In this document: piece by piece, positions 1 through 64,000 of the stretch | How the letters are laid out: every line of letters begins with the position of its first letter | Position numbering within the stretch: position 1 is the first letter of the stretch | Notes under the pieces: generated by a model | The model's input: only the letters and a program-made list of their open reading frames with translations | Database searches by the model: none | Told to the model about the DNA's origin: nothing | Origin: Squalus acanthias | Taxonomy: Eukaryota | Assembly: GCA_030390025.1 (NCBI GenBank) | Contig: CM059432.1 | Location: forward strand, 16,494,001-16,558,000 | Direction of reading: 5' to 3' | Length of the DNA: 64,000 bases | Translations under genes and position numbers: made by a program

Positions 1-340
1 ACTATTAAAATGTTTTCTGCACTTTTTTTTTTGAGCAGCTCCAGCGGTCTCTCTTTGTAGCACTGAAAACGTGCTAAAGACCGAAGACGTGGAACAACTG
101 GGCGGAGCATGCACGGTGCAAGCTCCGCCCCATTTGCAGACCAATTTCGACTGGTGTTCTAGAACCGGCGTTATGTTCCTGATTTGCATATGTCAGGCAC
201 CTAATGCTTGTTACAGGCGAGCGCCTTGCACACCTACAAGTCGCTGGCTTTGAATTTGGCTATCGGGAGATCAGGCGCAAGAGATCGCAGTTGTTCATAC
301 TCCCACAAAATGAGCATAATGATGTTAAATTCCTACCCGC
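1..340. mobile_element. End of a GC-rich non-autonomous DNA transposon (Harbinger-type MITE), cut by the window edge
   Basis: Shares motifs with the 36426-37707 element (cctaatgcttgttacaggcg versus cctaacgcctgtttacggcg). Ends aaattcctacccgc followed by taa. Confidence 0.4.
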
Positions 341-754
341 TAAATTTCTGTGAGGATGGAGACATAATTCAATTGTTTTACTGAGGATAGGAGTTAAGGT
401 ACTTTAAGAAAAAAAAAGGGTAATTTTTTTTCCATATTGTTCACATTTATGTTCCTTGAACCTGCATGAAGATGACTGTGTAACGCTGCTTTTACATTGA
501 ATTTTTGGAGCCTGTGTGACATCCTCTTGGTTGCTGATCCAAAGCAAAAGTGCATTATAAAGCAGGAAACAGGAATGTCTGACTGTATGGAGATGGGTTT
601 GCAGGAGTAAAGTTGCATATGGGCTACAGTATAAAAGGTGATAACCCTGCCAAAAAATGTAATTCTTTAAGTGAAGCAAACTCGTTCACATTTCTAAATG
701 ACACACTAGTTAGCTCTTTTAATTCATTAAACTGCGTTAGCTGCCACTGCTATG

Positions 755-1010
755 CAGTACTAAGGGAGTGCTGAATTGTCAGAGATGCTGTCGTTTAGAT
801 GAGATCTTCAACCAAGGCCCTGTCCACCCATTTAGGTGGATTTAAAGAATGCTTGATACTATTTGGAGAGAAGCAGGGAGTTCTCCAAGTGCCATTCATT
901 CCTCAATCAACGTCACAAAAATAATTTAATTGATCATTCATCTCATTTGCTTTTGGTGGAACCTTAATGTCCACAAATGTCCTGCTGTGTTTGCCTACAT
1001 AACAACAGTT
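755..1010 (+). mobile_element. DeuSINE (SacSINE1-like) fragment
   Basis: Diverged reverse complement of the 60408-60860 copy (gcagtactaagggagtgctg...gatgagat...aaccaaggccctgtc). Confidence 0.65.
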
Positions 1011-1019
1011 CTAAAATAA

Positions 1020-2651
1020 TTAAATATTGCTATCGGGGGGAGGAGTGTGACATATTCGATGAAATAAACATAGTGAGAGAGGAAGTATTAAGGGGTTTAG
1101 CAACTTTAAAAGTGGATAAATCCCCAGGCCCGGATGAAATGTATCCCAGGCTGTTAAGCGAAGCAAAAGAGGAAATAGCAGAGGCCCTGACCATCATTTT
1201 TCAATCCTCTCTGGCTTCAGGTGTGGTGCCGGAGGACTGCTAATATGGTACCCTTGTTTAAAAAGGGAGAAAAGGATAGACTGAGTAATTACAGGCCAGT
1301 CAGCCTCGGTGGTGGGAAAATTATTGGAAAGAATTCTGAAGGACAGGATAAATCTTCATTTAGAAAGACACGGATTAATCAAGGACAGTCAGCACGGATT
1401 TGTTAAGGGAAGCTCGTGTCTGACAAACTTGATTGAATTTTTTGAGGAGGTAACAAGGAGGGTAGATGAGGGTAGTGCGTTTGATGTAGTGTATATGGAC
1501 TTTAGCAAGGCTTTTGATAAGGTTCCACATGGAAGACTGGTCTCGAAGTTAAAAGCCCATGGGATCCAGGGCAAAGTGTCAAGTTGGATTCAAAACTGGC
1601 TCGGAGACAGGAAGCAGAGGGTAATGGTTGATGGGTGTTTTTGTGACTGGAAGGCTGTTTCCAGTGGGGTTCCGCAGGGCTCAATACTAGGTCCCTTGCT
1701 TTTTGTGGAATATATCAATGATCTAGACTTGAATATAGGGGGTATGATTAAGAAGTTTGCAGATGATACTAAAATCGGCTGTGTAGTTGATACTGAAGGA
1801 AGGAAGCTGTAGACTGCAGGAAGATATCAATAAATTGGTCAGGTGGACAGAACAGTGGCAAATGGAATTCAATCCGGAGAAGTGTGAGGTAATGCATTTG
1901 GGGAGGGCTAACAATGAAAGGGAACACACATTAAATGGTAGGACACTGAATAGTGTAGAGGAACAAAGGGACCTTGGAGTGCATGTCCACAGATCCCTGA
2001 AGGTAGCAGGCCAGGTAATAAGGGATACGGAATGCTTGCCTTTATTAGCCGTGGCATAGAATACAAGAGCAGGGGGGGTTATGCTTCAACTGTATAAAAC
2101 ACTAGTTAGGCGTGCAGTTCTGGTCACCACATTACAGGAAAGATGTGATTGCACTAGAGAGGGTACAGAGGAGATTTACATGGATGTTGCCCGGAGTAGA
2201 GAATCTTAGCTATGAGGAAAGACTGGATAGGCTGGGTCAATTTTCCTTGGAACGGAGGAGGCTGAGGAGAGACCTTATTGAGGTGTATAAAATTATGAGG
2301 GGCATAGATAAAATGGATAGAAAGGACCCATTTCCCTTAGCAGAGGGGTCAAAAACCAGGGGGCACAGAGTTAAAGTAATTGGTGGAAGGTTTAGAGGGG
2401 AATTGAGGGGAAATTTCTTCACCCAGAGGGTTGTGGGGGTCTGAAACTCGCTGCCTGAAAGGGTGATAGAGGCAGGAACCCTAACCACATTTAAAAAGTA
2501 CCTGGATGTGCACTTGGGATGCGCTAACCTGCAGGGCTACGGACCAAGAGCTGGGAAGTGGGATTAGGCTGGATAGCTCTTTGTTGGCTGGCGCGGACAC
2601 GATGGGCCGAAATAGCCTCCTTCCGTGCTGTAACTTTCTATGATTCTATGA
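1020..2651 (+). mobile_element. CR1-clade LINE, 5'-truncated, decayed RT and 3' UTR
   Basis: ORF fragments KSPGPDEMYPRLL, YMDFSKAFDKVPH, GVPQGSILGP, KFADDTK, FWSPHYRKD. Ends in a TTCTATGA tandem tail. Confidence 0.93.
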
Positions 2652-5239
2652 AATAGATACGAAGTACTCTTAGATGTTCAAAGACATTATGAGATCCTAT
2701 ATAAATACAAGCTCTTCTTTTCTGGAGTAATCTTTACATGTATTTGAATAGGTATGTGAATCTCTGGCTTCCTCAACTTCACTGCAATACCAGTGGACAG
2801 AGTAAATGTAGCTTTGCACTTGCATTGCTGTGACTCAGTGCAGTACAAGGGTGACCTAAATATTGCCAACAAAAGCTCACTTAAAACTCCAAAGTTATCA
2901 GACTATTTCAATGAAAGCCCTTAAGCAATAAGAAAACTTCTACCAATCTGTGCAATAACCTACGAAGCAATTATATATTAACACTCTCCTCACGCCACAC
3001 CCATTTGCCCTGCAGTGTCAGCTTCAGTATTCTGTGCATGAATAAGTGGTCAGCATTGCTGTGTCAAATGAACTTCTGACAATAAAACATGGTCAAAGGC
3101 AGTGTCACTAACTTTTAGTCTCCAATGCAATTTACTAGTCAGTTGGTTTCTGTATTTCCAATATTCTGGGTTGCAGGAGTATTTGCTGCCCAAGATTATA
3201 ATCCAGTTATGGTAAAGTAGGATTAGCCCTATCTTTGAACTCACAACAGCACATTCAACTGCAACAGATGACATCTCAAAAGTTGTAATAGTTGCACTAG
3301 GACTTTACTATAAGAAACTATTTTGTGACTGGAGTGGTCAAGAGAGCCCAATGTACTGTTCAGAGTGGCAGGATACCAACATTTTAAGTAATTTTTTGGC
3401 ATGTCTGACACACACAGAAAACACATCCAAATAAAATAAATGCTTGATGCGGAGTACGCACTATTTCCCCATATAGAAATAGCCTACATGTCAGAGTCCA
3501 ATTCAGGTCCAGATTAGCTGAGAGCTGAGGCTTAGGGAGTCCCAAGTGTGTATAAGGACACTGTTAGACTTTAACCAGCTAAATCAATAGAGCGCATTCG
3601 TGCAAAGTACTGTAAGCTTCCTGCCGCATGTCCAGCTGGGACCATCTTACCCCTTAGGACATTGGCTTGCAGGTTTATCTGAAGCAAAGTGGGAGGAATC
3701 CTGGCCCTCCACTGACAGGTCCACCCTGGCAGATTCAATAGTGAGCTTACTTATATGTTTAACTGTCATCAAAAAGAAATTATCTTTAATTATTTGAATC
3801 TTGTATCCAGAAACAGAGAAATGCTTAGAGTCAGTTATAGAGTGACAGAACGATAAATTTGCAAAAAATTGTACACATTTTCTTTAAAATTAGACATTTA
3901 GCTCCAGTTTTATGAAACATATCGATAGATGGTAAGTTTTTGCAGCAGCAGCATTTATGCGGTTATGTTTTATCCCATTATCAACAAACTTCTCCCCAAT
4001 TCAGAACACTCTTCCAGCCAGTTGCGACCACACATTCCAGACACAAGACAACATCTTATTTTGCCAAGATAACTTGTCAGCATAGTTGCTTTTCTGGCAG
4101 TGACATTTCCAAATAGGGAGAAGTTGGGCATAATTAATCTTCCATTGACGTTTCAAGTTTTGCTCGCCAATCTAGCATTTCTAGATTGCATTTACAGTCA
4201 TGAGAAAAATAAGTTAGAACTCGTTTAATTATTGTTGCTGTGTTTATAAAACCATAAATTGAAAGTCATTATCTTTCGTTTCACCCAATTTGGAGATGGC
4301 AGTGATACAGGTAAGAAATAAGATTTTATATATTAGAAGCCAGGTAAAAAAAAAAGGATGAAAATCTCACAAAAGGGAAGGGGTGCTTTAATAAGTATTT
4401 ACAGATGCTTTGAGGGACTATAATTTTTGAAGATATTTCTCAACCTATTTTCCAGGCATAATTCCAAAACCCATAAAGGTCTATGTGTAATTTTTAGTTT
4501 GGCAGCTACAATATATACAGAAAAGATTGGGTTATTAAAAAAAAAACGTTTCAATACTAGGTAACTCTGACCAGTAACACTCAATGCACCCTGTTAGAAA
4601 GAACCACTTCTCAACAAGATACAGTCTGGTCTTTACTCTAATACAATATTTTGTTTTAACAAATAAGGTAAAATAAAACTCACGACCTTCCAATCCTCCC
4701 CTAATCCCACCTTCAATATAAACTCCCCCAACCCTGGCCACCTGCAACCTCCCTTTTTGTGTGGCCTCTCAACAACAACAATCTTTTATATATTGCCTTT
4801 AATGTAGAAAAACGTTGCAATGTGCAGATGTAGGTCAGCAGATCCACAGTCTCAATTTCTGACTACGATACCTCTGACCCCTTCCTTGTCTCCCTTACCA
4901 CCCATCATCTATCTCCGACAATCAAACTACTTTTATTATTCACCCATAGAAAAAGCTCTTCCCAGGACCTTTACAACCTCACTCTCAAATCTCCCAGCTC
5001 TGGCCTTCCATGTTGATGCACTGAACTGCAGTCTCGCGTCAATCATCGATGTTCTTATTACCAGCAAAACGATCAAAGTCACTTACCCTTGCTGTTTCCC
5101 TTGGTATAACCATCACCTATGCTCCTTCGAGTCTGAAGGGCATAAATTTGAGCATACCAGTCTACAACTGCCCAAACCATCCAATATGGTTTGCTCTTCT
5201 CAGCTAAAACTACCCAATACTCCAGATCATCCTGGAGGG

Positions 5240-5504
5240 TGTGGCGGATCGCCACCTAAAACGGGCATAATCCACTCTTCCGTCTGTGGACAAACTTCCA
5301 GCACCTTCCCCTTTAAGGCACATTACCTTTAAGGCAGAAGGGGGCGGGGCCTCAGGTTTTACCCAGAGAATTCTGCGAGTTTTTTTCCAGAGAATTCTGG
5401 GAGCAGCTCTCTCAGCCATTTTGTGTGCCATGCAGTGAATTAAAGTTTTCTTGTTTTCCACATATGGATTCAGCCTCCATTCGTGTTTCGCGGCAGCCTC
5501 AACA
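5240..5504 (+). repeat. 5' LTR
   Basis: TG...CA termini (TGTGGCGG...CTCAACA), 265 bp, direct repeat of 9375-9640. Confidence 0.95.
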
Positions 5505-5505
5505 T

Positions 5506-5519
5506 TGGTGACCCCGACG
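5506..5519 (+). promoter_or_regulatory. Primer-binding site, tRNA-Trp
   Basis: TGGTGACCCCGACG directly after the 5' LTR, complementary to the 3' end of tRNA-Trp (...CGUCGGGGUCACCA). Confidence 0.9.
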
Positions 5520-5544
5520 CTCAGAACATATTCCGAGCACTGCA

Positions 5545-8500
5545 ATGGCGGACACGAACGCAGTTTCCGTGAAACTGCCGGAGTTTTGGGAAAACCAGCC
5601 CGAAGCCTGGTTTCTCCAAGCTGAATCTCGCTTCCGGCTGCGAAATATCACCAGAGATGGGATGAAGTATGACTATTTCGTCACATCACTCAGTAGCGCC
5701 GCAGTTTCCAAGGTTTGGACAACGCTGCAGAACCCACCAGAGGAAGGCAAGTACGCACATCTCAGAACAGCGCTCCTTAAAAAATTTACGGCCTCGGCAT
5801 ATCAGCAAAACTGCCACCTCCTCGACCTTCCAGGCCTCGGTGATGGCTCACCATCAGACCTCCTCTCCCACATGCTCTCCCTCACCGACGAGAGCCCACC
5901 CGGATCCCTCTCCCGCACGCTGTTCAGCCGCCAGCTCCCTCTCAGCATCCGCCCAGCGATCGTGGCGTCCGTCCTCACGAACCTGGAAGCCCTGGCCGAT
6001 GAGGCCGACAAGCTGCTGTCCGCTCACTCCAGCCGCGACGTCACTCCGGACCTGGCAGCCAATGCCTGGGCACGCCCCTCACCATCCAGCACACGGCCAC
6101 AAGGGCCTGTCACCAGGCCCACGGGGCCTTCACGCCCCACTAACCCGGGCCACTGTTACGACCACGCACGGTTCAGCGCCAGGGCACAACGGTGCACACC
6201 TCCCTGCTCTTTCAAGTCCGCCCCCGTGCCAGCCCCCGCGATGGCCGTGGGCCAAGCGGGCTCCCTACTGTTCGTCACGGATGACAAAACCGGCCGCCGG
6301 TTCCTGTGCAACACTGGGGCTCAGCACAGCATCATCCCGGCCTCCTCCCTCGACATCCAAAAGGGCGAACGAGGACCGGCGCTGGCTGCTGCTAACGGCT
6401 CGGAAATCCGGACGTATGGCACCCGGACAGTCACCCTCGACCTCGCTGGTCACCGCTACCGATGGGAGTTCATCACTGCCAAGGTGCTCTCCCCCCTCAT
6501 CAGCGCAGATTTCCTGTGTGCCCACGGCTTACTGGTAGACATCCCTCATCACCGCCTCGTGGACTTGAACACCATGTCCCCCATCCTGGGCGCCATGGCC
6601 CCCCGTCAACCCGCCGACATGGCGTCACAGTGCCACGCCCGGGCCACGGATGACGACTCGGCACTCCTGGCCGAATTCCCGGCCCTTACCAATCCGACCT
6701 TCTCCGCGGAGGCCGCCAAACACGGGGTGGAACACTTCATCCCCACCACAGGCCCCCCAGTGTACGCCCACGCCCGCAGGCTGGACCCGGCCAAACTGGA
6801 GATCGCGCGGACCGAGTTTGCCACCATGGAACAGCTCGGCATCATCCGCCGCTCCAACAGTCCCTGGGCCTCCCCACTCCACATCGCCCCCAAACCAGGC
6901 GGAGGTTGGCGCCCCTGCGGGGATTACCGGCGCCTCAATGACGCCACCACCCCTGATCGGTACCCCGTGCCGCACATTCAGGACTTCTCGGCTAGACTGG
7001 CCGGCCGCTCAGTCTTTTCCAAGGTCGACCTGGTGCGCGGCTACCACCAAGTCCCCGTCCACCCCGCGGACGTCCCCAAGACGGCCGTAATCACCCCCTT
7101 CGGCCTATTCGAGTTCCTGCGGATGCCCTTCGGCCTCAAAAACGCGGCCCAGGCATTCCAACGGCTCATGGACTCGGTCCTTCGGGACCTGAAGTTCCTG
7201 TTCGTCTACCTGGACGACATCCTGGTAGCCAGTTCCTCCAAGCAGGAACACCTCGAACACCTTCGCATCCTGTTCGGGCGCCTCAGCGACCACGGGCTCA
7301 TCCTCAGCCCAGCCAAATGCCAGTTCGGCCTGGACAAGATCGACTTCCTAGGCCACCACATCACCCATGCTGGGGCCATTCCCCTGCCCACCAAGGTGCA
7401 GGCCATCCAACAATTTCCCCGCCCCACCACCATCAAAGGCCTCCAGGAGTTCCTCGGGATGGTGAATTTCTATAACCGCTTCATCCCCAAAGCGGCGTCC
7501 CTCATGAGGCCCCTGTATGAAGCCCTCCGGGGCAGGAGCGGCAAGATGGCGGTCGAATGGACGGCAGACGCGTCCGCCACCTTCGATTCCACCAAGACCG
7601 CGCTCGCCAACGCCACCCTGCTCGCGCACCCACGGCCCAATGCCAGGGTAGCGCTCACCACGGACGCCTCCGACCACGCGGTCGGCGCCGTGTATGAGCA
7701 GTGGGTCGACGGCGCCTGGCAACCACTTGCCTTCTTCAGCCGCCAACTACGCCCCTCGGAGGTCAAGTACAGCACCTTCGACCGCGAGCTCCTCGCGCTG
7801 TTTCTGGCGGTCCGCCATTTCCGGTTTTTGCTTGAGGGCCACCCCTTCACTGCGTTTGTCGACCACAAGCCCCTGACATTCGCAATGGCAAAGACAACCG
7901 ACCCCTGGTCCGCCAGACAGCAGCGCCAGCTCGCGGCAGTGTCCGAGTTCACCACGGACATCCAACACGTCTCCGGCCGAGACAATGTGGTAGCCGACTG
8001 CCTCTCCCGCCCCGCCATCCACGCCGCACACCTAGCAGTCGACTACGCTCAACTCGCAGCAGACCAGATCACCGACCCTGATCTGCTCTCCGCACCCACC
8101 AACCTACCAGGGCTACGCCTGGCCGACGTCGCCTGTGGCCCGACCGCAGTCACGGTCAAGTGCGACATATCCCTATGTCAACCTCGGCCCGTCGTCCCAG
8201 CGTCCTGCGCCGCGGATATTCGACATTCTCCACAACCTCTCCCACCCCGGCGCCCGCGCATCCATCAAATTGGTAGCCAACCGCTTTGTCTGGTGCGGCC
8301 TTCGCAAGGATGTGCGTACTTGGGCCAACTCCTGCCTAGCCTGCCAATGGGCCAAGGTACAGCAACACACGAAAGCACCCCTCGAGGAGTTTACCGTCCC
8401 CTCGCGGAGATTCGACCACATCCACGTGGACATCGTCGGGCCCCTGCCGCCGTTGCAAGGCCACACGCACTTGCTGACCATCGTTGACCGCACCACACGC

Positions 8501-9354
8501 TGGCCTGAGGCAATTCCACTGACCTCTACCACCACCGCCGACATCGCCAGAGCCTTCGTCAGCACCTGGGTCGCACAGTTCGGCGTCCCCTCCGACATGA
8601 CGTCGGACAGAGGTCCGCAATTTACCTCTGAACTCAGGACCGCCGTCGCACGCAATCTCGGGGTGACCATTCACTGCACCACAGCGTACCACCCCCAAGC
8701 CAACGGACTGTGTGAGCGGTTCCACAGATCCTTGAAGGCATCTCTTCGAGCCAGCCTCCAAGACGGCGCCTGGACCGACCGACTTCCGTGGGTCTTCCTC
8801 GGCCTGCGCACCGCGGTTAAAGAAGACCTCCACGCATCGGCAGCAGAGCTCGTGTACGGTCAGCCGCTGCGCGTTCCCGGCGAGTTCCTGCCCACCGCCA
8901 CGACACCCTGGTCAGCCGACCAGCAACGCCACGACTTCGCCTCACCGGCGCTGCAGTTCGCCCCGGTGCCCATTGCCCGACACGGCGAATCCACCTCACA
9001 CGTCCCACTAAGCCTGCACCAGGCACGGTTTGTTTTCGTCTGGCACGACGCCCACCGCGGACCCCTTCAACCCCCGTACGACGGGCCCTACAAGGTGCTA
9101 CAGGCTGGGGACAAATTTTTCACCCTGCAAGTGGGCGACAGGACCGAAAAAGTGTCGGTGGACCGACTCAAGCCAGCACACTCGGAGCCCGGGGAGCAGG
9201 TCCTGTAGCTCGTCCACCTCCACGCGGCCGACCTGCCCTCAAGCCGGTTCACCCAGCTGCTCCACGCCCGGCCGTTCCACGTCCACTGGCGTCCTACAAG
9301 AGCCGCTCCGGCCGGCCCATCAGACTGCCGCACCGTCTCGTCCACACCTCCTAA
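5545..9354 (+). pseudogene. Gypsy gag-pol polyprotein with two frameshifts (about 8203-8215 and about 9204)
   Basis: Gag KLPEFW..PEAWF and CYDHARF..AQRCTPPC knuckle; protease FLCNTGA (catalytic D to N); RT CGDYRRLN, MPFGLKNA, YLDD; RNase H TDASD, YSTFDRELLA. Integrase in ORF 8135-9208 (HNLSHPG..CLAC, HVDIVGPLP, SDRGPQF, NGLCERFH, YDGPY). C-terminal tail returns to the first frame and stops at 9354. Confidence 0.93.
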
Positions 9355-9374
9355 GCGGATTCTGGGGGGAGCTG

Positions 9375-9640
9375 TGTGGCGGATCGCCACCTAAAACAGG
9401 GCATAATCCACTCTTCCGTCTGTGGACAAACTTCCAGCACCTTCCCCTTTAAGGCACATTACCTTTAAGGCAGAAGGGGGCGGGGCCTCAGGTTTTACCC
9501 AGAGAATTCTGGGAGTTTTTTTCCAGAGAATTCTGGGAGCAGCTCTCTCAGCCATTTTGTGTGCCATGCAGTGAATTAAAGTTTTCTTGTTGTCCACATA
9601 TGGATTCAGCCTCCATTCGTGTTTCGCGGCAGCCTGAATA
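9375..9640 (+). repeat. 3' LTR, preceded by polypurine tract at 9364-9371
   Basis: 266 bp. By eye it differs from the 5' LTR by 4 substitutions and a 1-bp indel. The terminal CA has mutated to TA. Confidence 0.95.
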
Positions 9641-9899
9641 AGGGTAGAGATAATCCCAGTCTCCTTTTTCTATGACAATTTTGTTAAAAGCCTTCTTCCT
9701 GTCACTTTTACCCTCACCTCAAAAGCAAGTGCAAGGAGCTCATGCATCACTTTGTCATGAAAAGCCTTTCTTTTGCCCACTCTAGCCTGGAATCCTCATC
9801 TCTCTGCAGTTCCTCCCCCATCTCCATCCGCTGCAATACCCACCTCCTGCTTTTTCGGTCCTCTTTTCACTTAACTCCTGATCACCCAATTTCCCCTCC

Positions 9900-10462
9900 T
9901 GACCGTACTCAGGCACTGCTCCACATGTATGCCAAGGACACTCAGCTCTTTCTCTCCACTACATGTCTGACTGCTTTGTGCTGTCAGACATCCAATCTTG
10001 GATGAATCACACTCCAGTTCTTTGTTGGGAAGGCCGAAGCTATCGTCTTCAGTCCCTGCCACAAACTCCACTCCGTTGCCACTGATTCCATTCTCCTCCT
10101 CAGCCACGTCTCAGACGCAACTAAAACTTGCAACCTCGGCATCCTGTTCAACCCTGAGCTTAGCTTCAGACTCCACATCCTTTCCATCGCAAAGAACACT
10201 TATTCCACAATTACTTCCACCTCCTCAACATTGCCCTCCTTCACCCTGATATCAACTGAAATCCTGAAATTCCCTCCCTAAAATTCTCCACCTCCCTTTT
10301 ATCCTTTGAAAAACCTTCTCAAAACCCATCTCTTTAACCAAGCTCTTGGCAGCCCTTCCCAACCTATTCCCTTCTGGTTCAATGTCTGTTTTAGTTCATT
10401 AAAGCTGTCTGTGAGCACCTTGGAATTTTCTTTCAAAGACATTTTATAAAGGCAAGCTGTTG
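9900..10462 (+). mobile_element. Old L2-type LINE fragments (host of the Gypsy insertion)
   Basis: HMYAKDTQLFLS (decayed YADD) and a 3' end like the L2 at 34575-35190 (aaaacccatctctttaaccaagc...gctgttgttg). Confidence 0.65.
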
Positions 10463-11284
10463 TTGCGGACAATGCTGGATAATTTAGGTGACCGGTTCCT
10501 AGGACTGGAATTTCTAAGAAGCAAATCTGAGTTACCATCTAATTTTGTGTTTCTAGTTCCAGGGACGTGCTTAACCTCTGCTAGGCAATGCTTCCTAACC
10601 ACGAACAGCACAGCTGAGATCAGGAACAAGCTGCGTGGGAATATGTGGTAACGAATCTGCAGCTGTGACACCGTGAATTGGAGAGCACACTGTACCACCC
10701 AATTCTAATCTTGGCTTTTGGTAAGAAATCATGCATGTAATGTCCTCAGTTCTGTTGGTGACTGAAGTCTTAACTATTCAGTGAATTGAAACCATTAGAA
10801 TCTTCAAACACATTACAGCCACAATTTTTTAAAAAAAAAGGTTTGAATGTTAATATGATTGGAGATTTTTCTTTTTAAGGTCCGGTAATCCAAAGCGCAG
10901 TTAATTTTTGGGGTGAAATTACAACAGAATTGAAGCAACTGATTAAGTAAAAACAGTTCTTCTACTTAAGTAGTGGAGCAGGGATCATAATTTATTTTGA
11001 TCTTAGTTTGAGTAAAAACTCATCTCTTTCATACTGAGTTATAAAAAATTCCCCCTTTTTTTGAAAAATAAAGCATCAAACCTGATAAAAAATAAACTGC
11101 TGATTTGAACCTTCTGTCGGTTTTAGCTGGAAATCAAAAGTCAGTGCAAACATCAACCACCTAAATTTAATATCTTCTGGCACATGAACGAATGAAGGGT
11201 TGCCTGCTATACAAGCCCTGGAGAATGCATTCAGTTTAGGTCACCCTGCCCCTGACTAAATGTGATCCCTCTCTGTGCTGACAA

Positions 11285-11790
11285 CATAGAATCATACAAC
11301 CAAGGAGGCAGCCATTCGGCCCACTGTGCCGGCTCTCTGAAAGACAACTAATTATTCCCACTCTCCTGCTCTTTCCCCATAGCCGTGCAAATATTTCCTT
11401 TTTAAGCACGTATCCAATTCTGTGTTGGAAGTTACAATTGAATCTGCTTCCACCACCCTTTCAGGCACAGTGCATTCCAGATCATAACTTGCTGAGTAAA
11501 AGAAATTCTGGTTACCAACCCTCCTGCCAGTGGATATAGTTTCTCCCTATCTACTCTATCAAACCCGCTCAGATTTTTGAGCACCTCTATAAAATCTCCC
11601 CGTAACCTTCTCTGCTCTAAGGAGAATAATCCCACCTTCTCTAGTCTCTCCACATAATTGAATTTCCTCATCCCCGATACCATTCTGGTAAATCTCCTCT
11701 GCACCCTCTCCAAGGTCTTGACATCCTTTCTAAAGCGTGGTGCCCAGAATCAGACACAATACTCTCGCTGATACCTAACCAAATGATTTA
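11285..11790 (-). mobile_element. CR1 LINE 3' fragment
   Basis: ERVQRRFTRMVSGMRKFNYVERLEKVGLFSLEQRRLRGD, with a catagaatcata tail. Confidence 0.88.
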
Positions 11791-12431
11791 TAAAATGAGG
11801 CTTTATGACAATAAAGAAAGAATGAGGTGGCATAAATTTGTCTTGACCTCACCTCCCAACAAAACTGTCTCTCTTTGGGTAAATCCCACAATAAATAATT
11901 CATCATCACCTAATTAAATATAATACAATAATATAGAAGTTGGTGTCTGGCACGGTTGGCAATACCAAGGTGATTTGAGAACAGAAGTAGATCCAAGAGT
12001 CAGTTTTACATGAGCTTGTGAAACTTAATTGGGTCAGGGATTTATCTAGGCATGCACACCGACTGTTAAAATAACTTAATACCTGTTCCAATTACAGCGG
12101 GTTATTACAGAAACATAAGCATTAACTTCACAAATAAAAAGGGTCAAAATGCAAAAGTGCACAATTTTTTAAAATTACATTTTGTATAATCTTTTGTGGC
12201 TAGCTGTCCCCCAGTTCTATTTAGCTGCCAGGCCTTTATGTCAATCCAGCCGAGAATGGTCGTGTAGCCTGCTCCAAGACCCCACCCACCCATTCAGAGC
12301 CAAGCACCAACACCAATCTTTTTAATAACCTGTTATTTGTATTGATTAATTTCTTTTGGTTCTCTTTCCTAATGTTATGATCGAATCAAAAATTTACAGT
12401 ACAGGAGGAGGCCTTTTGGCCCACTGTACCT

Positions 12432-14108
12432 GTGCCGGAATCTTACCGGCGCTGCAAGTGTGGGTTTGGAGGCGGGTCTGCTGTCAAAATGGCAGTGATT
12501 GACAGTGGGGCGGAAGTCCGCTCTGAACCCGCCTCCTTGTTAATTTCCCAAGTGCCGGCTCTGCCTGCGGTTTGCAGACCTGGCATTAAGCAACGGGTCA
12601 GGCAATTGAGATACTTAAGAAGCTGCTTAACAGTATTTAAGCAGCATTTTACCAGGTCCGAACGATTTTTCCATGTTTTTTACTTGGGGATCACGTCAGG
12701 TAAGTGTGTCGGGTTCTCAATGACTCTCCATTGCTGTGAATAGGTGACAGCTGCAAAGTGGTATAAAAGCTACCATTTCACAGATGTTCAATTTCCAATC
12801 TTAGAAGCTGGAGCCTTCAGGATTTGGAATACACTTTTCAGCTTTATGGAGGTTTGGAGCAAACTCTCTATCCAGTGTCACCTCCTTGGGACAACCTCTC
12901 TCACTACTGACAGATCGCTTCGGTCATCTCAACTTCAGCTGCCATCTATTCCATCAGCATCAGTGCCCTTGAAAAGAAATCTCACCTTGGCCCTCAGAAT
13001 CCTACCACGATCAACCCCATCACCAGCATCACTAGGCACACCAGCAGCACCAACCTGCTCCGCAATCACCTAATGCTGCACAGGACAGAAGACATCAGCA
13101 CCCGAGAACATTGCTGCCCGGAAGGCCAGGGATGGCCTTACCATGGCTAGATTTACTTCACTTGACGCTGTACACCCTGGCTGCCATATAATACGCCAGG
13201 ATGGCACCACCCCACATCAACACCATGAAGCATCCCTACAATGCCCAAGCCATTCCTTTCACACTCATCACCATTGGTGGGGGGGGGGGGGGGGGGGGGG
13301 GGGGTACCGTTCTGTGTCACATTCACTGCAACTCACTCAGCCACTTTCAAAGGTGCATACAGATCTGTCCAAGAAGGCAAAGTGTTGAAAATAAAGATTT
13401 CAATATTTGACAACACATTAACAGAAAGTTTACATGAACATTTGCGATAACATCCAACTGCCTACCCTCGTTAGTTGGTATGATTGGACAAGGATGAGGG
13501 TGAGTGTGAGGGGTGGCTAATGAGATGGGGAAGTGATAATGTAGATAGAGAGGGATGGGTGGAGGTGCAAGGTAAGTTGGTGTGAGTAAGGATGTGCAGG
13601 AGTAGGGTAGGGAAGGCAGAGTGATGGGGATGTGATGAGTGGCACAGCAGGATGAGTTTGAGTGTGGCTTTGCAGTAACGTTTTGTGATCTATTGAGATC
13701 ATTGAAAGGTTTGCGCCACTGCAGCCACGTCCTCCTGACGACATCCCTGCTTGTGCCCTCCTGTGCAATGTGCAACCAGGCTGCATTGATGTCCTGGGGA
13801 GGTCTCTTCCGCCCATTGGAAGGGAAGAGGACCTCCCTAAGCATATGGAGAGAGTCATGGGAAAGCCTGGGTGCAGCCGCGCACCTTTGTGCTGCAGAAC
13901 ACTGACAGCACAACTGTCAAAATGAATGTGGACATGGTCCCTTTAAGGAAACCGGCTGACCCGCTTCCTTTAAATTGGCTGGGAACCTCGCAGGGCGGTC
14001 TTAACAAGCCCAATCAGGGCAAAATCATGTCGGAGGCCCGGATCGACACAGCTGTGGGGTTGGGACTCGCCAAGGAAGTCACCCGCCTCGGTTGGTAAAA
14101 TCCAGCCC
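12432..14108 (-). mobile_element. PIF/Harbinger derivative with a decayed Myb/SANT-like ORF
   Basis: Imperfect TIRs (GTGCCGGAATCTTACC / GGTAAAATCCAGCCC). The minus-strand ORF at about 13690-13880 reads APRLSHDSLHMLREVLFPSNGRKRPP...AAWLHIAQE..SRDVVRRTWLQWRKPFNDL, a Myb/SANT-like trihelix typical of the Harbinger second ORF. Confidence 0.75.
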
Positions 14109-14612
14109 ATAGAGACAGATAGGAATGAGCATTTTTTTGCTTTAACTATCAAGGGTGGACTTGTGTAAGTGAGTCAAGGATGAAGGTGGGCGTACAAAAT
14201 ATTGAAAAATGTTTTTTTTCTTGAGGTTCAGATTTTTCTGTACATAGACAATAAAGGAGGATGACAAAAGGGAATATGAAGAGGTTGGGAAAAAGTCCAA
14301 AAAAAATTCGGAAAGTAAAAAGGAACTCTGAAGTTAAATTATCCAGAAATATAAAAAGAAATAGTAAAGTATTTTACAGATGCATAAATAACAAAACAAA
14401 ATTCAGGATAGGGACAGGACCACTAAGGGATACACAAGATAAACTCACAGGTAATGACAGCGAAATGGTAGAAATATTGAATAGTTACTTTGCCTCAGTA
14501 TTTACCAGGGAGACTAACAATGTGAGTATGACATTAGAAGAGATCAAAAAGATATAAAGACATTTAAAATAGAAAGGGGGGGGGGGGGGGGGGATGATTA
14601 ATAAACTAATCA

Positions 14613-14873
14613 AGGGCAGCAGGCACATGGGAACACCACCACCTCCAAGTCACACACCATCCTGACTTAGAAGTATACCGCCGATCCTTCATCGTCGCTG
14701 GGTCAAAATCCTGGAACTCCCTACCTAACAGCACTGTGGGAGTACCTTCACCATGCAGACTGCAGCGGTTCAAGAAGGTGGCTCACTACCACCTTCTCAA
14801 GGGCAATTAGGGATGGGCAATAAATGCTGGCCTTGCCAGCAACGCCCACATCCCATAAACGAATAAAAAAAAA
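14613..14873 (+). mobile_element. 3' end of an A-tailed LINE family (5 copies in window)
   Basis: agggcagcaggcacatgggaacaccacc...gggcaataaatgctggcc...gaataaaaaaaaa. Same family as 27303-27760, 36895-37232, 44605-45205 and 60910-61272. Confidence 0.8.
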
Positions 14874-15910
14874 CTTAGAGGGGATAAAACCTCTGGTACG
14901 ATGGATTGCATCCGTGCATATTAAAAGGAGTTAGGGGAGAGATAGCAGAGGCACTATTACATATAAATAACAATTGATTAGAAAAGGGAACAGTGTCAGA
15001 GAACTGGCGGACAGCTAATGTTATTCCTATATTTAAAAAGGGAGATAAATCAAGTCCAGGGAACTATAGAACGGTTAGTTTACCGTCGGTGATAGGAAAG
15101 ATAATGGAATTTTTACTCAAAGGTAAAATAGAAAAACATCTAGAAACCAAAAATATAATAAAGAGTGGTCAAATGGGAATGTCATGTTCGACTAACCTTG
15201 CTGAATTCTTTGAAGAAGTAACAGAAAGATTAGGCAAGGGTAATGCAGTAGCTGTAATATATTTGTATTTTCAAAAGGCCTTCGATAAGGTACCGTGTAG
15301 TAGTCTCATGACTAAGGTCAGAGCATGTGGAGACAGGTAGCAGAATGGATAGCAAGCTGGCTACAGAACAAAAAAAAGAGTAGGGGTTAAGGGTAGCTAC
15401 TCGGACTGGCAAAAGGTGAGAAATGGTGTTCCACAGGGATCGGTGCTGGGACCACTGTTGTTCACAATTTACATTAACAATTTGGACTTGGGAATTGGAA
15501 GTACAATTTCGAAATTTGCGGACAACACCAAAATTGGGGGGGTGTAGTTAACACAAAGGAAGAATGTGACAAAATACAAGAGGACATTAATAAACTTGCA
15601 GAATGTGCGTGTAATTGGCAAATTAATTTCGATACGAGTGTGAGGTGGTGCATTTTGGTAGGAAGAATAAGGAGGCTACATTCTACTTGGAAAATAAGAG
15701 TGTAAATGGGGTAGAGGAGCAAAGGGATCTAGGGGTACAGATATGCAAATCACTAGAAGTAGCACTGTAGGTTAATAAGGCCTTAAAAAGAGCAAACCAA
15801 TCATTGGGGTTCTTTTCTAGAGGGATAGAATTGAAAAGCAGAGAAGTTATGTTAAACTTGTATAGAACCTTGGTTAAACCACACTTGGAATATTATAAAA
15901 AGGATATAGA

Positions 15911-16352
15911 GGCAACACGGTGGCATAGTGGTTAGCACTGGTGCTTCACAGCGCCAGGGACCCGGGTTCGAATCTGACCTCGGGTGACTGTCTGTGTGGA
16001 GTTTGCACATTCTCCCCGTGTCTGCGTGGGTTTCCTCCGGGTGCTCCGGTTTCCTCCCACAGTCCAAAGATGTGCGGGTTAGGTTGATTTGGCTATGATA
16101 AATTGACCCTTAGTGTTAGGGGGGGATTAAATATGTGGGGTTATGGGGATAGGATGGGATATGTTAGGGGGAATTAAATACGTGGGGTTACGGGGATAGG
16201 GTGGGATAGGTGCAGGCTCGATGTGGGGATTCTGTGTGAGAGAGCAGGGACAGGGTACTGGATTTGGATGATCAGCCATGATCGTATTGAATGGTGGAGC
16301 AGGCTCGACGGGCCGAATGGCCTACTCCTGCTCCTAGTTTCTATGTTTCTAT
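15911..16352 (+). mobile_element. HE1-like V-SINE with CR1/HER1-derived tail
   Basis: tRNA-like head with A box (tggcatagtgg) and B box (ggttcgaatc), V-domain (gtgtggagtttgcacattctccccgtgtctgcgtgggtttcctccggg), and a tail shared with the CR1 3' end at about 18750-18850. Confidence 0.9.
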
Positions 16353-16515
16353 TTGAGAAGGTGCAGAAAAAAGATTCACAAAGATGATACCAGAACAGAG
16401 AGGATATACTTATCAGGAAAGGCTGAACAGGCTGGGGCTCCTTTCTCTAGAAAAAAGGCTGAGGGGTGACCTGATAGAAGTATTTAAGATAATGAAAGAG
16501 TTTGATAGGGTAGAT

Positions 16516-17002
16516 AGAAACATAGAAACATAGAAAATAGGTACAGGAGTAGACCATTCGGTCCTTCGAGCCTGCACCGCCATTCAATGCGTTCATGGCT
16601 GAACATGCTACCTCAGTACCCCATTCCTGCTTTCTCGCCATACCCCTTGATCCCCTTAGTTGTGAGTGTTATATCTAACTCCCTTTTGAATATATTTAGC
16701 GAACTGGCCTCAACAACCTTCTGTGGAAGAGAATTCCATAGATTCACCACTCTCTGGGTGAAGAAGTTCCTCCTCAGCTCAGTCCTAAATGGCTTCCCCT
16801 TAATCCTTAGACTGTGACCCCTGGTTCTAGTTTTCCCTACCATTGGGAACATTCTGCCCGCATCTAATTTGTCTAAACCAGTCAGGATTTTAAATGTCTC
16901 TATAAGATCCCCCCTCATTCTTCTGAACTCCAGAGGATACAAGTTCAGTTGACCCAATCTTTCTTGATATGTCAGTCCGGCCATCCCAGGAATCAATCTA
17001 GT
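16516..17002 (-). mobile_element. HER1-like CR1 3' fragment
   Basis: ORF 16613-16996 (EFRRMRGDLIETFKIL...LWNSLPQKVVEA). Flanked by a GTAGAT duplication (16510-16515, 17003-17008). Confidence 0.9.
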
Positions 17003-17343
17003 GTAGATGTAGAGAAAACGTTTCCACTTGTGAGGGTGTCCTAAACTAGGGAGTCATAAATATAAGATAGTCACTAATAAAGCCAATAGAGAATTCAGGA
17101 GAAACTTCTTTACCCAAAGAGTGGAATGCACTACCACAAGGAGTAGTTGAGGCAAATGATGTATTTAAGCAGAAGCTAGATAAGCACATGAGGGAGAAAG
17201 AAATAGAGGATATGCTGATAGGGTTAGCTGAAGAGGGGTGGGAGGACGCTCGTGTGGAGCATAAACGCCAGCATAGACAAGTTGGGCCGCATGGCCTGTT
17301 TCTACGTGGTAGACTCTATGCAAAAACAGGAAGGCAGATTATT

Positions 17344-18086
17344 GGCCCAAAAATTAGTGCCGCTACGCGAGAGTACGCACTGTGTACTCTCACGTATTCT
17401 GTCTCCAATTGCCGGTTTTCTGCATGCACTGCGCATGCGCTGAAAACCGGCACTTGGTGAATGGAAAAGGGGGCGGGTCCTAGGTGAACCGCGTGCGCGC
17501 TACAGGCTGCGCGCATGCAGTGCACTTAGTGGTTTCAACGCGCAGGTAAGTATGGAAGATTCTACACATAAAAAAAGGAGTAAGACCCACTTTTAACAAG
17601 GTAAGTAGTGAATTAAGTATTATTTTGAATTTTTTTTTTAACAGGTATATCTTTTTTAGAGACTCTAAAGACAGGTAAGTTTATTTTTATAACTTTTTAA
17701 AAGATTTTAAATTTTTTCAAAAATTTAATTTTTTATTTAAAATGGTTAATTTATTTAACTATACTTATTTTATTAATGTGATGGTTTTTAAAAAAAATTT
17801 AATTGAGGTTTAGCAGTTCTTTTGGGGGGCTATAGTATTCATAGCTTTCACAGCACTTACGTGAAAGTTATGAATGGAAGATGGTGTGCTGCCATTGGCT
17901 CTAACTGAGTCACGTGATCCCACAGCTCGCACGAATTAACTACGCCTGTGGGATACGCAAGCCCAGCACAGCAGCTGTCCAGAACATCAAGTTCGTGCGA
18001 GCTGAAACTGAAAAAGCCAACGCGCAGTGAGAGATCGCGGGGAGGCCTTACCCTCGCACGAAGGCTTCCTCACGAATTTTTGGGCC
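17344..18086. mobile_element. Harbinger-type MITE
   Basis: Perfect 12-bp TIR GGCCCAAAAATT/AATTTTTGGGCC with 3-bp TSD ATT. GC-rich ends and an AT-rich core. Confidence 0.85.
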
Positions 18087-18089
18087 ATT

Positions 18090-18850
18090 ATCTGAACGGC
18101 AATAGATTGGGAAAAGGGGAAGTGCAACCAGACCTGGGTGTCCTTGTGCACCAGTCGCTGAAGGTAAGCATGCAGATGCAGCAGGCGGTTAAGAAGGCAA
18201 ATGGTATGTTGGCCTTCATAGCGAGAGGATTCGAGTACAGGAGCAAGGATGTCTTGCTGCAGTTGTACAGGGCCTTGGTGAGACCACACCTTGAGTATTG
18301 TGTGCAGTTTTGGTCGCCTTATCTGAGGAAGGATGTTCTTGCCATGGAGGGAGTGCAGCGAAGATTCACCAGACTGATACCTGGGATGGCAGGAATGACG
18401 TATGGAGAGAGATTGGGTCGATTAGGCTTATATTCGCTAGAGTTTAGAAGAATGAGAGGGGATCTCATTGAAACTTATAAAATTCTAACAGGACTAGACA
18501 GACTAGATGCAGGAACGATGTTCCCGATGGCGGGGGAGTCCAGAACCAGGGGTCACAGTCTAAGGATAAGGGGTAAGCCATTTAGGACTGAGATGAGGAG
18601 GAATTTCTTCACCCAGAGAGTGGTGAACCTGTGGAATTCTCTACCACAGAAGGCAGTTGAGGCCAATTCATTAAATATATTCAAGAAGGAGTTAGATATA
18701 TTTCTTAAGGCTAAAGGGATCAAGGGATATGGGGAGAAAGCAGGGACAGGGTACTGAATTTGGATGATCAGCCATGATCTCATTAAATGGCGGAGCAGGC
18801 TCGAGGGGCCGAATGGCCTACTCCTGCTCCTATCTTCTATGTTTCTATGT
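18090..18850 (+). mobile_element. HER1-like CR1 3' portion, young
   Basis: Uninterrupted frame to the stop at 18757 (LVRPHLEYCVQFWSPYLRKD...), then 3' UTR and TTCTATGT tail. Confidence 0.93.
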
Positions 18851-19539
18851 AAAATGGGTCTGGAACTTAACATTTCTGTGGGTTAAGGCATGAAATAAAC
18901 ATTCAGTCTTTATTTAGCACAATGCTATGTCATTTCAGTAGCTTGAATCATTCTTAGACAACTCTCCTGCCAATTTCAGAATGTTTGACTGTGCTTTTGT
19001 TTGCCAAAATAAAGTCCTTCCACTGCCTTTGGGTATGAAAGATTTGAAAATACAGTTCACTGAACGTGTATTACAGTGCATGGGAAATATGGCAAAGTTA
19101 GACATCGATCGCCAATGACAGGGCAAAGGGGTAATCTTGGTGTACCTGTTTTCAGAGACTATTTGAATGAAATGCAAAAAAACACTTTTCCCTCATTGTA
19201 ACAGCGTTGTACTGTTTTACTCCAAAGGGACTGTACTAATGGCTGAATAAACACGAGAATCACTTTGTTCAGCACAATCTTCCCTGGAAACTTTCATGGT
19301 TTTCACAGTTTCCTCAAAAGGAAGTGGTAGAAGCACTGCAACGTACAAAAATGTCTTCAAAAATATAAAAAGCAAGTGGTTTGAATGCCTACATTTTGAA
19401 AGCACATTGCAAGCTATTCACTTCCTGCCCATATCTGCATCATGTAACTTTTCTTGGCACGCTGCACTTCTGTTAAATTCTGTTACACCTAATTTTAGGG
19501 TGAGCAAAACAATCCCAAGCCTGAGCACAACAGACTAAG

Positions 19540-19752
19540 AAAGAACTTGTATTTATATAGTGCCTTCCACAACCTCCCAAAGCGTTTTACAGCCAATGAA
19601 GTACTTTTGAAGTGTAGTCACTCTTGTAATGTAGGAAACGCGGCAGCCAATTTGCGCACAGCAAGCTCCCACAAGCAGCAATGTGATAATGACCAGATCA
19701 TCTGTTTTAATGATGTTGGTGGAGGGATAAATATTGGCCAGGAGACCGGAGA
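19540..19752 (-). mobile_element. DeuSINE (SacSINE1-like) 3' fragment
   Basis: Close match to 60408-60620. Confidence 0.8.
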
Positions 19753-19769
19753 GCACCTCGGCGTTTTAG

Positions 19770-20475
19770 AACAATAGGAAGATTGAAGCCATCTTATTTG
19801 GCTTCCAGAAACAAAACACCAATACCGTTGCCTGACTCGATTCTCCTCCCTGGCTGCTGACTTAGGCAAACCAAATAGTGTGCAACTCTCGTGTCCGGTT
19901 CAACCGGAGTTGAGCTTCAAACCTCACAACTTACCCATTACCAAGCCTGCTGACTACCAATTTGCACAACAACATCCAGCTGTGCCTTTGTGTCACCTCC
20001 ACAATTGCTGAAACCCATATCCATGCTTTCATTACCTACAGACTTCAATTCTTTAGTGTCGTTCTTGCTGATTTCCCAAGCTCCACTATACACACACTTG
20101 CAACATGACCAAAACGCAACCTCTCATATCAGCTCCCATTTGCCTAGCAACCCTCTCCTTCAAAGCACTGAATTCAAAATCTTTATCATCCTTTACTAGT
20201 CTCTCCATATCCTTGCCCATACTACATTTGCAACCTCCTCCAGCAATACGCTCTAGCTTGATCCTTCAGTCCTCTAACTCTGGCATCGTGTGAATCCCCC
20301 CGCTCTTCACTCAACTCCACCAGTGCTGGCACAGCTTTCAGTTGTCTTGACTCTATTTTCTGCTATCGGTCATCTCTCCCACCTCTTTTTCTACTGCTTG
20401 GTGTCCATTTCTCCTCTGTGAAGTACGTCAGAATGTTTATTACGTTAAAGACGTTATATAAAGAAAATTGCTGTT
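19770..20475 (+). mobile_element. Old L2-type LINE 3' fragment
   Basis: Diverged match to 34575-35190 (tgctgaaacccatatccatgc..., ttcaaaatctttatcatc). Confidence 0.6.
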
Positions 20476-20840
20476 GTCACGTAGAAAACCATTTCAAAGG
20501 TATATAAAGCATGTACTATTACTTAAATCAGATAACCCAATATAAATATTTAGGAAACACAGGAATATCCAAGTTAACAGCAGAAATTAAGCTGGGTAAC
20601 GTTTACACAATGCTTTGAAGTATGACCTGGTGTTATTTTCTCATCAATTGTTTTCCATTACAGCTTTTTCTTAAACAACCTGAAATACAGGTAACTGATT
20701 AATCCAGAGGACCAATGGCACCTGTTGATTCCATGCAGCTTCATGCTAACTTTCCCACATCAATCTATGTGATATGATATGTAGTTATACAGTATATTGA
20801 GCTGAAGACCTTGAAAAAGATAGCATACAAAAGGGATTAC

Positions 20841-20972
20841 CAGAAACTTCTCTTCCTGTTCAAGCCATCGCTGATCCTCTTCCATTTCCTGCTGCTGCCT
20901 TATTAACCGTTCTTCCATAACATTTGTTGGGAGCATCTGCCCCATTCCACGCATGTCCAATGTGCCAGAATC
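20841..20972 (-). CDS. PTK2: PTK2/FAK coding exon
   Basis: ttttcAG|GAT TCT...TTT CTG|GTAATC. 132 nt, phase 0-0. DSGTLDMRGMGQMLPTNVMEERLIRQQQEMEEDQRWLEQEEKFL matches FAK (MEERLIRQQQEMEEDQRWLE). Confidence 0.97.
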
Positions 20973-21696
20973 CTGAAAATGTAATTAAACGTTTAAATGC
21001 CATACCACATCAGTTCCTGGGCAGCAAGCCTACTTATGCAGTACAAGATTACTTAAAATATTGATTGAAGCTTTACAAGACTGGTGCAAAATGTTGACAA
21101 CCGTTGCATTTTTGTGCAATCTCCACCCCTTCCTAAATATGTAAGGTAACTGGAGCCAATATAACTTCAGATCCTGCAACAAAAAGATCAGTAACAACCT
21201 TTTCTTTTATCCTAACATGATATTTTCAAAATCTAATGCATCACCACATGTAAAACCACAAAAAAAGTTGCAACTCGGCCTGCACTGTAATAAAAGAATT
21301 AACTAACAAAACTACATATTACATACAATCTGGTAAGTGAATTTAATATTGTAATCCAATCACAGCGCTCTTGAGGTAAGGATATCATCTGAACTCAGAT
21401 TGTATTACTGCTTTTCAATTCAATTAGAAATATCCAATTCTTATTTTGTTTGTAACACATTGTAAAAGGACCTCAAATCCCTGGTTCTATCCAATTCAAG
21501 AGATGATTTGCTGGCATCTGGATTAGAATCGATTTATATTTTTTCAAACGTTCCACATCATGACTTGATGGTGGGTCTTCAGAAGCAAACATCAATAACT
21601 ATTGCAATGTTCGAAGGACAACTACAGTAAGCTATATCAGTATTATTACAATTAAGCTTCACTTCATTGGATACCTTGTTCACACAATTATATTAC

Positions 21697-21837
21697 CTCC
21701 AGGTTTTGTGGCCAAATTGGAATATCCTGAGGCCTATGGTGATTCCAGGAATCGTGAGCATCTAATACACTCGCCTGCGCAGAATATATACTTCCAGGCA
21801 TTGGTGAAATTCCATGTGAACCAGTATATCCAGAAAC
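21697..21837 (-). CDS. PTK2: PTK2/FAK coding exon
   Basis: tAG|GTT TCT GGA...CTG GAG|GTAATA. 141 nt, phase 0-0. VSGYTGSHGISPMPGSIYSAQASVLDAHDSWNHHRPQDIPIWPQNLE aligns with FAK VSGYPGSHG...WNHRPQEIAMWQPNVE. Confidence 0.96.
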
Positions 21838-22261
21838 CTATTAATAAACATAATTGATTGGAATGATCTTCAGTAACTACATCTGCAGATTACTTTATCT
21901 CTGAAGTGTTAAGCCAATGTGGAATTTTAAGCATTGGATTCTAGAATTTAATACTAGAATTATACATGTTTAGTGGGCTGCAATAAAATTACAGTACAAT
22001 TTTAAGCAAATTGAAGTAGAATATTAAAAAACACACTTGGAACCGCTTACAATTTTACTTTCTGGGCCAATTGTTTCTTCTCCTTAAGGGCTGATGTACA
22101 AGGTATGTAGGAACACATTATACTTCCATTATGTTGGTAACACACTACAATACTTTCATTGTGATCAGTGGAAGTGTTAGACTTTCTTTTAGGTACCCTT
22201 AATAAGTAAGGGACAATTAGTGCTGGGAAAAACAAGACGCTTTTTTCTTGGCATTTTTTCC

Positions 22262-22396
22262 AGTTCTGACGAAGGGTCATCGACCTGAAACGTCAACTCT
22301 GTTTCTCTCTCCACAGGTGCTGCCTGACCTGCTGAGTATTCCCAGCATTTTCTGTTTTTATTTCAGATTTCCAGAATCCGCAGTATTTTGCTTTTG
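22262..22396 (+). mobile_element. Penelope-like pLTR fragment with a minimal hammerhead motif
   Basis: AGTT-CTGACGA-A-GGGTC-ATC-GACCT-GAAAC-GTC-AACT followed by ...tgctgcctgacctgctgagtatt. A second copy is at 46978-47070. Confidence 0.7.
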
Positions 22397-22788
22397 TACG
22401 TGTGTGTGTGTGTCTATTACGAGTGTGTGTGTGTCATCTTGACAATATACCACGGCAACCAACATCAATAGAATGGCTATTACCGCAATAACGCACTCTC
22501 AGTCCTTGGCCTCTAGTGTTAGGTGCTACATTTGGGGAAGTTTAGAATTCCATACGACATTTATCTCTACTATAGGCTAGATTAAGATACCACAACTGAT
22601 CCATTCACAATCTTTAATAAACTTATCAACATTATCACCCCTCTCACTGAATTTGGTCCTAGGTCAGCTGAAGTGCAGAAACAAAGTTATGTCATCACCA
22701 AGGGGGACAAAATTTCGAATTCAGTGTTATTTTATTCTAAACATTCAGTATCTTACATTTAAAACAAGGTACAGTGCCTGCTATTTAC

Positions 22789-22875
22789 CTGATAATGATT
22801 GTGTTGTACCATGTGTTGTGGACTGGGGAAGAAACCATCACTGGATCTTGGACTTGGGTAGCCTGGTCTACTGGG
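22789..22875 (-). CDS. PTK2: PTK2/FAK coding exon (proline-rich region)
   Basis: AG|CCC AGT AGA...TAT CAG|GTAAAT. 87 nt, phase 0-0. PSRPGYPSPRSSDGFFPSPQHMVQHNHYQ matches FAK PSRPGYPSPRSSEGFYPSPQHMVQTNHYQ. Confidence 0.97.
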
Positions 22876-23684
22876 CTATTGCAGAAAAAATAAAAAGAAA
22901 CATCAACAGAAATACACAATAAATATTATCCACTGTTACAGCTGAACACAAAGAGCCAAGTACTTGCACTGTACAGATAATGTGAGAGGTCAGGTACATG
23001 ATATGTGTGCACTAAGTGTGAAAGAAAATTGGTTATTTCAGACAGTTAGACAGGGTTGTAAATTTTGATACGTACAGCTGGAATATTCCATGTTTGGCCT
23101 ATAAGGCTTCAGGGTTACTTTGTGTAAATAACATTTCTACAGCTTTAAAGTAAATTTGAGTATTAGTCATAAGTCAAATTTTCATTAAATGCAGTTAAGC
23201 GGAGACACCATCCTCTGCAATTATTCAGTGTAGTGGTAGGCAAATTTAACCCTGTTAAATGCGGTAATAATTGCTTGCTCATAAACTCTAAACTATAGAC
23301 TATAGGTTCAAAAAGGATTATTTTCAAACTGTGCCATCTTTAGTCTGTTTTTTTCTGCTGAAGCATACAGAGGCTAACAAGAAAGGAATGCAGTGTGTTT
23401 AAAGTAATTTTATTAAAACAAACATACATTTAGAATGTATGTGTTTTGAAGTATCATGCAAGGTATTGAATGGTTTCTTTCAGCATGCTAAAATATAATT
23501 TACCACTGAGATAGCCTAAAAAGGTCCTCCAAAGGAGCTGATATTTTAATGATAATATAAAGCCAAAATTTATTACCAGTAGGTTTTCCAAAGAATAGGA
23601 TTCTCACCTAGCCATTTTTTAAAAAACTGCTGCAGTGCTGGCAAATATTTTTAACCACAATATTTTGGCTGTGTTTTTTTAACA

Positions 23685-24550
23685 ATAAAACAATAACTTG
23701 CATTTATATAGCACCTTTAATGCATCAATACGTCCCATGGCACTTGAGAGGTGTAATCAACAAACAAGAACGGCAAGGCATAGAACGAGAGATTACGAGG
23801 GGTGATCAAAAAGTTGGTCAGAGGTGGGTTTTACGGAGGGTGTTAAAGGAGGAGAGGTGGAGGGGTTTAGGTGGGGAATTACAAAGTATGGGGCCTCTGC
23901 CGCTGGAAGCATGGTTGCCAACGGTTAGGCGAAGGAAGGGAAGGATCCACAAGAGGGCAGTTGGAGGAAGAGAGTGTTCTTTTGGGGGGCGGGGGGAGCG
24001 AGTGGGCTATGGTCTGGTGGAGGTTACAGAGATAGGGAGGAGCAAGGCGTGTAGGAATTTAAACATGAGAACTTTAAATTAGAGGTGTTGGAGGATCGTG
24101 AGCGAATGTTGGTCAGCAAGGACAGGAGTTAGAGGTGATCAAAACTAGGTGTGGAATAGGATATGGGCAGCAGAGTTTTGGATGAGCTGAGGTTTACAGA
24201 GGGTGGAGCATGAGAGCTAGCCAGGAGAGCATTGGAATAGTCGGGCGTGGAGGCGAAAAAGGCATGGATGAGTATTTCAGCAGGAGATGGACTAAGGCAG
24301 GGTTTCAGGCAGGCGATGTTATGAAGGTGGAAGTCGGCAGTCTTTGATATGGAGAAGATATGGGGTCGGTCGCATAGATCAGAATCAAATAAGGACACAG
24401 AGATTGTGAACAGTCTGGTTCAACCAGCAGTGACTGGGAGGGAGATGGAATCAGCGACAAGGGTATGGAGTATGTGCCAGAGGTGGAAGACAATGGCTTC
24501 AGTCGTCCCAATGTTTAACAGGAGGAAACTGCGCTCATCCAAGACTTGAT
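23685..24550 (-). mobile_element. L2-type LINE 3' fragment
   Basis: aacttgcatttatatagcacc tail. Minus-strand ORF ISKTADFHLHNIACLKPCLSPSPAEILIHAF...DYSNALLA. Confidence 0.8.
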
Positions 24551-25372
24551 ATAAAACTGGATACACGGTGAAGTCTTCAATTTATAATATTGAAAAAAAT
24601 TGGTCGATATGCTGCTAAAACTCTGATCTGACAACGGCCAACAATTTCAAAAACCCAGTGAGAGAGGGAGGGATGGAAGGAACTTACATTTATAGCATCT
24701 TATCAATCCTCAGGATGTTCCAAAGTGCTTTATAACCAATTTTGGAAATGTTATTAGGTAGTGAAATGCGCCAGCCAATTTGCTCATAGCAAGATCCCAC
24801 AAACAGCAAATAAATAAATAATTATGATAACAAACATCAAGCGATTCACTAAAGCCGTGCATTAAAATAATTACAGTAGTTTATACCTCTCTGCTGCATC
24901 TGTGCCAGCATACACGCCAACTATCACTTTGGAAATACATATGTATTGAAAACTCAACTAAATCTCCCATGGCAATGCTCAGGAACTTTTATGGATCTGG
25001 CTAGGCAAGAACAGTAAAGTAACCTTTAAAATAATTTTTAAAAAGTACAACGCAATCAAGTCCGCAAACTTATAAAGGAAAAAAAGGGTTGGAGCATGTG
25101 GTTGGAGCAAAGAGTGTGGGATGGAGGCTGGCCCCAAAGGTACAGAGGAGTGGGTAGGTTACAGGCTTGATCCAAACCCTAACACAAGCCAGCAGGAGGC
25201 TTGTGCTGAGTTGGCTGATCAGAGATGTCTTCATATCTGGTAAGTGTATATTTTTGTGAAACAGGCTCGAGCGGCTGAATGGCCTCCTTCTATTCATATG
25301 TTCCTATATATGTTTTTACAACACATGGCTGTAAAAAACATATATAGGAACATATGAACCGGAGTAGGCCAT

Positions 25373-26520
25373 TCCAAAAGGCGTTTGATAAAGTGTCACA
25401 CAATAGGCTTGCCAGCAAAGATGAAGTCCATGGAATAAAAGGGACAGTGGCAGCATGGATACGAAATTGGCTAAGTGACAGGAAACAGAGAGTAGTGGTG
25501 AACAGTTGTTTTTCGGACTGGAGGAAGGTACACAGTGGTGTTCCCCAGGGGTACTCGGACCATTGCTTTTCTTGATATATATTAATGACTTGGACTGGGT
25601 GTAAAGGGCACAATTTCAAAATTTGCAGATGACACAAAACTTGGAAGTATAGTGAACAGAGGAGGATAGTGATAGACTTCAAGAGGACATTGACAGGCTG
25701 GTGGAATGGGCGGACACGTGGCAGATGAAATTTAATGCAGAAAAGTGCGAAGTGATAAATTTTGGTAGGAAGAACGAGGAGAGGCAATATAAAATAAAGG
25801 GTACAATCCTAAAGGGGGTGCAGGAACAGAGAGATCTGGGGGTATATGTGCACAAATCGTTGAAGGTGGCAGGGCAGGTTGAGAAAGTGATTAAAAGAAG
25901 CATACGGGATCCTGGGCTTTATAAATAGAGGCATAGAGTACAAAAGCAAGGAAGTTATGATGAAGCTTTATAAAATACTGGTTTGGCCTCAACTGGAGTA
26001 TTGTGTCCAATTCTGGGCACGCACTTTAGGAAGGATGTGAAGGCCTTAGAGAGGGTGCAGAAAAGATTTACAAGAATGGTTCCAGGGATGAGGGACTTCA
26101 GTTACGTGGATAGACGGGAGAAGCTGGAGTTGATCTCCTTAGAGCAGAGAAGGTTGAGGGGAGCTCAAAATCTTGAGGGGTCTGGACAGAGTAGATAGAG
26201 AGAAACTGTTCCCATTGGCGGAAGGGTCAAGAACCAGAGGACACAGATTTAAGGTGATTGGCAGAAGAACCAAAGGCAACATGAGGAAAAACTTTTTTAC
26301 GCAGTGAGTGGTTAGGATCTGGAATGCAAAGCTGAAAGGGTGGTGGAGGCAGATTCAATCGTGGCTTTCAAAAGGGAATTGGATAAGTACCTGAAGGAAA
26401 AAAATTTGCAGGGTTACGGGGAAAGGGCAGGGGAGCGGGACTAGCTTAAGTGCTCTTGCAGAGAGCCGGCACGGGCTCGACAGGCCGAATGGCCTCCTTC
26501 TGTGCTGTAACCATTTTATG
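25373..26520 (+). mobile_element. CR1 LINE, 5'-truncated
   Basis: FQKAFDKVSH, WADTWQMKFNAEKC, ALERVQKRFTRMVPG, then the 3' UTR. Confidence 0.9.
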
Positions 26521-26724
26521 GCTCACTTTTGTGCATTTTTCATGACAGTTGTATGAGCGTGAATGTGAAGTTGGTGGGGAACTGTCATGGTGGCTGTGTT
26601 TAATTTAATGTAGGGAGCTGCAATAAACAAATAGAGAGACGTTTTGTTTTGTGGAATTTGACTGGCAAGATAGGGAGCAGAACCCGAAGATTAATATATG
26701 ATTGGCAATATATGCAGGTGTATT

Positions 26725-28250
26725 AGCATAGGAACAGGAGTAGAACATTCAACCCATCCAGCCTGTTCCACCATTCAATTAGATCACGGCTATCTATATA
26801 TCAACTCCATTTACCCACCTTTGTTCCCAATCCCATGAAACCATTTACCTAACAAAAATCTATCAATCTCAGTCTTGAAGAGTTCAATTAACCCAGCATC
26901 CATAGCCTTTTGAGGGAGAGTTTTCCAGATCTCCACCACCCTTTGTGTGGAAAAGTGCTTCCTGATTTCATTCCTCAATGAGAAGTCGCACAACACCAGG
27001 TTATAGTCCAACAGATTCCTCAATGGCCTAGCTATAATTTTAAGATTTTGCCCTCTTCTTCTGGATTCCCCCACCAGAGGAAACAGTTTCGCTGTCTCTA
27101 CCCTATTAAATCCCTTAATCATTTTGAAAACCTTGATCAAATCACCCATCACCTTCTGCCCAAAAATGAACGTCGTAGAACTGATGGGGTCTGACCAAGG
27201 CTCTGCACTGAAGCATCTTCATTTTTGAATTTCAAGATACAGGCCAACATTCCATTAGCCTTCTGATTACTTTTTGTACCTGTGCACTAGCTTTTTAATG
27301 ATTTTTAAAAAATTCGTTTATGGGATGTGGGCGTCGCTGGCAAGGCTAGCATTTATTGCCCATTCCTAATTGCCCTCGAGAAGGTGGTGGTGAGCCGCCT
27401 TCTTGAACCGCTGCAGTCCGTGTGGTGAAGGTACTCCCACAGGTAGGGAGTTCCAGGATTTTGACCCAGCGATGATGAAGGATCGGCGATATACTTCTAA
27501 GTCAGGATGGTGTGTGACTTGGAGGGGAACTTGGAGGTGGTGGTGTTCCCATGCACCTGCTGCCCTTGTCCTTCTAGGTGGAAGAGGTCGCGGGTTTGGG
27601 AGGTGCTGCCGAAGAAGCCTTGGCGAGTTGCTGCAGTGCATCTTGTAGATGGTACACACTGCAGCCACGGTACGCCGGTGGTGGAGGGAGTGAATGTTTA
27701 AGGTGGTAGATGGGGTGCCAATCAAGCGGGCTGCTTTGTCCTGGATGGTGTCGAGCTTCGAGTGTACATTTGTGTACGTGGACATCCAAATTCCTTTGCT
27801 CGTCTCTCACCATTAAGAAAATATTCAGATTTGTCTCCGATCTAAAGTGGATGACCTCACACTTCCCCACATTCAACTCCATCTGCTATAGTTTTGCTCA
27901 CTCACTTAGTCTGTCTATGTCCCTTTATAACATCCTGCTCCCATCCTCACAACCTACTGTGCCTTCTAACTTAGTGTCATTTGCAAACTTGGATATACAA
28001 CTCTCTATTCCTTCATCCAAGTCATTAATATATATGGTGGAATGCTGAGGCCCCAGTATAGATCCCTGGGTAACACCACTTGGCACATTCCGCCAATCAG
28101 AGAACAAACCCTCTGTCCCTACTCTCTGTCTCCCACCTCTCAATCAACTACCAACCCATGTTACAAAGTTACCGCCAATTCCATGCGCTCTAATTTGTGT
28201 TAGTAATCTCTTGTATGGAACCTTATCAAATGCCTTCTGGATATCCATAT
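26725..28250 (-). mobile_element. CR1 LINE with nested insertions
   Basis: GDLIKVFKMIKGF, SKFANDTKL, GVTQGSILGP. Interrupted by the 27303-27760 LINE and a 34-bp insert at 26981-27014. Confidence 0.85.
27303..27760 (-). mobile_element. A-tailed LINE 3' fragment
   Basis: KLDTIQDKAARLIGTPSTTLNIHSLHHRRTVAAVCTIYKMH, the C-terminus of a LINE ORF2. Confidence 0.85.
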
Positions 28251-31200
28251 AGACAAGAAGAAAAGCAGATATAATTCAGACACTTAGTTACTGAGAAAGT
28301 AAAAGAAAAGACACTACAGACATAGATGCAAAAAATATCTGTACAGATTTGCAAAAATGCTGAGAGATAATTATAACTTTCATAATTTCCAAACACTGTA
28401 GAAGAGAACAATGATTTCCAGAAGGCAGAATGCCCTCTATAATTCAATAATCTGGAAAATTATTTTGCATAATGATGGAAACTTGCTAGTTAAAGTTAGT
28501 AATTGAATAAAATTACATCGAAATTACAATATGCAAAAAGGCTGTTCAATTTAACCAGTCTATGTTGGTGTTTATCCTCCACTGAGCAGTAGCCGAATCC
28601 CATATGCCTGCCTCATTCCCAAATCCCTTTATTCTCTTTTCCTTCAACCACCTGTCTAACCTGGTGTTAAATGTTGGCATGGCCCCTCCTTCAATCATTA
28701 CCTCCAGCAGTGTATTCCACAACAACCCTAATTATTGTAAAACCTAGTATGCAAGTCAGCCTATTTTTACTATTGCTTTCTTCTGTAAAATCTCAGCACA
28801 CTGCACCCCAAATTTAGGAGTAGAACAAGCACAAATTAAAGTATGCATTGCATGCATTTTTTAGCAACAGTATAATATCGTGCTGATAATGCCACATTTA
28901 TGGTAAAGAATTTTCCTTCATGTTAATCACCTTCCTCACATGCTCCTGGACGCGGTGTGATATCTACCAACAAATCAGAGGAATAAAATTGGGCATAGTC
29001 CAAGCTTGTCTGCCTTAAATATTTTCTACATTACAACAGTGACTACACTTTAAAAGCACTTCATTGGCTGTAAAGCATTTTGGGATATTCTGAGGTTGTG
29101 AAAGGCGCTACATAAATGCAAGTCTTTCTTTAATATACCAGTTCCACTACCAGTGATCAACACTGGACATGTGTGCTTCGTTATTTGTAACACACAATTG
29201 TTGGATAGTAAGAACAGTGAAGGGTGGATCAAGAGACGCAGAAGTGGATATGCATTTTTTTTCGTGGTGGCAGTGGAGACGGAAGAATAACGAGTTGTAT
29301 CTCCATTCTTGTTATATGGTAGAATAGGGGTCACTATATACTTGAGTCTATTATTCAACATATTACAGAGTTCTATTTCTCCTTTCTTACATTAAAAAAA
29401 TCACAACAAAAAGTGCTGGAGTAAGGATACTTCCTCTCCTTTTCTTTGTTTCCTGTTGCCACACACAATATCGAGCCAACAACAACTTGTATTTATATAG
29501 TGCCTCTAACGTAGTAAAAGCTAAGAGGGAAGCTACCTGTTCACAGGCCTCTGCCAATGCTGCGCTCAAATGACCATTTGCGTGGAGAAGGTGAGGGTAG
29601 CCTTCAAGTTGATGCCCTCACACCATGGCATGCCCGAGATTGGGCTATGGAAGATTACCTTACCCTTCCACGTTACAATACATACCGGCCTCAAGACACT
29701 GTTCGTATTTGTTTTTAAAGAAATCATGTATCTAGTAATGCACACATTTATCGCACCATTGGTTTAAACTTGAATGACATATAGCAATAACTCTGAAACA
29801 ATTACTTCTGTGCTACACTCTGGTGACATGTCCTCACAGACATTCAACTCCAAATCAAATTCACTTTTGAGTGAACTAGTTTAGTGAACAAAAGGCATAA
29901 AAGACAAAACTGTACCTGCACTGCTTTATGAATATTTTTCATTCTGCACAAATGACGTTACGAATAAAAGTGCACTCAGCCTTCTACAAAAAGCATCAAT
30001 CCACTACTGAGATTTGTATTCTCCCCTCAGTGGTTATCTTTACACAAGTTCCAGTCTAGAAATCATACAGTAAGGTTTGCATTTCTTGGTGGAAGTGTAA
30101 TGACTATCACAGTAACTTTTCATCTATTGATAAAGATGTGCCATTTTTAGACCTGAAATTAAATAGATAGTTAGTCCTTCAGGGATCTGACCAAGGTCTC
30201 AAAAATATAACTTTGGTTAATAATGTCTTTATAATATAATCAATTTAACTTGGGTGTTATTGGTTAGCTATTTAGGTTTTAGGCAAGGCTCACACTGGTA
30301 GCAGTTTCCCTTGCCAGAAACAATGGTGGATAATCACCTGACCAGATAAAGTCACCTGTCCAGGTAGAAAGTCTCCTGCTTCCATGGTCAGTAAAGGACG
30401 TGCAGAGATATTTTATGTTATAGCTTTGAACTGAAACACAAAATGGTGCCCTCTGGTACCTCAGCCAAGTTAACTAATCATCCTTTTTGTTTGAGGCCAA
30501 ATGCTGAACGATGGCAGGCTACTTAACAATGGAGTAGATCATAGCAGAATCAATCATGTCCTTCACCTGACATCCATAAATACATACTTTCCTGGAATGA
30601 CTGGATATCAAACAGAAGTAGGAACATTGGCTGATTTCCACCCCGCCCCCTCCTTAATCAAGAGCTGCTGAGATCAATTCCAACACCACAATCATCTCCC
30701 TAGCTAAGATCAGTTGGTTCAGCATAGACCAGAACCACTCCCCACCAACTGACTTTAGCAGGCAAAAGGACAGACACTATTGCTCACTGATAACACAAAG
30801 TATGGACTGAATGCATTGTTTAAAAATAATTTTCAAAAGTTCAAGGGTATAATCAGACAAATACTAACTGAAGTGGATTTTGGTGTACAGTTTTTGCCGT
30901 AAACCTGTGTTATCTCATTCATTTCTGTAACTTTCTGATAAAACATTTGCTGCTACAATCATAAACTGCTGCCAGTATCTGCATCATATATAGAGAAAGA
31001 AACTCCATTATACCATATGTATTATACACATGCACCACACACGCATGGCAATTTTACATTCCATTAATAGCTTTCATGCTGGTGGAAAAAAACTTATCAA
31101 GTTGCACATATGAAAACACCAAATCAAGTGAAAACTTACTGCCATCAGTTTCATAGGATGAGAAAGTAGAAAGGAGTGATGAAAGATATATGGAGGCACA

Positions 31201-32399
31201 AAAAGGCAAGCAATTAAAACACAGGGGAAGTTACAGATCTTACAACAGATTCTCTGTGAAAGGGAGGACCATATTGGACATGCTGGGTTAGACTGAACAC
31301 TTAGCTCATCCACTGCATCCAGGAAGAAATAATTGTTAGCATGGATGTTACTCAAAGAAATTGGTAATTATTTACATCGTTTTCAGAAGTTTTCTTTGGT
31401 AAAGAAAAAAAGTGAAAAGACTTTGTCAATTGGTTAAAAATGTTGCTGCATTATCACAACTGAAACATGTATGTACCAAGAAGTGGGTTTATGAATTTTC
31501 CCCAAAGCAACCTCACACCTATTTAAAGAGCTGTGTGAATTTAGTACTCATCAAGGTGAAGGGTTTACGTGTGACCCATTTTGAGCACTCCCAGGTTAGG
31601 TGTACCACAATTAACTGCAGAGTGAAGTTCTCTCTTCACTGCTGCAACAATATGCCTCATCACCAACTTCAGAACAGTGCAACATTTTACCCTTTCCCAC
31701 ACCAGCTATTTTGTGACTTGCCAATTTAGTGCTAAATAGGGGCAGTTATCTGGCTATGCCCACCAGGAAAAAGATCAAGACTACTAAACTCACTTCATAC
31801 AGGGCACTTACAGTCAACAGACAGAGGAGATACACATCCCATCAATCTGGGCTGGATATGAATCCAGATCTGAGCGGTGAAAGGCCAGTGTTTAACTCGC
31901 TACGCCACCCAGTCCTTCCCAAAGATGTGCTTATGATATTTATTATTTAGAGAACTTCTTTTCAGTACATTTTGAATGTAGAACCATGTTTGGAGAAAAA
32001 AAGGGGTGCCCTGATGGCGCTGTGCCACAGAGTGTTAGCAAATGAGTTTGCACCCACAATTTCCCCACATAATGGGCTCCTGATCTCATGTCACCATTTT
32101 GGAGACATCATAGAGGTGAAGTGCTTCTCTGTAGAAAGTGAGGAGAGAAAATTGTTCTCATGTACCCTCTTGACATCTGGGCTTAAAGAGAAGGAAAAAA
32201 AATGAAAAAAATGCTGACTTTTTAATTAAATGTGTCACTGAAATGAAAAGGATTGCTGTTCTGTGCACCAGATGTAGAATTTTAAATGCGTCATCAATTA
32301 CCAACACTGCCTTTCACTATTTAGTTCATTTATGTCTATAGTTAGCTATATGACAATGTCTGTGTTGGTCTTTTCTCCCTTTGCACAGTGAATCCTAAC

Positions 32400-32705
32400 C
32401 ATTGCTTCTCCCTGGTCTCTTCTCCATTCTCCAGACATCAGTTGTCGCGGCAGATTCACGTTCAGCCTGTCAAAATAAAGGGGAAGCGGACGAGCACTCT
32501 GTCGGTAGGCTGAAGGGGGCAGAGAAGGCCTGCGCCGAGGCCGCATAGGAAGAAGCCTGTCAGAAGCAGACGCAGTGAATGGATGCTCGTAAGCTTTTGA
32601 TGGCTGTTCTAGACATAAACAAAACTTGATGTTGCGCTGGGAGAACTCAGGAAAAGACAGACTGTCCAAGCTAAGACTGTGTTGTAAAGGTGGCCGACGG
32701 GCTGG
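32400..32705 (-). CDS. PTK2: Candidate additional (alternative) PTK2 exon, 102 codons
   Basis: Pyrimidine-rich acceptor (ttttctgctttaatctgctttatgtgtctgtctgcAG|CCA GCC CGT), 306 nt without a stop, donor ATG|GTTAGG. Phase 0-0 fits both neighbouring exons. Visibly richer in GC and CpG than the flanking intron and not like any repeat in the window. Confidence 0.6.
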
Positions 32706-33599
32706 CTGCAGACAGACACATAAAGCAGATTAAAGCAGAAAAGCAGCATGTATCAGTGTAACAAAAATGTGAGACTATTATGATCATTATGGATGACAAA
32801 TGAACATGCAAACCAAAATCGAAGACATGCTACATGAGAAGCATAGACAGCACACTCAATTTGAGACTGTAATTTAAGTAAAGATTACGTTCTACAAATA
32901 AAATTTAACCCTATAAATATTAGATATTTCTACAAGAGAAGGGACTAAAAGCGTCACCTTTTTTTATCCTAATGGTAAAATATGAAGATTTTCAGTCCAT
33001 ACTATAACAAATCACAAATGCAGAAAACGCGTGATCATTTGAGTTGATAGATAAAATACTCAGCCCACTGAAAGGCAAGTTATTTCATAGTACAAGAGTC
33101 GTGTATTAAATTAAACTAACTTTGTCAAAAAAAAATCAATAGAAGCATGAAATATTGCTGATAGAGAGACGCTTGACGATATACTCTGAACTTATTTTGT
33201 ACCTTCACATACTGGTTAGTTTTGATTTAAGTTTTCAAATAAATGTTTTTGATGAGCTACAATTAGACAATGTAAATGAACTTCAAAGGCTAAGTACTGT
33301 CATTGTGGTACCATAAAAAAAATCGCAGTGTATAAAGGTAATATCTAGCTTACTTGGTTTCAATTATGTTCTTTGGCAGATAGCTCATGGCCTTGCTAAC
33401 AAGACACTGCACAATTCAAAACTAATCTATGTATACCACGTCATCCACCATATAACATAATTTCTAATCTAAAGGAATATTTTCTCAACTTTGTGCCAGT
33501 CTTAAAATGAGGCAGATATATATTTAAAATGATCTACCTTCAACATTTAATAAATAATATGATTATGAACGTAAAAAGTGTGGAAAATCAAAACATTCA

Positions 33600-34320
33600 G
33601 GGGGAGAAATTGGCCTCCTTTGCGTCTCCCGTAGGCGCTACCAGCTTTGCGACCGGGCGCGGCGATAGTACTAATGCCCGCGAAATTGACGTGGAGGTTT
33701 GCGGCAGCGGTAACCACTAGCGCCAGGATCTCTGCGCCCGGAGATCGTGACGTCATCCGGCTGCGCAGCGCCCCGGATCCGAACTTCGGTTCCGCCCCCT
33801 GTAGCATCGCTGGCCGATAACGCCGACAGCTGCAGGAGGTGTTGTTAGGGAGGCTGGGCGCTTGGGGAGCGGTATTTAAAGGTAAGGCCGCTTGTGTCAA
33901 TGAAAAATTTGTTTTCACCCTTCATGTTATTTTTTCAACTTTTTCCTGTGCCACGATTGATCAGCCCTGCACTCTGTTAGAGTGCTTGGGGCTGATCTTC
34001 GTGGATCGTGGCTGCCATCGGCGACAAGGAACATCGATTTAATGCAGAGCCCGCAGCAATGGCCCTTTCCTTTAAGGGAGGGAAGGAGCCTCCGTTCCCG
34101 GCAGCGCTGCTCTCGACATTGGGCAGCGCTGCACCACTACCGCCCCTTTTGCCGAACTTTAGCGCTCCAAGGGAAGTAGTAGCACTTGATTTAGTACTCC
34201 ACTTCCTTCCTGGAGCACTAAACACGAAATTCGTGTCGGATTCACTGGCGTAGCGTCCGGCGCTACTTTTTCATTACCGCTAAAGGTATCGCAAACAGGG
34301 CGATACTTAATTTCTCCCCC
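33600..34320. mobile_element. Harbinger-type MITE
   Basis: Perfect 12-bp TIR GGGGGAGAAATT/AATTTCTCCCCC with TSD TCA (33597-33599, 34321-34323). CpG-rich. Confidence 0.88.
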
Positions 34321-34574
34321 TCAGTCTTCAGCAGTGAATTAAAAAGTAATTTAAACAGCAAAACATTTGTATTAACAAATAAGTAGCTTATGCATGCGCA
34401 TTAATGGCAGTACTTTAATAGAAGTTCACAAGAACCCACTCAAATCTATACTCTTGATTCATCTCAGACGAGAGAATGTTACAAAAGAATCCAAGGATGC
34501 ATTCACACACCATCTTTAATGTCGGACACTAAAAATCGTGTGTAAATAGGGTCGATGGCATGTCATTCTTCTGC

Positions 34575-35190
34575 CCCTGCGTCAGCTCATCTGCTGCTGA
34601 AACCCTCATCCATGCCTTGGTTACCTCTAGACTTGACTATTCCAACGCACTCCTGGCCGGCCTCCCATCTTCCACCCTCATAAACTTGAGCTCATCCAAA
34701 ACTCTGCTGTCCGTATCCTAACTCGCACCAAGTCCCCTTCACCCATCACCCCTGTGCTCGCTGACCTACACTGGCTCCCAGACCGGCAACGCCTCGATTT
34801 TAAAATTATCATCCTTGTTTTCAAACCCCTCCATGGCCTCACCCCATCCTATCTCTGTAACCTCCTCCAGCCCTACGCCCCTCCGAGATCTCTACGCCTC
34901 TCCAATTCTGGCCTCTTGCGCATCCCTGATTTTAATCGCTCCACCATTAGTGGCCGTGCCTTCAGCTGCCAAGGCACTAAGCTCTGGAATTCCTTCCCTA
35001 AACCTCTCTGCCTCGCTCTCCTCCTTTAAGACGCTCCTTAAAACCTACCTCTTTAACCAAGCTTTTGGTCATCTTTCCTAATATCGTCTTCTGTGGCTCG
35101 GTGTCAAATCTTGTTTGATAACGGTCCTATAAAGTGCCTTGGGCCGATTTACTACATTAAAAGGCACTATATAAATGCAAGTTGTTGTTG
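34575..35190 (+). mobile_element. L2-type LINE 3' end
   Basis: ETLIHALVTSRLDYSNALLAGLP, LADLHWLPDRQRLDFKII. Tail tataaatgcaagttgttgttg. Confidence 0.9.
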
Positions 35191-35605
35191 ATTTCATAAA
35201 TTCAAACCTACCCAAATATAATCTGAAATTTTGGAGATGAGTCATTCAAAATTTCCCACCACTGATGGTCAAACCTGAAAACAAACCTGAATACTGCAAC
35301 TTGGGGCATTCTTCCATTAGTGGAAAAAAAGATAGCTGCAACTATTCGATATTACTTAAGTCAGATCCATATCAACAGTAACAAATATCAATTTAAATTT
35401 GTAATAAACCTTTTATTTATTTATTTATTTATTTAATGTTTGTATATAAACCATTAAAAGGAGGCCTTTGAATGATGAAAAGATGCACTACGTCAAGCCG
35501 GGAATTGAACAAGCAACCAAAGAACACCACAATGTAAATATTTCATGACAATTAGATGTTTTTAAAATAGTGCAGGCAGCTAGATGGGTTGAATGACCAC
35601 TGTAC

Positions 35606-35717
35606 CTTTGGAGGGGCTTCATCTGATCCTCCTGAATCCCAGGAAACTGTGATCTGTCGTCTCTGCTCCATTCTCATTCGTTCTTCCTGCTGCACTTTCT
35701 CCTCTTCCAATATTGTA
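35606..35717 (-). CDS. PTK2: PTK2/FAK coding exon (end of kinase domain to proline-rich region; contains the FRNK start Met)
   Basis: Minus strand ttctttcAG|T ACA ATA TTG...CCA AAG|GTACAG. 112 nt, translating to (S)TILEEEKVQQEERMRMEQRRQITVSWDSGGSDEAPPK, nearly identical to vertebrate FAK STILEEEKAQQEERMRMESRRQATVSWDSGGSDEAPPK. Confidence 0.97.
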
Positions 35718-35892
35718 CTGAAAGAAAGAAAATAATATTTATTTTTATGTCAGAAAAACAAACTGCCCTTAGCAATAACTGGGCCACATTAGTGAGGAAA
35801 GTTCAGACAATTCAAAAATCAATATTTGTACTCTTGCAAACGTATAGCAAATAATGGCACTAGGAAGACCGAGGCGACCAAATTACTGATAA

Positions 35893-36120
35893 AACAACAA
35901 CGTGCACTTATATAGCATCTTTAATATAGAAAAAGTCCCAAGGCTTTTCACAGAGATGTAATCAGACAAAAATAGACACCAAGCCAAAGAAGGAGATATT
36001 ACGAGAAATGACTGCAAGCTTGGTCTAAGAGGTAGGTTTTAAGGAGGAGAATTTAGGGAGAGAATTCCAAGTCGTGGGGCCTAGACAGCTGAAGGCACAG
36101 CTTCCAATGATGGGAAGGGG
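35893..36120 (-). mobile_element. L2-type 3' tail fragment
   Basis: aacaacaac...atatagc...aagcttggtctaagaggtaggttttaagg, the reverse complement of the L2 tail. Confidence 0.7.
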
Positions 36121-36425
36121 AGGGGGGGGGGGATGCCCCTCCTGGTGGTAAAGCTTGAAATAAATTTTAAAAGTAAAAAAAATGAACTAAATTGCATTAC
36201 GCATCATGACATCACCACCAAATTAATTATTCGAGCTCAGATCGGGTTTTGCAACAGTTTGCGCACATGGGGCCACTAAATCCAAAACAAACTTGGAGCA
36301 ATTCACTCGTAATTCCAATCGATGGAGTATGTATGTGCCCTAAGCAGTCCAAAAATGATCCTTGCACAGACTGATCCAACAGTCTGTGACTTGCACTTTT
36401 TACAGTAACATAGCTAAGACAATTA

Positions 36426-37707
36426 GGCCAGAAAATGGTTTAGGCCCCTTTTCGGGCATTATTAGGTGACGCACATGGAGCACGCGCCAGAAGCCCAAGG
36501 TTCAATCGAAATTGGGCCTCGCACCTCATCAGCACATTTCCGGTGAGCAGCGGACCAATCAGGCGTCCAGAGGCAGCTTGCAAGTTTGGAGAGGAATTAG
36601 ATAGAAATTACAGCACAGAAACAGGCCATTCGGCCCAACTGGTGTTTATGCTCCACATGGGCCTCCTCCCACCCGACTTCATCTAACCCTATCAGCAAAA
36701 CCGTCTAAGGGAGCATTACTTTGTATCTAACTCGCGCTGGGAGTGTTTGATGGGACAGCGTTGAGGGAGCTTTATTCTGTATCTGACCTGCGCTATACTC
36801 GCCCTGGGAGTATTTTATGGGACGGTGTAGAGGGAGGTTTACTCTGTGTTTAACCCATGCTGTACCTACCCTGGGAGAGTTTGATGGGACAGTGTTTTTT
36901 TAAATTCATTCACGGGATGTCTCTGTCGCTGGCAAGGCCAGCATTTATTGCCCATCCCCAACTGTCCTCGAGAAGGTGGTGGTGAGCCGTCTTCTTGAAC
37001 CGCTGCAGTACGTGTGGTGAGGTACTCCCACAGTGCTGTTAGGGGGGGGGGGAAGGAGTTCCAGGATTTTGACCCAGCGACGATGAAGGAATGGCGATAT
37101 ATTTCCAAGTCAGGATGGTTTGTGACTTGAGGGTAACTTGGAGGTGGTGGTGTTCCCATGTGCCTGCTGCCTTTGTCCTTCTAGGTGGAAGAGGTCGTGG
37201 GTATGGGAGGTGCTGTCGAAGAAGCCTTGTCGAGCTGAGGGAGCTTTATTCTGTATCTGACCTGTGCTATACCCGCCCTGGGGGTGTCTGATGGGACGGT
37301 GTAGAGGGAGGTTTATTCTTTATTTAACTCCTGCTGTACCTACCCTGGGAGTGTTTGATGCTGACACTGGGTGCCTGAAATGTTAAGTGTCTCATTCACA
37401 AGCACGAATATCCCTCATTTTGATGGGCACAGAATAGAACATATTTGAAAAGAATAGGTCTGTGCAGCTGCCAGCTCTCACCAATTTGAGCCAGCTACGA
37501 TGCAGTTAGCAGCCCTGAATAACACATGCAAGAGGCCTAACGCCTGTTTACGGCGGCAGCCAGGGACGCCTGAATATCGTCCAAGCCAAAATGGCGTTGG
37601 ATGTATTTCAGGCTCCCTTGGGGCGTACTACATAGCACCATGAAATTGGACCTTTTTGCCTCCGTTTCATACCCCATAAAAGGCGAAACGAGGTCCAGTT
37701 TCTCCAT
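36426..37707. mobile_element. Harbinger-type MITE with nested CR1 tail, minisatellite and LINE
   Basis: tta|GGCCAGAAAAT ... AGTTTCTCCAT|tta. Nested inserts occupy about 36600-37440. Confidence 0.5.
36708..37366 (+). repeat. About 65-bp tandem repeat (gggagctttattctgtatctgacc...ccctgggagtgtttgatgggacggtgtaga) split by a LINE
   Basis: About 3 units at 36708-36894 and about 2 units at 37237-37366, with the A-tailed LINE at 36895-37232 between them. Confidence 0.8.
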
Positions 37708-38630
37708 TTAGTTATTTTAATTTATTTGAAACTAGAAATTGAGATTATGAGGGTGACTTTATTATTTAGTAATGGTGCAAATGTCTTTTTCTTAAAAAAG
37801 CATTTCATATAAAATGCTATTGTTCAGTAATTCTTCTGTGGTGGGCCCTGGAATTACCTACATAATCAGCAATGACTGCTCCCAATGCTGGGAAATGACA
37901 ATGCAACAGAAGAAAAATTATAGCTGGATGTAAACAATTGTTCGGTTGTACAAAATTGAAGTGTCTAAAATACACAATATGTCGCATGGTGAAATACATT
38001 AACTGATTTCACCCTAGGTTATAATCTGATGGTTAATATACTGTGCAGGCAACATAAATCACTTCCAGTTTAGACAGTTGCAGCTTTACACTGGGAAGAG
38101 CGCCAGCTCAAAAAAATGTTTATTCATCAGTAGTCCAAATAGGACAGAGGGCATCTTTGGTTGACTAGGCTGATGAAATAACCAGCATTTAGTGGGTTTG
38201 TTTCATCCAGGTCTAAATTCGACTAATTCAATTTCTTCAAAGCCAACAGTACAACCACAAGCCAAAACTAAAACCTGAATCTCTCAAACCATTGGGAAGT
38301 AATTGTCATTTTGAAAGTGGAACAGAAATTCACCAATAAATTAAATCAGCTGAAATATTGCTGGGAGCTAGTATCAGATTCTGTATTACTGAACCTTTTG
38401 TATTATATTGAGTTGAGCAGGTTCACAAACAAATAAAAAAAGATCCCTGTGCTTAAATCACAAATGATCTATTTTATAGCAAATGATCCACCGACCAAAA
38501 AGAGTTAAAGCGCAAAGAAAAGTATCGAACGAACATAAAGGTAGACAAGGGATGAATTTATTTAGTAATACTGCCAAGGTGTTAGTACAACAGCATAGGT
38601 TGAGGTGCGGTCTATCCATTTAGACAATTA

Positions 38631-39311
38631 GGGCTGGATTTTGATACTGGGGCGGGCTAGGGTCGTGTTATCCACTTTTCGTGTTATCCACCCGACTGCA
38701 ATTGGATGTGGGAGATTGATGCGATTTTCACCTAATTGGGCAATTGAGTTCCAGCATGTGGGAACCCATGACCCAATTAGTGTTTTCAGTCTGAAAGTCG
38801 CCTCTGATGATGTCATCATTGCTGCTGCATTGAAGGTCTGCAAAGACTACCTGGCCTTTGCTGTGAGAGGACCTGGAGGCAAAATGAGCAGCAGCAGCCC
38901 GAAGTCTGCTCTCAGATATTTTTGTACCACCACCACCACTCCCAGATATTATTATACCTATACCACCACCACCACCACCACCCATCTCCGTTGTAATAGT
39001 GAACCTGCAGCTGATAGTCAGCTATCGAAATGTGTTCCCACCAGGTTTCACAATCGTGGTTCTGCATAGGCGTGCTTCACGTAGAAGAAGGGTTAAAATC
39101 ACAAAGGCCTTTCAAAATGGCATTATAGAGGCAATTTAGTGCTTGTTAAGGGCCTTAACAGCCTATCCCGCCTCTTAGAGGCGGGACCAGCAGACACGAT
39201 TTAATGAAAATTGCGTGGAGGCGGGCTAATGTCCGCCCGCCAGTTTTTGCAATTTTAACCCCCCTCACACGCCTCCAAACCCACCTCCACGGGTCAGTGA
39301 AAATTCTGCCC
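38631..39311. mobile_element. Harbinger-type MITE
   Basis: TIR GGGCTGGATTTT/AAAATTCTGCCC with TSD TTA (38628-38630, 39312-39314). Confidence 0.85.
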
Positions 39312-41982
39312 TTAGTGTGTGAGTAGCAACTTTTGACTCTGGAATTATTACCAGGATAAAGCAGCTGTTAAGAGGAAACAGCTATTTGCATGACCTGCAA
39401 TGCTTTGGGCTAACATCATGATAGAGTAGATTGCACAGGGTCTTTACACTCGATGCACCAAATAGCTTTTTCTCCTTCCATGCCTTAGGCAGTAATTATT
39501 AGATTACAATATGGAAGCCATTAATTAATAATTTGCAAAATGGCACACATTGCATATTCTAGTCTAATCTACATTGTGGCATCTAACAAATATGTATCAG
39601 AAGCAGATAAGATTCACAAAAGTTTCCAAGAATTCTCTGTTACTTTACTGAGTTAAACAAACTAGGAATTGAAAAGGATTAATTGGAAAGGAATTTCCCT
39701 GCAATCAGCCACGTCAACAATGACTTGTTGCAGCACCGAGTTTGTTGGCTTCAAATGAACACTACATATAACCTTCAAAAAAAGCTGTACAAAATGAATA
39801 TGCCAACAATCTCTGAAAGCATTTTCATATTGATATTGCATAAATATCAACAACGCTCACGGTTCAGAGTGCATCCTACATTCAGTACGTCAGCTGGTCT
39901 GCTTAGCAACCCAAGGCGCTTCCGTTTTGATGCATGTTTAAGAATCCTATATTAGGATAGCAACCTCTGCGGGCCACTCTCTCATTTTTACACTGCGAGT
40001 CTGTAGGTCTGCTAAACTCTAATTTGGAAACCCAGAATACAAAATATGGCTGCCTTAATTTGACAGAGCATTTGTAGACCCATATATTCATGGGCTTACC
40101 ATCCCATAGGCTCCCAGAATCTTGGCTCCTTCACACTACAGAGCGCAGCCAGTGAAAGGAGAAACAGGTAGCTCTGGTTGTACTTATATAATGTAACAGT
40201 AACTATAACAATATCCAAGTTATGTTTCCATGGGTCTATGACTTTGCCATTGGTTAAAAATAACTAGTTTAGTTATTTAAATGTGTGTGGGATGGAGACA
40301 CACAAAAAAACAAAACTACCACAATCTGAACCACAGAAGTGCCAAAAGTAAAAGCATCTAAAATGTTGCTTTTACTGGATGCGCCAGTGGTAACACAACC
40401 ATCACTCAAGGCATTGTACATCCAGTATTCACTGACTCCAATAACATGTATGCAGTGCCTTGAGGCATGGTTGCATTGATGGTTCAGTAAAGCTGTAACA
40501 ATGAATCAATGCAATGTACTAGGTACAAGTGAAACATAATCCATGCTGTGCATGCCTTGTGTAAATGGGGTGGCAACACTGTAAGAACAGTGTTTAACAC
40601 CCAGACATGGTATGCATCAAGGGCACCAGACAAATTCTTAATGCCTTCTTCATAAATCCTCATCAAGGAAAGAGTTTGGATTAGTTTAGTATTTAAACTA
40701 CTAACCTCCCATCAGAATTTGCACAAACGACGAAGTGAATGAATTAACCCTTCCTTGCCAATGTACAAAGAAGTGAAACAACAAAATGTCATGAACTAAA
40801 CTATTTATTAACCTTAGAATCATAGCGAGCAGCACTTAAACATCGAGTATGTAGATAGAATTAGTTGACAAAATAAATAACAGGTTACAAAGGCAGTTTT
40901 GTTATGTCACAGCAATTCAGCATTAACTGCCTGCTAATCATAAATTTACAGTTTATAAAAATTTACAGTTTATAAAAATTTACAAATTTACATAAATGTA
41001 CAATTTACAGTGTCTGAGATGCACATAAATTGGAGAGATTAATTTTGGATTAGATTCCTTAAATCGGTGAAACATTACCATTGCATAACTATCTATTGGA
41101 TAGATTAACTTCTATATGGTTTTAGTTATCAATGTTTCCAGGGCGTATATGACCTTGACCGTATGAGCTAGTGTTGATGGCCTGGTTGCCTTGCCTTCCT
41201 CTTGGAGTATAGCGTTAGCCTGAGATGTCAGAGTGATGAAACTTAGTCTGTAGGATCCTCTGCTCCTGGGTAACTTCACCTTCCAAGCTGCTAGCTATAT
41301 CTGGATTAAATCTCACCTCTCTTGATCAAAGGGAAACTTGTACATCTAAGTGTAACACTTGTATCTGCCTATATCTGGCTGGTATAGCCATACAATCTTA
41401 ATTTCTGAAAACTCTCTTTCTCTCTCTCTCTGTCACAGATGCACTTTCTGATTTTATAGAGTCACCTTTCTATGTGTAATAGACAAAGAATCCTTATACC
41501 TTCTACTACAAGAAATACTCAAAGAACTAGAATGAGAAGTTGGAAAAGTTAGGACTGTTTCCCTTGGAACAGAGAAGGTTAAGAGGTGACTTAAGAAGAG
41601 GTTTTCAAGATGATGAGAGGTTTTGATAGAGTAGATAAAGAAAATCTATTCCCTCTGGCAAGTGGGTCAATAACCAGAGGTCAGAGATTCTCTGATTTCA
41701 ACTAAAATAATGGAGTGGTGGGAGTGAATTCAGCAACTTTTTTCGTAAATGAAGTGGCAATAACTCTACTGTAGCACTGGAGTTATACAACTTTTGAAAT
41801 AATAATAAAATAATAAAATGGCTTCAGGATTACCGGAGTGCCACATTAAGTCAATCTATGTGCTTTGCATTGTGACACAGCAAATGAAACATTTAACATT
41901 TAACAATTGGTTTGTGGCAAAATTTGTTTGCAGCATCAAAAGCAACACAATTTTATTTTTGATGTGGACTGGGGTGGACAAA

Positions 41983-42153
41983 TGTGAGAAGTCGCACAAC
42001 ACCAGGTTATAGTCCAACAGCTTTATTTGAAATCACAAGCTTTCGGAGCGCTGCTCCTTCGTCAGGTGACCTGACGAAGGAGCAGCGCTCCGAAAGCTTG
42101 TGATTTCAAATAAAGCTGTTGGACTATAACCTGGTGTTGTGCGACTTCTCACA
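41983..42153. repeat. Perfect 171-bp palindrome of a Penelope-like pLTR fragment
   Basis: 85-bp arms with a 1-nt spacer (G42068). Each arm carries CTGACGA-A-GGAGC-AGC-GCTCC-GAAA. Confidence 0.92.
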
Positions 42154-42296
42154 ATTTTATTTTTGCCCATGACGAAAGTGAAAAATATCAAGATTTTTTA
42201 ATCTAAGGTATCTGGTAGAATTACCATGATCTTGTGTTTATTTTTTTCAAAATCTATCTACTTTCTGAGATGATTATACCTCCCACTAAAGATTCA

Positions 42297-43199
42297 GGGG
42301 GAAAAATTTGGTTGCTTTGCGCCTTCCGTTAGCGCCCTAAGAGGGCGCAAAGCAACTAGCGCTCGGGCACGGCGATGTTTGCGGCGCTCGCGAAATTGAC
42401 CAGACATTTTGCGGTAGCGCTAAACACGACCACCATGATCTCCTGCGCCCGCAGATCGTGATGTCAGTCGAGCATGCAACGCCCTGGTAGCGCTCCGGAC
42501 CGGATATTGAGTGGCGCCTCCTGCCTTTCCGCCTGCCACTAGCAACGACAGGTTGAGGGGAACGTTTTGCAGTCAGGAAGGGACTGGGGGAGCGCTATTT
42601 AAAGGCGATCGCTTCCTGCTTTTTTTTGTCGGCGACATTTTTGCACCACGCATTCTGAGATAGAGAGAGAGAGAGAGAGAGAGACACACACACACACTTC
42701 TGGAGAGATTCAATGCTGGGTGAAGGAGTTTTGGGTACTGAGCAGCACTTTGCAGGTTCATTTTGATTTGACCTTCCTTGCATCGATTTAGAAGAGAGTA
42801 TGGGGGCTGCACTCTGAGCTCTTTCCCTGGGCCTCTCCATTGTTCTTTCTAGCAGATTTGATGTACAGGTCTCTCCAGGCCGAGATTCAAGGCTGCAATG
42901 AGCAGGGTGTGGATGGAGAGCAAGATCGACCCTCCCCTTTAAGAACTGGCCGTCACCAGTGTGTCTGTGTTCCATTACTGACTGACATCACATGAGCTTT
43001 GCCAGCGCTCTGAGGTAGTGCCTCGCTCCTCGGTGTTAGCGCCTTGAGAGGTGTGTAGCGCCTGATTTAGCGCTCCAATCACCTCCGGGGGCGATAGATG
43101 CCAAGTTTGCAGTCGGAGGCGATAATTAGTGTCAGGCGCTAAACTTTGTGCCCGGTCGATAATTGCGCCCCACATGGGGCGATACCGAATTTCTCCCCC
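42297..43199. mobile_element. Harbinger-type MITE (related to 33600-34320)
   Basis: TIR GGGGGAAAAATT/AATTTCTCCCCC with TSD TCA. Shares internal motifs (cgcgaaattgac, agatcgtga, tatttaaagg) and contains a (GA)n(CA)n tract. Confidence 0.87.
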
Positions 43200-43365
43200 T
43201 CAGTTCTTTGCGAAAATGTGAATTCATTACCACAACTGAGAGAGTCTCATGAACTGCAATCTGGAATATTTTTCATTTCTTATCTAATATGTTCTTCCCT
43301 GGTACTGACTCACATGATTCCACAGACACCAGCACTCTCAACCAAATTATTATTATTGATGAGCA

Positions 43366-43692
43366 ACGCCCCAAGATATCTACACTCCTCTAATTCTGCC
43401 CTCTTGAGCATCCCTGATTATAATCGCTCAACAATCGGTGGCCGTGCCTTCTGTTGCCTAGGCCCTAAGCTCTGGAATTCCCTGCCTAAACCTCTCCACC
43501 TCGCTACCTCTCTTTCCTCCTTTAAGGCGCTCCTTAAAAACCTACCTCTTTGACCAAGCTTTTGGTCACCTGCCCTAATTTCTCCTCATGTGGCTTGGTG
43601 TCAAATTTATTTGTCTTTTAATACTCCTGTGAAGCGCCTTGGGACGTTTTACTATGTTAAAGGCGCTATATAAATACAAGTTGTTGTTGTCG
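43366..43692 (+). mobile_element. L2-type LINE 3' end
   Basis: STIGGRAFCCLGPKLWNSLP with a gttgttgttg tail. Same family as 34575-35190. Confidence 0.88.
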
Positions 43693-43897
43693 TTGCAAGC
43701 CAAGACAACAAGCAGCATCACAGCCAAGCTTGAACATGTGACATTTGCACAAACATTTTCCAGCAGTAGTCACGGTCAACTGTAACGCTTTGAGCACTCT
43801 CTCAGCTAGGATCAGCTAACTTAGCACTGATCCAGGATCACATCTGGGAGCCTTCCTAGCCTGTATGGCTCTGGACCACAGCATGTGGCTCATTTAC

Positions 43898-46520
43898 AGA
43901 GAGTCTACCGCACAGAAACAGGCCATTCGACCCAACTGGTCTATGCCGGCGTTTATGCTCCACACGAGCCTCCACCACCACTCTGCATCTAACCCTATCA
44001 GCATATCCTTCTATTATTTTCTCCCTCATGTGTTTATCTAGCGTTCCCTTAAATGAATCTATGCTATTTGCCTCAACTATTCCTTGTGGTAGTACGTTCC
44101 ACATTCTTACCACTCTTTGGGTAAAGAGGTTTCTCCTGAATTCCCTATTGAATTTATTAGTGACTATCTTATATCTATGGCCTCTAGTTCTGGTCTCCCC
44201 ACAAGTGGAAACATTTTCTCTACATCTACCCTATCAAACCTTTTCATTATCTTAAAGACCTCTATCAAGTCACCCCTAATCCTTCTCCTTTCGAGAGAAA
44301 AGTTCAGTGATTTGTGAATGTGTATCTCTCGGTCCCTATGCTCATCTACCCCATTTAGACTCATTACTATGAAATCGTGTTTAACAAATCTATTCAAGTT
44401 TTTTTGAGGATGTAACTAGCAGGGTAGATAAGGGAGAACTGGTGGATGTAGTATATTTGGATTTTCACAAGGCATTCGATAAGGTGCCACACAATAGGTT
44501 GTTACACAAGATTAGGGCTCATGGGATTGGGGTAATATATTAGTGTAATATATTAGCGTGGATTAAGGATTGGTTAACCGACAGAAAACAGAGAGCAGGA
44601 ATTAATTTTTTTTAAATTCGTTTATGGGATGTGGGCGTCGCTGGCAAGGCCAGCATTTATTACCCATCCCTAATTGCCCTCGAGAAGGTGGTGGTGAGCC
44701 GTCTTCTTGAACCGCTGCAGTCCGTGTGGTGAAGGTACTCCCACAGTGCTGTTAGGTAGGGAGTCCCAGGATTTTGACCCAGCGACGATGAAGGATCGGC
44801 GATATACTTCTAAGTGAGGATGGTGCGTGACTTGGAGGTGGTGGTGTTCCCATGCGCCTGCTGCCCTTGTCCTTCTAAGTGGAAGAGGTCGCGGGTTTGG
44901 GAGGTGCTGCCGAAGAAGCTTTGGTGAGTTGCTGCAGTGCATCTTGTAGATGGTACACACTGCAGCCACGGTACGCCGGTGGTGGAGGGTGCCAATCAAG
45001 CGGGCTGCTTTGCCCTGGATGGTGTTGAGCTTCTTGAGTGTTGTTGGAGCTGCACTCATCCAGGCAAGTGGAGAGTATTCCATCACACTCCGTACTTGTG
45101 CCTTGTTGCTGGTGGAAAGGCTTTGGGGAGTCAGGAGGTGAGACAATCGCCGCAGAATACCCAGCCTCTGACCTGCTCTTGGTGCCACAGTATTTATGTG
45201 GCTAGTCTCAGGATAACTCTGCTCCCCAATTTGGTGTTGTTCGCAAATTTTGAAATTGTACTTCCGATTCCCGAGTCCAAATTGTTAATGTAAATTGTGA
45301 ACAATGATGCTCCCAGCACCGATCCCTGTTGAACACCACTTCCCACCTTTTGCCAGTCTGAGTAGCTACCCTTAACCCAAGCTCTCGGATTTCTGTTTTG
45401 TAGCCAGCTTGCTATCCATTCTGCTACTTGTCCCGACTCCACATGCTTTGACCTTAGTCATAAGTTTACTATGCAGTATCTTATCGAAGGCCTTTTGAAA
45501 ATCCAAATATATTACATGGAATCATAGACTGATCATAGACAATTACTGCATTACCACTATCTACTCTTTCTGTTACTTCTTCAAAGAATTCAAGGTTGGT
45601 GAAGCATGACCTTCCCTTTTGAAAACAGTGCTGACTACTCTATTATATTTTTGGTTTCTAGATGTTTTTCAATTACATCTTTAAGTAAAGATTCCACTAT
45701 CTTTCCTAGCACCGATGTTAAGCTAACTGGTCTATAGTTCCCTGGATTTGTTCAATCTCCCTTTTTAAATACAGAAATCGCATTAGCTGTCCGCCAGTCC
45801 TCTGGTCCTTTTCTAATGAATGTTTATACATATGTAATAGTGCCTCTTCTAACTCTTTTAATATGCGTGGATGTAATCCAGCCGGACAAGAGGTTTTAAC
45901 CTCTAAGTTTGATTAGTTTATCAATTATCTCCCCCATTTCTATCTTAAATGTCTTTATATCATTTTTGTTCTCTGCTTCTAATGTCATGCCCACCATGTT
46001 AGTCTCCCTGGTAAATACTGACGCAAAATAATTATTCAATATGTCATTACCTGTGAGTTTATCTTGTGCATTGTTTAGTGGCCCTATCCCTATCCTGAAT
46101 TTTCTTGTTATTTATCTGTCTGCAGACTACTTAATGATTTATTTTTATATTCCTTGATAATTTAATTTTGTAGTTCCTCTTTGCTTTCCTAATTTTTTTT
46201 TACTTCTTTCCTAACCTCCTCATAGTCCCTTTTGTCATCCTTTCCTTTATTGTCTATCTACTTAGAGTATGCCTTTTTTTTTTCCAGTTTCAATTTTACC
46301 CTCGTCTTTATTCATCCATGGTATTTCATTATTAGCTAGTTTGTGCCTTTTTTTTAAAAAAGAGGAATATATTTCTCCTGAACTCTATCAATCACTATTT
46401 TAAATATTTCTCACTGCTGTTCTAACTCTGTCAATTTTTTTTTCCAGTTTACCTTCCCTAGTTCCATTCTCATCCCCTCAAAATTAGCTATTTTCCAATT
46501 TACTACTTTGTTCTTTGTCT
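43898..46520 (-). mobile_element. Long decayed CR1 LINE with nested inserts
   Basis: Reverse-complement relative of 14200-17325 (SKFANNTKL, RGDLIEVFKIMK). Contains a plus-strand CR1 piece at about 44370-44602 and the A-tailed LINE at 44605-45205. Confidence 0.85.
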
Positions 46521-46977
46521 TACTTACTGATTCATCAGGGAAGCTCTGTGCCGTTTTCTTTTCTCACACAGGCATAAATATTCACGCTGGTGCATGACTG
46601 ACAATTAATGCAATTTTCATTCCATAAGTAAGAGTAACTAAATAATTCACGAGAAAGTTATGCTGTTCTGTATCACAGGTGCAATTAAAAACTATAAGTT
46701 AGTACTTTTGGTTACACAACCAATGATTAAAGAAAACTGCATACATCGCAAAACATAAACGTGGCTCATACTCACTACCAGGTCAAGATTTGGAGGCCTT
46801 ACTTAAATGGAAGATAAAATATTCCTCATGTCATAAGAACATAAGTGTGAAATGGAGAGAGCCATTTGTCTCACTGGGTTCATTCCTTCCAATGAGCTAA
46901 GTAGAAGGTGCACTTTACAGACTCCTCCAAATTATTTATCACCAACACACAGCTTTGATGTTTAGCTGCACTGTGCT

Positions 46978-47070
46978 CTGATGAAAGGTCATCAACCTGA
47001 AACGTTAACTCAGTTTCTCTCTGCAGATGCTGCCTGGCCTGCTGAGTATTGCCAGCATTTTGTGTTTTTA
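46978..47070 (+). mobile_element. Penelope-like pLTR fragment
   Basis: CTGATGAAAGGTCATCAACCTGAAACGTTAACTC...gatgctgcctggcctgctgagtatt, homologous to 22262-22396. Confidence 0.65.
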
Positions 47071-47459
47071 TCCCAACATGGTCTGTTCCTTTAGGATCAA
47101 TGCTCAAGTACTCCCGATTGGAAAGTGGTCTAAATAGGCAACCCCGAGTTGAATTAGAGACTAGTTTTTGAAGGAATTTCCTTCGCCGATTGGCAGTTGC
47201 CTATAAATCCTCAGCTCTTGCCTTGCGAGAGAAGCCAGGTTATCAAGGTCAGAACATTCAGCTGGAAATTACTGGTTTTCATTCTTTTTTTTTTAAACAC
47301 TTAGTGTGCTGTCTAAAGTGTCAAAGACACAAGATACATGACCAAAATTATAACCATAAAATGTTGAAATCTCTCCCTAAACCCAAAAGCAATCAAGAGG
47401 AAACTAGGGGATCCATTTAATCTAGTGTATTCGTTATCCAGCCCACAGGCCAACTAGAA

Positions 47460-47780
47460 AGGAAGAACATTTATCGAGTACCTTTCATGTCCCAAAGCAC
47501 TTTACAATCAAATGAAGTACTTTTGAAGTGTAGTCACTGTTGTAATATAAGAACCATGGCAGCCAATATGTGCACAGCAATGAATACATAACCAGGTCAT
47601 CTGCTTCAGGTGTTGGTTGAGGGATAAATTTCAGCCAGGCCACCGGGACAACCTGCTCTTTGATTATTGCCATTGGATCTTTTGCATCCACCTGAGAGGG
47701 AAGACGGAGCCTCGGTTTAACATCTCATCCAAAAGTCGGCACCTCCAACGATGCAGCACCCCCTCAGTACTACACTGAAG
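47460..47780 (-). mobile_element. DeuSINE (SacSINE1-like)
   Basis: Diverged copy of 60408-60860. Another copy lies at about 48410-48738. Confidence 0.75.
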
Positions 47781-49164
47781 CAGATGTCTACTTGTCTCAG
47801 GCTAACCTACCTTAAGTACTTACAGACTCATCCCAAGTGCTTCCAGGCCCCCTCTCCCTCATACTCTTTGCCACTCTGACATTGGATGAATCACCGTTCT
47901 CTATGCTCCACCACTTGTCACTCTATCAGCCATCCAATCTAGCCCCTATCTCTGAAACTCACTCCCTTAATCCTTTGCTTGGCTTCCTCCATCTTTTCTT
48001 TCAAAAGGTTACTAAAAACCTCTCTTTTCGTTTACTTTCTTGGCTCTGCCCCTTACATCAATTCTTCAACTTCCCTCGCTGTCCATTTTTCATTTACCTC
48101 ATCCGTGAGAGACATGCAATGCTAAGATTGTTAAATAAATACAAGTGGTCGTTGTAGTAAGTATTTACTATCTCAAACAGTCCCAATTAAATTATTTTTT
48201 GCGAGAAGTCAAGAAACGAAGCAAAAGATTGTCAAATATCTCAAAACGCTTCAAGCATAATGAATCCACCTCCTTCTCTTTTAAGACCTTCCATAAGATA
48301 GACTTCTTTGACCAAGCTTTTGCTCACTTTTCTTACACCTTTGAACTGCCTTGTGATGCTTTTCTAAGTTAAAGGTGCTACATAAATGCAAGTTGTTATT
48401 GTTAAGTGCAGTGACTATTGTTATGTAGGCAAACATAACAGTCATTTTTCCACAGTAAAACACCACAAACACCAGTTAATCTGCTTTTTTGGTGATTAGT
48501 CACGTAAGGAATTTTGGCCAGGACACCAGGAAAACTCCCTGTTTCTCTTCAAATGATGTCATGGGATCCAAAATTTGAACTGCTGGAACAGGCAGGTGAG
48601 GCCTCTGATGAACATCTTATCTGAAGAGTGGCACCTCCAACAATGCAACTTTCTCTCATTGGCAGTCTGCATTACATGTTCAAATTTTGGTGTGGAGCTT
48701 GAACCTTATGACTCAGAGACAAAAGTGCTATCAACTGAGCCAAGAATTACTTGCTATTCTTGCATTATTTGAAAACTATTTCTCAAGACTGCTTTACAAA
48801 AGAAACAGTGTTTATAACAGCATTCGTCATGCTTTTACCGGCAGTTACAAAGCTACCAAGGTGGCTGAATGGATGATTCTGATTTTGGAAACAAGTCAAA
48901 GATGAACTCTTCAATCAACCTGGGGCAAGGATGAGGGCATCCAAAGTGGTTGCAAAGCAGTTGTTGAGCAGATGGGCAGAGGCGCTAATATTGATGTGGG
49001 GTGTGGGGCGGACCAGAAAGGAGGAGTTTGAGAGCACGGTGGTGAGGATGTTCAGGATAGTGTTCTTTTTTCAGAAGGATAGGCTGGAGGAGTTAGAGCA
49101 GTGGTACCAAATGTACAGCCCGCAGGCTGGATCAGGCTTGTAGGCAAGTTTCATCCAGACCACA

Positions 49165-52100
49165 GACTTTCTATCAATCTTCATTTCTTTATTTAGTTTG
49201 TTGGGGTGGCACCCAATATGTACATTTCGTAACATTGATCATTTCTTGCAGCATGTTTCAATGTCTCATAACATTGATGTCTGATTTTTAAGTTGTGTAA
49301 TGACAAGAAGCCCTCATCTTTATTCAAGAAGACAAAGGTAGATTAAAAACGCCAAGCGTTTCAAGAGAAATGGGAGAATTTCGTATTTCTTTGCGGACAT
49401 GAATGGAAATCTGACGTGCTTTATTTGGAAGCAAGAGGTAGCCGAGTTGAAAAAATACAATATTCAAAGACACTACATAAAAACCGTGAGAACTATAATA
49501 AGTACATAGGAAAGTTATGTAAAGATAAATTTTCTGAATTAGCGCAGCTGTTGTAAAAAAGCAGCAATGTTTACTAATGCGTGTCACATAAGTGATGCTG
49601 CTGTTAATGCGCATGAATTAGCTGCATCATCAAAACCATTTTCTCAGGGAGAATTGTTGAAGAACTGCAGGCTAAAAGTTGCGGAAATAGTGTGTCCAGA
49701 TCAGCGGCAAACTTTCACAAATATCAGCCGCTCAAAAAACAGTTGCTGAGTGAATCAATGATTTGGCTGAAAATTTTTAAGAGTCAACTTCAGACAAAGC
49801 AAAGTCCTTCACTGTTTTTTCCAATTGCAATTGATGACAGCACTGCTGTAACTGACATGGCTCGTGTGGAATTGATGAGAATATGTGCACAACAGAAAAG
49901 CTTGTACAATTGGGGATGACGAGAGACACAACAACAGAAAATGACCTCTTCAACAACTTGGAGAGAGTTCTGGACAAATTGGATGTGGATTGGGCAAGAG
50001 CTGAGAGTCTGGTTGCAGACGGGGAACATTCAATGGTGGACAAGAAAACCGGGAGATGTGGCAAAATTGCAAACTATTCACCCAAACCAGCAGTTCAGTA
50101 GTTTTCACTGCATTTTACATCAAGAAGCTCTGTGTAATAAAACTTTCAAAATGAATCACATTATGGATGTGGTTCGAGATATAGCTTTCAATCACCGGCA
50201 GTTTAGCCAGTTGTTGTAAGAGTGTGAAATTCACCGTGTACTGCCATATCATACTGCAGTTCGTTGGCTAACTCGGGGTGCTGTATTAAAGTCCTTTTTT
50301 CCAATTGTGCGATGAGAACCAACCATGGATCAGAAAGGGAAAGATGTTACTGAATTGCTGGACAATGAATGGCATCAAGCCCTTTCTTTCACAGTGGATA
50401 TTATGGAGCACCTGAACACGCTCAACAAAAGAATGCAAGGGCGTGACCAAGTAGCGACAGGATACTATGACAACATTCAAGCCTTTGAGACCAAGCGTCA
50501 GCTGTGGGAGAGGCAACATTCCTGGAGTAACTTGGCACATTGTCCCACCTTAAAATCACTAAGACCACGATTTTCTCCTCCGTGTCGGGATGGGGGCAGG
50601 TCAGGTGGTTTCCGGGTTCTGGTCCCGCCCCCAGCTGCCTCTGATTTTACCTTGATTGGCCTGGTTAAGTCCACCCTGCAGGTTTACCAGCCAATTAACA
50701 GGAAGCCAGTCTGATGACATCATTTGATGACATTTGATGATGCATCATCTGCTGGTTTCCTTAAAGGGACCATGCACAATTTTTTTTTGCAGTTGATTTT
50801 TCAGTGTTTGACAGCATTGAGGTGCTGAAAACACTGACAATCACTGCACAATGGTGAACTCTTACACCCAGGCTCTCCAATGACTCCCTCCATTTGCTTA
50901 TGGAGGGAGACACAGTACGCAGGGAGGTTCTCTTCCCTTCCAAGGGCGGAAGAGACCTCCCCAGGGCACCAACTTACCTTGCACCTCCACCCAACCCTCT
51001 CTATCTACTTTATCACTTCCCCATCTCACTAGGTCTGATTGTTTCATTGGGTCCGATGTTGCTGGAATAGATGGCAGCTGCAGGTGAGATGACAGAAGCG
51101 ATCCGTCACTGGTGAAAGAGGTTCTCCCAATGAGGTGGCACTGGACATACAGTTGGATCTAGAAACTTGTAAGCTAAAGAAATCTGTATATGTATTAAAA
51201 ATGCAGTAACCAACATTTTCTTGGCTCTGAAACTCACCATGTGCAACATTGCATCCTTGACACCACTTCTGCAGCTGTCATCTTTTCACAAACATCACAC
51301 CAGACTCACAACACGCCACACTTACCTGGCGTGTTGTCCGGACGTCGTGAAACCCGACCCAGAAGCTGGAAAATCGAAAACGACCCTGAAAACAGCTGAC
51401 AAGTACCTGGTAATAGGCAGTTAATTGCCTTTAATCCTTTTCCCGCCACTAGGTGTCGGGTCCATTCGCAAATCGGGGACCCGACACTTGGGAAAGTTGT
51501 TTGGAGGCGGGTTGACAGCAGGTTCGGGACCCGCCGTCAATCAAAACGACTTTAACCTCTGACCCGCCTCCAAACCCGCCCTCGGAGCACCGGTAAAATT
51601 GCGGCCTAAGTGTCACTGTTGGTGCTCAATGTGTTGGCATCACAGAAGGATACATGGGTAAAATTGCTGAACTGAGAAAGGCATTTCAAGAACGACTCTG
51701 ACCTCAGGAGAGGTTGTAATTTTCAGCACACCATTTTCTATCAACGTGCATGATGTACCAGAGGGGTTCCAAATGGAAGCTATTGAATTGCAGTGTTACA
51801 CTCTGTTGAAGGACAAGTTTTAAGATATTGGGGTAATACGTTTTATCAATGGATAACACCAAAATATCCCAAACTGAAGTCCTTTGCATCAAGAATTCTT
51901 TCCATGTTTGGCACCATGTACAGGTTTGAACAAGTATTCTCAGTCATGGATATCGACAAGTCTAAACCACATTCTCAACTTTGTGACGCAAACCTCAACT
52001 CGATACTGAAGATAGCCTCAGCCCAGTCATTTGCTCCAAATGTTGATGCAATGGTTCAAGCTAAGAGGTGCCAGGTATTGGGGAGCAGCAGTAAATAAAA

Positions 52101-52234
52101 TCTAAACGCAGGTTAAGTACCAATAACGTTTATCTTTATCTATTTCTATTTTAATAACTTTTGGTGAATGTGACCCATGCCAAGAGGCAGATATTGGAAT
52201 AGGCCCACCATATAAAAATGAGTTTAACACCTTG
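49165..52234 (+). mobile_element. Decayed hAT DNA transposon (SPIN/GTF2IRD2-like transposase)
   Basis: KKTKVD*KRQAFQEKW at about 49326, IAIDDST, FHCILHQEALC, HTAVRWLTRG, C-terminal dimerisation region YPKLKSFASRILSMFGTMYRFEQVFS, and a 3' end ggccc...aaaatgagtttaacaccttg. Many stops and frameshifts. 5' TIR not recognised. Confidence 0.87.
50563..51606 (+). mobile_element. Harbinger-type element nested in the hAT transposase
   Basis: TIR GACCACGATTTT/AAAATTGCGGCC with TSD TAA. 50860-50965 is homologous to the Myb/SANT-like segment of 12432-14108 (REVLFPS..RKRPP). Confidence 0.82.
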
Positions 52235-53138
52235 GGTTAGAGATTGGAAAATGTGCATGGTGCAGGAAATAAAGCAACGATGGAGATATGTCCATCGCTG
52301 ATCTTGACTGTGGAGGTGGGAGGGCCTTGTTTGAGTTTGAGTGGGTGGGGGAAGTCAATATGGAGGGTAAAGTTGAAGGAGGAAAGGAGTTGGCGAAGAC
52401 GAGGCAAGGTGAGATAAAGTGCAGACGGTGACTAGTTCTTCAGAGAAAAGGCTTAGTGTTGACAGAAGGGAGTAGATTTTGTTTAATCCTCTGAGTAATA
52501 ATTTTTCAAGGCAACTTACAACACACGAAAATGTTTGAGTTACCACAACTACAAAATAATCTTGCCAATTACATTGCTGAAAATTACAATAAAATTAAAA
52601 CCAAAGTTTAGATACTGTGCCTCGAATAGTTTGTAATTCTGATGGGAAAAAGAAACCCCAATATTTTTCTCAATGTTTAATGGCGCAGTTTATGAGACAG
52701 GAAAATGCATTTAAAAACGATTGATTGATTTAAAAATCAATTAAAAAAAGACCGACATGTAAAATGGTTTTAAAGAAGATAAAATAAAACTAATGAAGAA
52801 TAATCATTCTTCTGTATAGAGTTATATTAAATGACATTGTGGCTTTTAATTGACAGCTAATTTTCAACACTTTTAAAATGGAATTGAAGAATTCAGACTT
52901 GCAGGAAAGATACATGAGTACATTAAAATAGAAAACACTTTAATACAACATTGATCTTTTACACATATAAACTATAGACCCATAACAGAAAGGGTAAAAT
53001 TAACATTTACTAAAGAAACGGTAACTGAGATCTCCTTGAACTGTCACCTCTGCTCCTTTTAAATTTATTGCATCAGTCGACATATATTCCAAATGTACCA
53101 GTACAGTTTATGTATAGGATACAATCTATTCTATTCAT

Positions 53139-53390
53139 GGGCATAAATTTCAGCTGAGTTGAAGACAAAATGGGAATACAAAAGGCCTTGGAGCCCCATT
53201 GGTGCCATGGTACCCCGATAGTATTCATTCACGAGGCACCCGCCTGAGTCCGGCGGGCGCTTCCTCCACTGCCAAACCACTGGCGTTAATATCGGAAATT
53301 GGCATAAACAGAATGGGAAATGGAGCTGCTCCATTTTAACTGCTCGCCCGCTCTGTTCCTGTTGCGCGGAGAGAGTTCAAATTTCCCCCC
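53139..53390. mobile_element. Possible short Harbinger-type MITE
   Basis: Imperfect TIR GGGCATAAATTT/AAATTTCCCCCC around a GC-rich core. Confidence 0.4.
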
Positions 53391-54377
53391 ATAAAATAAT
53401 AGATTTGACTGTGATAAAGTGTGACACAGAAGTGTTAGAGGAAGGGTATTGTGGGTAGTGTGTGACAGTGTAAAAGCAATCTTTTTCATATATTTCTGGA
53501 TTAAGAATTTAAAAAATTTAAATTTAAATCTTTAATTGTCAAAAATTCAAAGCAGCTTTATAAGCACTCCTGTATTCATTTTATTGACCTGAATAAGTGA
53601 AAGTTAAAAATAATTTAAAGTCTTCACACATTTAATTAAATAAAACCTTTTCCTGATTGTTTGACTAATCTGCTTCAAATAAATCTTAAGTATGAAACAT
53701 GTATTGCAGAAACTGGGCTTCAGTTATTCTTAGTGGTCAGTTACAAGCATTTCTACGAGGGTTGTTACAAGTTTGAAGTACACCAAAACGCTCACTGCCG
53801 TTGTTCAGCCTGATATAATGAATAGGAAAATTTCTATATACATTTGAAGTTACACAAATTAATATAGAAGATTCAAAGCAAACCTTGCGTTGGTGTACAA
53901 GGTAATGAATGCTGTTTCCTCATCAGTCCAATTACTCCAGATTGAATAAAACGGATTTTGAGAAAATTATTAACAAAATTACTTACTATTTGCATTTGTT
54001 TTCTTCTTCATTTAAAATACAGCAATTCCACAAAATGTATTTCAGAAATTTCAAACAAAATGGCAACACTTCAGTTGCAAACCACAGCACAAAGTAAGGA
54101 TACCATCTGCACTGGAGCAAGAAAGTCATTGGAATTTAGACTCAGCACCAACGTTCCCTTTAAGCTGCGCAACTGCGCAGCGCTCCAGGGATCCCGCGCA
54201 GCCAGCTTCTCAATGTAAAAACCGCGTATGCGCGGTAGTTTGAATGGCCTGTACATTAAAGGAGTCGCGCGGCGGCAAAAAAAAATGATGGGGAACATTT
54301 CTCAGCACTATAAATGGTCCAACTGTATGCAAGCAAGTTTTTCTCAATTGGGATATCGAATGATGCTAGCAAATAAT

Positions 54378-55089
54378 GGGGCTGAATTTGCGGTCGGAGG
54401 CTTCCCGCGGTCGGATGCCTCCAACCAGCAAAAAAAAAAATCTACGAACTTACCTGATGGTCCCGGAGGTTCGGACACTTGCGCTCCTGGGCCTCTATGC
54501 ATAGGCCTGCGTAGAGGCTCACGTAACCCGGGGTGCATGCGGTTCGCAAGCGCCCCTGGGATCACGTGGGCCGACCCAACCAACCAAAGAAGGGGGATCC
54601 CCATTTATACTTATGGAAGTTCCGTTTATACTTATGGAACCTCCATAAGCATGAATGGGGATGACATTAAAAATAGATTTAACATAACAAATACATAAAA
54701 GAAAATTATGTATTTAAAATACAACATAATTAAACAGTTAAAACAAAAATTTATTTTTTGTAAAATAAATTTACATATTGTAAATGGTCTAAAAATAAAC
54801 TTACCTTGTTGTACATGTGTTTTAATGTTTAAATGAATGAAACATTTTGATTTTTATATTTTTTAAAACTCGTACACTGGTAAAAGCAGGCCATACGCCT
54901 GCTTTTACCAGGCGTAAGAATTTGACAGGCATTCGCTGGGCAAATAGCGCAACTCTCTGCCCGCGGAGACCCTTCTCCTGGGGGCGTGTGCGATCTGTCA
55001 AGAAGATTCTTGACAGATTGCAAGTTCTGGGTTTTAGTGCATGCGTTTCGCACCTCGCACGCACCCGTAGGGGCCGCAAATTACGGCCG
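54378..55089. mobile_element. Harbinger-type MITE (related to 17344-18086, opposite orientation)
   Basis: Imperfect TIR GGGGCTGAATTTGCGG/CCGCAAATTACGGCCG. AT-rich core with aaaaataaacttacct, the reverse complement of aggtaagtttattttt in the 17344 element. Confidence 0.72.
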
Positions 55090-58000
55090 AGTAAATCACA
55101 ACTGCCCATCCAAATAACACGTCAAATCATATGAGCTTCAGTACCATTGCCCTGTTGAAAACGTTATATCAGTGGACTCTGTATTGCCAGATCTCTGATA
55201 CTTGGTTTGCGCAAATCTCCTCCCTACACTGCAATGTGGCTGATGCTTCTGCTTCTGCTGTTGGCAACCTGCCATGGTCAGAATGTTCAGAATCAGCATT
55301 ATAGCAACACAACATTAAAGTCGTCCTGAATGATACGACTGCTGACTTGTCAAGTCGCAATTTATATAAAATCAGGTAACCATTTCAAAATGAAGCTGTA
55401 AAAATAGTTAATCGAGTTAAAACGGACAGCTGTCTTAACAAAGTGATCAAAGCTCTGCTTATTTTTGATCAGGCTTGCCTGGTCTTTTGCACTGTAGTCG
55501 CAGAAATGATCAGTAAAGGTGCCAAAGCGGCTCTGCATATGCGTTGCACATTTTAATACTTCACCATAGGGCATCAATCTTCTTTGCTTACCTCAAAAAT
55601 AATTAAATAACCAACGGCGCCCTCACTCAATGTAGGAGAATAATTCTGACAGGATGGACTAAGTCAATGATACAATGATACATAGACTGCAGCGTTGAAC
55701 CCCTGAACTCCTTAATAAGGAGAGGTGCGAGTCTGAATGTCAAACTTTACTGCGCTTGAAGGCACCAGCTCTCACTGTGAAAGCTTTAACAACTGAATAT
55801 CGTACCAGATGCCACGATTGTGCTATAGCAGGGCACTGCATCTCAGGGGAGAAACATCTCGAGCTCAACCACAGTTCACAATGGTGCACTACCTCTAAAC
55901 CATGTAGCCACAAACATACGCTGCTCCATCTTCACGGTCAGAAATCGAGCAAGATGCGAGGCGGGGGAAGGGGAAAGCAACAGGCAATTTCCTGGGGTGG
56001 TGAGGGGGTACCATGGAGAGTATAAGAGAACAGTAAAAGAACTCCTGAGGGAGAAAAGCAGGGTCATTTTCAGGTTACTGGGATATGACCCGAGATGAAA
56101 CTAATGGAATATTTGATGGGTACAATATCCAAGTGTTTAACTATTTCAAATCAGATCAAATTATTCCTATTTACACCTTTTGTATAAACATTGGATGTTG
56201 TGCATTATGAAATTAACAGAGCTTTGAAAATGCAAAGTTTCACTTAGTTATTAAGTGAAATTTAAAAAAAAATCTTTGCTTTGAGATTTTTTTCCTCTGA
56301 AATATCTATCCTTACTCCTCAACTGAAGATAGTCGGCCCCGTGTACGTAGAAACATAGAAGATAGGAGCAGGAGTGGGCCATTCGGCCCCTCTAACCTGC
56401 TCCGCCATTCAATGCGATCATGGCTGATCATCCAAATTCAGAACGTGATAAATAACTGCTAACAATGTGGTCACTGAAGTGGCAAACTTGATAATTGGAA
56501 CACTGTTATCATGAGCCTAAATGCAAATTCGTCAGCTGAAAGAAATTAAGGTCTTGCATAAGCTACTCAACAAATTAGTGGAGCTCAAAAATAAAACATT
56601 AATATCTACCCACAAGTCCCAACTGTTACATTAAATTTTATAATTGGTTCTAAACACACCCATTCACAATTGATGCATTTTTCTACGCATCATACAAGTT
56701 TCTCAAAATAAAACAATTTTTTACGAATTAAGAAACCTTCTTTCACATGCATTTTTGTCACAAAGCTGATTTAAGAATGTTACACAGTCTGATCGACAGA
56801 AGTCAATAGAAGATACTTACTGAGTGTTAGGGAACTGCGCTTCACCCTTATTAAAAAGTTGCTTAACTTTACGTTTCCACTGGATTATCAGCATTTTTAA
56901 AAATGATCCACAATTTTTAAGAAGTGCAAATTACATTGGCCAAAACTAATTTGAATAAAGATGTTCTGGGAACACATTTGTCATAGTTAGTGAATTAAGG
57001 CTCTCACTGGAAACATGGTTGCGAGAAAGTAAAGCAGTTTTGTACTACTGCATGATAAATGCTGATGGCAAAGAAAACCTGGGAAGCAGTTGAGCGATAG
57101 CCACATGCCTTACTACACACCAAACCCATTATGATGAAACAGGATGTGCTAGCGACTGGCAGAATGAGTCATTTAAGTGGAAAATTATTTGTTTAAGGTA
57201 TGCAAGTTTACAGCCCCAAGGAAATCCAATTGCTGACTGCAATCTTAAAATACTTGCATTTCATTCCAAGCAAAGCCGAAATGGCAGCATTTCCAAATCG
57301 AATTCACGTTTAACGTTTACTCTGAGTGTGGGAAGCAGTTGCAAAACTGCATTAATTGCACCAATTACATAGAGTCTACAGCACAGAAACAAGCCAAATT
57401 GGTCTCTGCCAGCATTTATGCTCCACACGAGCCTCCTCCCACCCCTCTTCACCTAATAAGTAGCGAACACTCTTAGTTATTGAGGAATTAGCTATTTTGA
57501 ATTGACATAACCTATTAGTAAACTTAATTGTAACTTCTTGCAGAGAATCTAAGTTTTCAAAAATTACTTTAAGATGGCACGGAAGTACAGCATGTTGGTG
57601 TGGAACATTCTGAACAACAGAGATAGGACAAGGATTCATAGCCATGATTTCCTCCCATCAAATTCCTCATTTCACATATGCAAGGGTGTAGAGAAGAGGT
57701 CTTGGAGCAGGGACTTCTTTGCAAGGATGGGGTGAGGGTGAAAGGAAGAAAGGACAGACTAGCCATCTATCACACTGACCACTTTCACGCACTATCTAGA
57801 AGCCACTGCACTGCCGGCAGCAGATAAGCTGCTACTTGCTTGGTCAGGAAACTATGAATGGTGCTCAGAGGTGCAAGAGTGGGAAAAGTTACTTTCAGAA
57901 AAAAGCAACCTGCAGAAAAGAAGATGCAGGGTTTGTTGTGTCAGCAGACTTTTGGTCAAAGGCCCATCTCCATTTATAGGTTTTGCTCTTTTGCTTCATG

Positions 58001-58808
58001 AACTTTCAAGACTTTTACAGAACAAGGTCAAAATAAAATCAGAAGATTGCTGAAAAACACTGTGGGATTTGGGCGATTTAAAAAATTCGCCAGTAACATT
58101 TTAATACCAAGAACATGAAGTTACAAAGTTTGCCTCCTCCAGAAGCCAAGCTTTATATTTAGAAGAATGCTAATATGTTCCTTGCTCATCACAGTCATAA
58201 AGCTGAGGCTGTCCAGGAAACTGATATAATTACATCTTCTAAGGGAGACAGGACAACTGATTATCTAAGTTCTAAAATCAGTCTCTTTTTAGCGAAGCAC
58301 AACTATCTGGACTGTATACCATCATTTAAATCTCCAAAATAACCATCCTTGCCATCGACTAAACAGAACCATATTCTGGATCAATCTTTCACTTTGGTTA
58401 AATTTACTAAAGCTGTATCTCTATCCTTAACTCTCTCAAATTTGAAAGTTTGACTTGAGACTCCACTCCCCTCCACTTTTTAACCATTTTCTTCCTTTCC
58501 ACTTTCCCTGGTCCTTTAATACTATGTACTATATTAATCCAAGAGGATGATCCGGTGACCTTTTCACCACCTTCCACCAATGCTGCTCTAAAATATATCT
58601 CTAGGATGCACAACAGCATTTCCCCAAGGTGTCTTTTCCTCAGATTATCCCTCCCTTCCTTTGGGTAGGTCCAGCCTCCATGGTGGAATGACTGAGATGG
58701 GCAACTCATTGTGTAGGTGATCAAGGACATGAATTATCATCTCACCATTCCATGCACAATGATGTGCCACCATTCTGTCAGCCATCTGTGCTCTTAATGA
58801 AAAAACAG

Positions 58809-59143
58809 ATAGAGTGGATAGGAAGGACCGATTTCCCTTAGCAGAGAGGACAATAACCAGGGGGCATAGATTTAAAGTAATTGGTAGATGGATTAGAGGG
58901 GAGTTGAGGAGAATTTCTTTCAACCAGAGGGTGGTGGGGGTCTGGAACTCACTGCCTGAAAGGGTGGTAGAGGCAGAAACCTTCACTGCATTTAAAAAGT
59001 AATTGGATGTGCACTTGAAGTGCCGTAACCTACAAGATCAAGAGCTGGAAAGTGGGATTAGGCGGATAGCTCATTATCGGCCGGCACAGACACGATGGGC
59101 CGAATGGCCTCCTTCTCTGCCGTAAACCTCTATGATTCTATGA
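58809..59143 (+). mobile_element. CR1 3' end
   Basis: DRKDRFPLAE..TRGHRFKVIG, with a ctatgattctatga tail. Same subfamily as 2310-2651. Confidence 0.9.
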
Positions 59144-60407
59144 ACATATACACTGAATAATGAGCAAGGTTTTTGAATAATTTATTACAAAATAGTTCTG
59201 ACTGAATCTCTCAAAGATGATTACATGTATTACACAAATTGGGAGCAGTTCTTTACATGTCCAAAGGTGATTATCTAAATCTTTACAAGGCTCACTTCTT
59301 TGTTGGGTAGCTAGTTGTATTGTGTCAAAGCATGTCCCTTAACACGTCATTTTTATCCTATTTTGCAAGAACTCTCGTTCGAACTTGATTCAATTTAGAA
59401 CTCACATGGCCAAACAAAAGACAACCAAGTCTGCATTAGCAGCTGGGGCTAGATGCCAAATTAATTTTAGAATACTAATCAATCTAAACAAGGTTGTTTT
59501 GGGTCTATTTCCTAAAAGTGCTTTGGTTAATGAATAACATTTTTTACAATTACTGCATGTTTGATTCTCACTACGTTGATGTTGTTTTACAATATATTAT
59601 AGCCACCAACGCAAATCTGAATTTGCTTCGAGTAACATTTCAGAGAAAAATAGTGACACACAGAAAATGGTAGTTGGCTGAACAAACATCTTAATTAGTT
59701 ACCATTTGTGCAGTCTAATATACAGAGAATCCAACTCCCAGTCACCAGCTCCCTTTCCCTCACACGCATGGTAGGGAAAGCCTGCCACGCAGGCGATGGA
59801 ATCCAAATGAATGGTGTTGGTGCATGTCAGCCTTTACTTAATAAAAGGCTAAGTGCACAGAATGTGGGAGAATTCAGACACCAATGTACTGGAGTGAAAT
59901 ATTTGTGGGTTACTACAATGGGAGTCTCTAGCTTAGGTGAATATAATTGAAAAGGTGGTTACCTCCCAGCTTGTGCTCTCAGACCCCGAAACCAGACAAA
60001 GTCAAGTTCAAATAAAGGGGAAAGATTAATCAATATGTTTTCAGCACAGCAATTACAAATGAGTTAGAACTTTTATAGCAGAATGTCAACCACAACAATC
60101 TTCTATTATTCCTGAGCAAAACTAGCTAGCGAGGTAAAAATACTTGCATTCATATTGTGCCTTACCACGGCAATATCGCCAAGTGCTTCACACAATGTCA
60201 TTTTAACACCCTCTTGTTTTAAAGGAAGTCTGAACATTATGGGGACTGCCCTTCCCTGTGAAACTCCTGTTAGTTTTTTAACACCACCACATTAAAAATC
60301 AGACTTTCAATTGCAAAATAGAATAAATGGAAAAAAAGCGCCAGGAAAAATGTAAAGACACAACCAGCTCTGCACGTGTAATTGACCACTTTCCCGACTG
60401 TGCGTGA

Positions 60408-60860
60408 GAAAGAAAGACTTGCATTTATAGAGCGCCTTTCACGACCACCGGACTTCTCAAAACACTTTACAGCCAATTAAGTATTTTTGAAGTGGAGTCA
60501 CTGTTGTAATGTGGGAAATGCGGCAGCCAATTTGCGCACAGCATGCTCCCACAAACAGCAATGTGATAATCTGTTTTTGTTATGTTGGTTGAGGGATAAA
60601 TATTGGCCAGGACATCGGGGATAACTCCGCTACTCTTCTTCGAAATAGTGCCATGGGATCTTTTATGTCCACCTGAGACAGCAGACAGGGCCTCAGTTTA
60701 ATGTCTCATCCGAAAGATGGCACCTCCGACAGTGCAGCACTCACTCAGTACTGCACTGGAGTGTCAGCCTAGCTTTATGTGCTCAAGTCCCTGGAGTGGG
60801 ACTTGAACCCACAACCTTCTGACTCAGAGGCGAGTATGCTACCCACTGATCCACAGCTGA
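60408..60860 (-). mobile_element. Near full-length DeuSINE (SacSINE1-like)
   Basis: On the minus strand: tRNA-like head (...gagtcagaaggttgtgggttcaagtccc), Deu-like central domain and an L2-like tail (ataaatgcaagtctttctttct). Confidence 0.8.
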
Positions 60861-60909
60861 CACAAGGGGAAAGGGAGCTGATATCTGGGAGTTGGATTCT
60901 CTGTATAGT

Positions 60910-61272
60910 AGACTGCACCGTTTGCAAGATACACTGCAGCAACTTGCCAAGGCTTCTTCGACAGCACCTCCCAAACCCACGACCTCTACCACCTAGAAGG
61001 ACAAGGGCAGCAGGCGCATGGGATCACTACCACCTACAAGTTCCCCTCCAAGTCACACACCATCCTGACTTGGAAATATATCGCCGTTCCTTCATAGTCA
61101 CTGGGTCAAAATTCTGGAACTCCCTCACTACAGCACTGCGGGAGTACCTTCAAATCACAGACTGCAGTGGTTCAAGGAGGCGGCTCACCACTGCCTTCTC
61201 AAGGGCAATTAGGCACGGGCAATAAATGCTGGCTTTGCCAGCGACACCCACATCCCATGAATGAATAAAAAA
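60910..61272 (+). mobile_element. A-tailed LINE 3' fragment
   Basis: CTVCKIHCSNLPRLLRQHLPNPRPLPPRRTRAAG..., ending gaataaaaa. Confidence 0.85.
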
Positions 61273-63049
61273 TTGCCAAGTTTCACATTAAGTGTGCTGT
61301 GCTCTGTTAATCTATTTGGCTTCAATCCCTCTATGATCATTCATGAATTACCAGAAATACTTAGCAGAATACCAGTAACAAGATAACTTGTTGGGGCTAC
61401 TGAAATTACCTCATTGAGCACCAGAGTACCCAAAACAAGTCAGAACACCAACCTGAACAATTCTTAAAATCCTTAACTTCAAATGGTTGAAACAGCTCTT
61501 AGCTATTGAGGGAATAGTCCTAGCTTTTATTTTTAAGTTAATTTTATAGTATCCCCACTGTCAAATGCTTAACAGTTAAATTCTTAAATCAAAGAAAATA
61601 AATCAACTTCGGGGTACTTTGAAAAGTCAACCCTCTCTGGAAGGTGACTTTCAGAGGGGCTGCAACCAGAAAGGTACACTAGTACACACATTCTAGTCAT
61701 TTTCCATTCAACCATTTTTGAACAGCAATCTGGGAAACCATAATGATGTTGAACCTCATAATTCCTACAGACTCACACCTGAGCCAACCCACTAAAAAAG
61801 GAGGACTCTCTCCTCCATTATAGTAAATAGGCTAGGACAAGTATCCCCACTAGCTGGAAGATGCAGCATCCCCGCGCTGTGACAAAGTGCAATGTTCCTC
61901 ACAACAAACATATGCCAGTCAGGATTGGTCAACTCACGGAATCTGTCTGCTGCCTTTATTAGAAAGCTAAACTACCCAGACACCACACACATCCAGACCA
62001 CCCCCTAAGGCGGCAAGAATGGGCCAACTCAGAAAAAAGAGCCATAAGCTAACAACAACAACCCCTTCATAAAACTTCGCCATGGGCAACAATCCAACCT
62101 TGCAAGATACCCTCTCTATGGAGCCAGACCCATTGAGATTCCATGACCCATTGCCAAACTATCATGATCACACACCCAAAAAGTGCTCAATTCCCAGAGA
62201 AACACAACTGTACAGACAACCCTCAGTATTTTCCTGCAAGTACTATGTGACAAAACTGTACATCACTTCACAAAATGGTGACTTCACACTATGTTTTCTT
62301 GGGGTAAAAAAAGAAACAATGTTAGTTTTCAGCATTTTACCCTTTTGCAAGATGACAAAATGAAGCATTTTGGTTTATTTATTCATGCTAGATGGCACAA
62401 ACAGGGTTAAAATTAGTGGTTTCTTCAAGCTGCACTATTCTGTCCAGAAATGCACCTGACAAATGTCTGGATAAGTGTTAATTTACAAGTTGTTCAAAGT
62501 GACTGGAACAGATCAATGGGTTTCTCAGGAAGATGACAAAACATTCAATTCAAATACAATCATTCTGTTTATTCGCTTGTTCGACCGTTGGGTTTCACTA
62601 CATTTACCTAGATATTCAGCAGATAAAGGCACATTCTGGTTTCGAGGGGATGCAATTTCCACTTATGGTAACAGCCAGTGAGCGGAGCAGAAGGAAAATA
62701 TCTAGCGTAAAATCCTGAAAACTTAACAGTGGTGGCAGCTTGGTGCCATTAATCATCACTCAGACCTAAAGGATATTTAAGTGTTTTAAAGGACATTAAA
62801 CAGTAGCAAACAGTAGTATTTTAAAATAGCTACAAAGTCTCAGTACAGTTGATTTAGCTCATAAATTTGGGATAATTTTGTTAAATCCAGTTGGATACCA
62901 AAGTTTAAAAGAGGGAGATGACATAGATGGATTCTTTGTTGGCATTTGAATTATCAGCAAACCATCATAAGTTGAAAAAAGTTTGGGTGAGGAGTTTGTA
63001 ACATCACTTCAGTAAAGCACCCACAGCATTTTCACAGGTAGATAAATGG

Positions 63050-63735
63050 ATAGTGTCGACTATGTTATTCTTATTGTTTAGTTGATCCCCTCAACTACTG
63101 GAAACACTCTGCTTCTCTTTACCCATCCTTTCATAATTTTAAATTCTATCATATCGCCCTGTAATCAGCACAAGGGAAAACAGCTTAGATTTTCATTCGT
63201 ATTTTTTTTTTTTTTTTTAACAGCCTCATTAATCTGAGGTGCTTCAGCTAATGTGCTATGAACCTGTATCCCAAATGCCTCTGCTCTTCCACAGCACCCA
63301 GCCTACTTCTCATTCAGAGTGTCATTACTGCTTTGTTTTAAAAAATCAAAATGTATAGCCTCACACTTATTGACACGATTTCCATCTGCCACTTTTTAGC
63401 CCATTCCACTATCTTACCAATATCCCTTTACAGCTACTTTTGATCTCCTAAAGATTTAACTACATTTCCTAGTTTGGAATCATAGCAGAATTTACCACCA
63501 CTCCCTCCAGGCCTATATCGAAATCATTAATATACACAGTGATTAGAAGTGGCCCCACAACTGAACCCTGTGGGACACCATTATCCACTTCCAACCACTC
63601 AAGAAAAACTGCCCTCAACTCCCACTGTTTTCTCCTAACTAATTTTTAATCCAGTTTGCAATCCCGCTAATTCCATATCCCTTAATCTTCTCTAGTAATC
63701 TCCCATGTGGTACCTTGTCAACGGCTTTCCTCAAA
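63050..63735 (-). mobile_element. Old CR1 fragment
   Basis: KAVDKVPHGRLLEKIKGYGI..IANWIKN and GVPQGSVVGP on the minus strand. Confidence 0.75.
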
Positions 63736-63737
63736 TG

Positions 63738-64000
63738 GCAACACGGTGGCATAGTGGTTAGCACTGTTGCCTCACAGCGCCAGGAACCCGGGTTCGAATC
63801 TGGCCTCGGATGACTGTCTGTGTGGAGTTTGCACATTCTCCCCGTGTCTGCGTGGGTTTCCTCCGGGTCCTCCGGTTTCCTCCCGCAGTCCAAAGATGTG
63901 CGGGTTAGGTTGATTTGGCTATGATAAATTGACCCTTAGTGTTAGGGGGATTAAATACGTGGGGATAGGGTGGGATATGTGTCGGTGCAGGCTCGATGGA
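63738..64000 (+). mobile_element. HE1-like V-SINE, cut by the window edge
   Basis: Highly similar to 15911-16230. Confidence 0.9.

What the first reader, a model, noticed from the sequence alone, without database searches (positions are those of the whole stretch)
32346..32760. Unexpected 102-codon in-frame exon in PTK2/FAK that rebuilds the SH3-binding motif
Seen: between the canonical ...DEAPPK exon (phase 0 donor) and the PSRPGY... exon (phase 0 acceptor) lies a non-repetitive, GC/CpG-enriched island. It has a good acceptor (AG at 32707-32706), 306 stop-free nt and a phase-0 donor ATG|GTTAGG at 32400/32399. Peptide: PARRPPLQHSLSLDSLSFPEFSQRNIKFCLCLEQPSKAYEHPFTASASDRLLPMRPRRRPSLPPSAYRQSARPLPLYFDRLNVNLPRQLMSGEWRRDQGEAM. 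Known: FAK APPKPSR, which spans this junction, is the p130Cas SH3-binding site. Splicing to the new exon gives APPK|PAR and keeps the PxxPxR pattern. The insert also has a basophilic kinase site (RRRPS) and further PxxP motifs. I do not recognise this exon from mammalian FAK isoforms. Inference: a lineage- or tissue-specific cassette exon. If the weak donor is ignored, reading on to the TAG at 32348-32346 would give a kinase-containing FAK without the FAT domain.
Basis: partly seen in the sequence, partly recalled or inferred. Interest (0 to 1): 0.85.

Follow-up and report, generated by a model that had tools for sequence, protein, structure and literature searches.

The report
Ancient fish-wide extra exon in FAK
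The stretch is a genuine, very old optional coding exon of the focal adhesion kinase gene, shared by sharks and ray-finned fishes and already present in automated gene models, which adds about 100 unstructured residues right after a known docking site.

Summary
On the minus strand, a 306-nt stop-free phase-0/phase-0 segment (32705-32400) has an AG acceptor behind a pyrimidine tract and a weak GT donor. It lies between the FAK exons ending DEAPPK (35606) and starting PSRPGY (22875). It is GC/CpG-richer than its intron and single-copy in the 3.7-Gb genome.

It is not new to databases. NCBI-predicted FAK1 isoforms carry a homologous insert at exactly this junction in bamboo shark (88/104 identical), sterlet, paddlefish, gar, zebrafish, goldfish, a sucker, cavefish, a catfish and Danionella. 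Lengths run from 35 to 152 aa and are always in frame.

Nine N-terminal positions (P.R...LQ.S.S.D.LS) are invariant in 12 of 12 sequences. An R-x-R-P-S-[LIV]-P-P motif and, in non-teleosts, LPLYFDRLN.NLQRQLM are also conserved. AlphaFold predicts disorder. The first codons (PAR or PSR) restore the P-x-x-P-x-R SH3 ligand.

No transcript evidence for this species could be obtained. No tetrapod counterpart was found. The published list of FAK alternative exons lacks this exon. Function is inferred only.

The parts
35606..35717 (-). Constitutive FAK exon ending ...SWDSGGSDEAPPK, with a phase-0 donor AAG|gtacag. By my inference from the residue ranges in Table 1 of PMC1570463 it is exon 24 of the Corsi nomenclature. 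It carries the first half of the PRR2 SH3 ligand.
   Evidence: 94.9% aa identity to bamboo shark over 39 aa
32706..32745 (-). Acceptor region of the extra exon: the pyrimidine-rich tract tgcttttctgctttaatctgctttatgtgtctgtctgcag, ending in AG at 32707-32706.
32400..32705 (-). Extra coding exon, labelled 'exon 24a' by me. It is 306 nt, 102 codons, phase 0/0 and stop-free. It encodes PARRPPLQHSLSLDSLS... RPRRRPSLPP ... LPLYFDRLNVNLPRQLMSG ...EAM.
32346..32399 (-). Read-through extension if the weak donor ATG|gttagg is not used: VRIHCAKGEKTNTDIVI then TAG (32348-32346). The first 8 residues are identical in the read-through models of two other sharks. Beyond them the three sequences differ in length and sequence.
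32221..32226 (-). ATTAAA hexamer 120 nt downstream of the TAG, a candidate poly(A) signal for a terminal-exon form. Its use is not shown. A second hexamer, AATAAA, lies at 31944-31939.
22789..22875 (-). Constitutive FAK exon PSRPGYPSPRSSDGFFPSPQHMVQHNHYQ, 87 nt, with phase-0 acceptor aatag|CCC and donor CAG|gtaaat. By inference it is Corsi exon 25.

Best explanation
The segment is a real, ancient protein-coding exon of PTK2/FAK. It lies between the exon that ends with APPK and the exon that begins with PSRPGY.

When included, it inserts about 100 intrinsically disordered residues into the kinase-FAT linker, directly behind the first half of the PRR2 SH3-binding site. Its first codons (P-A-R here, P-S-R in teleosts) replace the PSR of the next exon, so the class II ligand A-P-P-K-P-x-R survives inclusion.

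The insert carries three short linear motifs:
1. P-[AS]-R-x-x-x-L-Q-x-S-x-S-x-D-x-L-S, invariant from sharks to zebrafish.
2. R-x-R-P-S-[LIV]-P-P, a basophilic-kinase and 14-3-3-type serine site.
3. In sharks, sturgeons and gar, LPL[YC]FDR...L[QP]RQL.

Inferred mechanism (not shown): the exon is a regulated docking module that changes which partners assemble at PRR2, probably under control of serine phosphorylation.

Its donor (ATG|gttagg) is weak, so two outputs are possible. One is cassette use, giving full-length FAK plus the insert. The other is donor read-through to a stop 17 codons later, giving a kinase-containing FAK without PRR3 and the FAT domain. Both are modelled in other sharks.

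Shown: anatomy, single-copy status, orthology and frame conservation, motif conservation, predicted disorder. Inferred: actual splicing in this species, regulation, partners. The confidence given applies to 'real conserved coding exon of FAK'; the docking mechanism alone I would put near 0.3.
For: Anatomy.

Homology:
- The exon peptide alone retrieved 2 of 662 candidates, both FAK1 isoforms: Chiloscyllium punctatum X5 at E 3.9e-44 and Acipenser ruthenus X6. BLASTP identity to the former is 88/104.
- The sturgeon region retrieved 6 of 3802 candidates.
- A 7-sequence profile retrieved 13 of 8000 scored candidates, all fish FAK1.

Position of the insert:
- Of 42 proteins held, 37 have an insert of 35-152 aa exactly between ...EAPPK and PSRPGYPSP. 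These include 11 of 11 C. punctatum isoforms and 14 of 14 gar isoforms listed in their clusters.
- 2 more read through the donor.
- 3 are unrelated or are fragments.
- There are 13 different insert lengths, all in frame.

Conservation: 9 positions are invariant in 12 of 12 aligned inserts. 20 of 25 residues are identical between this shark and sturgeon in motif 3.

Frame constraint: within sharks the exon has only in-frame indels. The read-through tail keeps VRIHCAKG and then differs in length and sequence between the three sharks.

Other support:
- Single copy.
- DNA contigs of two related organisms span the exon together with its flanking intron: 29486-33698 and 32069-33659, with 137 and 71 differing letters.
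- Disorder: AlphaFold mean pLDDT 57.7, pTM 0.11, no helix of 4 or more residues or strand of 3 or more. No Pfam family at E<=10.
- PRR2 is DEAPPKPSRPGYP, and its proline mutations disrupt SH3 binding (PMC3430618, one passage). APPKPSR is the p130Cas SH3 class II ligand (PMC6395809, one passage).
Against: - No splice-junction or other transcript evidence for this species was obtained.
- The supporting gene models are automated predictions, and I cannot see their underlying evidence.
- The models were retrieved through the insert, so species in which the segment is broken would not appear.
- No model lacking the insert was retrieved (0 of 37), so 'alternative' rather than constitutive is not shown for sharks.
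- The exon evolves far faster than the constitutive sequence. Between two Chiloscyllium species it is 100/104 identical, and between Chiloscyllium and Stegostoma 83/96 plus an 8-residue gap. The preceding kinase-to-APPK stretch is 330/330 and 329/330 identical.
- Motif 2 is missing in the Stegostoma and Danionella models, and its serine is replaced in Xyrauchen. The full R-x-x-S-x-P pattern is present in 8 of 12 sequences.
- No tetrapod homologue was found (weak evidence).
- The functional motifs are matched to consensus patterns that I recall. They were not tested.
Confidence: 0.85

Rival explanations
1. In this shark the segment acts mainly as an alternative terminal exon. The weak donor is skipped, translation ends at TAG 32348-32346, and the mRNA is polyadenylated in the intron. 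The product is a kinase-active FAK that keeps the insert but lacks PRR3 and the FAT domain, a mirror image of FRNK. This is not exclusive of cassette use.
For: - The donor ATG|gttagg has T at -2 and +3.
- The in-frame stop comes 17 codons after the donor.
- ATTAAA lies 120 nt downstream of the stop.
- NCBI models of Chiloscyllium plagiosum (X17, 924 aa) and Stegostoma tigrinum (X11, 913 aa) end in exactly this way.
- The first 8 read-through residues, VRIHCAKG, are identical in all three sharks.
Against: - 11 of 11 listed C. punctatum isoforms splice on into PSRPGY and the FAT domain.
- After 8 residues the tails differ in length and sequence, so the tail itself is not conserved as protein.
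- The conserved 24 nt may instead be an intronic splicing element next to the donor.
- Read-through models can arise from retained-intron reads.
- No 3'-end data were available.
Confidence: 0.25
2. It is a non-functional pseudo-exon: conserved intronic DNA, for instance a regulatory element, that annotation pipelines occasionally splice in. It would have no role as protein.
For: - The exon diverges much faster than the constitutive FAK sequence.
- Motif 2 is lost in some species.
- The peptide has no predicted fold.
- No transcript evidence was obtained here.
Against: - The frame is kept at 13 different insert lengths in 14 species spanning the split of cartilaginous and bony fishes.
- Nine residues are invariant in 12 of 12 sequences, in one reading frame.
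- The exact phase-0 junctions are conserved.
- The P-x-R start that restores the SH3 ligand is present in the 12 of 12 aligned full-length inserts.
- GC and CpG content are exon-like against an AT-rich intron.
Confidence: 0.06
3. It is an exonised transposable element or dispersed repeat, like the primate-specific FAK exons 18a and 23a.
For: The surrounding introns are full of LINE, SINE and LTR fragments. Corsi et al. linked the non-conserved human FAK exons to LINEs (PMC1570463, section 11).
Against: - There is one copy only in 3.71 Gb, both as DNA and as protein.
- Contig depth over the exon bin is single-copy-like in the two DNA runs: 6.6 and 8.2, against 10^4-10^6 over the repeat bins.
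- It is orthologous across jawed fishes.
Confidence: 0.01

Closest known systems
Conserved alternative coding exons of FAK: exons 13, 14, 16 and 31, encoding boxes 28, 6, 7 and PWR (Corsi et al. 2006, PMC1570463)
   Same: An optional, in-frame coding exon of the same gene, conserved over long evolutionary distances. It encodes a peptide in a disordered linker next to a signalling motif.
   Different: - Position differs: it lies between exons 24 and 25, at PRR2, not around Tyr-397 or just before the FAT domain.
- It is much larger: about 100 aa against 3-28 aa.
- It was found here only in fishes, whereas those four exons are vertebrate-wide.
- It is not in that paper's list (abstract, sections 10-11 and Table 1 passages read; its 8 supplementary files could not be opened).
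Human/primate FAK exon 23a (91 nt with an in-frame stop), which predicts FAK with an intact kinase but no proline-rich regions or FAT domain (PMC1570463, section 11 and discussion passage)
   Same: The read-through form here would also give a kinase-containing, FAT-less FAK.
   Different: - Exon 23a is primate-specific, LINE-associated and one intron further upstream.
- The segment here is single-copy and ancient, keeps PRR2 and adds about 119 residues.
- It can also be spliced onward.
FAK exon 26 / PYK2 exon 23, the alternatively skipped exon between PR2 and PR3 (PMC1570463, discussion passage)
   Same: Alternative splicing that changes the length and content of the kinase-FAT linker between the proline-rich motifs.
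   Different: That is a different exon, two exons downstream of the extra exon, and a skipping event of an otherwise constitutive exon. There is no sequence similarity. No copy of the present exon was found elsewhere in the genome, so none in a PTK2B gene.
FRNK, the C-terminal non-kinase product from an internal promoter
   Same: One retrieved model (Xyrauchen texanus isoform X3, 573 aa) starts just upstream of the exon-24 sequence, lacks FERM and kinase, and includes the insert. The exon can therefore be combined with a FRNK-like product.
   Different: FRNK is defined by its promoter, not by this exon. The read-through form is its opposite: kinase without FAT.

Membership tests
PTK2/FAK1 gene (host locus) | Neighbouring exons encode the FAK1 kinase-FAT linker, in order and on one strand | tested here: met
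   tblastn with C. punctatum FAK1 X1 gave five collinear minus-strand HSPs at 35722-35606, 32708-32400, 22875-22783, 21837-21697 and 20981-20841. The four constitutive exons are 89-98% identical.
Cassette (alternative internal) exon | AG acceptor with pyrimidine tract, GT donor, open frame, length divisible by 3, matching phases | tested here: met
   306 nt, phase 0/0. The donor is weak (ATG|gttagg).
Cassette (alternative internal) exon | Homologous insert at the same exon junction in orthologous mRNAs or gene models | tested here: met
   37 of 42 held proteins, from 14 species, have an insert exactly between EAPPK and PSRPGYPSP. These are predicted models only.
Cassette (alternative internal) exon | Splice-junction reads in this species (35606>32705 and 32400>22875) | tested here: inconclusive
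   No run on record as RNA holds the exon. No such joint appears among the 15 joints listed, and 9662 joints were not shown.
Cassette (alternative internal) exon | An exon-skipped mRNA exists in the same species, so the exon is optional and not constitutive | not tested
   0 of 37 retrieved models lack an insert, but all were retrieved through the insert. Shorter inserts from internal acceptors exist in zebrafish (35 aa) and paddlefish (83 aa).
Published conserved FAK alternative exons 13/14/16/31 | Located beside Tyr-397 or immediately before the FAT domain, encoding 28, 6, 7 or 3 residues | tested here: not met
   This exon lies between exons 24 and 25 and encodes 102 residues.
Alternative terminal exon giving FAT-less FAK | In-frame stop after donor read-through, and orthologous models ending the same way | tested here: met
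   TAG comes 17 codons after the donor. C. plagiosum X17 and Stegostoma X11 end in ...EEAM-VRIHCAKG-...stop.
Alternative terminal exon giving FAT-less FAK | A used poly(A) site downstream | tested here: inconclusive
   ATTAAA lies at 32226-32221 and AATAAA at 31944-31939. No 3'-end data were available.
Class II SH3 ligand PRR2 of FAK (APPKPSR) | P-x-x-P-x-R core kept across the new junction | tested here: met
   The junction reads APPK|PAR here, and PAR or PSR opens the insert in 12 of 12 full-length inserts. The motif is defined in PMC3430618 and PMC6395809 (passages). Binding itself is not testable here.
Basophilic-kinase / 14-3-3 mode-1 type site (R-x-x-S-x-P; consensus recalled, from no call) | Pattern present and conserved | tested here: inconclusive
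   RRRPSLP is present here. The full pattern occurs in 8 of 12 aligned inserts. It is deleted in Stegostoma and Danionella, changed at +2 in C. plagiosum, and has S>Y in Xyrauchen. Phosphorylation and binding are not testable.
Paxillin-type LD motif (L-D-x-L-L-x-x-L; consensus recalled) | Amphipathic helix with hydrophobic residues at 0, +3, +4 and +7 | tested here: not met
   FDRLNVNL has N at +4, and SLDSLSFP has S at +4. AlphaFold predicts no helix of 4 or more residues.
Exonised transposable element / dispersed repeat | Multiple copies in the genome | tested here: not met
   There is one DNA match (itself) and one significant protein match (itself) in 3.71 Gb. No tandem repeat was found.

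The most novel reading that the evidence does not exclude
The exon is a two-way switch retained since the common ancestor of jawed vertebrates. Regulated use of its weak donor would decide between two products. One is a full-length FAK whose PRR2 scaffold is re-wired by a phospho-serine docking insert. The other is a kinase-active FAK that cannot reach focal adhesions because it lacks FAT, a natural counterpart to FRNK. Loss of the exon in tetrapods would then mark a change in how FAK scaffolding is controlled. A bolder sub-variant is that the invariant L-x-L-D-x-L-S stretch acts as a nuclear-export-like or FAT/LD-like element that relocates the kinase.
Probability: 0.12. Interest if true: 0.6.

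Novelty: new member of a known kind. Interest (0 to 1): 0.33.

Why it matters
FAK is among the most studied signalling scaffolds. Its catalogued conserved alternative exons (boxes 28, 6, 7 and PWR) all change how it is activated or targeted.

This would be a fifth conserved exon. It encodes about 100 residues, sits directly on the p130Cas/SH3 docking site, dates to the base of jawed vertebrates and is present in zebrafish, so knockout and isoform-specific assays are feasible.

Its practical value is for fish and shark annotation and for zebrafish FAK studies that assume the mammalian isoform set. It does not overturn anything known. It is already present in automated gene models.

Tried and rejected
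**Transcript evidence**
- No RNA holder listed. Of 13 runs returned for the exon, none is on record as RNA.
- I laid four runs on 22700-35800. Repeats dominated the output.
- None of the 15 listed joints links 35606 to 32705, 32400 to 22875 or 35606 to 22875. A further 9662 joints were not shown.
- One 204-nt contig of run X1 (kind only guessed as RNA, 0 differences) covers 32589-32792. One 337-nt contig of X2 (also guessed) covers 32491-32758. Both bridge the acceptor unspliced. They may be DNA or pre-mRNA, so nothing follows from them.
- Position-wise differences inside the exon for the DNA runs X6 and X10 were not among the 40 of 1357 rows shown. Exon-versus-intron divergence and dN/dS could therefore not be computed.

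**FAT-binding idea**
- I asked complex prediction whether the insert binds the FAT domain in cis through LD-like motifs. The verdict was 'no answer' (score 0.01), which is neither support nor evidence against.

**Searches that returned nothing useful**
- phmmer of the exon against 1.84 billion cluster representatives gave 1 hit, P0003. It is a 356-aa tandem-repeat protein at 30% identity in 5 stretches and is unrelated. FAK clusters are evidently represented by isoforms without the insert.
- Pfam found 0 families at E<=10.
- Rfam found 0 families at gathering score in 31000-34000.
- Earlier findings of this scan gave nothing, by place, sequence or words.
I repeated it with the single protein.

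**Literature (7 searches)**
- No paper describing an exon between FAK exons 24 and 25 turned up.
- PMC11216089 (passages) and the bioRxiv preprint 10.64898/2026.09.24.749599 (one passage) mention Ptk2/ptk2ab splicing without naming the exon.
- The 8 supplementary files of PMC1570463, which include the alignment and exon tables, cannot be read here. They might show whether fish linkers with this insert were seen in 2006.

**Rejected readings:** chance ORF, transposon exonisation, antisense gene (plus-strand frames reach at most 55 aa).
Full report
**1. Observation**

- Read on the minus strand, the segment is exactly as described. A pyrimidine-rich tract ends in AG at 32707-32706. The exon runs from 32705 to 32400: 306 nt, 102 codons, no stop. 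The donor is ATG|gttagg.
- If the donor is ignored, the frame runs 17 more codons to TAG at 32348-32346. The stop-to-stop frame is 32346..32729, 127 aa.
- The upstream exon ends ...SGGSDEAPPK|gtacag at 35606. The downstream exon starts aatag|CCC AGT AGA CCA GGC (PSRPG) at 22875 and ends at 22789.
- tblastn with a bamboo-shark FAK1 isoform places five collinear FAK exons on the minus strand, with the candidate as the second.
- The exon has GC 0.526 and CpG o/e 0.67. Its 300-nt flanks have GC 0.32 and 0.36 and CpG o/e 0.39 and 0.10.
- It is not repetitive. There are no tandem repeats in 22700-35800. There is one DNA match, itself, in the 3.71-Gb assembly. There is one significant six-frame protein match, itself; six others have E 0.2-0.8.
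- Nothing of note lies on the plus strand, where frames reach at most 55 aa. No Rfam family is found in 31000-34000.

**2. What it is**

- The 102-aa peptide alone retrieved two long proteins from 662 candidates, and both are named FAK1 isoforms. They are Chiloscyllium punctatum X5 (E 3.9e-44; 88/104 identical with one 2-residue gap) and Acipenser ruthenus X6.
- The sturgeon region retrieved 6 of 3802 candidates. A 7-sequence profile retrieved 13 of 8000 scored candidates. All are fish FAK1: bamboo shark, sterlet, paddlefish, spotted gar, zebrafish, goldfish, razorback sucker, Mexican tetra, striped catfish and Danionella.
- Cluster look-ups added C. plagiosum, Stegostoma tigrinum and further isoforms.
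- A script then asked what lies between ...EAPPK and PSRPGYPSP in each of the 42 stored proteins:
  - 37 carry an insert of 35-152 aa exactly there. These include 11 of 11 listed C. punctatum isoforms (104 aa) and 14 of 14 listed gar isoforms (111 aa).
  - 2 carry the insert but never reach PSRPGY (see section 3).
  - 3 are irrelevant: one unrelated repeat protein and two N-terminal fragments.
- The insert length differs among species: 96, 102, 103, 104, 111, 91, 110, 130, 147, 152 and 119 aa for the full-length forms (Danionella also has a 101-aa form), plus 83- and 35-aa forms that start at internal acceptors in paddlefish and zebrafish. It is always in frame.
- In a 12-sequence alignment, nine positions are invariant: P1, R3, L7, Q8, S10, S12, D14, L16 and S17.
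- A second block, R-x-R-P-S-[LIV]-P-P, is intact in most sequences. The R-x-x-S-x-P pattern holds in 8 of 12.
- A third block, LPLYFDRLN.NL.RQLMSG, is 20/25 identical between this shark and sturgeon. It has decayed in teleosts.
- Such conservation across the split of cartilaginous and bony fishes, in one reading frame and at identical phase-0 junctions, is what a coding exon under selection shows.
- It is not what neutral intron or a transposon shows.
- DNA contigs of two related organisms span the exon with its flanking intron: 29486-33698 with 137 differing letters, and 32069-33659 with 71. The segment is therefore at the orthologous place in relatives.

**3. The read-through form**

- The C. 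plagiosum X17 (924 aa) and Stegostoma X11 (913 aa) models continue past the donor...EEAM-VRIHCAKG... followed by a stop.
- The window gives VRIHCAKGEKTNTDIVI-stop.
- The first eight residues are identical in the three sharks. After that the tails differ in length and sequence.
- Either these 24 nt are a conserved intronic element beside a regulated donor, or the short tail is coding.
- ATTAAA lies 120 nt after the stop.
- Corsi et al. described a functionally similar but primate-specific, LINE-linked truncating exon (23a) one intron upstream (PMC1570463, section 11).

**4. Strength of constraint**

- The exon is far less constrained than the rest of FAK.
- Between the two Chiloscyllium species it is 100/104 identical. 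Between Chiloscyllium and Stegostoma it is 83/96 identical, with an 8-residue in-frame gap that removes motif 2.
- The 330 residues before it are 330/330 and 329/330 identical.
- Against this window the exon is 84-85% identical to bamboo shark. The neighbouring exons are 89-98% identical.
- AlphaFold with the 12-sequence alignment predicts no structure: mean pLDDT 57.7, pTM 0.11. Pfam finds nothing.
- The picture is a disordered insert carrying a few conserved short linear motifs.

**5. How it probably works (inferred)**

- By residue arithmetic from Table 1 of PMC1570463 (exon 23a removes residues from 677 on; exon 26 is 744-789), the flanking exons are Corsi's exons 24 and 25. The PRR2 sequence DEAPPKPSRPGYP with prolines 712/713 (PMC3430618, passage) supports this. 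PRR2 is therefore split by this intron after Lys-714.
- APPKPSR is the class II ligand of the p130Cas SH3 domain (PMC6395809, passage citing Polte and Hanks).
- Every full-length insert begins P-A-R or P-S-R (12 of 12), so inclusion regenerates A-P-P-K-P-x-R. The short internal-acceptor forms do not: they read APPK-HSR and APPK-GPR.
- The insert then adds an invariant serine-rich L-Q-x-S-x-S-x-D-x-L-S element and an R-x-R-P-S-x-P site.
- That site fits the basophilic-kinase and 14-3-3 mode-1 pattern. The consensus is recalled, not tested.
- My best mechanistic guess is a phospho-regulated docking module next to PRR2. The weak donor would allow regulated choice between cassette and terminal use.
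- None of this was tested.

**6. Comparison with the known**

- The published conserved alternative exons of FAK are 13, 14, 16 and 31, encoding boxes 28, 6, 7 and PWR. The paper lists no exon between 24 and 25. I read its abstract, sections 10 and 11 and the Table 1 passages. Its supplements are unreadable here.
- Seven literature searches found no description of this exon.
- It is therefore a further member of a known kind, a conserved alternative FAK exon. It is present in automated annotation but, as far as these searches reach, not characterised.
- No tetrapod protein was retrieved. This is weak evidence, because only the 8000 candidates sharing the most words were scored. Absence from tetrapods remains to be tested on genomes.

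**7. What is missing**

- No run on record as RNA holds the exon, and no junction was seen (see Tried and rejected).
- Whether sharks ever skip the exon is open, because every retrieved model contains it.
- dN/dS could not be computed because no orthologous DNA could be extracted.

**8. Verdict**

The cassette-exon reading is supported by orthology and the read-through reading by two shark models. 'Unexpected' and 'lineage-specific' are overstated. This is an ordinary but neat finding of moderate interest.

Noticed in passing
window 5512-9208 (+): A long retrotransposon pol region lies in a FAK intron. One 991-aa open frame has DUF7041, RVT_1 and RNase H domains. An overlapping 390-aa frame has an integrase zinc-binding domain and an rve core. 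This is LTR-retrotransposon-like and looks largely intact. I only described it.
   Followed up: partly
window 968-2444 (+), 17918-18757 (+), 11432-11749 (-), 16613-17053 (-), 26811-27218 (-): There are several LINE-type reverse-transcriptase and C-terminal fragments. The frame at 1285-1812 matches RVT_1 at E 7e-22. Recurring peptide tails such as ...RRNFFTQRVVNLWNSLPQ... point to one abundant LINE family.
   Followed up: partly
window 23574-29700 and 33600-35400: These intron stretches gave summed contig depths of 10^4-10^6 in two DNA runs, against about 5-40 for the unique intron and exons. They are highly repeated elements flanking the single-copy exon island. The GC-rich block at 33600-35000 (GC up to 0.57) belongs to them.
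   Followed up: no
P0009 (Xyrauchen texanus FAK1-like isoform X3, 573 aa): This is a FRNK-like model. It has a private N-terminus joined to the exon-24 sequence, has no FERM or kinase domain, and includes the 152-aa version of the insert. The exon is therefore not tied to kinase-containing products.
   Followed up: no
P0013 (Danio rerio) and P0004 (Polyodon spathula): Shorter inserts of 35 and 83 aa start at internal acceptors within the same exon. They drop the invariant N-terminal motif and the P-x-R that restores the SH3 ligand. This suggests graded sub-variants of the exon.
   Followed up: no
P0018 (Stegostoma tigrinum X11) versus the other sharks: An 8-residue in-frame gap removes the otherwise conserved RRRPSLPP motif. 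It could be a true 24-nt deletion or a modelling or assembly artefact.
   Followed up: no
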